In this document: piece by piece, positions 1 through 64,000 of the stretch
Position numbering within the stretch: the first letter of the stretch is position 1
How the letters are laid out: every line of letters begins with the position of its first letter
NCBI GenBank assembly: GCA_012295275.1
Contig: CM022673.1
Coordinates: 26,536,001 to 26,600,000 of the forward strand
Source of the DNA: Chrysomallon squamiferum
Lineage: Eukaryota > Animalia > Mollusca
Length of the DNA: 64,000 nucleotides
Direction of reading: 5' to 3'
Position numbers and translations under genes: made by a program
The notes under the pieces: model-generated
Seen by the model: only the letters and a program-made list of their open reading frames with translations
What the model was told of the DNA's origin: nothing
Database searches by the model: none

Positions 1-894
1 ATGAAATAAAACAATAATAAACATTTTTTTGCTGGATAAAAACACAGACACACCTTAGTGTTGTTTAGTTATTAAATTACAGTTCTCATCAGCTACTGAG
101 TAAGAAAAACATTTCTCACAGTTCAGGGTTTGATGACTGAAACAATAGATGTTTGGTCAACCGAAATCTCACTCTGTAGAAAACAGCAAAAAAAACCTGA
201 TTTGCAGTTTACATCATCTTGTTCACAGATCATGTTGATTTAAATTTCATTTAAAAAAAAATAGAGTTACAAGGATTTTATAAAATATTGTGGTAATATG
301 ACGGATTTGGGAAATAACTGATTACAGTGTTAAAATATCAGTTTTATTCTGAATGCTGATTTGTAAGTGAGGCTCTTTTGTCTGTATTGGGCCATTCAAC
401 CTGAGCAGGATATTATCAGTGACATCTTAAGACAGTTATTTATTTTCTCCTGCAGTCCTGAATAACACAAAAACTAAATGAAATTAACGTTTTAAAATTT
501 TTTTCATTTCTTCCATCACAGTTTTCAAAAGTATAGATTTATGCATAGATTTAAAAAAAAAAAAGAGGTTCTAAAATAACAACAAAATATTTATCTCTCT
601 CTCTTTATTTCTTTTTTTAAATGAAAACGTAGATTTTAACAATGTAACTTTGAAAATAATACCAGCACATGAATGTTTTGACTCAACAATGAATGCCAGC
701 AATGTGAAATCTGTCATTGCATATCAATTGTTGTTTGTGTGTGTGTGTGTGGGGGTTATACTGCATACCACATTTCTGATATATGGTATCTGTTAATACT
801 AGAATGTATTCAGATAGCATGAACCAAAAACAATCAATATTCTTCAATGAATTTTATTTTAATTAGTACATGTTTTTTTCTTTTTTTCTTACAG

Positions 895-937
895 CATTGG
901 TTGGATCCTACGAAACAGGTTAAAAAACAAGTTAAAA
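895..937 (+). CDS. EPB41L5: EPB41L5 exon (FERM N lobe, [14 protein letters not shown])
   Basis: ttttcttacag acceptor, gtaagc donor, 43 nt. Confidence 0.9.
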
Positions 938-1156
938 GTAAGCATTGTAATTACACATTCTATTCCAGATTTTTATATGTTGTAGTCTGTTAACAAATAA
1001 CTGTGTCATAAAAATAATAATCTTAACTATCTGAAAACACATAAATAAAATTCAGAATTCTTAAGCAGTATGAAGATTAAAGTATTGTTTTCTTTAGTTT
1101 ATTTCAGATTAATTTAAATAAAATTTTAATTTAAAGAAAAACTGTCATTTTGTTCA

Positions 1157-1190
<34 letters not shown>

Positions 1191-4100
1191 TTATTTGGAT
1201 TTTTCCTTCAGTAATGTAAATTCAGTTCCTTGACTTAAACCTTTCTTCTCTGTACAAGGCTTTGTTACAACTTAATTAAAATATTTTTTTCTATTTTTTT
1301 AACCTACTGATAATTCTGAATGAAAGATTATCTGGCTAACTCAGGAATCTAATTAAATTAAATTTTCTTCTAGATTATTCTTCTTTAAATGTACATCTTA
1401 TTTATTAATAATAATAAAACTTGGTATTGTGTACACCATTTCGATTTATTTTGTTTTTATCCAAGAACATTTTTTTTTTTGTATAATCCAGACAGATCTC
1501 ACTCTTGTTTCATATTGATTATGTCTTACATGCCTTCCACAGTCTGTACTGATAAGAATATATAGATTTTTTGGTAAAGATAAAAAAAACCAAAAAAAAC
1601 AACCTCATTTTATTATTGTACATGGTCTGCTTTCCGGTGATAGAATAATTAGGATTGTGAGTCAGGATAATAGCATCTGTTTTGTTATGACAACTGATAC
1701 TACATTCCAAAAGCTGTCATGTAACTTCTAAATCAATACCTGTTGATCAGTTAGTGCTAAAGTATGGGATTTTAAAATTGCTGGGCGTTATGTTTATCTG
1801 AATTATAAAGGTGAAGGAAAGTATATCTTTAAAAAAAAAAAAAAATTCTTTTGACAAAACTAATTTAAAGAATATAATATCAGCTGATAGAACTGATGTT
1901 AGTAAACTGTGATTACCAGACATCATAATAATGTTATAACAGCTCTGCATTCAGATAATAGATCTATTATTATTTTAATCACAATTCCTTTGTTGATTTT
2001 TCCCCCACATAATTGAAATTTCTGTAGTCTCAATACTTTTATTTACACTTTCATTATGTTTTAAATTTGTTTTTCAAATTCATATTTCAGTCGGTCCTCC
2101 ATATTCCTTCAGATTTCGTGTTAAGTTTTATTCTTCTGAGCCAAATACCCTGAGAGAAGAATTGACAAGGTGAGAATGTATTTAAATAAAATATTTCACA
2201 AAGCACAGGAATGTTCACTACACGAAATCTCTTATACTCAGACAAATAGACTGGTGAATGTTGAATGTGATTTGATATTGAAAATGTTAGCCTCTCTTGC
2301 ATATAATGTAATAAAAATATATTTGTTCAAAATTCTGCTGTACATTTGTAGTTAAAATTTTAAAATGGACTCATATGAAGCCAAACAAAGTCAGGGATAA
2401 TTAAATATTTTTAAAACAAAATACACCTTCAGCAGGTGTGAATTATGGGCGTGTGACAAGAAAAGTAAAATAATTTTTTCTAGTTCAATAATTTATTACC
2501 ATGACGTTCATGATTAATATAACTTTAAAGAAAAAAATATTCCAAATTTTCATTGTAAATAGAGTATATTTTAAAAGATAAATTCAGTTTAATTTAATAA
2601 TTCGAGAATAATAAGTTAAAATTCTAGATAAGAAAAGATTTAAGTATAAAGACAAGTTCATTCATGATTAACATGTTCTTTCACAGGGGAAAGAGCTTTG
2701 ATGACAAATTTATTTTGTTACGGGATACAAGGAGAGTATTTTTGATGTAGAAATGTTTCTGTTTCAGGTACCAGTTTTTTCTGCAGCTCAAACAGGACAT
2801 ATACACTGGAAGACTGCCATGTTCAGAAGAAATTCTTGTCCAGCTGTGTGCATATGCACTCCAGTGTGAGTACCTTTAGACAGTCACATGTTTTATTTAT
2901 TTCTCTGAATTACACAGATACATTTTAATCAATTGTAAAATGAACATGACCCTGTCAGTTCAGCCATGTTTTGTCATTTTAAGAATACGTTTTTTTTTTT
3001 TGTTTTTTTTTTGTTGAGAAATTTATTGACTAATTTCGGTGGTAATAGATTGGAATTCAGATATTACTGGAACTGAGACAGAACGTGTTTGTCATGCACA
3101 CACTCGTTTACCTTTGTGTTGCATTCAGAATGTCTCGCTCTGTATCATGTTAGCTGAAATACCGTAACCTTCACTTCAGTCAGTCACTCATATTTATCAC
3201 TGTCTGGGGCATGAAGTAATAAAACAGTTGAAAATAAATTGCACTGAAACTTTAAATGGCTGGTTGTTGTGAGGTTTTTCTGTGATGAATTTCTGCTGGT
3301 ACTGGATTACATGTCTGGGTTTTGTTTGTGGAAAGTTAACTGCTGCATATTCTATTTTATTATAATTATAGTTATTGGTGTTTTTTTTGTTGTTTGTTTG
3401 TTTTAACTTGTGGTATCTATACCAGTTGAGTGATAACCTTTTTGTGTACGTAATAAATAAACAGATTGTAATGCCAGACAAGTTAAGCTGTCAATGTTTT
3501 TATGTCTGACAGATAGCGGGTTCAAATCTCTGTTCCTGACTACACAGAACTGATTTAAGAGGATATGTTATCATCTGTTTGCTTCTTCAAAAAATTGCCC
3601 TTGTCTTGGTAGTTAACTCTGACTTCTGGAATGTGGACTTAATTCTTGTTTGAACTTTTAGTTGATAAAGAATGTATCACACCGTGATTGATTACCCAGT
3701 TGGATTTAGTTTTTTGTGTGTGTTTTCAATTCATGGATGTGTTTAAATGTACAGCAAGATTAAGATAGAATGTGTTGATAATGAGCGAAGTCTTTCTGTC
3801 TCCTTTTCTTACTCACTCACTATCCATTTTTCTTTCTGTCACAAACATACTGACATACAGACACCCACACACACGTAAACAACAAAACACCATACAAAGA
3901 CACATTCTTTATTTTCTTTTTTTTCCCCCATTTACCTTCCATTCATTTCCTTCTTATCATTTCACAGTCTAGAATCACATTCATAATACTTGTAAAGGAA
4001 CCAAATTGAATTTAAATCCAAACAGATTTGTTCTATTGTAATATCTGTTTATAAGTAATAGCGGTTCCTCTATGTATGTATACATATAATTAACATGTTT

Positions 4101-4509
4101 CTGTAAGCAAGCTTATCTGACATCCCAGGTCAAGACAATGTGAGCCTGATTCAGATTACCACATGGGGGACTGGGATAATGAACTGTAACCCGAGTCTGA
4201 AACCTTTGTCAGTTTTCAGGGGAAACCTCTAAGTAAATGTTACAACAGCCATAACTCTGATACAGGGTCAAAGGTTAGACGTAAATTCTGTGAATGCCAG
4301 GGTTTAAAAGGAAGAAGTTTTAATATGAAAAGTGGAAATTATTGATGATAAATGTTATACCTGCCTACTGTGTGAATGAAAATTGTGTTGTCTTTAAATT
4401 ACGCTTCTGAGTAAAGTTAACAGCAATATATAGAGGATTGTGGTATGTGTTTGTATGTATATCTGTGATCTTGTATTACATTAGCATGTCTCTGTATCTA
4501 AGAGTAAGG

Positions 4510-4572
<63 letters not shown>

Positions 4573-7500
4573 ACAAGAGAGAGAGGGAGAGAGAGAGAAT
4601 GTCTTGTATGCATATAATTATGAATTTTTACCAGTTGTAACTATTTGAAACTCTACAAAAAGAAACAAATTACTTCAGAATTTTGAGAATGGATGTGTGC
4701 TTATTTCTGGTGTACTTAAGATCAGGTTCTGGGAATTTATTTCTTGTTTGCTCCAACATGAACTTAATCAATTTCTGATAAAAGTAAACAAACAAAACAA
4801 TCTGAACATATTTTCAGCAGTGTTCAGCTAATTAATGCTGTGCCATGAATTATGGAAATAAGCAGCAGAGAAATTCTCTAGGGAAGAAAACCAATAGAAC
4901 AAAGTCTCCTTAGAAAATGAAATTACCATGCGAAATATCTTACCTCTGGACAGAACACACTAATTATAGTTGTGTCTTTGGTGTGTGTGTGTGTTGTGTG
5001 TGTTGTGTGTATGTGTTGTGTTTGTGTGATCTTGACCTTGACCTTGTATCAACATGTCTGCTACCTTTCTTTCTGATCTCCCTCTGCAGAAATTCAGTTA
5101 GTGTTAATAACCTGACCCATATTCAGTGCATAATTTAAACTTGCATATGACAGGTTTTCTATGTTTGATTCACAAATGTTTTTTTTTTATTTTAGTTACA
5201 AAAAAAAAAAAAAAAAAAAAAAAAATATTTAAGTGTTTTCTTTATTTCACAATACACTAAGTTATTTTCTTTGTATGGAAAAAAAACTTGTTACATTAAC
5301 AAAGTTTAATCCAGCGAGGAAAATGATTTAAAAAAATATAAGTCATTATTGATTCTTTATACAAGTGTGTGTTTTATTATCAATTTATATACATGTATCT
5401 ACATTGATGAGAGTGTGTATGTTAAAGTATTATTTATTGATGTGCAGTTTCTGGGAGACTGTAAATATCTAGCCCCCCCACCACCAAAAAAAAAAAGAAG
5501 TAAGTAAATAATTGTTAAAAATCACTAAGTGCAACCAGTTAATGACAACTTTGGTTATTTTATCTGTCTGAGAAAAAGGTTATATATTAAAAATATGTAA
5601 ACAAGTAGAGTCAGTTTTCTCAGACTGTTTTTTTTCTTCTTGAGGACAGTTGTTTTATCACTCAGCATGTTTGATTACTTCGTACGTTGTTTGTTTTCAG
5701 CGGAGTTGGGTGACTATGATCCTGAAGTGCACACCCCAGGCTACATCTCTGAATTTCGCTTCATTCCAAATCAAACTGAAGAGTTGGAACTGGCTATTCA
5801 TGAAGAGTTTAAAAAGTGCAGGTCAGTGTTTACATGACAAAAAAAATAAAACTGTTGTCACCTTGCTTGTTAAAAGAAAAAACATCGAAATGATGAGTTT
5901 TGAATTGTGTGACTCCTTTAAAAGATGTTTAAAAAAATAAAAACATTGAGTTTTGCTTTTATTGACTGGCTTGTTAGTAAAGGAGATATATTAGTAACTG
6001 AGGAATAAATCACTTAAAACACACATTGATATCTCTTTCGCCCTGTTATCTACAGTGAACTAGGATAGAGAATTAGAAATGAAAAACTGAAAACTGGACA
6101 AGCCTGGACAAACTCATGAGTCAAGATTCATGTGAAATTATAACATAATTTTAATGTATTTAAATGAAACACTAATTTTGTTTCAAGTTGATGCTGTTTC
6201 AGTGATTGTGTGTTTCTTTGTGTTTCAGAGGTATGACGCCAGCTCAGGCTGAAATGGAGTATCTCAGCAAAGCGAAGTGGTTGGAGATGTATGGAGTCGA
6301 CATGCACACTGTCATGGTGGGTTTCTTCTCTTTGTGTCCTGAGATACCACACACACATTTACACCAGGCAGAATGGCCGAAAGTTGCATCACCCATCTTG
6401 AGTTATCCATAAAAAAAACACCCAATCAATATGCTATATAAAGACATTCCACAATTATTTTATTAAAAAAATTATCTGCTTTGGTTCAAAGGTTTAAAAT
6501 AATTTAACAAACTTTTTATATAAGAAGTTAACAGATGTTGTTAAAAAAATAATATTATTTTGAACTGTGTTGTTTAACATAGCTGAGTATTTTTCAGTTT
6601 CCAAACACAGAAGAGTTTAAAAAAAATATTTAACCAGCTGCATCCACCTTCTTGTTTTAACTAGTTCCATTTACAACTTAATTTCACCTTACTGATTCTC
6701 TTAACTTCATTAGAGTTGTTTTTAATCTGTTCACCTAATTACAGTCTAGATTTTTGTTATCTTTTCATTATATTTATTAAATCCTTGAAGACAGTTTTAA
6801 AATACTGGAATTATAATTAAGTTTTTTAAGATAACTAATTTTAATATATTGTATGTTTTTTCTAATTAAAAGTAAGAAATATAAATGATTGTGTTTTCAG
6901 GGGAGAGATAACTGTGAATACCGTCTAGGACTGACACCTACTGGAGTTCTCGTATTTGAGGGAAGCCAGAAAATTGGACTCTTTTTCTGGTATCTTTTTA
7001 AATATTACTTAAATAAATTGTCATTTACATCACCATTGCATGAACATGATAATTCTGTTAAAATAAATTGTCGAACACATCACTACAATGTGAACTTGAT
7101 AATTCTGTTAATTCCCAGTTCCTGCTTGAAATATAATGTTATCATTTCTAAAACAGAGTAAAAATATTTTTAAAATATGAAGTAACTGTAACTGTGTCTA
7201 TACAGTACATCGATGACCAGGTTAACTGATGAACTTGGAAAAATTAATTGATAAATGTAAAGATCAGTAACAGAGGAAGTCACAAAAGCTTTTTAAAATG
7301 CTAAATGTAATTTGAAGCACTGGCATAGTCAGGGTTTCACAAAAGTAGAGTGAGAGATGATACAACATTCAGGATATAACTTTCTGAATGAAATGAGATT
7401 CATTTTAAAGAATAAAACATCAAGAAAAAAAAAAAAGAAGAACTTTGTGACCCATTTTCAATTGACTGCTAGTATTGGTTACAAGAATTAAGTGTGCCAG

Positions 7501-10500
7501 TGTTGTTTCAGATGACTGAGAAAAAGAAAATGTTATTAATTCATGTTATATCTTCATAACATTTTTATTTTATTTTGACCTATGTTGTTTGTTTCAGGCC
7601 AAAAATGACCCGGTTAGACTTCAAAGGAAAGAAGCTTACCTTGGTTGCAGTTGAAGATGATGAAAGTGTAAGATGAACATTTTAGTTACAGTTATTTGAC
7701 CTGTTAATTAATAGATATAATCAAACATTCAGAAAAGTGAAAAAGGTTGATTATTTGTGATTGTAAATGTTTGTTCATAGAAACATTACCAGAATTGTCT
7801 TGACTTGAAATGTCAACTTTTAAAACTTGAAGCCTGTATTTGTAGAGGTCAGATGATAGCAAAAATGTCTGGTTCACTGGAGAATTTAACATAGCAGCAG
7901 TATTAAAGATGAATATTTTTTTTGTAACTTTTTGCTTGGTTTTTGTGGAGTCAGACATGTTATATTTGCCATCATGAATTTTTAATAATTTATAAATTAG
8001 AGCTCATCAAACAGTGTTTACTTATTTTCTGATTCAGAGCTTCTATTTTTCTGTCTTGTTCTGTTTTCCAAATACTTTTGGATTTCAATGATTAGGACTT
8101 CTTTTTATAGTTTTAAAAAAGATTTTTAATAATTACCTTTCTTTGAAAATTACCTTTGATTAATTTGTGTTTCTCTTTGAATAGCATAAAAAAATAATTT
8201 ATATATATATTTTTTTTAATAATTACATTTCTGTGAAAATTACCTTTGTTTAATTTGTGTGTGAAATTTGCTATTTTCCAGGGTAACAGCCAAGATCACC
8301 TGTTTGTGTTTCGCCTGCACAGTGAGAAGGCATGCAAGCACCTGTGGAAGTGTGCAGTGGAGCATCACGCGTTCTTCAGACTCAAAGGACCAGTGAAGGG
8401 TCCAAACGCCAGACAGAACTTCTTCCGCCTCGGCTCTCGATTCAGATACAGGTAAGTTTCGTCAAGTTTCAATCATGTTTCATCACATCTCATCAAGTTT
8501 CATCAAGTTTTCATCACGTTTCATCATGTTTCAATCAAGTTTCATCACATTTCATAAAGTTTCATCACATTTAATCAAGTTTCATCAAGTTTCATCACGT
8601 TTCATCAAGTTTCATCATGTTTAATCAAGTTTCATCAAGTTTCATCATGTTACATCAAGTTTCATTACGTTTCATCAAGTTTACACAACTCAAATACAAA
8701 TTACTCTTGTGTATGTGTGTCTGTATGTATGTAATGTTAAAACTGTCAATGAAATAAATAGTTAAATGTTTGTGTGTTTTATATATATGTAGGTAGATAT
8801 GTATGTATATGTACACCACTTAACTAAAATAATTTAATTTCATTGACAGTTATTATAGACATACTTTAACTATAAATAAATTCTAAATAATTTAATTGTA
8901 CAGACACCATTTACAGTCCAGTTCTTTGCTTTTATATGGCAACAACAACAGGAAGAATACTTAAGGGAAACAACTCTGCAGATTTTTTTTTTTTTTTTTT
9001 ATCTACCCTTATGATATTATCTAAATCTTTATTTATATTGCAATGATTTTTTTTCTCTCTGACAGCGGAAGGACGGAGTATCAGACAGCAACAATTAACC
9101 GTGCGCGAAGAAGTGTGAAGTTTGAGAGGAAACCAAGTCACAGGTATTCTCGCAGACCCACATTTGAGAGAGCAGAGAGAGAAGAAAAACTGAGACGAGA
9201 TCAGGAAAGAGCTGAGAAAAGAAAAGCTGCAGCTCAAGCAAGGTAAAATGTCCTCTGAAAATAGAGGAATTTTGTTTTTTAATATGTTACAACCTCCTTT
9301 CATCATTATTTTGAACGTTATTGTTGTTGTTGTTGTTGTTATTGTTATTTCAAGAAATTTTTTAATGTAAATTTCCCAGTTATTTCTAGGATTTTTTTTT
9401 TTTTTTTTTTTTTACCAAATATTTGTGTATCATTATTTATCTTTTTGTTTACTGGATATTTTGTATTATTATTTATCTTCTGTTTACTGGATATTTTGTA
9501 TTATTATTTATCTTCTGTTTACTGGATATTTTGTATCATTATTTATCTCCTGTTTACTGGATATTTTGTATCATTATTTATCTTCTGTTTACTGGATATT
9601 TTGTATTATTATTTATCTTTTTGTTTACTGAATATTTTGTATCATTATTTATCTCCTGTTTACTGGATGTTTTGTATCACAATTTATCTTCTGTTTACTG
9701 TATTTGTGTATCATTTATCTTCTATTTACTGGATATTTTGTATCATTATTTATCTTTTGTTTACTGGATATTTTGTATTATTATTTATCTTGTTTTTATG
9801 AGATATTTTGTGTTTTTTCTCAGAGAAGGAACTCGAGGCTCGTCTAAGACTGAAACAACAATCGATGCTCCAACCAGCCCAAGCAGCACAACTCCTGTTG
9901 TTGCCACGGTGAACGTCACCTCTCCCTCTGTGTCTGTTGCCACGGCAACAGTAGATGCTCCAGACGGTGTCGTGAAATCTCCCCCCATGTCTGCCATGGA
10001 CCGCCTGGACAGTTTGATCAAAGGATCTGATCATGTGACCGAGTATTCAACTCGCAGTTTACCGAGACCTTCGCCAAAACCATCCACAAGCTCGACTTCG
10101 GGTGCAGACATCAGCATAAAAGGTAAACAGCTTTAATATATAGTTTTAATATATATACAGATATATATATATATATTTTTTATCATTAATTAATTTTTAT
10201 AATTTTTTTTATCATGATATTATTACTGTTATTGTTATATTTAATAAATATAAATAATGTAAAATTTAAAATTTTGAATTTGTTGAACTTTATTTGATAT
10301 AAATTATAGTTCAGTGGTTAGATCACTGGACTGAGGTGTTGTGGGTCTCAGGTTCAGTCCTTCTTAATGTACAGGCTTTCCTTTTTGCCAATCAGATGGT
10401 GAACTCAGCATGACTGTGTTTTCTGATCTGTGATTTGAAATTTCATGTCACCTGGAAGACAGTGAGAAAATAAATTCTCTGCTGTCAGATAAATATAAGT

Positions 10501-13500
10501 AATACCTTGAGAACAGATGAGGCTTTTTATTTCAGCCTTTCTTACATAAGAAACACTTTTTTATTTTACTTTACCAGAAATATCAGTTAAAACTTACTAA
10601 TAAAGATATTCTAAGTATTCTATTGAACTAGAGCTCTTTGTAAATTAGGGTATTGCCTGATCAGTGAATATTAAAGTGTTTGTGGTGTAGTATTAATTCA
10701 GAGAGACTCTGTGTTTGTTGTTTTGTCTTCAGAAGCATCAGAGAAGGCGCAGGCTCGACTGAAAGGACTGGACGAAACGGTGCCTTCCATTGTGAAGCCA
10801 AAAGACGTGAACATGTTCAAGAACAACCAGGTGAAGTTTGCAGGGGGGTCCACCATCCCCCCAGATCAGATGAAGTGCAATATACTGAAGGCCAAAGTAG
10901 AAAATGATCTAAAGAAAGGTGATGTGCTGTTCCAGTACACAAATTTTTAATTTTTTTATTTTCATTTTTTAATCTGAACAAAGAATGTAATACCAATATA
11001 TTTGTATTAAAATTTCTTTCTTTTTTAAATTTTTAATTTTTTAATATTTTAATAAAAATTGTTTTATTTTAGAAAATTAAAACTCAAACTGTTCATATAT
11101 ATAATGTATTTATTTATTTATTTTTATAAATCCTAGTATCTTTAGAAATAAATTATAGTTGTTAAATTTATTTTGAGAAAATTCAAACAAAGAATATTTG
11201 TGTAAATCATTATTATTTCTTCTTTAAAAGAATTAAAACTGAGAGGGTGCTTATTTATAATTAGATTTTTAAAATAAATAACTAAAGATGAAAACAAAAT
11301 TTTTAAAGAATGTTTTTTATTTATTTTGATTATGTTTAATTACAGAGCCAGAAATTGTGTTGATGCCAGAGAAAAATAATCCAAATGAATCGGATGATCT
11401 TTCTCAAAAAAGGTATTTAAAAAATAAAATGAAAAATAATAATAGTTATTATTTTTACAGTTAAAATGTTTATTTGCTGATTTAATTTGTAAAGGTATTT
11501 GGTGTTATTTTTGTCTGTTTTAGTTTTGTTAGTCTAAACTGTAATTCAAGATTTTTACAACTTCAGTTCTCTCTACGAAAATAATATATAATGTAAAAAT
11601 AATACCAGTATATCATTTAGGGGTTTAAATAATAATAATAATATTTTTTTCTGAAAAAAAAAGATTAAATACATTTTTTGCATGAATATAATCTTTTGCA
11701 CACCCACACACACACACATATATATACAACTAAATAAAAATAATCACATATAAAAATAATTTTTTTTTATCTCTAGCTGAATATACCTCTTAATATATGC
11801 CTGACTAACAGTTAGGAAAGCTTGACAAAAGCTTTGTCTTTATGACTTATTAAAAATGGCTGGAGATATTTTGTGCTGTTAAAATAAGCTTCTTCAATGT
11901 ACATATTAGAAGGCTGCCATTTTGTGTGTTTTTTTAATTTTTGATTCAAGTTTTATTTTAATAATATCATCTATGTTTTTTTGGTTTTTTTTTTTCAAAG
12001 GCATTTTCTTAATCCATTGCTTTTTTTATTTTGTTATTCTGTTCATGGAAGATCTGTTGATTTTCTTCTACAACTTTAGAGTAACTTAGAACATGGAAAT
12101 CAGATCATTTAACTGAAACAAATCCATTTTCAGAAGCTGTTAACAGTGATTGTTTGTTATTCAAGAGATCTTCTTTGTGACAATTATTAATCAAAATTCT
12201 AAAAAAAATTTTTATTTTTTAAAATAAATTCAAAGTTTTCAGTTAGGTTAACATATACAGCAAATTTTTTACACAAATATTTTTGAAACATAAATTAAAC
12301 CATTTCAGTAATATTGATATTTTAAAAAATGTTCCCCAAACATATGTAAACCACACCTGGAATAAAAATGTTGCTATAAATAAAATGATAGGCGCAGTCT
12401 TTAAAAACTCACATTTTTTCCAAGCATTAAGAGTGTGTGTAAGAAAAGATGACATTTTGCATGTTGTTGCTTCCAGTGAATCTAGCCCTGATCTGTCAGA
12501 TACCAATGTTGAAAGTGAGGCTGAAGCCACAAGGTAGACCGATAAAGGCAGACATTTTTTACTAACCCACTCGTGTAGTTGTGTTTGTAACTAATATCAT
12601 TCTGTAGGTTCTGAGGTGTATTTAACTTCATACAAACTCATACAGACGTTCTTTATTTAACTTGCTGTCTATTAGTTTATCTATTTATAGTGGTAATGTT
12701 AGTGGTTGTTACATTTGTGAAGGAAAAAAAAAGGAAATAATTATGTTTATCAGTTTGTGTAATAAAAAATATAACAAATATATACATAAATTTTACGTGT
12801 ATTTTATAAACTAGTAATAATAATAATAATATATATAGTTATTATTGTAAAAAGGGCACACAAATATATGTTTTGTTTAATTTACATCAGTTATTTCTGT
12901 TGTGTTAATGGCTAACATCTGTAACAGAACACAAATATATTTAACTTCAGTTTTCTGTGGTAACAAAAACTTACATAACATTGTGATGTTTTCTTTTAAA
13001 CTTAAATATAGCCCTTTTTATTTAACCAGAATTATTTCATTTTGTATTAATAACTAATATATTGGAAAAACACACTCTAATGAGTTCTAATTAACTTTAT
13101 AAAAACTCATATATTTAGCTTAAATATATTTTGTATAATAAGTATTGTTTACTTTAAGGTACATACATAAATACACTTAACTCTTAACATGAATTTGTGT
13201 AATATCTAAATTAAAATTTTAGGTTTAATTAACTTTAAAAAAATATATAATAATTTTTATTTAGTTAGTGATTAACCAGTTTACAAATGACAAATATTTA
13301 CCTTATAAATGACTTTAAAGATTAACATTATTTCACCTGCCTGGTATTTAAATAATTAATTTTCAATGGAGAGAGTTTGAGGTCTTCATTAATTATAAAT
13401 TTCTTTAAAAACTTTCTCTTTTTTTCTTTAAGAAGTTAAATCCTATATAATTTGTAAATGACATTTATTTCAACTGAAAGTTGAAAAATGTCGAACTCTG

Positions 13501-16500
13501 TTTATCTTTCTATCAATTTAAAAACAACCTATACTGACATACAAACGTGACTGGCATATTCTTTTGACATCAGATGTTGTATAATCCTCTTTTCGGTCAT
13601 TTATTTATGCTGTTTTTGCCTGTTCTTCAGTCTTGATTCTATGAGCAATATCATCAGCATGTTTATATAAACTGTCTACTTACATTTAAACTTAGCTTTC
13701 TACTGCTTGTTCATATTCTGACATAACCAATGTTCTAATTAACTCTGCAAAATATTACTTTAAAAAACTTCTGAACTAACAAGCATGTTGTTAATTTTGC
13801 TGTTTGTTTCTACTAAATACAAAAATTGCATGTGTTGTATACATCATGTACGTATGATTGTGTAAGAGTCAATATTGACAGATATGAGACAAACTTGTAC
13901 ATATGCCTGTTTTTAATTTAGTTTGTTCAGTAAACTGAAGCAATTCTGTGCCATTTTCTGATTGTTTTTGTATCTAAAACTTGTAAAATAATGTTCATTT
14001 AGTAATAAGGCTTTGAGCTTTATGAATCTTTGATTTAAATTTTTCAATCAAATTATCACAAGGGCTTGAAACAATTTGAAATAATCCTGTTTTGTGAATA
14101 CAATATGTCTGCTTAATAATCTTTTAAGAAGTTCTCTTAATATTATCTTATTTTTCAGAAAGGTAGATACTTATACTGTGATGTACTTGTTCAGCATGTA
14201 AATTGTATACATGTACATTTACTGTAAATAAAACTAATTTATTATATTTCATTTTATTTTGACCTAATAACATTTTATTTGTAGTTAAATAGGTTAGATG
14301 TACTTGTATTAGTGTGCTTTTTAATTAATAGAATAATATTTTGATTATTTAAGATTATTTTTATATTATTTATATTTATTATTGTTGTTATTAGTTAATT
14401 TAAAGAATTTTGTTAAATATTTATTATATTTTTTATTACACACATTGAGTTTAATTTTCATCACATTTTATTTCTTGATTTCTAAAAAGGATACAAACAC
14501 AGAACACTGACTATTCACAATAATCCATTCACTGATACAACTTTAAATCACAGCACATTTTAATATTTAAATCATTTTATTAAACCACTTTATAAAACAG
14601 AGGACTCTACAAATGAATATTTTATCTTAAACCATAAATAAAAGTAAGGAATTATAATCTACATATTATATTTCCATGTGCTATTAAAACTTTTTATTTT
14701 TCAGTATTAGTAAATAATGTTTGTGAATGTTAATGAGTAGGCGTGTTTGTTGTGTATTTGCAGCTCAACCCCTGTATTAGAAGATGAAGGTGTAAAGCAG
14801 ATCACGTCACATAAATTAGCACCAGCACCTCCAACAATAACAGTGATTCAGAATGGGTAAAACAGTGAAATCTTTATTATCCTTACATTATGTATCATGT
14901 TTTATGATAAACACATCTCTCTCTCTATTCTCTTATTCTAGTAAAGTGGATTTATCTTGATTGGGTAAATACATAGATAATGTTATGCACTTAAAAATAA
15001 TTTTTTTTTTTTTGTTTTTTTGTGACATATTAAATTTATGATTATTTAATTAATTTTCACTCTTAATATCTATCATTTATGCTTTTGTAATTTAAATCTG
15101 AACTATCTAACAACAATTATTAAAAACTCCAAAATCAGTGTTATATGATATATCAGAGTACATGTTCTTTTCTGCATTATGTTTTGCTGTTTTCTTGTTA
15201 AACAGCTGCAGATTTAAATAAGTTAACCTTTGCATAAAAATGAAATATGTAGATTACCTTTGCATAAAAATGAAATATGTTAGAAATGCTTGTAAAAAAA
15301 CCACAACAATTCAAAGCTCTGTGCAGTTCATAAAAAAAAAGAGGTGAAAATCAGTTTTGCTGTTTCTGCTACTGTGAAGTTAAAACATTCCCAGACGAGA
15401 TTTGAAATGTTGTTTTCCAGAACCGTTGAGAGGAAACCACACAGTAGTAGCTACAGCAGTCAGCACAGCTACAGCTCCCAGCACAGCCACAACAGCGAGT
15501 CCTCTCACAACCGCACCCTCAGCCAGGGCAGCGACAACGGCGACAAGCGAAAACTCAGCCAGAGCAGCGACGTTTTCATCAACATCAACTCCGCCAAAGC
15601 TGCAGGTGTTCCACAGGTAAATGTCACTGATTACAACAGTTTTCAGTTTAATACTGTTTCCACACTAAACTCAGATGATAATATTATTGTTTCTCTTCTT
15701 TCTTTTTCTTTTTTTTTTTTGTTTTCTTTTTAGGACAAAATATTCTTTCTTCTTTTTTTAATTTTTAATCTTTTTTCTTAAATTTTTAATATTCTAATTT
15801 TTTTTTCTTTCAGTTCTTATTGTTTTTTTAATAATTATTTGGATTTTCAAATGTTTCTATAGAAAATTCAGATATTATATTATTTTTTATAATATGGTAT
15901 TGTTAGACTAAAAGTTTTCATTTTTATTTTATTCTGCTTTGGGGCTGATCTCTTACGTTGTGCTGATTAAAACTGTAACCTGTTTGTGAAAAGCATTTTC
16001 AGTATTTAAAGATGACAGTTCAAGATTTTCTGGGTTTTTCTATTTGTCGCTTATTTTCCTGTCGCTTGTCTTCTGCTTTCATTTCTCATTTCTTTGTTCT
16101 TTTCCTTTCATTAATCCAGCTAGCTGAAAAGACTCAAAGTGAGAGGAGAGGTTCAGCTGTTAAAAATAAAACCCCTGTCCTAAAAAATGAAAAGAAAAAT
16201 GTCAGTAAACATGAACCTGATTTGGTTAAGGTTCAGGAAGAAGGGGAGAACAGTTTAGAAGTAACTACAAAATTTCCTCAAAGTTTTTTAGTGAAGGGCT
16301 CTAAGAATGAAAAATTCCCACTTCCCCCACCTCCAGAACCTTCTGAAGAAGCAGCTGACCCTAGCTTGACCTTTCCAGATCCTCCCGATGACTTCGCAAA
16401 CAGCACCAATCCATTTCTGAATTCTGACAAACAATCCACTAATCCCTTCGATTGTCCTGCAGAAAGCGACAGCTCCTCTTTGCTGAAGGGAAAAATGTCG

Positions 16501-17732
16501 AAACCTCAGCACAGCACGAATCCTTTTGAAACTGGATCAGAAACATCACGTGCAGCAGCAAATCGAACTGAAAGTAAATCGAAGCCTGCTGCACCCATCA
16601 GATCGACTTCGCTCTCTACCACAGACAGCGCTGGCCAGCAGCCTTCACTCTCAGGACAGAGTGAATCTGTTTCTCAGCTCAAACCAAGACCTGGTAACAA
16701 ACCTGCTGGCAGGAGGGCAGGGTCCTCCTCCTCCTCCTCTTCATCCCCCCCACCTCGCCCACCTAACAGCCCTGCCCTTGTTGGTCGACCTTTGTCCAGT
16801 GAAAGGCCAAAGTCTCCACAGTCTTCTTTTGGTGCTGGTCGAAAAATTCATTCGAAGAAATCATCCCCTCCTCCACCTCCTCCTCCTCCTGCTCCTTCCA
16901 CTGACAAACGTAACACCCCTACCAGCCCTCTGGCATCCCGGGAGAAGGTCGACGCCCACAATGACAGTGTGCCTGGTGAAGGAACAGTGATAATTGTAAG
17001 TTTTCTCACAGTGCTCAGGTCCTGCACATGACTCAGTAAAAAAAAAAAACCCTTACAGCATGAATATATATGCATGTTCATCCCTCTCGTATACAGCATC
17101 CCTTACATCCGTAATGTATTTATAACTAATGTAATTTCCTTTTGACTAATAAAAATATTAATCTAATTGTTATCCTTTTTTCTTTTCTTTTTTTTTTTTT
17201 AATTTTCTGTGTTTGGACCTGAACAGTTGTTGCATGAGAAAATTTGCATTATGAACTAACATTTTATTATAACTAATTACATTTATTCCTAATGTATTTT
17301 TTTTATGTTTTATATGGTGTATATAGTTAAAATATTATTATTATTATTAATACTGCTATTACTATTACTGTTATTGTTATTATTATTATTATTATTGCTA
17401 TTACTATTTTTAGTTTTATTTTATTAATATTATCATTTATCATTATCATCATCATCATCATCATCATCATTATTATTATTATTATTATAATTATTATTAT
17501 TAAAAATACATTGACTCAAAACACAGTTAATGAACTTTGCAGTATTTCATCAATACTGGGCCCACTTAACTTCTGACCTACATGTGTTGTTATGATAAGT
17601 TAACAGATAAAATGAATACAGTTTTGTTTGTTTATCTGTAGAATATATGTTTAATAATGAGTTGGTAAATAGTAGCATATTTCAGAGGAAAGACTGCAAC
17701 AATAGCATATATGGTTTAGTGTCTGTAAAATC

Positions 17733-17829
<97 letters not shown>

Positions 17830-19246
17830 AATGAATACTGGTAAAGTGGTCTACATTTATTTTCTCAAATCATCTCTAAATTTAATTCCTGCTTAATTTA
17901 ATAAATTATTTTATTAATGTTACTAATGAATTTACATCCAATCAAATTTTATATATTTTTTATTTACTTATTTTATTTATGTATGCAAAGAATGCCAGTA
18001 ATAATTATAGTTAAGTAATTTTAATAAGAAATAAAATCTAGGTTATACATCATAAATTATATGATATAATTACTAAATATAAAAAAAATAATTAATAATA
18101 ATAATTAAAACCATAAATTTAAAATATAATAATTACAAAAACCAAAACAATATAAATAATAAAAAAAAAAAATAATAATAATTACAGTAACATCAACAGT
18201 AATAATAACACAAGGAATTTGATATTCGATTGATTTAAGTCAAATTTTATACATAAACTGATAAATTATTATACAGTTTTATTTCTATTGTCTTTTTAGT
18301 AAAGATATTACCAATGTGATTCCAGTGTACATTAATCATTGCCCTTAAACACTAAATCTTGCTATCAGACATATTAAAGAGATTAACAGAGAATGGGGCT
18401 TATCATACAAATAAAATAGCTTTATTATATCAAAATACTGATTCTTTTAACTAATATCTCATTTTATAAATATTGATAGATATTTTTTTGAATTATATAA
18501 AGTTAGAGAATCTTCTTTTTTTTTTTTTTTTTTTTTGTATATCTGACAAATGTGTGTTTATAATGAAACATGTGAAACTGTATTGACATAAATTTCACAT
18601 GATTACAGTTTTCTGTGTTTATTTAAATTTGATTGTTTTGGTTTTTTTAATACATTGCATTTAAGCATGCAGTTATTTAGTGTTTTCCATTTCAGAATAT
18701 AGTTTATTTTAGATGTTAAATATTTCAAACAAAATTCTTAACTCTTCTTATTTAAATATGTATCTGTATATCTATATATCTATATATCTGTTTCTGTATC
18801 TATTTATATATATGTGTATGTGTGTATATGTATATTATTATGAAAATTATTATTATTATTATTTTTATATTTTATTTATTTAAAAGTTGCTAATGTGTTT
18901 GAATGCTATTATGCCATTTAGTTACTAAAGATGTTTGTTTTTAAGGATATTTTCATTATGTATGTATTTATAAATTTGTTTTATGTTTTGTTTTATTAGT
19001 TTTTAATTAAATAAATTAATGTTATTTCTGCAAATCTTTTAGGAAACTTCGTTCACTGGTACTAAACACATCACCCGGAAAGTGTCCTCTGCCTCCTCTG
19101 CAAAGTCTTCAGTTAGTCATGTGATCACTCTCAGCCAATCAGACACTACGTCACCTGCTGCCAACGGCGATGACCTTTCTCCGTGGCAGGTGTCACTTCC
19201 TGAGAAGAAAGTGAGCAGGAAAGTTACTCTCACAACAGAATTGTGA
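895..19246 (+). CDS. EPB41L5: Band 4.1-like protein 5 / Yurt orthologue (FERM-FA protein), 5'-partial, 17 coding exons in window
   Basis: Exons 895-937, 2091-2169, 2768-2865, 5701-5821, 6229-6316, 6901-6989, 7598-7667, 8282-8451, 9066-9242, 9824-10122, 10733-10918, 11346-11412, 12477-12533, 14764-14856, 15421-15616, 16120-16995, 19043-19246. All are AG/GT bounded and phase-compatible. Translation [19 protein letters not shown]...RVKFYSSEP...ELGDYD...[12 protein letters not shown]...[22 protein letters not shown]...[18 protein letters not shown]...[15 protein letters not shown] matches the EPB41L5/Yurt FERM+FA region; the C-terminus is the PDZ-binding LTTEL. Confidence 0.93.
2091..2169 (+). 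CDS. EPB41L5: EPB41L5 exon ([27 protein letters not shown])
   Basis: tttcag / gtgaga, 79 nt, FERM motif. Confidence 0.92.
2768..2865 (+). CDS. EPB41L5: EPB41L5 exon ([18 protein letters not shown]...AYALQ)
   Basis: tttcag / gtgagt, 98 nt. Confidence 0.92.
4515..4570. repeat. (TG)n microsatellite
   Basis: Perfect TG run. Confidence 0.95.
5701..5821 (+). CDS. EPB41L5: EPB41L5 exon ([10 protein letters not shown]...FKKCR)
   Basis: tttcag / gtcagt, 121 nt. Confidence 0.93.
6229..6316 (+). CDS. EPB41L5: EPB41L5 exon (GMTPAQAE...[10 protein letters not shown])
   Basis: tttcag / gtgggt, 88 nt. Confidence 0.93.
6901..6989 (+). CDS. EPB41L5: EPB41L5 exon ([15 protein letters not shown]...GLFFW)
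   Basis: tttcag / gtatct, 89 nt. Confidence 0.93.
7598..7667 (+). CDS. EPB41L5: EPB41L5 exon ([23 protein letters not shown])
   Basis: tttcag / gtaaga, 70 nt. Confidence 0.92.
8282..8451 (+). CDS. EPB41L5: EPB41L5 exon (FERM C lobe end and FA start)
   Basis: ttccag / gtaagt, 170 nt, [15 protein letters not shown]. Confidence 0.93.
8455..8683. repeat. 10-bp tandem repeat (GTTTCATCAA/GTTTCATCAC)
   Basis: About 22 degenerate copies starting in the splice donor. Confidence 0.9.
9066..9242 (+). CDS. EPB41L5: EPB41L5 exon (FA domain GRTEYQ...[12 protein letters not shown])
   Basis: gacag / gtaaaa, 177 nt. Confidence 0.9.
9416..9815. repeat. 35-bp minisatellite (TTTACTGGATATTTTGTATCATTATTTATCTTCTG)
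   Basis: ACTG recurs at 9451, 9486, 9521, 9556, 9591, 9627, 9662, 9697, 9728, 9763. Confidence 0.93.
9824..10122 (+). CDS. EPB41L5: EPB41L5 exon (S/T-rich variable region)
   Basis: ttttctcag / gtaaac, 299 nt, phase-compatible. Confidence 0.85.
10306..10365 (+). mobile_element. tRNA-derived SINE head remnant
   Basis: A-box-like TAGTTCAGTGGTTAGA (10307-10322) and B-box-like GGTTCAGTCC (10351-10360); no closing acceptor stem. Confidence 0.45.
10733..10918 (+). CDS. EPB41L5: EPB41L5 exon (...[16 protein letters not shown]...)
   Basis: tcttcag / gtgatg, 186 nt. Confidence 0.85.
11346..11412 (+). CDS. EPB41L5: EPB41L5 exon ([22 protein letters not shown])
   Basis: tttacag / gtattt, 67 nt, needed to bridge phase 1 to phase 2. 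Confidence 0.75.
12477..12533 (+). CDS. EPB41L5: EPB41L5 57-nt symmetric (probable cassette) exon
   Basis: cttccag / gtagac, phase 2-2, [19 protein letters not shown]. Confidence 0.6.
14764..14856 (+). CDS. EPB41L5: EPB41L5 exon (STPVLEDEG...TVIQNG)
   Basis: tttgcag / gtaaaa, 93 nt, phase 2-2. Confidence 0.72.
15421..15616 (+). CDS. EPB41L5: EPB41L5 exon (Ser/His-rich)
   Basis: ttttccag / gtaaat, 196 nt, GC-rich coding composition. Confidence 0.85.
16120..16995 (+). CDS. EPB41L5: EPB41L5 large Pro/Ser-rich exon with three STNPF motifs
   Basis: Long pyrimidine tract + ccag / gtaagt, 876 nt, phase 0-0, open frame. Confidence 0.85.
17738..17827. repeat. (CT)n microsatellite
   Basis: Perfect CT run. 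Confidence 0.95.
19043..19246 (+). CDS. EPB41L5: EPB41L5 terminal coding exon (ETSF...KVTLTTEL*)
   Basis: cttttag acceptor, TGA at 19244-19246, PDZ-binding TTEL as in vertebrate EPB41L5. Confidence 0.88.
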   Translation, partial: ETSFTGTKHITRKVSSASSAKSSVSHVITLSQSDTTSPAANGDDLSPWQVSLPEKKVSRKVTLTTEL

Positions 19247-22200
19247 AAAGAGCATCACTAGTGGATTAATTTAATTTTGTCACATGAAGAGAAAAAAAAC
19301 CCTGCTTCAAGTGAAATGTATGTTTTAGCTTGCTACTTACAAGATGGACATTTTAAAACCGAATGTTGCTTGGGAATTTTTTCAAAGTGTTTCTTTTTTG
19401 TGTTGTCTGTGATGTTGGAAATATTGGGAACATTTTAATTTTTAAGTTATAAATATGTTTGTTGTTTTTTTTAAAGTTTTTATTTCACATTATAAATGGT
19501 TTTATTATTTTTTTTTTTTTTGAAGCTTTTATTCTGAATTATAATTCAATTTATTTTAGCATTTATATATATATATTTTTTTCAGTTTTAATTCTTTACT
19601 GAATCATTTTTAATATTTAAAATAAGTTTTAACAATATCTAAATTTAAAATTTTAGATTTAATTGTTTATTTCTGGCATATATTTTCTTTACTATAATTT
19701 TTAATTTGCTATTAGTCTGTTATTTATGCATTGTAGCTAAAGAAATAGATTGCTAAATGAACTTATTTTTATAAATATATTCTAATAATAATAATTTTTA
19801 TATTTTGTGTGTAACAATCTCAAACATTTTGGATTTGAAAGTAAATGTACCAGAAAATGAAAAAAAAAAAAAAAAAAAGTTACTATTTAATTATTAATTG
19901 TTCTGTATATGAATTTTTAATGCAGTTTTTGAGACATGCAAACTAATTTGTGTGCATTTTTCTGGCGTATGTGCAATGTGTTGAAGTAACCAAGGGGAGG
20001 TTGCTTGAAGGATTTTTGTTTTTTTAATCCTAATCCTGCAGGAAAACAGTATTGTAATAATAAAAATGATAATAATATCTGCAGAGAAATAAGAACAGGA
20101 AGAGAGTTATTTTCAGTTTATTTTTCATTTTTGTAAATTCTGCACAAATGTTCAGTAAACTGCTTTTTAAAAGAATCGGTAATTAACAAATTCTTACATT
20201 TGGAAGAGTTTTTAATAATCTTTTTTTTTTTTTTTTTACAAATTTCTATAATATTAAAATATATATATCTTTATATACTAATATTCGGAAATTTTATCAC
20301 AGTATGGTGTTTTCAGTACACCTGAAATTTAATTATTATTATTATTGTTGTTATTTATTATTTAGTAACAAGTATTTATGTTTAATGTTGAAAATTTACT
20401 GGTCCCAATTAAATCTTGTTTCATTTTTTTCATCAGTAATTACCTAGATTTGTGTTCCTAACAATGAAGAGAGATACCAGAATTAACATGGCTGATTAAC
20501 TTTCTACTTTATAAATTTTTCTGTTTTTGTAATTGACTCCAAAATGGCTGTCTCCTTTATCTTTCTTTTGGTCTTTGAACCCTGAAATTTTATGAAAAGA
20601 TTTACATAAACTCTATTGTCACTGCTTGTTATCTTTAATGTTTTTTTTTTCTTTCTTTTTTTATACAAATATATATTTAAATTTTTAAAAATGTTTATTA
20701 ATTATTACTATATTTGTGTTCATACTTTCTGAGCAAAATTCTCTTCGTTATTTCTTATGTAATCAGTTCCAAAATCAGATATCTCCTTTGTCTATCTATA
20801 ATTTTAGAACAATACAGGGAGAAGCTTTTTAAAGCTGTTATTTTTTAATATTCTTTTTTAGATTAACAGAAATTTTTGAAAATGTATTTTTGTTCACTTC
20901 ACTTATCTGTCTTCTGATTTTTGTTAACAAGGAAAGGCTGAATTAATAATATGAAAACTGCTTTCATGTCTGTATTCTTTAACCAACCTTCTGTGACCTT
21001 CCTCTGCTGTATGTGTTTTTGTAACAACTGAAATTAAAGTGATCCTGATGTAATAATAGATTAGCCGGTGTGTTGACACTCAGTTTGTTTGATTTGTAGA
21101 GTGAAAGAAAATACATTTTTCCTTTCTAAAGTTTTATATTTTTCTAGTCTACTTTAAAAAAAAAAAAGTCTTTTGTGCAAAAAAGGTCAAAATATAACTT
21201 GACATAACGGTTATAAGATGAGAAACAATTTTGTTGTTAAGAAAATAATTTGTAAAAACAGCCATAAATAAAAGTGATAACGTTACAAATAAAAAAGTTT
21301 GTAAATTGGATGCAACCCTACAGTGTCAGATTTAAAATTTAAATAATTTTATTATTAAATAAGAAAATTGACAAAAGTGACGGTAATTCATTGCTAACCA
21401 ATTGAAATATTAGATAATTTTATCAGAGTTGAAATAAGTTTTAAAATGATAATAACTTGAACTAACCAGTTTAAAATTTTAAATTCATATTATGAATAAG
21501 ATAACAAACTACAGTTCTTTACTAACCAGCTAAAATATTAAACAATTTTGTTAATTAAAAAAACTATTTGCAAAATGGACATAACACTAAACTAATTTGA
21601 AATAAAAAATATTTTTCTTATGGTTCAATAATTTGTGGTCAGTTAAAAAGTTGCTCAGTTTAAATCTTGAACCAGTTAACTTTTGGCCAGTCTAAAATGT
21701 GGATGATTTTTGTTGAGGTGAAATTAAACTGAGGACCAGTTTGAATGTAAAAATGTTGCTGATGTTGTTATCAATATAAAAAAAATTACTAATTTTATTT
21801 TTTGGACTTAACAGATTTGACCAACTTAAAATATCTTCATTGAGGACAGTTTTTTTTCAGTAACCAAAATTAAATATTTATTATTAATATTATTTTCTAC
21901 ATTATAATAATAATGATAATAATTATTATTATTATTTAACTGCCTACTTCAAAACAGATCCATTTATATTTAATTAATTATTTGTATTTTTTTTTTTTTT
22001 TTTTTTTATAAAAAAGAATTATGAATAATAACAGACAGTTGATTTGTATGGACATTACTGAACTTGAACAACTGAGGATTTTTTGTAAATATGTATATTG
22101 ATGTATCACTGAATTCTGCTTATGCTTTACTGAAAATATTAACAACCAAAATGCATCTTGAATTTGTGATTTTTAAAACAAAAAATTGTTATTTTGTAAT

Positions 22201-23163
22201 TTGTTCTTTTTCATTTCAATCCTTTCCTTTATTGTGTTTGTCATTAAAAAAAATGATGATAAATGAAGGAAAGAAAAAGAAATGAAAAATTGTCTTTTAT
22301 TTTTTTTCTTACATGTTTTGGAAAATATGAATTATCTACACTTTTGTCGCCATCAAAAAGATATTTTTATGACCATGTCAATATTGTTAAGCTATAAACA
22401 TATTTAAAAAGAAATGTACTGCTTTGATGGAGTTTAATGTGTTTCCTGAACTTCTGTTATGCAGCTTGTATTTAAGTTATATGCAGCTTTCTGTATTTCT
22501 CTGCAAGACAGATAATTTGATGATTTTAACTGTACATAATTTACACTGATGAATGTATTTTAGGTTTTTTTTTTTATCTTGTATATATTTTGAAGTCTGA
22601 TGCTAAAATCCTGGTTTCTGTCTACACAATTTAGCTAATAAATTTATAGGAGCCATTTCTTACCTTTCCAATTTTTGGTATTTTATATATTATTTGTAAA
22701 AAACAGAAAAAATGGTATGGGGTAAAATAGGAGTTTAAAAAAGAAAAAAAAAAGGATATAATTATTATTATTTTTGTTATATATAGATATCAATTGATAT
22801 ATATGCTATTTATAACTTCTAAAATTGGTCATGAACATTAAGGTAATAAAAATTTACATATTTTACCAAAAATCAAAAAAAATTCAGCACGATACAAATA
22901 AAAGAAAAGAAAGCAAGAAAAAAATATATATATAAGCAAAGTTTTGAAAGTAGAAATAAAAATTACCTATCTGTTTGTGTAAAAATTATTAATATTCTGA
23001 AAAACAGAACATTTTAGCAAGTACTGAAATAATTGATGAACTGGTGAAAATCAACAGAACATATCATATTTTTCATGATACCAAGTAAATAAAAATACTA
23101 ATTAAAAACAGAAGGTTTTGTCTAAAATTAATTTGGAAATGAGCAGTTTTATTTAAAAGGTAG

Positions 23164-23205
<42 letters not shown>

Positions 23206-24663
23206 TGTTACTATTATAGTTATTGTTGTTTTAAATTTGATAGTTCGTCAGTGAATTTTAACACTGCTAATTTTCAGTGTTTTATACTCTTTCTCAAACT
23301 GCTAAGTTTTGAAAGCTTGTCTTTGATGCATTCATTTCATTTTTTCAGGTACCACTTCAGTTAAATATGCATGCATTATATATCTTCAAATACCTTTCCA
23401 CATAAACTTATAACAATTCCACTTTGTAAAATTTTGTTTGTTCTAAATACAGAGCAAATTTGTATTCTGTTAGCATGAATGTGTCATGTATCCCTCCCTC
23501 CTATATGCATATATAGCTTCTGCATGAAATTGTCAGGCTTTGTAATAAATATTATTAATGTAATTATATATTCTGTTTAATTGTTCCTGCAAATTTTAGA
23601 TGTCTGTTTCGTTTTAAATTTATTGATTTTTATCATTTTGATTTTAACATTTTAGTATTGTAAGATGTTTCATAAACAGAAGTTAAAGCATCTTAATGAT
23701 TTTAGTAAATTTATTCTTGATAAATAAACGTTAGATTTTATATGAATATAGGATACAGATAGAGTATGTAATTAGAAATTTTTAAAAAATGTTTTATTTT
23801 ATATGTAATTTTCTTATCCTTGTAAAATAAAGAAGTCTTTCAAATATTTTTTCCAACAGCTAAAAAAAACATTACCTTACTGCTATGTAGAATTTTAAAA
23901 AGTTTACATTTAAAAACCAATTACTAATAAATGTTTTGTTTATGAAAATCTTATTTATTTTAATTTAAATGGCTTTTAATTTTTATTTTCCCACTTGTTT
24001 GAAAAATAGTTATTTTTTAATCATTCATTAATCTGTTTATTGTGTATTTTTAATGTGTTAATTGATTGACATACTTTCTGCCTTATTCACTACACCTCTA
24101 TGCATTTAATGAGCCTTTTGTGAATAGAAAATTTTTAAAAATATTGTTTTGGTTAAGTAAGACTGTTGAAATATTTTGCATATCAGTTTAATACATATCT
24201 CAATAACAGACATGTCAGTTGTCTTTCTTACCACTAATTCTGTCCATTTCATGTTTTTTCAATTTTATTTTTATAAAATGTTATTTTGAAATATTTGATA
24301 ATTCCTGTTTTAAAACTACATAGCCTGAACTAACCACAGTTATTTTTTGGATTTAATTTAGGCAGTAAGATTTAGTGCATTCCATAATTTATTATGCTAT
24401 TTAAATTAAAAAAAGCTTTGAAAATTGTTTGTTTTTGTTAAAACCAATGAAACCAACCACAGGTTGTTTTTTTTTGATATTTTTTATTTAAGTTAGAAAA
24501 TCTAGTGCATTCCATATTTATTTTGTCTTTTAAATGTTTGGAAAGTTGAATTTTGGTGGAAATTTTTTTTTAAATTTTAATTGATAATATCTGAATTGTT
24601 AATGTGATGTAGCTGCCATTTTAATTGTTGTTATGAAATACTTGGTAACATTGTATAGAAATG

Positions 24664-25082
24664 CAGACTGAGCCTCCTTTATCCGATATTCCAAAATTCC
24701 CAAATTGTTTTATTTTTCATCTTTCAAGGTGGTAGCTTAAAGTATTCAGATGGTTTTTGTGTGCACAAGATTTGTATCATGGACAAAATTATTAAAAATT
24801 GTATCTTCACAGAATGTGTAAGCTGTATATGAAATATAAATGGATTTCTTAATTTTGTCCCATTCCCAAATTTATCTCCTTTATTTTCCAAATATTTGAG
24901 GATTCTGTCATTGTTTCCAAAGGTCAAAATGCTAGAGGATTTCAGGCATTGATTATATCCTATAGTCCAAAGGTCAAAGGTCAAAATTCTTGAGAAATAA
25001 TCAGATATCGATTATATCCTTATATTTCAAGGATTGAAATGTTTGTGGATCCAGGCATTTTGGACAAGGGTGGGTCAGCCTG
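24664..25082. mobile_element. Non-autonomous pogo/Tigger-like DNA transposon (Tigger4/Zombi-like)
   Basis: Degenerate TIRs CAGACTGAGCCTCCTTTATCCGATATTCC and (reverse complement of right end) CAGGCTGACCCACCCTTGTCCAAAATGCC; internal blocks resemble the recalled Tigger4/MER46 consensus. Confidence 0.7.
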
Positions 25083-25945
25083 CATTGTAAGAAGATATTC
25101 CAAACAACAAGGTTGTGTTTTGTGTTACAATATAAATTCCAAATACATTTCTGTGTTTAATATTCCAGATACGGTTGTGATTATAATGAATGCAAATCTG
25201 ATTTAATTAGCGTTAATTTTAATTATTAAATGTATTTAAGAAAGATTAATAATATGTGAACTATTTTTGACCATTTTTGACAATTTATAAATTTAATATC
25301 TTTTATTATTATTATTGCTATTTATCTTTTTTATATATATATATATATATCTAAATTTATATATAAATTTTTCATTGATTTTTTGAAACTTTTGGATCAG
25401 TGCCTCACATTTTAAATTATTTATGATGGTAGGATTATGTGCAAACAACATTTTACAGGTTTTTTTTACAGTTAATATAATAAAAATACAGTAAAGCCAA
25501 CACTAATTGTTTAACAGACAAAACAAATTTAAATCATTTTAAATCTGAATTAAATCATACATTTATTTTTAAAAACAGACAGACAGAAACAGATATACAA
25601 ATGCATTCATACATACAGACACATATATACAATATACAGCACATATCCATAAATATAAAAAGAATAAATTACAGAATGAAAGTAGAATTTTTTTTTTTTT
25701 TTTTTTTTTTTAAATAAAACGGAAATTTTGTTAATTGTGCTCACATGGTATCATTTTACACACATTTTGGGACATTTTGGCTTCCTTATTCTGTCACCAT
25801 TTTTTGCTTTTGAATATTATGTCCTTGAGGTGTAAGTGTATGACCAGACCTGTAAACATTGTACATACTGATAGTGCAGAGCTCAGCTCAACTGCATCCT
25901 TCTGTGCATTTTCAACTTAACTAAATGCAAGTCACTTAATGGTAT

Positions 25946-25951
25946 AATAAA
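25946..25951 (+). terminator. Candidate distal poly(A) signal of EPB41L5
   Basis: AATAAA, then ATTAAA and a T/GT-rich tract, at the point where CpG depletion ends. Confidence 0.35.
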
Positions 25952-26227
25952 GAACAATCATATTAAACTGATTTTTTGTGTTTTATTTTTGCTTGAATAT
26001 ATAGTTTGCATGATTATTATTATTATTATTATTATTGTTATTCGGGTTCCATATGCTTGTTAAAAATAATGTTTTCCTGTTTGAGAGAAGGTGCATTTCG
26101 AAGTATCTTGCTGTCAGTTTACCATAATACTGCTAACGAATGGTTGTGTCGAGTTTTTCATTTTGAAAATTTGATAGACACCTAACTAATAAAGTAGATG
26201 GATATTTTAACTGTTCTTGTGTTGAAA

Positions 26228-26258
<31 letters not shown>

Positions 26259-26555
26259 ATTACAATCAAATCCGGAAGAAAGAAAAAGAAAAAAAAAAGA
26301 AAAAAAAAGAAGATAAAAAAGAAAACACTAAAATCGAGAAAAAGTCACGCTGTGATCCCCAGCTGTTGACGAAGGTTGACATTTTCACGCAGAAATGTTA
26401 ATCAAGACGTTTTAAACCAAATCCACGGGGTTTTCCACTCTTGACATTTGTGTAATAATCTTTGATTTGCAGCGCAGTTTGTACGTTCATCTTTACAATA
26501 AAATACAAGTTATATATTGTATGTGTACGTATACATTATTTGTCTAGATATTCCC

Positions 26556-26593
<38 letters not shown>

Positions 26594-27178
26594 TTTCGTT
26601 TCACGTTCAAGCTGAGTCTTTGTAGCTGAAATTTTCTCCAAATTGAATCACGTGTTTCCAGCACTTAATGTTGTGAATAGTTAAAGTAACAAAAAAAAAA
26701 TTAAAAATTAACAACATTTTAAAACTTTATTTTTTTTTTTTTTTATTTATAGAAATTAAATAACGTTGGTGTTGAGCGGTATTGTATGACACTATGTTAG
26801 AAAACGTAAAACAGGCTAACGTATCTTCTTTCAGTAAGTAGTTCTCGTCTGCTGTTAAAACATAGCTGGAAAAAAAAAGCGGGAAAAACGAGAAATTCAT
26901 TCAAATAAATTACAAGAAGTACGGTTGAAATTATTTTCTTATAATTAATGAATTAACTGCTATTCTTTGACATTATTGTTTAATACGAAAAAGTACATAG
27001 ATTTAAAAAAAAAAAAAAAAAAAAAAAGTTTTTTTTTTTTTTTTTCTGTTTTGTTAGTGTTTTCTTTTATTTATTTTTTTCTTAAATATTTTTCTTCTTC
27101 TTCTTCTTCTTCTTATTATTATTATTTAAACGGCACAAACATCATTCAGATTTACCATGTCTGAAATTATAATTAATA

Positions 27179-27184
27179 TTTATT
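27179..27184 (-). terminator. Poly(A) signal of the His-rich peptide gene
   Basis: AATAAA on the minus strand about 50 nt after the stop, followed by GU-rich TGAATGATGTTTGTGCCGTTT (27148-27128). Confidence 0.55.
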
Positions 27185-27235
27185 TTTAATAATAATAATA
27201 ATAATAATAATTTGTTACCGTTATAATATTCCCGT

Positions 27236-27399
27236 TTATCTGTCGCAGTGTTCTTCGTGATGGTGATGGTGTTCATCGTGATGGTGATGATGATGTTCTT
27301 CATGATGATGATGGTGATGATGATGATGATGATGTTCCTCATGACAGTGTTCATGGTGACAACATTTACAACATGCTTCACCCATGCCTATTAGAATCG
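27236..27399 (-). CDS. His-rich peptide exon 2
   Basis: 164 nt; mixed CAT/CAC His codons punctuated by in-frame GAA/GAG/GAT; TAA at 27238-27236. Confidence 0.8.
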
Positions 27400-27466
27400 C
27401 TGAAACTAAACAATGAATATTTTTTATTACGTAGATAAAATTTTCAAATGCTGTATTGAATGTAAA

Positions 27467-27540
<74 letters not shown>

Positions 27541-28037
27541 AGGATATATCTATAAATACAGGGAAGTCAAAATAAAAAATAGTTTCATCATACAGTAATT
27601 TTTATAAAATACGCTAGTGAAATTTATATAAAAATGAATTAAATGAAATTTAATTTTTTTTTTGGATAATAAACGATAAAATAAAAATACAAATCTAAGC
27701 CTGCGTAAATGTTACCTTTTTGAAATTAAGTATTATAATTTTTTTTTTTTTTTTTTTTTTTATCTTGTTAAATATATAGATTTAAGAATTAAAAAAAATA
27801 AAATAAAATAAAATAAAATAAAATAAATAAAAGGTGTCGATTCAAGTTTACTCGTTCTCTATTTTTATACTGTAACCGATTACGTATCCTAGCAACAGTG
27901 TCGTTCACCGTCTTGTTGTTAAATAATTTCACGTCACTAAATAGTTAGGACATATCTTATCTTAATTTTGTTGGTATGGGCAATCAGAGAAACAAGGAAG
28001 GACAGAGATAAATAGATAGACAGACAGACAAGTAATC

Positions 28038-28081
<44 letters not shown>

Positions 28082-28174
28082 TTATAAAAAGATAAATATC
28101 GATATTCATTTAAAAAATAATGTTTAAAGTATTTACTTACATATCAGCGAAATAAAAATCTTCGTCATATTCAT
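27236..28174 (-). CDS. Novel secreted His/Cys-rich peptide precursor (65 aa), two exons 28174-28141 and 27399-27236
   Basis: Spliced frame [71 protein letters not shown] donor at 28140, TTTAGTTTCAG acceptor ending 27400, phase-1 join restores a hydrophobic signal peptide; TATA, Inr and poly(A) signal all correctly placed. Confidence 0.8.
27469..27537. repeat. (CT)n microsatellite (intron of His-rich gene)
   Basis: Perfect CT run. Confidence 0.95.
28141..28174 (-). CDS. His-rich peptide exon 1 (signal peptide N-part MNMTKIFISLI)
   Basis: GCAATG start, 34 nt, perfect GTAAGT donor. Confidence 0.72.
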
Positions 28175-28225
28175 TGCTATTTTTTTGTTTTTGTAAATAA
28201 AAAAGCTAATGTTGTTTATGAAATT

Positions 28226-28261
28226 AACTTGATGTAAACAAACTGTCTGTGTTTTTATATA
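28226..28261 (-). promoter_or_regulatory. TATA box and Inr of the His-rich peptide gene
   Basis: TATATAAAAA (28261-28252), about 30 nt upstream of Inr-like TCAAGTT (A at 28230). Confidence 0.6.
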
Positions 28262-28863
28262 CACACAAATGTGTACTTGATCATCGGGACATTCGGCAAA
28301 TTATCGATTGTTTCTTTATTTTTATTTTTTTTTCTTCCGGCTTTGTGGATCATGGTTAACTTTTTTTTTTTGTTATTGTTTATTTTTTAATCTTTGATTT
28401 AGTTGATGCTTTTTTACTTCTGAAGACAATGGGCGGATTAAAAAAAAGTTTTTGTTTTAAACGTTAAAATGTTTCTGTTTCCGTTTGAAAGTGTGACGCT
28501 GTTTCCTCTTTAGTTCATGTTATACTTATACCACTAACTATTTTATTTTATTTTATTTTATTTTATTTATTTATTTTTTCTTTTCTTTTCATTTTCTTTT
28601 ATTTTATTTTTTTAATTCGCACAACAGTAAATCCGACTAAACTGGTACTAAGCAATGACTACAATCTTTATTTATTTATTTATTTTATTTTATTTAATTT
28701 AATTTAATTTAATTTAATTGTAATTTGAATATCAGTATACTACAAGAAAAATGTACTTATCTTGATTAAATTTCCTTTTTAAATTTCGGAGACATTTTAG
28801 ATACCCAATATCATTATCAAAAAAAAAAAAAAAAAAAAAAGAGAAAACGGTAACCCAACAGCG

Positions 28864-28867
<4 letters not shown>

Positions 28868-28958
<91 letters not shown>
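28868..28958. repeat. (CT)n microsatellite
   Basis: Perfect CT run. Confidence 0.95.
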
Positions 28959-28961
<3 letters not shown>

Positions 28962-30923
28962 CACTTCTCTTGCTTTCATGTCTCTCTGTGTTTTCTTTCT
29001 TTCTTTCTTTCTGTCTTCATTTTGTGTTCATGCTATGTGTTTTCTTTATTTCTTCATTTTCATCTTGGGCGCTTTACAATGAAGGGACGAATACATTTAT
29101 TTTATTAACAGTAGAAATTTTTTTTTTTATATGTTTAATATTCTTGTTACAGCTCTGTAATCTGATTGATCCATTACTTTAATTGCCAGCACTTCTTACA
29201 TCAAGCCTGTAACAAAAAATTAAAGTTCGTGAAGGTATTTATATATTCTAATAATAAGATTTAAGATTACGTTTTTTTTTTTTTTTTTTTTTTAATCTGA
29301 TGTTATTTGTACTTTAAAAAGATCTAAATCCTAGATACGACAAATAATATTAATAAATAATTGAGAAATGATATAGTATAATTATAATAATAAAAAGAAT
29401 AAGAACAACAAAAGCAATAGTAGTTGTAGTTGTAATGGTAGTAATAGTAGTAGTTATACTAGTTTTGGTAATAGTGTTAGTGGTAATAGTAGAGTAGTAG
29501 TTGTAGTAGAGGCGGTAGTAGTGTCAGAATTCTCTCCCAAAACGGAGTATATTTGTTTTAATAACTTTTACTAATTTTTAATAATGTTGTAATACTTAAC
29601 ATCATCTGATTAATAATCATTTGTGGTTTAAATCTGAAATACGTATTAAAAATATAATATTAATATATAAAACAACAAATTAATCAGAAATAATCCAAAT
29701 GAAATTTAAAATAATAACAATAATCTTTTTTTTTTTTCATTTTTTCATTTTTTTTTCTTTCTTTCTTTTTAAATTTTTTTTTATTACTTTTTCTTTTTTT
29801 TCAACTTTCTTTTTTCTTTTTTCATTTTTTATTATTATTTTTTTTTTTAATGTTATTTTTATTAGTTAACAAGATACCGTTGTATCACATCAACATGCTC
29901 CCAGTTTTATCAAGATGCTGGAATTACTTTCACAATCTCATGACTTAAATTCGGTTGGTTTAGCCTTTAGGGATTTCATTCTTGAAAAAAAATAAAAAAA
30001 GTTTATTGACAAACACCGAACTGAAGACTATGGTTAGATAGGAACAGTTATTTCTGAAGAAATCCTGAAATCAATTTCATCAGAACGAAATCGAGGCTAA
30101 CGTGACGAGTTTTTAACATGTCACTTTTTCTGGTTGCTATTTAAAACAGTCTTTGCATTCCGATATTGGAAGAAAAATACGAAATCTTTTATTTAACAAA
30201 GCACTGAATACTTTTTTATTTGTAATAATAATAATAATAATAAAATAACAAAAAACAACAACAAAAAACAACAATGAAATCAACAATAAAAATAAAACAG
30301 CAACAAGATAAACAATAAAAACAACAATAACAACAATAATTATAATAAAATAAAACTAATAAATAAAATAACAACAACAACAATAATAATAATAATAACA
30401 ATTATAATAAAAACAACAACAACAACAACAACAAAAATAATAATAATAATAACAACAACAACAATAATAATAATAAAGTCTACTGGCACATCAGGCAATT
30501 TTTTTTTCACGTTTTAATTCACTTTCTCTTAACTATTCAACTACTGAATGAACACAACTGTTATCCAAGCACACTGAAATTATTTATTTTCAAACATTTC
30601 AATCAAGTGACAGATTTTATTTAAAAATTTCACCTGGTAGGACCAAATAGACATTTAGTTTTAATCCAATCGAGAAAATGTCTGAACAAACAACATTTCT
30701 TATTTCTCGATCTTCAAAAAGAAACTTTTCAAGCTGCTAGACTATTATCCATACACGTATACACACACACATACACACGCACGCACGCAAATAATAAATA
30801 TATATATTCTGATTCAGACGTATATGACTGGTATTCCTGATTTTCAACAGTTAACGTAAACTTTGGATAGTTTGATAAACAGTAAATGTTTCTCAGTTGC
30901 TGATGAAGGTCACTTTAGTGAAA

Positions 30924-32033
30924 TCACAGATATTCCAGCGGGTTGGAACGGATGCCTGTACTGCTCCTTCCAGGGACGCGACACGATTTGCAAGCGAACA
31001 TCTTCAAGAACCTGCGCCTGAAGTTCCTGGCACTCAGGAAGTACAGGTAGAAGTTGACCGCGTGGCTCATATCGCACAGCAGGTACGCGCACTGTTTGAA
31101 GAGCCGCTTCCAGCCGTCAGCCGGGGTCAAAGGTCGCACGACCCAGTAGGCGTCGAGAATGGAGAAGACGCAGATGGGCAGGATGAGCACGACGAACATG
31201 ATGGACGCCGTCAGGAGCATCGCTGTCACCTGCAGGTGGAACAGCTGGCTGCGCGTGCAGCCGCTGTTGTTCGTGAGGATGACGTGCGTCATCAGCGAGT
31301 GGTGCACGTCTCTGATGATGAGGACGTTGAAGACGAAGAGGAGCGTGCACGGCACGAACGCGTACACCGTGGAGTCGATCCAGTACCACACCATCTGCGT
31401 GAAGTTCTTGTACACCTTCAGCATCCCGCACATCATGCGGTCGTAGCGCTCGTAGTAGATGTAGGACGTCATCCAGACGACGGGCAGGTAGATGGAGAAG
31501 AGAACGAAGGCCACGAAGGAGACGCTGAGGGTCGCTTTGCGCATGCGGCAGCGTTTTGAGGAGGAGCGAGACAGGGGGTAGTGGACAGCGAGGAATCGCT
31601 CCACGGCCAGGAACACGAGGATCCAGTTCGACATCGCAACGAGAAAGTTTCCCAGGAAGATCAGCGTCTTGCAGCCTTCGGGGCCCAGGGCGACGCCTTT
31701 CAGCGACAGCTGATGATACAGCAGCTTGACCGTGATGGCGAGGTTGTCCGCAATGGCTAGCAACAGGACGTAAAACGACGGCGGACCCACGGCGGCCATT
31801 TTGATTGTCGTTATGATGGTGGCAAGGTTGCCCGGAAATCCCAGAGCAAACACGAACCACAGGTAGTTTATATTTATGTAGTGTTCCACCGTCATCAGTC
31901 GGCGAAATTCCTCGTCGGCGAAGTACGTGTTGTTTACGAAGAACTCAAAATAGGTGTTGTTTGTCAGTTTCTCGTCCGTGGTGCTGTAACAGTCGAAGCA
32001 GAACGTTTTGTTTTGCAGTTTGTTGTGAAACAT
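30924..32033 (-). CDS. Orphan class A (rhodopsin-like) GPCR, FMRFamide/GPR139-receptor-like group, 369 aa, single coding exon
   Basis: Seven hydrophobic segments; GFPGN (TM1), LAIAD (TM2), ECL1 Cys, ERF (DRY variant), NFYLY (NPxxY variant), helix 8 NFRRRF; N-terminal NxT sites. First ATG at 32033; splice acceptor at 32320-32319 gives a 285-nt 5' UTR portion. Confidence 0.93.
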   Translation of the reverse strand: MFHNKLQNKTFCFDCYSTTDEKLTNNTYFEFFVNNTYFADEEFRRLMTVEHYININYLWFVFALGFPGNLATIITTIKMAAVGPPSFYVLLLAIADNLAITVKLLYHQLSLKGVALGPEGCKTLIFLGNFLVAMSNWILVFLAVERFLAVHYPLSRSSSKRCRMRKATLSVSFVAFVLFSIYLPVVWMTSYIYYERYDRMMCGMLKVYKNFTQMVWYWIDSTVYAFVPCTLLFVFNVLIIRDVHHSLMTHVILTNNSGCTRSQLFHLQVTAMLLTASIMFVVLILPICVFSILDAYWVVRPLTPADGWKRLFKQCAYLLCDMSHAVNFYLYFLSARNFRRRFLKMFACKSCRVPGRSSTGIRSNPLEYL

Positions 32034-33348
32034 TTTGAAGAAAGTTAAAAGCAACCGTCACTCCTCACGAGGTTTTTACTTAAGATTTTTTTATCCTGAA
32101 TGCGAGTGTTACAAGGCGTGTCATTAGTTGTGCACGTAATGAAAAGGTCGTGTTCGCGTTTTCTTCGGGAGATTCCGACTACAAACTGGAACCGAATGTT
32201 GCAGGCAGACGTTCCGCTGATTGGTGAGACTGCATCACCTCTGTTTCATTACGCTGCTGTTTTAACCACGACTTTGACGTAGACACGAAATGGTTCTGAA
32301 TTCAGTTCGTCCTTTTATCTGTAAAAAAGGAGATAAGAAAAAGAAATGAAATCCAAACCTCTGAGAAATAGTAATTTTTATATCTATTTAAATGATAATA
32401 GTAGTAGTAGTAGCAGCAGTAATCATAATCATATCAATAATAATAATTAATACAAATATATTCTCTTCGAATACTATGTTTAATTTATTTATGAAATCTA
32501 TCGACCAATCTTTGTTAATAACAAATTTATATAGATATATATGTAACAACGTCAATAGTAGAGTAGTAATAACAATATCACCACCACCAACAACAACAAT
32601 AATAATAATAACAATGAAATAAATTCCGTATTTTACACCAATACATTACTCAATTTGTTCAGGTTTATTTTATATTCTTAAAAAAAATAAAAACCAAAAA
32701 ACCCCTCAAAAAACAAAAACAGAGAGAGTGAATATTTTATTGTTGTGTACTTTTATTTAAAAATTGGGATAAAAAACAAAAAAAAAAAATAAAAAATAAA
32801 AAATAAAATTGGTTGATGATATAAAAAATAACGATGATAGTGATGAAAAATAAATAAATAGATAAATAAAAACAAAAAAGTAATTTTTTTTTATTTGTTT
32901 GTTTTTTTTTTTTTTAAATTTCTATAGCCTATTAATGAACAGCGAAAAGAAAAGGGAGATTACTCTTTAACAGAAACACGACAGTTTATATTAAGTGGAA
33001 AGATAACGTAAGTTTTAAATAAATTGGTTATTATTATTATTATTATTATTAACGCAGATGAAATGATGACACATCCTAAATTAACTTTATGAATGTTTTT
33101 GTTCGTTTTCAATTTTAATGACTGACACTTTTTGTTCGTTTTGATTCCTTCCGCGAAACTATGACACTAGAGTCATATTTTAGCAATTATTTACAGCGGT
33201 GGATATTTTAATCTGTATTAGATATTTATAACGTCAACACGAGAATGTGTATCGCCTTTCTGTGTGCAATGAAATTAGTTTTATTATGAGACTGTAATAA
33301 AAGGTTTAGAGTCGTTTTACAAAGTCTCCAGTTTTATGACAAGTTTGG

Positions 33349-33404
33349 AATAACAACAACTACTACTACTACGATAATAATAGTAACAACAACAACAACA
33401 CAAC

Positions 33405-33453
<49 letters not shown>

Positions 33454-33567
33454 GTAGTAGCAATAGCAGAAGTAGTAGTAGTAGTAGTGGTAGTAGTAAT
33501 AGTGGCGATGGTGGTAATGGAATTAGTGGTGGGATTAAATCTTAGTTGCAGTAGTAGTAGTAGTAAC

Positions 33568-33604
<37 letters not shown>

Positions 33605-34120
33605 GTAGCAGTAGTAACAGTAATAGTAATAGTTGTAGTAGTAACAGAAGTGATAGCAGCAGTAGTAGCAGTAACAACAATAATAGTAATAGTAATAATA
33701 ATAATAGCTGTAGTTGTTGTAGTAGTAGTAGTAGAGGTAGCAGAAGTAGAAGGTGTAGTGGTATGGTTGTGATGTTGTGATGGTTGTAGTAAAAGCAGTA
33801 GTAGTCACGGATGACTTAGTAACAACAGAAGATGCGACAGTGATAGTTGTAGTCATGGTAACGGTATAAAAAAATAAAAAATAAAAACAGTAATAACAGT
33901 CGTAATAGTAACAGAAGCAATAGCTGTAGCCGTAGCCATAGTTGTAGCGGTAGTAAAAGTAGTGTTAGTAGTAGTAGTAGTAGTAGTAATAGTGACAATA
34001 GAAAGAGTAGTAGTAGTAGTAGTAGTTGCAGTAGTAATAGTAACAGTGATAGCAGCAGCAGCAGTAGTAGTAGTAGTGTTGATGATGGCATTGATGGAGT
34101 TGTAGTAGTAGTAACATTAG
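33349..34120. repeat. Compound degenerate trinucleotide tract (AAT/AGT/AAC/AGC)
   Basis: About 770 bp of interleaved trinucleotide runs. Confidence 0.9.
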
Positions 34121-34894
34121 TAAAAACCTAACAGATATAATCTTTCTATTTCGAAGGGAAGAAATGTTAGAACGAGAAATCATTATAAAAAAAAAAAAAA
34201 AAATAAAAATAACAACAAATTATTATAAATACGTTGCATGCAAATGGATTAGTTTAATGACGAGATTTTGTCTTTTAATTACATAAAAAATCGAAATTTC
34301 GAAAGGAAACTCGGTGCGGATGTTTTGATCAAATCTTCATTATCAGATTCAGGCCAAGAATCACGCAAACACGATAAGGAGTCACCCACTAATCGAATAA
34401 CACAGAATGTACAGGTTTATCAGGGACCGGAAGTGTTTCGGTATATTTCGGAATATTTCGGAATATTTCGTAATTTGGAATATAAGGAGATAGCACAAGA
34501 ATAGAATCTATGTCTAAATAAGAATTCCATTTATTTTTCTTGTACACAGATAGTCTGCAGAGTTTTTTTTAAATAATATTTTTAATATATTTGTACATAA
34601 AACGCGGTTTGTATATGCAAAAATAAAAGTCGGAAACTGAAAGATATTATTATTTCCGCTGCTCGGAAAAAGATTTGGTTTTTTTTTCGGAGCTTTTCGG
34701 ATAAATGTTCCTCAACCTGTTTAGCTTAGGACAAACATATTTAATTATTTGTTTGTCTCATTTAATATTTTGTACCGCAAATCATGTATAGTTTTTTTTT
34801 TTTTTTTTTACCAGGATCTTTAGAGTATTAATAAAAGAGATTTTCATGGGTGTTTTTTTTTGTACGATTTATCCTTTTATGTTCAGGATAAAGG

Positions 34895-35105
34895 AATCAA
34901 TCAATATTTGTTTAATGAAACTTCACCGCATTTTCATACCAGCGGTGTTATATGATTAAGCATACGTTTCACGATATCATAAGAAAGCTCGTGCAACTGC
35001 ATGGGCTGCTGTTTTCGATTGGCAACAAGAGATTTTATTACGTAAAGCAGCATATACCACAGACAGTGATCAGTCACGAGACAGTGGCAGAACGGGAAAT
35101 ATACC
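34895..35105 (-). mobile_element. Degenerate SINE-like repeat of a gastropod family
   Basis: CATGGGCTGCTGTTTTCGATTGGCAACAAGAGATTTT...CATATACCAC...GAACGGGAAATA resembles a recalled abundant gastropod SINE body; related decayed copies near 26070-26230 and 36930-37115. Confidence 0.45.
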
Positions 35106-35147
35106 TAATTAGCAAAACTCCGGCGTCTATCACCTATCACACCCACT

Positions 35148-35180
<33 letters not shown>

Positions 35181-35789
35181 GTCTTGCTGGCGAATATGTG
35201 TTTGCAGACGGCAACCTGAGAGATAATTTCCTGAACACTGATAGCATATTCCAGACAACAACTGGAATTATTTTTCCATTTCCATTCTTTGTCAGTAGGA
35301 GCTGTAAAAGCCGTTGGACAAAAAGGAAAGCCTGTAATTAGTTATGAAGCGTACAGTCGCTAAAAAAAAACGCGCTTTGGGGTTAAATAATTACCATCAG
35401 GAGCATAAAGCTGTCTCGCTGAAGTGCTCATTATGGCTTCTCATTGCTTGTTTGTGTTTCCTTTCGCGATTACAAGGACTGCGACGGGTTCGTCATGTAA
35501 ACAATTTCACGCTCGAGACCTTTTCACGCCATAATGGCTGCCTCGTCACAGTCCATTCACACTAAACTGTCTCTTCAGACTGATATGTGCGCATGCGGCT
35601 CTCTGTTCATTCAGCAGTTCATTATGGAGATGTTCTGAACACGCTTGTTCATCCACTAGTCTTTTAAACTACAGTCTCTGTAGAATTTGGACACTTCGTT
35701 TCAATTTTCTTTTCACTTGTTTGGTCCCTCTTCTCAGTGTAATATATTCTTTGTAAAACATTAAAGTGACGTCATGCAAGTGTCTTTAC

Positions 35790-36170
35790 ACCATAGGTTT
35801 CACATTGTTTTGACGTTACAGTGACTTCACACTGTAGTCTTTTGAAGTTACAGTCACTTCAAGTTATAGTATTTTAACGTTACAGTCACTTCACGCTATA
35901 TCCTTTTGTCATTACAGTCACTTCACGCAGTAGTCTTTTAACATTACAGTCACTTCACGCAGTAGTCTTTTAACATTACAGTCACTTCACGCAGTAGTCT
36001 TTTAACATTACAGTCTTCACGCAGTAGTCTTTTAACATTACAGTCACTTCACGCATTAGTTTTTTTTAACATTACAATAACGTCACTTTATAGTCTTTTA
36101 ATAATACAGTCACTTCACGCATTTTTTTAACATTAGAATCACTTCACGTTAAAGTCCGTTCACGGTTTAG
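35790..36170. repeat. 32-bp minisatellite (ACATTACAGTCACTTCACGCAGTAGTCTTTTA)
   Basis: About 11 copies; central ones near-identical (35941, 35973), edges degenerate. Confidence 0.9.
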
Positions 36171-36578
36171 TTCCTTCAAAACATGCATCTCACGCCAAAG
36201 TCTTTTTCAAGACGTGAAACCATTAAACGATCGAAATGTTAAAAGTAAAACTGATTTAGATCTTTAAATAGGCGCTGATTAACATCGTACTGGGTTATAG
36301 AAAACAGATAATGATAATAATCAAGTAGAAGAGATTACCACTTCACGTTACGTATTTTATAACTTTCGTGTCTTGATTCGAAAGAAGAGGCAACCGTTTG
36401 TTACTAAATGAAAATGCAAGTTCATTAAATCCAGGCATTTGTTCCTAAGCAAAGAAAAAGATTACTTGCTGTTTTTTCTCCACAACTGCGCCGAATTAAA
36501 GCTCTGTTTGTATAAATATGTGTGTATGTATGGATAGGCAGGTAGGTATTATTATTACAACGTTTTGCTCATAAGTTC

Positions 36579-36697
<119 letters not shown>

Positions 36698-37414
36698 CTC
36701 TCCTAAGGCCACGTACAGAATGACATCAGCATGAAAGGAAAACTGACCTTTACAAAATTCTGCAATTATCGAAATAATGCAGCTTCTCTGCCAACTCGAA
36801 TCAAGGGTGACATTTCTGTAAATACGTCGGTAGAAAGGTTTCTAATGTTAGGACAGATTTCATTAAGTTTAAGTAATTGTGATCGATGCAAATGGAAATG
36901 AATCGGAGAGATACAAATTGCTCGGCGCAGTCGTCATTTCTCGTTCCAGACACTAACCCAGCCAGAAGAAGGTGCATTTTATAAATACATTACTGCTAAC
37001 GGTAACACGCAGAGAGATAGAAGTATATTTCTGTACGACATTATTGATGCAGACTACCGACGTACCTGATAATTAACAACTGGTAATTATACAAATGGGT
37101 TCAAGTGTTGTTAAATAACGATTAATTCATTAATTTTGCAAATTATTTAGTAGTGTAACACAACGAGTAATTATCACAGTGGTAGCTGATGATGATGGAG
37201 GTGTTGACGACGAGCTGATAAAAATACGTTTTCACACTGTTGGTAACAACGTTCACGATGTCACTGGAAACCTGTCTTTTGTTAAATGCACTTAAGCTTT
37301 GTTTATATGACAACAAAAGACTGTATTTATTTGTAATGAAAATCTATAACTACTACAATTATTATACTACTACTATTACTACTAGTAACAATAATAATGA
37401 TAAGCCAACAAGAA

Positions 37415-37451
<37 letters not shown>

Positions 37452-38057
37452 TAAATTAAAAAAAAAAAAAAAAATCCAAAACCCCTATCCTATAAAATGT
37501 GAATAAAACAAGATTTCTAAAAATATAACATAAACAAAGTAAAAATATAGTAGTATTATTCTTTTTTTTTAAATATAATATATGAAACTGAATTTTATTA
37601 AAAAATAATAATAATCATCACAACAAAAATATAAAATTAATAAGTAAAAAAAAAAAAAAAAGTTAATGATTGAAAGAAATAAAGAAATAAAAATCTGCAA
37701 AGTAAAACCCATAACGTAACAATACTGACAAAAGAAAGAAAGAAAAATAATAATAAAATATAATAAAAATAAAATAAATAAATAAATAAACAAACAAATA
37801 AATAAATAACTTTTATTTCAAATAAACAAACGCAGTTAAAAAAACAAAACATTAAATAACAAACAAAATAAAACAAACAAACAAACAAACATTTACTAAT
37901 TTCTACTTACCCAGTATTCAAATTTTTTAAAAAAGTTCTTTAAAACAACGATTATTCCTTTTCAACTAAATATCAAAAACAACAAAACAAAAAAAAAAAA
38001 TTGCTTCCAGGAAAAAAAAAAAAAAAAGAATATAACTTCCAGGAAGAAAAATGCTCG

Positions 38058-38175
38058 TTTCACAGTTAGAGAGAATCTAACGCGATATTGTCTGAACACG
38101 AAAATAATCCTGTCTTTTTCACAGTTAGAGAGAATCTAACGCGTTATTGTCTGAACACGAAAATAATCCTGTCTT
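38058..38175. repeat. 59-bp tandem duplication (2 copies)
   Basis: CACAGTTAGAGAGAATCTAACGCG(A/T)TATTGTCTGAACACGAAAATAATCCTGTCTTT at 38061 and 38120, one mismatch. Confidence 0.92.
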
Positions 38176-39288
38176 TACGAAACTCTCGCAAATAATTGTT
38201 TTCCGCCGTCCGTCACAATGGTTAAACTCGACTCGGAAAACATCGCATCGATCATTCCTCGTAACAAATCAAGTCTTCGTATGTTGTAGTAGTATATAAC
38301 ATATACACACGAGAACCAGAAAGAAGATGTGTGACGGGGTGAAACCACTCGTAGAAATATAATATCTGACATCTGGACTGCACGAAGTGTGCGTGACGAA
38401 CAAGAATACACGACTCTTGTTTGTTGAAATTGTTATTAATCAGCGGAAGTGGTTTTGTTCTAATGAGGCTGAACCGTTCGCGGACACACAAATACGTAGA
38501 TTGCGTTTGGTTTACGCATTGTTGTCAGTGTGTCTGTATATCTGTTTGTCTGTCTGTCTATCTGTCATTTTTTTAAAATTATAAATCTTGCTTTCTTTAT
38601 TTCTGTCTCTTTAATATATATCTTTGTCTGTATATCTATCTATCTATCTATCTACCTATCTATCTGTCTGTCTATCTGTGAGGTTTTTTGTCTAACAATA
38701 TGTCTATATATCTATATGTGCATATGTGTGTATGTAAGTACGTCACTCTGAAAGTGTTACCATAACTACTCGAAGTTGACGTCATTAAATCAAAACCTTT
38801 TACGCTTCCACGTGCAATTTGTAAGTATTTCTGCCCATACAGTCATAAGCATTTATTCAGTGCACACAAAGACGTGACTATTCCGAAAAATGAAATTTTA
38901 CATAGTAATTTCATCATATTTTCACTGTCGAAAATTTACCTTAATTATGAACTAAGAAAAAAAAAAAAAAAAAAAAAGGGTTTAATTTTCACCAATCCGG
39001 CTGGTGTGATTAATTTAAAAACCGATAGAAAAGGAATCTCAGATATAAAATATTATATTTAATGGGGCTAATTTCCTTCAATTTGTCTTAGCACGGATCG
39101 TCAAAGACGGAATTACAGTTCGCGAAAGTCACGTTTGCTGGAATTCGTGGCAGAAGAGCAAGGAAGCGTGGAATCCCTTACTCGGACAAAGTGGACTAAT
39201 ATTCTTCTTAAATGTCCAACTGATCGAAATATATATTTTAAATTAATTACTCTGTCTTATAAAAGTTAAAATGAATCGGGTAACACAC

Positions 39289-39421
<133 letters not shown>

Positions 39422-40128
39422 CTCAGGTTTGTGAATAACTATTTTCTTTCACAGTTTCTACATCACTGTCTTTTAACAGCATAAACGTTTCAACAGGATT
39501 TGATCTCGAAGCCATTTCTATTTCCATTTCTTTTTTTTTTTTTTTTTTTTTCAGACTGTGATATCTTAGATCGACATATTATTTATTACATTTTCTTATG
39601 TAATTCTAATCTATGTCTTAATTTACGCCACGATTTTCATCATGCCAGCACGTGGCGTAACATTAATATCCCCTTGTCAGTTACAGCCGCCATACTTCCT
39701 CGCTTCTGACAGAATCGAGGCCTGATTTCCGTTTGGAATGTTCGTTCACAAATCTGACGTGTTTTTCGGTAAGGTTGTTAATAAATGAACGACATGTTCG
39801 GTGTTTGAGTGGGACTAAAACGAGCAAAAAAAACCCCAAACAAATACTGATGTAAAATAAAAAATAATTTTATGAAAAGTTACGTTATATATAAAATAAA
39901 GTGAACGTTATTAAAACTTTATATGATGTAAGAAAGGATGAAGTTTTTATAATTTTTTATATGAAATGACGCATTAAGGGCATTTTAAATTTTTTCGATA
40001 ATACCTTTAAATATATAAGACATTATATATCATATAATTCTGTTTAAAAATTCTTGATGTATATATATATATATATATAACTATAACTCTCTTCTAACTA
40101 TAATTAAACAGAACTAAAAACACATGAG

Positions 40129-40173
<45 letters not shown>

Positions 40174-43100
40174 TGAACATTCATACATAGAAAGATAAAT
40201 TAACTCAATCAGTGTTAATTAAGAATTTTCGTCTGAAAATTTACACATAGTAAATTACGATTTATGGATTGATGAATTATTTAAAGAAACCTAAAACTTC
40301 CTTGTCAGTTAGAGACAGAATATGTCGGACAATTATGAAATAAAAGAAATCATTTAATTATTATACTCGTAAAATACCAGACCAAGTAATGGCAATGGTG
40401 TAAAATTAAATTAAATAAAAATTAAGCTTACCGCTGAAGTCTTGAATGCTACAAAATAACCGGAGGACACGTGGAAACTACACGAAGGGAAGTGATCTAG
40501 AGAAATCCACTGAGACAATGAAGAGCTGAACTAGAGAAATACAGGAAAGAAACCAACAGTCATAGAACAGCGAAAGACAGGAAGATGTGGAAACACCATA
40601 CACAGGCTGTCGTTCTACAACGGGATAGTACGATCACACAGTGTTGATGATGATGATGTTGATGATGATGATGACTGTAACGCTTATAAAAATGAGATAA
40701 TATGAGTGTATTGCTGGAATCAGTGGCTTTTTGTTTGGTTGTTTTGTATAACTGTGTTTGTTGCGTTGTTATCTATACATGTGTAAATGTCCTTATGTGC
40801 ATGCATATGCAGATATGTGCATCATTTCAGTTACAATTTGTTTTGATGTTTTCTTCACGGATAAATAAATTATTATTCTGGAAGACGGTATAGTGGCTCC
40901 GTTGTTTTTATTTACTTTGTACATACATCAGTTAATTAGTAATACTCATTACAGTGATTTAAATTTAAAAAAAAAAAAATAAAAATAAAAAAATTAATTA
41001 TTTATTCTTTTTTAAATAATGAAAAATAAAGCACCGCAACAAAAAAACAAGATTTACTTGTCACCTGATACCAAACAGAAGCCAATAATAATTAGACGAA
41101 TTTGAACTTTACGCATACATCGTCTGGACGATTTGTCGCAGAAACTGTCAAATAAAGTCAGAAAGAACCGTACAAGTGAAGCCATTATTTCTTTAGGGCT
41201 TCCACTTTTAATGGAATAAAACGTAAACGAAAAGCACGTAAGCTAGATTTGTGTTTTTTTGTTGGAGCGGACTGGATGACTGGTTTTTGACGTTTCTGAT
41301 TGGTGCTTTTAGTGCGCGGGTTAACCAGCGTCTTCCGTCGTCTGCTGATGATAATTATGCACGTGGCACCAAGGAGCTGGATTGAGTAGCAGGCTTTATC
41401 GCTATTTCTGGCCGAAATATTTTTTTTTTTTTTTTTTTTTCTGAATTTAGATCTCATCTGAAAGTCACAATGATATAATTTTCTGAATGCTGGAATCGTT
41501 CATGAATAAGATTTTATTAGACAGGATTAATAATAATAATAAAATATATATATATATATAAATAAATAAGTGACCCAAAAGGAAAAATAGATGGGGAAAA
41601 GTATTAATAATTGATTATAAAAATCATGATAAAGATCCTGCAGTGTTTTTGTGAAATTTATATTACTACATAACACTTATCTATTAATATCTAATTAAAA
41701 AAAAAAAAAAAAAAATAAAAATAAAAAATAAGGTGACCTAAAAATCGTTTTAAACGATAATGAACCATAACAAAGTGACCGGTGACCTCCATTTGAATTT
41801 TTTAAATTTTACATTGTTTGTTGTTCAGTTCTTGTTAAAAATATTATTTAAACATGCATGATTAGCGCTCGTAGGTTTATTATTAGTTTTTGTTTACTAA
41901 ATTAAAATATTTTATAATACACACATTAACTGAAGTTAATTAACTGGACAGTAGTTTGGCTTTGTGTAACATTAACTCAAGATAAGATTTAATATATCAA
42001 AAACGTGTAATATACAAATTGGCATTAACAACAGCATATATTACGTCACACATTAGTTACATAAAAAATACGCAGATGATATTGAGATTTTAGAAACTGA
42101 GACTCTGTTTCTAATGTTAACCATCAGGATTCATCACAGGATAGGAAAACAAAAAACTAAAATATCACATTTTGATTACAGACTCACTATGGTGTCATAT
42201 CTTTTTCGCTGAGTATATTTTACGTAACCGCTTCATATTTTGTTCGGCAATAACATTAAAGTCGAGATTTACACGACAATTTTAAGATTACTTACCTTAA
42301 TCCAAGAAGAGTTATAACCGATAATCTAAACTTGATGGTTTCTAGCCATTTGTAGACGTATTTAGAATTTGACAATTTCCTACCTCCATGGAGATTCTTT
42401 ATTTCTTAATTATGTTGTCCTCGGCGTTCATCCGCGGGGTGAGCGGTAGCAGTATTGTCTAGCGATGTTAATTAACAGTGAAAGTCCCTCTAGAGAGGAG
42501 TCGGGGAAAGCATGCATGGCATTTAAGTCTAGTTAACACTAAGCAAGAGAAGAAGCGACGTTTTCAAACGTTACAGAATTGCCAAGCAGAACTTTGACCA
42601 GAACGCTAATTGAAAACAAACGCGAGCATTTCGTAAACACGTGATGGTGAGAATAGTCTCGTTATACGAGAACGTTTCAAAGCCGGTGGCGTGAAATTAA
42701 CGAAATATTAATTAGCGGAATGGCAATTTTAAAATTTGAATTATGTTAACTTAAAAAGAAAACAACGAAAAAAAAAAAAAAAAAAACCCAACAAAACAAC
42801 AATAACAGCAACAAAAAACATTCAGAAACTGTTCATTACTTTTTGAATATCTCATCGAAACGACAGTATTAATCAAAACAAGCTGCGTGTGTGATATATA
42901 TGTAATAATGTCGTCTGCTGTGGTGACTTACAGTGTATTAGTGACATGAGTTTACCATTCGTATTACTTCTGATACAAGCTTTCATTACCGTCCCTGTCA
43001 GTTCTGTTTTGCATTCGTGCTTCATTTTTTATATTATTTTTACGTTGTGGCATATTAAGGAGTATTTTGTAAGATATGGATATTTAATACAGAAGTAATT

Positions 43101-43853
43101 ACTTGAGATTTCTTGTAAAACATATGGATGTTGTCTGTGATAGTTTGTCAATGTTAATCAAACGTGAAACAAAATACAGCTTGGATATAATTTTTATTTT
43201 TATTTATTTATTTATTTATTTTATTTATTTTATTATTATTTTATTTTATTATTATTATTATTATTATTTTCTACTTCATTTTTTTTTTTTCTTATCCTAA
43301 ATTAATGTTACGTAAAGCAAAAAGAAAGAAAAAAAAAAAAGAAAAATTAAAAAAAGCATGTTAATTAATATTTCAGTTTGTCTTCATTCTGAAACTTTTT
43401 ATACTTACTACATTTGCGAAACTGTCTCTAATGGTGCAACAGGCCAATATTAATTATTATTGTCCCAAAGGTACATTTATTTATCTCTGTATACATTCCA
43501 GCTCATAGAATAACTAATGGAATATTTTGTTTCGAAAGAGATAAAATTATTGCGAGGCAGACTTCTGAACGGCGGTTTTCAGAATTGCAGAAATGCGGGC
43601 GCCATCATATTATAACATTCATGATGAAATTAGTTTCTTTATAAAGAATACACTGATAAATGTATTAAATCTAACATTACATAAACTGTGTGTATGTGTA
43701 TATGTGTGTGTGTGTGTGTGTGTTTGTGTGTTAGTGTATTTGTATATGTGTAGATGAATGTGTATTAATGCGTGCGTCAGTATGTGTGTAATAAATAATC
43801 ATTTTTATTAAACTAATAAAATAAATAATAATAAAAATAACTTCTTCTTCTTA

Positions 43854-43887
<34 letters not shown>

Positions 43888-44884
43888 GGGTTGAATTAAC
43901 TGAAGGAAAATTATTTTACGAAAACATTATTTCGTCGTCATGTCAACGAAATCAGTTCACTTTTGTTTTATTATTTTTATTTATTTATTTTTATTTATTT
44001 ATTTATTTTTTTTTTTTTTTTTTTTTTTTTTACTGCAGGGATTATCTGTATTTTTCATAATATAAATAGTCTTTATATGTATATATATATATATATATAT
44101 GATAAATATTTTATTACAATAAATGAACAAATAACTCAATAAAGAGATCAAACATGTGTTTTAAGTGTACAAATTAATGGTGCTAAACCAAAACAAAAAA
44201 AAAAAAAAAAAAAAAATTGTTAGTCTCCCGAGAAAAAAACGCCACAGAGATAAACACAAGTACAATCAAACAAAGTGAAAATCAAGAGAAAAAAAAAAAA
44301 AAAATATTAACAAACAACGGTGTCACTGAGGACGTCATCAGCTTGTCGATAACGCCAACAATGAAGACGTACTCCCAGAACGACGGCATCGTTATTTAGA
44401 GTCGCTTGAAAAACAGTAATTTCCACTGCGCAAAAGCAAAATGGTTTCTTGTAATTGCATCGTGTGTCAGTGTCAGGCTGGCGAGAATAATTCCAAAACA
44501 AAGTGTGAAAGCCGAGTAAATATGTTTAACAAAACTTGTAAGCGTGTTTCCACACATTTCGCTGGTACTGGACTCAGCGGTGTTGAAGTATTTAGTGTAA
44601 CACGGTATCTGGCCGGGGCCAAGGGATATTGAATAAATAACGCTAAATAACTGATTTTTGACGGCACGATATTTCAAATAAGTAATGAATTAATCATAAG
44701 AGGAAATCTTTTTGCTAATCTTGTTATCACGCAGAATAGTCGCTTGTTTGGTTACTGGTTGGCCTAAAACGATCGCACGCAAGATCAATCCCTCACAATG
44801 TCATCATTTGAATTTTTTTTTTTTTTTTTTTTATTTTTTTTTTTTTTTTTTTTGATTTTCAAACCAGATCTCCGTGGTTTGAGT

Positions 44885-45193
44885 TTTGCTGCCCGTGGGA
44901 AGGTATACACCCCCAAACACGGGCAACGTTTTTCGAGAAGCGGGCCACATGAGACATGGCTCATTCTCAGGCGGGCCGCAGGTACTAATTTAGACGATTT
45001 TTTGTTTTTAACGTAGAGTTTATTTTAAGAAATTTTTCATTTTCATTTACTTCAGGAACTGTTATAATAATAATAATAAAAAATTACATATTTTTTTGTG
45101 TATTAGTAGATACAAAATAGACTCATTTTATAAAATTTGAATTAACGTTATTTTCCTTGTGAAATTAGGCGGGCCGCTGTTTGCCTATGACTG
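44885..45193. mobile_element. hAT/Charlie-like DNA transposon remnant
   Basis: Repeated GCGGGCC subterminal motifs and an end GGCGGGCCGCTGTTTGCCTATGACTG typical of hAT MITEs; matching left TIR not found. Confidence 0.4.
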
Positions 45194-46244
45194 ATTTAAA
45201 CATTACAAGATATTTTCTACAGTTTATTTTTTTATGAGATCTGTAGTTCGATTTTTAATAAATAGCAAACAATATAGGAGATATTGTTTTCTCATTTCTG
45301 AAGAGAAAAGTGAGCAATAAAAAAAAAAAAAAAAAAAAAAATTAAATAAAAGACAGAAAATTTACTTTTGGTTTTATAACTTAATATCTGATTAATTATG
45401 AATAAAAATTAAAATTTCATACCATAGACAAGATTTGGTAAAAAAAAAAAAAAAAAAAAGGTTTAACCAACAAACTCTTTATTTAAACCGTCTTTAAAAT
45501 CATCAAGACAAACTGTAAAACTGTAAAAGTTTATTGCAGAGTTTTAATATTCTGATACGTGTCAAACATAAACATAAAACGTTCACCAAACATAACAGTA
45601 TTTAACTAAAATACTCTTCATTTAATCAGTTTTCTAGATCTTAAAGAAGAAATATAGTAATAAATGAAGAACGAGATTAATCCTTTATTTAGCGTTTGAC
45701 ATTTTGATGACATTAAAACATTAAATCGAAACATTTTACACTAACATTTAATAAAGTATACCACTGATTAAAGATGTTAAGACGTTTTCAAAAGATTCAA
45801 CAACGAAAACATCTGGATTTTTTTTGTCTTCTACATCTTTGAGGATATAGGTTTTTAATCAGGGTCGATTTTAATGGCGCTGTTATCACTCTACTTAGAA
45901 CGCTGAAAGCCAAGATACTGTTACCATACAACAACATAAATTGCAGTGTTCGAGGAAAATGATGCAGATGTGAAAGAAACAGAAAGCAAGACTATTGTTT
46001 ATCGCGCTGAGAATGGATGGGATGCAGAGTGCTCAGAGGGAAATGAGTTCATTACGGCGTTTAGACGAACTTCCACCATTAAAGCACTTTCTAAACAGCG
46101 AGAATCACGTATACAAACATGCAAATTGACTTTTACTGGCTTACATCAGCTGCAGAAAGAATCCGTAATGTGCGATAATGTGTAAAACTGCAAAACAAAC
46201 AAACAAATAAATTATAAATAATAATAATAATATAATATAATGTA

Positions 46245-46286
<42 letters not shown>

Positions 46287-46421
46287 TAAAACAAAAATAA
46301 ATACATGATAATAATATAATGTAATGGAATATAATAAAAATAATAATAATAATAATAACAAAACAAACAAAAAATAAATACATAATAATAATATGATGTA
46401 ATATAATAATAATAATAATAA

Positions 46422-46452
<31 letters not shown>

Positions 46453-46504
46453 AAGAAGAAGAAAATGATGATGATAATATGAAGAAGAATGTTTTCCATT
46501 TCTA

Positions 46505-46545
<41 letters not shown>

Positions 46546-48219
46546 TCCTTGTTCTAATCAAGTCCAGCATGACTTACCTGTTTCATTACTCAGGGTTTGG
46601 AAACAATGGTACTCGTAGAATTTGTCACACGTTCACTGTTTTTGATAGTTAATGAAACAAACGCAGTAGAACATTAAGTAAAAATGTGCATCTAGGCCAG
46701 GCCCTTAATGTTGCTTTAAGGCAAACGACAAACGAGCTGGATAAATTCGGTCACTGTTACGAGTTTTTACAAATATAGAAACGAGTGCTTGTTGTATTTC
46801 CATATCCCTTGTCAGGAATCTTTGTTTATATCTCAGCCTTAGGACACAATTAGCACTTTTTGTCCTTCCGCTAGATGTATCCTTGCGTCTTAATGAATAC
46901 AAATATTGTAATAGTTCTCCGTTCGGAATAATTTTGAATTAATTGTTTAAAAGGACGATGCATTTATCATCCTTTTGTCATAGTTTTCTTTTAATATTTG
47001 TGTTATTTTACTAATTTAGACTATTTTTTTTTTTACTTACCTTGACTTACCCTTTTGTCAAAATTTTAGTTCAATGAAATATTTTTTTTATTAATTAAGT
47101 TTATATTGTATTTATCAAAACAGTTGCTAGTAAAGCAATAAAAAACAATAATAAAAAAAAAAATAAAAATAAATACTACTTCTGCTACTACTGCTATTAC
47201 TAACAATAATAATACTATTAAATCAAATTAAAAAAGTAAAAAATAAATTAAAAAAAAATAAAAAGAAACAGAAATAATAAAACAAAAGCTATATATTTTT
47301 ATTCATTATTAAGTAGTTAGATCTCTGCCGATCGAAAATGATTATTTATATATCATCAACATTAAAAAATCTTGATGACAATTTGGATGCTTAGAGAAAC
47401 AAAAAAAAACATTTCCACTTCATAAATCGATGGGAGAAAAAAAAAAAAAAAAAAAAAGAAGAAAAACAAACAAACAAATAGTTCTTTGGAAACTGTTTTT
47501 CAGAACGTAACCACGAATAGATTCAAGGTTAAGCGCGATGAAGTAACGTCACATCACGTAACTGAAATGGACAAAACAATAAGTATGTGACGCCTGCTAT
47601 CAGCGTTGCCAGGACAACTCAAATGTATCCTTCCACCAGCGGAGTATTATCACGTCAAGCGGTTTTAACTTGGCTTTAACTTTACAAGACGACAATGTCT
47701 CGCTGAGATTAGTGAGGTTTGTCATCAAACTTTTCTGACATGGCTATTCTAAATAAGATAAAATAATTGTTTTTTTCTTTTTCTTCCTGTGGTCGTTGAC
47801 ATATAACCGTATTTATAGAGAGCGGAGCAAGACACTAGTGTCAGTCTATAAAATGGGGTTTTTTTTGTTGGTTTTTTTGTTGTTGTCGTTCTTGTTGTTC
47901 TTATTTTGATATTAAAGAGAGGTGACTGCCTAATTATGTTCTGCTTTTAAATTAATAAGACTCAAATTATCTTTTCTTTCCTAAAATAAAAACGAAGCAC
48001 GAAATGATCTCAAAATTAGTTTCTATTCTTAAGTTAGTAAGAAGTCAATCCCGAAATTATGTTCTTTTTAAAATTAAAAACAATGAGAAAAAAAAAAAAA
48101 AAAAAACTACATCAGTACATTTTTTTTTTATTGCTGTTGTTGCTATTTTTAAATCAAAAGGCAACTGTCAAACATCGTCTTTTTATATTTAAAACAGATA
48201 AGAGCGAAATTATCTTCAG

Positions 48220-48257
<38 letters not shown>

Positions 48258-49497
48258 TGAATTTTTTTTTATTAAACTATTAAAAACGAAACACGCTTGC
48301 AAAAATTATCAGAACTGTTCTTCATTTATCATTTTTCTTTGTTACAAAATAAGTCAACCATTCTGAAATGTGCTTACACCCTGAAAATGGCACAAGAACT
48401 GCTACATACGTACCCAGTGCAGTAATATCTGACCAAGGTTGTATTAGTTCTATTAGATGTAGGTGACAAATCAGTGTCAAACGTAAATAATGCGGCGAGT
48501 GAATGAACGCCACGCGGCTTGAAAGAGTAGTTCCGGTCTGGTAAGGACAACACCCGCGCGCGCGAACTATGAAAATAGCGTCTGGAAAAAAAACATCCGG
48601 TTTTCTGGTCTTTCCGGATTTCAGGACGCCGGATAATTGGTCCGGTACCTGTAGCTGTTTTACAACTCGCACTTCTGTTCAAGGTAGAATCCGGATCAGA
48701 GAAACGTACCCGCTCTCTGCCAGGCACGAAGCCAATAGCTTAACCGACCCATCATCGATTCTTTATTAAGTCTTTATTAAAGTATTTTCACATGTCTTCA
48801 TTTTCTGTTTATCTTCATTTTACACGACAGGCTTCACAAATCAAACCGTTATAATTTATAATATCGACTCGTATTATATCTTTCTTTCTTTTTATTTTTA
48901 TTCTTTTTTTTTTTTATATATATATATAAATAATAGTTTTGTAATCTTATTACTTGACTGGGACAAATAGGATTTCTTAATGGGATCTTTAGCGCGATGT
49001 CGACATCAGTAGGATATCCCTACGTTTCTAGATTTGCAATTACGTGTAGCGTATCTCCGACAAAAATCTACTAATATCTGCTGTTCAGTCATTCTGGTAA
49101 TTTTTCAAAAAAAACGTGTTTTATGTCGGTTAATAGTTTAAGGCATTTAGATGTGTGATTTCTTTTTCAGCTACGATCAGTTTGAATGACGTTCGACTTG
49201 TTTTTTGAACATACACACATACGTACACATACTTATACACGTACAGAAGCACACATGCACGCAAAGACACACGAAGACACACATGAAGACTAAGTTACCT
49301 GAATCAACATTTTATTCTAAATATACTTTACAATTTTTTTTTTTTTTTATTCTTATTTATATAAATTTTACTTTTTCATTTTGCAAAATTCTGGAAAAAA
49401 GCTTAGAAAAAAGCCAGGCAACAGAATAAAATAAATTTTTAGCATCATTTTTCCCCCCTTTTTTATAAACTCTAATATCTGTATCTATCTATCTACC

Positions 49498-49554
<57 letters not shown>

Positions 49555-49557
<3 letters not shown>

Positions 49558-49684
49558 TATGAAACGGAAAAAATCTTAGGTCATTTGCACTACTCATTTG
49601 TTTTTTTAAATAATTTTAATCTTTATATTTTAAAAAACAAATAAATAGTGCAAATGACCTAAGTTTTTTTTCCGTTTCATATTT
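49555..49684. repeat. Long inverted repeat (foldback), about 55-bp arms and 18-nt loop
   Basis: AAATATGAAACGGAAAAAATCTTAGGTCATTTGCACTA... pairs with ...TAGTGCAAATGACCTAAGTTTTTTTTCCGTTTCATATTT. Confidence 0.9.
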
Positions 49685-51149
49685 AAGATCTCTATAGCAA
49701 TAACCAACACTGCGGATGAAATAAATAATAACCTGTCCACAAATGACTGTGAAAAGTGACGTAAACGTTTTACATCCAAGTTCTGTAATTTCACGCGCAC
49801 GGGTCTAGTGTTTATGAAACTGGTTTCTGCTAATATTTATAGAACGATTATTACTTCTGTCAAAACAATAGCTGAACGAATTTCGGAGTTAAAACAGGCG
49901 TGAAATTACATCCTGATGAATTCGGAATTAATTTTCTGTAAGCGGTCAGTCCAGCCTTTCTGTCTTTCTCAGAGACAGGCTGGCAGTTGAGAGATGGAAT
50001 TAACTTTCAGGAAGAAGGGAGAGGAGCCGACTTTATAAATTATAACAATTAACAACAACAACAACAACAACAACAGAAGAAAAAAAGAAGAAAAAAAAAA
50101 AAAAGAAGAAGAAAAGAAAAAAAAGAAAACTCTACAGGTTGATAGGTAAAAGAGAAGGTATTAACACAAATATAGGATTTCCGATTTTAAACACAAACCT
50201 AGTGGAGTCAACAAACGTTATTTGACGATTCTGACTATAGCCAGTTGAAAATGAGGCAAAAAAATAAATAAATAAAATATATATATATTTAATATTTTAA
50301 GCGTAAAAACAGTCAATTTTAACAGAGGACTGACTGGCTGTAATTTGAGATAACGTTAAATTAGTTAACGTGTTATGCTTTTTCTAAAATTCAGATATTT
50401 TCCGTCCTATAACTTAACCTCTACTAAGATCATGCAGTCCGTTCTAACGAAATGTATACAATATCTACTGGTGATACTTAGAGTAAACCGTTAATTGTAT
50501 TGTCTTTATGAAGCCGTATTGTACATTAAAAATTCGTCGAATCGTAAAATATTTCTTTCTTTCTTTCTTCCTTTGTTTGTTTTTATTTGTTTTATTTTTC
50601 CATCTTTCTTTAAATTTTTATATTATTTTTATTTATTTATTTATTTAAAATTAATATTCTATTATTATCTCCATTATCATAATCATCAACAACATCATCA
50701 AAAACTTTTTTTAAAATTGTTGATAAATACTTTATTTTGAACAACCTCTAACGTTTAATAACATTCCACCGGCTTTTATTTATCAAATCCTTTCCGGTTA
50801 GTAAAAAATTAGGAATTAAATACGACGTTAGAAATTCGACTGGATTAAAGGCAACGCTAAAGAAAGTAAATGTTTTCAGATTTACACAGTGATAACTGGT
50901 TTATTTACTGCCAGCAAGTTATGAAATATTTACAGCAGATTGTGGAGATTGGTGACAGAGCGAAGCTACTGATTCTAAAATGAAAAAAACAAAAAAAACA
51001 AACAATGTCGTTAGGGCGTTCCCAGAGGGAATATCGGTGATAAGTTAGTTATCAGTGAGGGAATTTGAATAATTCACACGTTTTAGATCAAGAAACGTGA
51101 TATCATCTGATATCCACCTTGTTATTACTGCTGTGGTTTTAGCTTAGTT

Positions 51150-51182
<33 letters not shown>

Positions 51183-51199
51183 TTTATTTTGTTGTTGAT

Positions 51200-51241
<42 letters not shown>

Positions 51242-51290
51242 CAGTTGCCACATTAATAACTGGTTACCTACAAAATCTATTAAATTTACT

Positions 51291-51327
<37 letters not shown>

Positions 51328-51778
51328 GGGCGGGGTGGAATGGTTGCCTATACTCACATTACTCACATTAAAGGAATGGCAGTTAATATCCCAGTTCATT
51401 AATCATCTAACTACTTTGTATCTAACTACATCTCTGGAGCTGTAAACAGAACCGAAACGTCTTCGTAACACTTACACTACCTTCGTAATATCAAAATGGT
51501 CTTTAAATAATTCTCCTCATCCGGCATGCTGATCCCAACCAATTTTCTAAAAACATCGAAATTAGGAAATGGTTTCTTGTCACGATCGAGAAATAGCGAA
51601 ACTACAATTTGTAAGTGATTAATAAACGTGTGGACTTACTCGTCTATAAACCGTTCCCAATTATTACAGGCCGAAAGCTTTTTGTATAAATACATTGTTT
51701 GTGAAACAGTTTGAAAGATCATGTTCACAGCGAGGATTTTGGTCTCGTAATCCTAAATCGATATTTCATAAGTTTATA

Positions 51779-52016
51779 CAGGGTGTCCCGTAAAATTCCA
51801 TACGTAGGAAAAAATAAACGTTTTTATACGAAAAAAACAACAACCATTTTTATTTATATAATATGCTCTACATGACTGCCATTATGTTGAAAACACATTT
51901 CAGTCCTCCAGTGCTGAAGAACACGTTCAAGCACAGCTGGAGTTGTTCTTGTAATGGAGTTGGTGATACGTTGCTCGAGATGAAACCATAAGAATGGAAA
52001 CTTATGGGACACCCTG
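51779..52016 (-). mobile_element. Internally deleted Tc1/mariner element (MITE) keeping the transposase C-terminus
   Basis: TA target duplications (51777-78, 52017-18); 23-bp TIRs CAGGGTGTCCC(G/A)TAA..TTCCAT; minus strand encodes LEQRITNSITRTTPAVLERVLQHW..MCFQHNGSHVEHII*, typical of Tc1/mariner transposase tails. Confidence 0.88.
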
Positions 52017-52172
52017 TAGAATATGTTTTGCTTTTTGCTAAATAGGAACATAAACTGAACAGAACAGACAATGAAATGGGTGGATAGTTTTTATTATCTT
52101 TTGAATTTAATAATAATAATAATAGGTAAAAGTACTAGTAGTTCTTGCAGTCGTAGAAGTAGTAGAATCAGT

Positions 52173-52203
<31 letters not shown>

Positions 52204-54035
52204 TAATAATAATAATGTTCTTGACAAAATAAATAAAATAAAATAAAATAAAATAAATAAAATAAAATTTTGACAAAAAAATAAATAAAATAAAATAAAA
52301 TATAATAAATTAAATAATAATAAAATTAACATTTGCCAGCTAATAATGGATTTAAATAATGTTATCATTAAAGTTTCACATCATTCAAAATAACCCGAGT
52401 TTCATGATAATTTGTCACGTTATATCTACACTTTCAGTACAATAACAACACGTGCACAACGTGTTCCCAAACTAAAATTCTGTTGCACGTGCAAATAGTT
52501 ACACTTAACAGACAACGAGGTCGCTAGCAGGGGTCTAAAAGATCTTTAAATATCTCTAACAACGGTATGATTTTATTCTCTGTAGTCTTGTCAAATAACA
52601 ATGATGATGATTATGATGATTAAGATGATAATGATTATGATTTTGATTATGATGCCGACGATGATGATGATGATGATGATAATAATAATAATAAAAAAAA
52701 TATTAATATGATTAATTGATTATTTTCGTTTTTAACGATATTAATACAAAAACAGTTGAATAATAATAATAAAAAAACTAAATTTTTCTTCATTAAGTTG
52801 TACAACGTATTCGAATCGCTGAATCTGAATAAATCTTACTGACCTTGACCTTGTACTCAGATCTCAAAAGTCGCTAACCTGTACTTTTCATCATCTGTAT
52901 TTAGAATTTCCAAAAAAAAAAAAAACCACATTGCCGAACAAATGTTATTGTCATTTTCAAAACACTTTACCACTGATGTGATTTACAGAAACTTCTCACA
53001 AAAATAGAAATTCTCTTTTTCATGGAACAGTGTGTAAAAAGAAAAAAATAGACTGGAATTAGCATCTCATTAGTCTCATCCTGTGTAATAGAGAAAGGAA
53101 ATGATTTCACTAGCAGAAGTATTAACAAATGTGTACTTTAAAGACACTGCTTCTGCTGTCTTTTTTTTTAATTGTTTTTTTAAACCCAGTTAACTATAAC
53201 ACTGACAATAATAAACCAGATTAAAGGATTTTGAATAAGCTACGTACAATTAAATATTAGAAACACCCTATACACACACCCGCACACACACACACACACG
53301 CACACACACCCACGTTAGAAAATAAGATTTTATAAATAAATATTATGTTCCACTTCCACAGATACCAGTCTATTTATCCGGTTTCCTGGAAGAAAGCTTT
53401 ATAAAATTAAAATATAAAACGAACAATGAAAAATAAAGAACAAAGCAATATTTAAAGAATATAAATTAATACATTTCTAAAGCCAATTTTCTAGAAGACG
53501 GATAAATACTTTGATATCAGTAGGTAATTATGTCAAAGTTTAATAGAGGGATGAAATGAGATTTAGTATTATAGTTTAACAACAAAGATTTCTTTTAAAC
53601 TGATTTAAATGAATTTATTATAAAAGCCACGGTTATATATGATTTTATATGAACAGGAAAAAGAAATGTTAATAGAAATTAAATAAAATGGTAGCAAAAA
53701 TCGACGAGCTTTAAATAGTTAAAAGGACAATAATATAACTAGACATATAACTGAAGGAGAACAATACTTTACCTTTTTATTTTTTATACGAACTATAAAC
53801 CTGAACCTAACACTATTAAAATAAACTTTTATTAGCGAAAAAATGATCGACAGGAAGGTTTTGATGGTTTCGCGTATTTCAGAGAAAGCGCAGACGACAC
53901 AGAAAAGGAGATATCGTATTTTCTATACGCATTATTTGTTTTGTCAACACGTCTCAGGATATACGAGAAAAAAATGTCACGTACACGTATCCGATTTTAA
54001 GCAATGAAATTAGCAATAAAAACAGTCTGAAGTAA

Positions 54036-54089
54036 TCACGTGTTTGGACGAGTTTTGACGAGTAGAAGGATCGGTCTCGGTCACGTGAC
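54036..54089. promoter_or_regulatory. E-box cluster including perfect GTCACGTGAC palindrome; candidate promoter of the downstream gene
   Basis: TCACGTG at 54036-54042 and GTCACGTGAC at 54080-54089 in a CpG-rich patch; possible donor gtcagt at 54235. Confidence 0.4.
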
Positions 54090-55718
54090 AGCTAGCCTAT
54101 TTCCATTTAAGGCACTGTTTATTTTATTTTTTAAATATATATATTAGTAGCAAGAAGATGACTGGAGGAACCCTGTGATAGCTGTGTTGTTTTATGTTTG
54201 TTGTTTACACTGGGAATTAAAACAGTGAAAGTCGGTCAGTTAACTTTGTGGTCCTGACTGACAGATTTTGTGAAGTTCTGTCGACATACGAAGCTTTGTG
54301 AAACATACTTCTTAAAATTATTTTATTCTGTTTTACATTTCTTGTCCAAAAAATATTCAAATATTTTCCCCTGCTTTGAAAAATTACTAGCTTAATTAAA
54401 TATTTATGTTTAATATGCAGTCCCATCCATAAAAAATACAACAAAATCCTTAACATCAAAGCAACGACGACAGCATGCATATACACACAACAATACTAAA
54501 ACAACAACCACAACAACAACAACTAAAAAACTTCTCTCTGTCTGTTCATGAATTTTTTTTTTGCTGTTTTTATTAAGTCTTATGGCGCGGTTGCAGTGAT
54601 TTCCGTTATTACAGTCAGTATTTGAGCTTGTTCTTTAAACTCTTTGATCAAATCGTATTTTAACGATTCTTTAATCGACGTCTTGGCTTTTATTATTTTT
54701 TATTTTTTTTATAGATATTTCCCCCCCCCCCCGTTTAAAGCTGGCAGTCATCACTGACTATCACTTTGATACAGTTTCACTCGTAAACAAGTAGAAATAT
54801 TACCGTTTGCAAAATGTCGAGATCAACGTGCGATTTGATTGATTTTGTGCCATCTATTCCACTTAGTAATTCGTTTGAACTCTTCCAAAGTGGTCCTCTT
54901 TTTCTCTCGAGCGCTTCTAATGACAGCAAAGCGAAGGATCTTCAACTAAACAATAACCGCGACTTTCTCATTTTGGCTATGGAAAAATCATCGTGCAAGA
55001 GTGAATAAGTCGTTCGTAAAGTCAGCACATCTGTCATTTTCTTTTTTCTTAATCAGTATGTCTGTCGAGATTTTTAAAAAATATTTTTTTTTTTTTTTTT
55101 TTTTACGTTTTTTCCTGCACGGTCGAAGCCTCGGATAATTATGAAATATTAATGGATTTCTGATGCCTTTATTTAATGTAACTTTATCCCGTTCGAGCGA
55201 CATTATTCGGTGAACAAAAGTAAAATTTTACAGAAATTAACGACTGTTTCCTGTGATAGTGTAGAAGAATACAAAAGAGACAGTTTGATAAATATAACAA
55301 TTAATCATGTTGTTAGAAGAGTCCGCGTTTATTTGAGAACAAGAAGAAGAGGAAAGGTTAAAACAAAATACAACAAATACACAACAATATCAACAACAAA
55401 TAAATAAATAATAAATAAACAACGAGATCCATGATTTTTCTGTGTTGTCAGCAATTACTGCTGCTTTACAGTCATTGCTTATACCACCACTACGTCAAAC
55501 ACGTCTACTACTATCACTACGACCACGACCATCACTGAAATTAGTGTTACAACCACCATCATCGCCACAGTTATAACAATACTAACTACTGCTCCTACAA
55601 CCCCTACTACTTCAACTACTACTACTCCTCTCCTATTGTTACATTATGTTAAATTAATTTTCCTTTCATTTTTTTTTTTTTTTTTTCAGACTTCTCGTTT
55701 CTCGCAGTATTTGGTGTG

Positions 55719-56857
55719 ATGCTCCTGTCACGATTTCGGTCTACTAGAAGATGTATTTTCGGATTTCTGTTCATTGGACTTGCACTTCTTGGTTGCTGTT
55801 TCCTAACCATTCATAGCGGCCAAGTCTTCTTCTCCAGACGTCACGTCACTAACAGTCAGGTATATGCACACACACCACATTATTATAAATAAAAACATAT
55901 GAAAGGGAACGAACTGCCGCCATTCCATTAACATCAGAAGAACATTCTATTTTCACCTACTCTTAGGTCATGGAAATGCGGGATGAAAGGGAAATTGTCC
56001 ACAAACCCATAAACTCTAACAAATTACTATCCGCAAAAATGAAGACAAAAATTAGTGAGACGCAAAACTACATCTGAACATTTCTATATATTAATTAGAT
56101 CCTTTGCTTTCAGGATAAACTGATTCATGCAGTATTAACATTTCCGTTACTGACGGACCCTAACTTTAACGCTGAAAGTTACCGACATTTGAATTACAAA
56201 GAAAGAGAGCAGAGAATGGAGGAATATTTGACGAGTCTTCGGAAAACTCTCGCGCATCCTCGAATCGGCCATGTCCACTGTTTGTATGACCAAAACCAAT
56301 GGTGGAACACGTTGAAAAGATCATCTCCGGTAACAACAAACTGAAATTCCACTTTGTCAAACAGACAAACGTCGCTGCATCTTTGTTTCAGTTTGTCTTT
56401 AAAGGAGTTGTCCGATCGCTTAGTGATGGTGCTACAAGCCGACACGTATCCTGCTCAAGGCTTTCATCAGATCGAGACTAACGCAATGAAGAAGAAGAGA
56501 TTATTTTACGCTTTGACGAGACACGGTAAAATGGAGGACGCATGCGACATGAACGGCGACTTCTGCGACGTGTCACAGTACGTCGGATCGCACGACGCTT
56601 ACATCTTCGTCCCCAGCGGAGCCTTGTCCGCCAGACATGTCGGTATACTGAATCAGAGCGTCACATCGTGGGGTGTGGATCTGGTGATCGCCTGGTTGTT
56701 TCAAGACATGGGCTACACTGTTCTCAACCCGTGCAAAGTGATTTTCGTTTATCACATACACTGCTCGTCTGTTCGTTCTAACGACAGGAAGAGAGTGAAC
56801 ACGCGCAATACGACAGGCTGGTTTCCTACCAACCGCTCGACTGACCTAAACAAATAA
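55719..56857 (+). CDS. Uncharacterised type II membrane, glycosyltransferase-like protein (about 294 aa if corrected); two compensating frameshifts, so pseudogene or assembly error
   Basis: Exon 55719-55859 MLLSRFRSTRRCIFGFLFIGLALLGCCFLTIHSG (basic tail + TM). Exon 56114-56857 ...EEYLTSLRKTLAHPRIGHVHCLYDQ / PMVEHVEK...LFQFVF / KELSDRLVMVLQADTYP..GF...YALTRHG...GSHDAYIF...NPCKVIFVYHIHCS; frame shifts near 56293 and 56401. Confidence 0.7.
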
Positions 56858-58746
56858 GTTTATTATTAAATGTTTGTTATTTGTTGTTGTTGTTTTGTTT
56901 TCTTTTTCATTTCTTTATTCTTTATTATTATTATTATTATTATTATGTTTTCTATAAAACAAAACTAAAGAAAAGAGATTATTTTAATTACTTCTGTCAA
57001 CTGATCGCGTGAATGTTGGTTGGCGTTATAGTTAGCCAGTACAATAGGGGAGACAACTCTTAAACCTCTGAAAAACAAGAATTTATACAAAGGATTGTTT
57101 CCCATTTACGAGAAAAGTAATCCAGTAACAGATTAAATTGACGTTTATGATTTCTATTAAATTATTTATTACTTCTTTAAAATTGAGGTTATTTGTTTTG
57201 TTTTTTAATTGTTTTAAATGAATGTGAAATGATCCAAATATTAACACAAATTATTCCTATTCTTTTTGGCTTTAGTGCTTCATTTTACACAGGCCAAACT
57301 GACAAACATTAAATGTGAAGGATACAGACAAAAGCAAAAAATTAAAATCAATTTTTTTTAAAATGAAACAAACCTTTGGTAAAATAGCCACATCCTTAAA
57401 TTTGTTTATTATTTTTATTAATACAATTACTAAATTGTTTTGAAATATAAAAAGCAGCACGTTAAAGCCAACTTGTCATTTCATTAATATTTTTTTACAA
57501 TTCAGTTACATAATTTTTTTAATTTTAAATTTAAGTTGATTAGACACATTTCAACTTCCACTGTTTAGTCAATAAATTACTATAATTAATTTTCAAAATT
57601 ATATTATTTTTATTATTATTAATATTTTAGTTTTTTAATTTTGTTTTGTAGTTTTGTGCAACATTTACTTATTCTGGTAACCATGCTTTGTGCAGTGCCA
57701 CATTGTTCCTCTTTGTTTGAAAATAAACAAATGAGATTTGGCCAGATCATGAAGTTTCATAACTGACAGTTGGGATCAAATATTTTCTTCCACAGGGCAA
57801 GGTCCAGTTTAAAGGCCTGACCAAATATATCATTCATTCACCTGCATTTGCACAATCAATAAAACTGAACGGAGATAATTAAATAACAAAAAATCTGATA
57901 GATTTCCAAAATGGCATTTTATTTCATATCTACATAATCTATCACTTTACAGGTATTAAATTATCTTTTTCGTTATATATATAAATATGTATTTCTCTCC
58001 ACATTCTTGCCATCATTCTTTTTACAAACATTCACTGTATTAAAAACCTTACATTCAAACAAACAAACAAACAAACCACGCAAAAAACGAAACAGCAAAG
58101 TATCATATATCAGTAATACAAACAAAATGAGCATTTATACACAAGTCAGCACCATAAAAAGTCCGTTTTTCTTTTTGTCCTTGCATCACCCTCCGTAAAT
58201 GTTTTAAAATGCATAAAACAACCATGAAAAATGCAAGGTTCCTACTTAATTTTTTTAAAACCTAAAATAATCTTTAAAAACATTTATTAAATCGCACACA
58301 GGTTGTTATTGCATTTCATTGTTTTTTTAATGTGACTTAACACCTTTTTTTCACTGCACATATTAAAGACATGTTAAAATTCAGACAAACAAGAAAAACA
58401 GATAAATAAGATAAAATGAAATAAAACTTACATAAGATTAATTAAATAGACAGAGCTTTGAATTTGATTCAACACATATGAATGAAGGAACCCTGATTTT
58501 TCATGTTGAAAGTTTTAAATAAATCACTGAATCCTGAAATCATTTAAACATTCACCACACACAATCAATATGATCATAACACTGAGCAGTGAAATTAAAT
58601 ATCTTTGGCAATTTGTTTACAATCTTCATTATACATACATTTTTTTGTAATTTGTTTAGAAACTTTTGTTTTATATATTTTGGTCAAAACAGTTAACCAC
58701 CACCAAGACAAGACAGAGTATTTTGAAATTCTGATCAACTAAACCA

Positions 58747-58782
<36 letters not shown>

Positions 58783-59206
58783 CCAATTTAGGAAGCAAAA
58801 CTACTGCTAATCCATATGTTTACATTATGCTAAAACAATCTGAAAACTATCATGTTTTCTCTGAAACAAACATTTCCCTGATTCAGTAACAATTTCTTTT
58901 ATTGCACGGTGACTGAAAAAAAAAAAAAAAAAAAAAAAAAAGAAAAGAAGTAGCCCTTGATGTTTTAAGATGAAAAGCATTTTTGTTTTTTTTATGTACA
59001 GTAAATATTTCACCACTACTGAGCAAGACCTGAAGACCCAAACCCAATTGTGCTTAACGTAATGAAAAGTGTAAGATGTGTGTAATGGAAACAGTTTGGC
59101 ATGACTTTCGATGTGCTTGCATGAGTTCAAACACACAACAAGTTCAAAGCTGAGTGATCTTTGAGAGGTTTTATCATGAGATCCATTCCTTCTCCAACAC
59201 TACACT

Positions 59207-59242
59207 TCAATCATCTTTCATTTTCGATTTGTCCACATCGTA
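59207..59242 (-). CDS. INSIG: INSIG terminal coding exon ([11 protein letters not shown])
   Basis: ttttatttcag acceptor, phase 0, TGA. Confidence 0.8.
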   Translation of the reverse strand, partial: YDVDKSKMKDD

Positions 59243-59392
59243 CTGAAATAAAAGACATGGAAATACAGTGTCACGAAAATGTATTTGGTTTAGTACAGTT
59301 GTATATAAATACAGTTATTAAAAATACTGCTATAGTGTTTATTAAATACTCCTCCTATTTTGTTTTTATGCTAACTATAATTTATTTATTTA

Positions 59393-59428
<36 letters not shown>

Positions 59429-61775
59429 TATACACACACTCACACACACACAAATACATCAACATTCCATACACATATTAAAAAAATTGCCAGTGTTTCT
59501 TAAATATTCCTCATATTTCATTTTTGTGGTAAATATACATATTTTTGTTGTTTCTGCCTTCAGAAAATCATAAACATTATTTATATAAAACTCACTTTTC
59601 TTAATTTTAAGTAATATGCAAACAGATATTTAAAAGAATTTGATTTACTTTCATTAATTTCAACATTCAAATGTAAATAAAAGCATAATTAGTTTATAAA
59701 AGAATTAGTAAAAACATTTTTGATTGCTAGACATAAAAAGTTCAAGTCTGTTTCACACAGACAAGGAAATCACCCCCTCCAGTGTTTTAATAAATAATTT
59801 TAAAAAATTAAACAAGAAAAAGGTGATTCTAAAAATAGTACCGTAGCCAGTTGCCGTCCAATATTTCCCATAGTCACACCTCCAGAGAAAAAGATACAAG
59901 GAAGCCAGGATCGCACAAAGAGGAAGTCTGGTTCAGTATATCTTTAATTAAAAAAAAAGTATTAAATAACTATTTAAATATAAAATATTTAACTTAAAAT
60001 TTTAAAAATTTTATAAATAAAAATTCAATAATTAGAATAATAATTAAAAAAAAGGGTTTACCGATACATTTTTTTCTCACATCCACAGTAAAAGTAAAAA
60101 ACTTCAACATTTTCTATGCATCATTCTTAAACTCGTAATAACAAAAATATACATTTTATATACTATTCAACGACTTGCCAATATCGCAACAGTATTTATT
60201 TACTTACTAAATTTTTTTTTTTTTTAAATGATCTAACAAAACTGATGTTACCTATAAACTCCGTTGTAAACGAGAAGCTGGGTGACGAATGTTGCAAGCA
60301 CGGCTATTCCCACTCCGAGGCCAAAGCCACTGCGAGACCGGTCAAACAGCCACCACAGGCCGATGGACATGGCCGCCAGGGACAGAGAGAGCTGCATGTT
60401 ATTGGCAAAGTCTATTTTGGCACTGGCATGGTTGATTCCTACGAAAACGGCCACACATCGCATCACGCCCGACCACTCCCTCTTGTAGTAGTGAGACTCT
60501 CCCAGGGTGCGGTCCAGATAGGGGTACAACAAACCGATGATTGCTGTGACGAAGAAGAAATAAAACCATAAACGCACGATGTAAACAAGAAATTATAATG
60601 TATCTCTGTAATGTTATGCCAGAGAAAAAAATACACTTAACAGTCCACTGTCAGTGAACTATGGGAACTGAAAAATAAGTGATGTTTCTGACTTTCTGGA
60701 ATTTTCTGTTGTTTCTGGAATTTTTAAATTTATTTTTAATCCAAAAATTAGATGAATTGTGTATATTTTCTTATTTTTATATAGCCGTTCTCCCACTTAT
60801 ACAACACAAACATGATGTTAATATTTCATCAGAACATGAACTCTACATGTAAATCACAGTGTGCTGTTTTTGTCGTGTACAGTATTCAGATGACAAATTA
60901 ATTAGACAAACATTAAGCTTATCACTGTATGTAATTAAGACTTTTTCTTTATTATTTATGTAATGTGCAGTTTACTTAATTACATTTTCGTGTTATTAAA
61001 AGTGCTTTTAATACACATTTGTTACTACAAACATAAAAAGGAAAAAAAAAAAAATGAAATAACAAGTTTATCTGTCATCTGTTGCAGAAAATGTTAATCT
61101 AGATGCTGTTACTTTTATTGCTAAACCATCTGACAACATACCACACACATGCTTATCTTAAAGTTTTCATTTTGAATAAATGAATAATGACCCTGGTTCT
61201 TGCAGAATCAGTTTTTTTTTTTTAATTTATGTTTCATAATAAAAATAAAAGTATCACTGAACATTCATCATTATTCAAATGTAGGAAATTGCAACATCAC
61301 TCAATTATTTCAATAACAAAAATGTGCTTTAGTCTTTTTTTTTATCTTTTTTTTTTTTTATGTTTGATAATAATAATAATAATAAGAGGTATCACAGAAG
61401 ATTTATTATTATTCTCATATAGGAAACTGATACATCACCACACAATTCTTTGATTAAAAAAAAATATAAAAATTTAAAGAAATAAATATGCTTGGGTCTT
61501 TTAGACCTAGAGTGAACCCTGGAGGATCAAAAATAATTTTAAAAATACTTAAATATCAAAAATAAATCAGGAAATGTAAATTTGTAAAACAAACCTGATG
61601 CTGTGCCACAGCTGGGGGCCACCCACCATGCTGATGAAAAAAGACTGGCAAGAACTTCAGGTGGGAACACCGTAACTTGTCTCTGTACTTGCAAAAGATT
61701 TAAAACTAGAGCAAAGAAAACACCCACAGTGAACAACACAACCCCTCGCATCACCAGAAAAGACGACGATGCCAT
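59207..61775 (-). CDS. INSIG: Insulin-induced gene protein (INSIG), 202 aa, four coding exons
   Basis: Exons 61775-61595, 60543-60252, 59941-59842, 59242-59207; RGVVLF...[18 protein letters not shown]...[72 protein letters not shown]. Confidence 0.96.
59842..59941 (-). CDS. INSIG: INSIG coding exon 3
   Basis: AAG acceptor / gtacta, 100 nt, [15 protein letters not shown]. Confidence 0.93.
60252..60543 (-). CDS. INSIG: INSIG coding exon 2
   Basis: cgtcacag / gtaaca, 292 nt. Confidence 0.95.
61595..61775 (-). CDS. INSIG: INSIG coding exon 1
   Basis: Acceptor at 61792-61791, ATG 61775, donor gtttgt. Confidence 0.93.
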
Positions 61776-62802
61776 CTTCAATTACTTCACCTAGAAAAAA
61801 AAATTAAAAATGATTTTTATATATACATACATATATATATACACACATACACATACATATTAAATAAATCACACCTAAAGAAACCTAAAAAAGAAAAAAA
61901 AATCTTGAATGTTAATTTAAATAAATATGCGAGGGGTTGTATATATATATAGTGTGTGTGTGTGTCTGTGTCTTTTGTTTGTTTTAGACGGGGTTTTTTC
62001 TTGTAGTATTTTTTTTTTTTTTTTTTTAACTTTTTGGGGAAATGAATGTACTTTGTTCATATTCTATTATTCACATTTTTTTCAGAACCAGTACCTGCAA
62101 ATATTATTTCTACAAACAATTCGTAATCAAAGAATTTTATTTGTTTTTATTTTTTTTTTTTCTTAAATCTGAGAATGTCAAAAGAAAGAATTGGGGACAT
62201 TTCTCACATTTGGATACTCTCAAAGTGCAAGATATTTCTTTAGCCTTTTGTTTAACTAATTTGTTATTACATCGTAACAAAGATTTTAACTGTTCAACTT
62301 CAAGTATTGATTTTTCATGTTATGACTGTCTAAAATAAATAAATGCATTAAAATAAAAACCGTTTTCAGTGAAAAACACTACAAGAAACATACAGTTTTG
62401 TTTTTCCGTCTTTTGTAGCCAATCTGTAGTGTTTAGATTTTAAAACTTTTTTCTTTTCCCATTATTATAGTAATCCTCAATATGTCAAATATCTATTTCT
62501 GACCAAAATATTAAAAACAACAAAAATCAAACAAAAACCCCACAGAATTCAATTAAACTAACCGAAAATAAAATTTAAACAGATATGTTTTTAAAACTGT
62601 AAATCAAAACTCCTCTGTGTACTAACACTAAGTGAAAAACAATCAGTTGAATATTTTTGACAAAATAACAGTATCAGGTTGATGATCAATTTGATCAGCT
62701 GAGCCTGGTGTCACCGAAAGAAAGATTAGAATAGTTAGTTACTATATTACATTACAACCTATACTCACTAGATTAAAAATAAAACTGATAAAAATTACGT
62801 AC

Positions 62803-62880
62803 CTGTCTTCACCAGTTTCAGTCTGATAATGGAAGACGGGTTATTTATAACAGTAAATCTGCTGGCATACAAACAACCAA
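62803..62880 (-). other. Probable non-coding first exon of INSIG
   Basis: CAG/GTACGT donor at 62802 next to the promoter; the 5' end is approximate. Confidence 0.5.
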
Positions 62881-62885
62881 GGATA

Positions 62886-63167
62886 ATCGCACCATCTTAC
62901 TCGGCTGATAGATTTCAACCAATCAGTTTTTAACATTCAATCACGTGTATTCTCCCGCGTCAGTCCCATGAATGGGTCAGTCACAGACATTTAGGTCGGA
63001 TCCTCGAAAATGCACATCCAGGTTAACACACCAACCAATCAGAAATTGCATATATCTCGCACCATGTTAAAATTATGTCGGTTACGAAGGTCAAAATTTT
63101 ATATATACTTCCGGGTTATGGCGTTACAACTTCCGTAAAATCATGTGATAGTTACTACAAAATGGCC
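62886..63167. promoter_or_regulatory. Bidirectional promoter (INSIG / probable CCDC93)
   Basis: CpG-rich; AACCAATCAG twice (62917, 63033), TCGCACCAT twice (62887, 63057), ATCACGTG (62940), ETS ACTTCCG(G/T) (63107, 63129), YY1-like AAAATGGC over the ATG. Confidence 0.75.
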
Positions 63168-63251
63168 TCTTCCAGTATTTTTGCAGGCCGTCCAAGAGCA
63201 CCATCAGCAAAATTTCCAACACAAATAGACGCTGATGGTAGAGAAGTTGAG
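63162..63251 (+). CDS. CCDC93: First coding exon of probable CCDC93 (Commander/CCC subunit); continues beyond the window
   Basis: AAAATGG start, MASSSIFAGRPRAPSAKFPTQIDADGREVE, phase-0 GAG/gtaaaa donor. IDADGRE resembles the recalled N-terminus of invertebrate CCDC93 just before VETREDEEQ, and the gene is head-to-head with INSIG as in human. Confidence 0.55.
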
Positions 63252-63403
63252 GTAAAACATTACAATAACAAGAAAAAACATTATCAGATAATAATCATTA
63301 AATCGTCTTCTGTTTTATCCTATTTTGTCTAAGAAATGACACTAGTCTCTGAAATGCCCCTCCCATTCTCGATTACATATTCATTAAATTTACTACAGCA
63401 TTA

Positions 63404-63453
<50 letters not shown>

Positions 63454-64000
63454 CATTTATTCATTTATAATTTTTGTCACATAAAATGATAGATGACAGA
63501 TGGCAGATCTCAGTCCAGAATCCTAAATAATAACATTAATTATTATAAATGAAACATAGCACTTCTCTCAATAATTAAATATTACAAATACGAAACAACA
63601 AGTGATAACTCACCCGAAAAGGACACTAATCAAACTTATAAGCACAGGGCTTAATTAGTTTTCATTCAGTATAGCCAAATAATATTTAAAGCATTTATAA
63701 AAATACAAAATGATGTAAAACAGTTGGCTTGCGATCATCCCAGCCAGTGCATTATGAGAAGTACTTAAAATGACATATACTATATCATTTTAGCAGCAGT
63801 GTATTAAGTTTAATTATAATACAAAAAGAATTACTAATAAACTGATCAATTATTCAGAATAATTTTTTATTTATTTTTGATCAGAGTTCTCATACATCAT
63901 TTTCATTCCGTGAGGAATCATCATCAAAGTTATTAGGCTGAGGGCTATATATATTTTGAATGATTTTTGTATCTGCAGTAATCAGAGATTTATTTTATGA

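Follow-up and report, generated by a model that had tools for sequence, protein, structure and literature searches.

A candidate two-exon gene for a secreted histidine- and cysteine-rich peptide within an apparent simple repeat of a probable vent-snail lineage

The locus and its gene model

Within the 64-kb stretch of DNA analysed here (the window), positions 27128-28261 of the minus strand have the layout of a small two-exon gene embedded in what appears to be a simple DNA repeat (Table 1). Read on the minus strand, the spliced frame is 198 nt long and open for 65 codons. All coordinates of the preliminary description held when they were retraced, including the TATA box, the ATG, both exons, the GTAAGT donor, the 741-nt intron, the TTTCAG acceptor, the TAA stop and AATAAA; its claim of an initiator about 30 nt downstream of the TATA box stood in part, as an A does occupy 28230, at a distance of 31 nt from the T of TATA, but the element matches the consensus poorly, with the TCA core alone fitting. 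The interval between the TATA box and the start codon is free of ATG. Translation would begin at the first ATG (28174), with a second in-frame ATG at 28168 that would give an 18-residue leader, and exon 1 encodes the basic n-region and the first half of the hydrophobic core. An alternative acceptor 6 nt upstream (exon start 27405) would keep the frame and add two residues, and the predicted intron contains (CT)n and (AG)n microsatellites.

Table 1. Features of the predicted peptide gene, its neighbours and the control array (window coordinates)
Feature	Position	Strand	Details
TATA box	28252..28261	-	starts at 28261; 87 nt upstream of start codon
Predicted transcription start	28228..28232	-	A at 28230; placed by spacing
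Exon 1, coding part	28141..28174	-	34 nt; codons 1-11 and one further base
Predicted phase-1 intron	27400..28140	-	741 nt; GTAAGT donor at 28140, TTTCAG acceptor ending at 27400
Exon 2, whole	27236..27399	-	164 nt; ends in TAA
Exon 2, first part	27374..27399	-	rest of predicted signal peptide, ending Gly-x-Ala (hydropathy)
Exon 2, predicted mature peptide and stop	27236..27373	-	45 residues (translation)
Predicted 3' UTR	27128..27235	-	AATAAA at 27184; GT-rich element near 27140
Multi-exon gene	2781-19246	+	tail long and rich in Pro and Ser; final coding exon found stops at about 19246
Rhodopsin-family GPCR	30924-32057	-	uninterrupted frame; GC 0.56 (window about 0.29)
INSIG exon	60248-60592	-	Pfam PF07281, E 1.7e-28
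Imperfect CAT array, neutral control	52601-52690	-	reads as His interspersed with Tyr, Asn, Arg, Gln and Leu

Single signals are cheap in this DNA, because the window has a GC content of about 29% and abounds in microsatellites (139 tandem-repeat rows), with 97 occurrences of TTTCAG on both strands. TATA-like words are so common (314 in the 64 kb, both strands) that the TATA box alone carries little weight, and AATAAA is likewise weak alone, being common in the AT-rich DNA of the window. No Rfam match was obtained between 25500 and 31000. The core of the metal-response element occurs 18 times in the whole window and is absent from 26500-31000, so that metal induction has no support from the sequence. 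Read-through by selenocysteine insertion was rejected, as the exon 2 stop is TAA. The peptide gene is present in a single copy within the window.

The locus is intergenic, lying between a plus-strand gene of FERM type and a minus-strand GPCR. The early exons of the former encode what looks, from its motifs, like a FERM/band-4.1 domain, and one late exon, when scanned, gave no Pfam match; placement of the peptide locus inside this upstream gene was rejected on the position of its last coding exon found. The GPCR is 70% identical both to a protein of Gigantopelta aegis and to P0001, 57% identical to a protein of Haliotis cracherodii and about 43% or less identical to the other 66 of 69 matches. 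A tree of 18 rows, built from the window GPCR and 17 of the 69 matches picked to span taxa, makes it the sister of the pair of Gigantopelta aegis and P0001 with support of 98/98. This thinly sampled, single-gene result places the lineage likely near the vent snail Gigantopelta, the genome being likely that of a neomphaline snail other than G. aegis itself.

The predicted peptide

The leader is signal-peptide-like: it has Lys at position 5, its hydropathy over 8 residues peaks at 3.0, and Gly-x-Ala immediately precedes the first Cys. The predicted signal peptide is 20 residues long. The 45 residues that follow comprise 27 His, 8 Glu, 6 Cys, 2 Asp, 1 Lys and 1 Arg, a recount that agrees with the 27 His, 6 Cys and 10 Glu/Asp reported earlier. 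Potential metal ligands (His, Cys, Glu and Asp) thus make up 43 of the 45 predicted mature residues, with His at 60% and Cys at 13%. The Cys residues occupy positions 1, 2, 4, 5, 10 and 43, the first four forming an N-terminal CCKCC, and His runs of 11, 6 and 5 are separated by acidic pairs. Aliphatic and aromatic hydrophobic residues are absent from the predicted mature part, as are Gly, Tyr and Ala. Between the acceptor and the repeat lie nine residues of non-repeat sequence that complete the leader, together with CCKCC.

The calculated mass is 5887 Da (5.9 kDa) and the calculated pI 6.36, while the calculated net charge passes from +13.0 at pH 5.5 to -7.6 at pH 7.4. AlphaFold2, run on the one sequence, was uninformative (mean pLDDT 61.7, pTM 0.14).

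Gene or chance reading frame

Overall, the locus is probably a real gene, and a chance microsatellite frame is an unlikely source of the peptide. The 3.5 kb upstream, as far as the GPCR stop, holds 24 candidate first exons, of which the one adopted here is the best and, with its two ATGs and one donor, the only one with a full GTAAGT; its donor at 28140 is the sole GTRAGT in that interval. The same donor alone passes a two-exon secreted-peptide filter applied to both strands of the 64-kb window, the thresholds of the filter having been chosen after the candidate was known. Across 200 block-shuffled windows the mean number of passing donors was 0.115, and 9% of the windows had at least one; the 40-nt blocks break the His tract, which makes the His count an unfair test in this null. 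Grafting other 3.5-kb stretches of the window before exon 2 yielded a passing first exon with GTRAGT in 0 of 470 cases, with or without a TATA box, and in 43 of 470, drawn from 4 distinct exons, when looser donors were admitted and no TATA box was demanded, the 470 overlapping stretches being equivalent to about 35 independent ones. Both nulls, shuffle and graft, support the two-exon model and the signal-peptide-like leader that had been proposed. In addition, the TTTCAG acceptor of exon 2 matches TTTCAG acceptors of the neighbouring gene.

The codons of the His tract point the same way. Nine of its 10 single-base departures from CAT are the synonymous CAC, whereas none of the 13 in the control CAT array is synonymous; its eight Glu codons lie two or more changes from CAT; and its 37 codons include no Asn, Tyr, Arg, Gln, Leu or Pro codon, unlike the control array. 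This test is nevertheless weak, because arrays elsewhere in the window that do not code likewise favour a single position (28 of 29 at 30223-30476 and 23 of 37 at 33452-33749) and because the CAC units may be duplicated copies. Coding-blind departures without linked exon structure, the mark of a neutral microsatellite, were not what was found, and the exon-linkage test is the stronger of the two.

One feature of the model counts against a gene. The predicted intron is in phase 1, which is usual near leaders, but falls after residue 11, in the middle of the leader, where human introns are depleted (PMC7259759). Nor did the searches described below yield a homologue that would attest constraint.

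Search for relatives

Homology searches were made with exon 2 alone as the query, exon 1 having contributed nothing. Among 5.8 billion proteins, none of 3 candidates of 29-93 residues matched at E up to 1 and none of 415 candidates of 94-2000 residues at E up to 10, while HMMER against 1.84 billion representatives gave no match at E 0.001 and the ESM Atlas no usable one. Pfam returned no family at E up to 10, NCBIfam a single match (E 5.2) and none to an Hpn model, and the PDB a single match, to a zinc finger (E 0.55). The product starting from the exon-2 ATG was absent by exact look-up. In a metagenome motif scan, none of the 119 hits among the matches listed ran on into a His-rich tract (at most four further His), and none of 604 pattern-matched stretches from GTDB genomes passed tblastn at E 1e-3. 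Two further GTDB matches were dismissed as chance, one of them hitting a stop and the other lying inside an unrelated bacterial protein.

These negatives are weak evidence, because composition correction and word filters blunt short, low-complexity, His-rich queries. Absence from the protein collection also says little, because the GPCR of the window is itself unlisted there; moreover, short spliced genes are often missing from annotations. A literature search, with most subscription journals outside its reach, produced no description of the peptide. The absence of a recognised family noted in the preliminary description thus persisted through protein, family, structure and contig searches, and the gene is likely a lineage-restricted orphan without a detected relative.

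Likenesses to known systems

Metallothioneins are cytosolic and His-poor, consist of Cys to about 30%, spread through the chain as CxC/CC motifs, and have no leader. The molluscan members share with the predicted peptide a small size, metal ligands, Cys pairs and the want of a hydrophobic core, whereas the peptide has 6 Cys and 27 His in 45 residues and a predicted leader. Identity with a metallothionein was rejected on this composition, on the leader and on the absence of any Pfam family, and the contrast drawn earlier with this class holds. The His-rich structural proteins of mussels (preCol), Nereis and Glycera are secreted, coordinate metals through His and undergo pH-triggered change; they are domains of larger proteins or Gly/His-rich chains, whereas the peptide is a stand-alone 45-mer with a Gly-free mature part. 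Tick microplusin and hebraein have six Cys, as does the peptide, and they resemble the peptide in being small, animal and secreted, the last by prediction in the case of the peptide.

Microplusin stops microbial growth by chelating Cu via His, hebraein is an alpha-helical peptide bearing a short extension of His, and hebraein and clavanins are described as His-rich and pH-dependent (PMC5198042). The peptide, by contrast, is 60% His, has no hydrophobic core and has its Cys clustered. Identity with microplusin or hebraein was therefore rejected for want of a helical core, and of the analogues offered previously this one is weak, while Hpn fits in composition. In mussels, His-rich domains of about 20 mol% His sit on large proteins and switch state on a rise in pH, and His-metal coordination hardens the jaws of Nereis and Glycera, spider fangs and insect mandibles (PMC6477608).

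By composition, the closest analogue of the peptide is Helicobacter Hpn, a protein of 60 residues with 28 His, as well as two pairs of Cys, that sequesters nickel, forms multimers and binds Cu and Zn in vitro (PMC4671568). Both are tiny chains of His runs with Cys pairs (28 His in 60 residues against 27 in 45 together with CCKCC), and no folded core is expected in either. A composition of Hpn type (about 45-60% His in runs, Cys pairs, fewer than 70 residues) is found in the peptide. However, Hpn is bacterial, intracellular and restricted to gastric Helicobacter (PMC4671568), whereas the peptide belongs to a spliced animal locus with a predicted leader and has both Cys pairs at its N-terminus. 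Homology to Hpn was not detected in NCBIfam or in the GTDB stretches, two tests that low complexity weakens and that may not have included an hpn locus or model. Membership of Hpn was rejected on location and host range, no homology having been detected.

Published vent-snail data

Among the supplements of the scaly-foot snail genome paper, the sole 'histidine-rich' label found belongs to CsqKR_Scaf59_23.2, a vent-snail gene 21-fold enriched in the symbiont-holding oesophageal gland, with a 10-residue unit of Lys, Thr, Val, His, Glu and Ile repeated over residues 1-55 (PMC7142155). Although the one is labelled and the other is composed as His-rich, their repeat units are unrelated, and identity of the locus with this different gene was rejected. 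The low-complexity table of the same paper, which covers annotated models only, shows no unit like that of the peptide among 14 occurrences of HHH, 5 of EEH and 3 of HEE. The paper implicates the transporter MTP9 in metal handling (PMC7142155).

A proteome of peltospirid shell and sclerite gave no motif match in its searchable supplements, the tables of which are described as accession and annotation lists, and its authors state that matrix components remained obscure (PMC11871041). As a separate observation, CsqKR_Scaf180_0.42 has His-rich units together with Asn, Leu, Arg and Tyr (PMC7142155) and resembles a translated microsatellite, like the array at 52601-52690.

Proposed function and alternatives

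The reading we favour, to which we would give about an even chance, is that of a real, lineage-restricted gene whose secreted 45-residue His/Glu/Cys peptide sequesters transition metals outside cells. Metal binding and the role of the peptide are inferred from its composition and from the analogy with Hpn. Sequestration is preferred because a material scaffold would call for Gly, Ala or aromatic residues, and membrane action for a hydrophobic face, all of which the peptide lacks, and because its closest likeness is a known sequestering protein. Detoxification or mineral readings are favoured by the likely position of the lineage near the vent snail Gigantopelta.

Under the proposed mechanism, the predicted gene would be transcribed and spliced, and the peptide would enter the ER and be cleaved after Gly-x-Ala. 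Its six Cys would be oxidised, with CCKCC linking chains into oligomers. It would be cationic and soluble in acidic secretory granules and would deprotonate once in haemolymph, mucus or seawater, where the His runs and Glu pairs could chelate Zn, Cu, Ni or Fe. Such chelation would lower free metal and pack it for storage or shedding, so that the peptide would amount, in its action, to an exported Hpn arrived at by convergence.

The alternatives differ in whether a gene exists and in what it might do. A real secreted gene with a structural task, its product serving as a His-metal or disulfide cross-linker or as a nucleator of mineral, whether in periostracum, operculum, radula, sclerite or egg coat, is unlikely. 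The calculated charge switch and CCKCC would fit such a task, the pH switch of the mussel domains and the His-metal hardening of jaws, fangs and mandibles offer precedent (PMC6477608) and a peltospirid makes iron-sulfide armour (PMC7142155), but mussel His-rich domains have about 20 mol% His and sit on large chains, against 60% in a 5.9-kDa chain free of Gly, Tyr and Ala, and, as a weaker objection, the searchable accession and annotation supplements of the shell and sclerite proteome yielded no motif match (PMC11871041). Quite unlikely is the absence of any functional gene, with a CAT/CAC compound microsatellite lying behind an acceptor and a chance upstream exon, or with a dead or unexpressed locus. 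The lack of a homologue in all searches, the abundance of tandem repeats in the window, the position bias of compound arrays without selection and the 9% of shuffled windows that give some passing two-exon model all speak for it; against it stand the nine leader-completing, non-repeat residues and CCKCC between acceptor and repeat, the failure of every one of the 470 substitute upstream stretches to pass with a consensus donor, and a tract in which eight Glu codons lie at least two changes from CAT and the six residue types named above are missing from 37 codons.

Least likely of these alternatives is a real secreted gene whose product works in immunity or in the control of symbionts, by Cu or Zn starvation of microbes or by membrane action at low pH. 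Microplusin, hebraein and clavanins provide models for it (PMC5198042), some defence peptides typically come from small genes of two exons with a phase-1 intron (PMC7259759) and two genera of the vent-endemic Peltospiridae house endosymbionts (PMC7895826). However, the calculated charge of -7.6 at pH 7.4 and the lack of a hydrophobic face argue against membrane attack, and the peptide has no family match and one copy in the window.

Extracellular sequestration would place known chemistry in a new setting, that of a secreted, animal and likely vent-associated peptide, as predicted from the sequence. The extracellular handling of high metal loads in vent animals is poorly explained, and a secreted peptide of 45 residues that offers 43 possible metal ligands can be made at low cost and put directly to the test. 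Were it real, it would stand as an exported equivalent of Hpn in an animal, as a candidate for the birth of a gene out of a microsatellite and as one of a class of genes that repeat masking and length filters would conceal; the peptide could also double as a compact metal-capture tag.

A bolder form of this sequestration reading, which we consider unlikely, is that the vent-snail lineage independently evolved an exported Hpn-like peptide by which vent metals are trapped outside cells and granules or armour of metal sulfide are seeded. As parts of it, a CAT microsatellite caught behind a signal-peptide exon possibly gave rise to the peptide, whose Cys perhaps trap sulfide too. If true, the peptide would be a missing protein component of peltospirid metal tolerance and mineralisation, one that escaped notice through its short length, its splicing and its likeness to a repeat.

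Other features of the window

Elsewhere in the window, a 170-codon open frame in a GC-rich island (56345-56857, plus strand) has no Pfam match and is probably an exon of an unannotated gene. On the minus strand at 59443-59465, a second TATA-like word is accompanied by an ATG, a short hydrophobic frame and a phase-1 GTRAGT donor, an arrangement that failed the two-exon filter. Two minisatellites, with units of 35 bp and 32 bp and 11 copies each, occupy 9419-9811 and 35808-36148, respectively, and a near-perfect 59-bp duplication lies at 38058-38176.
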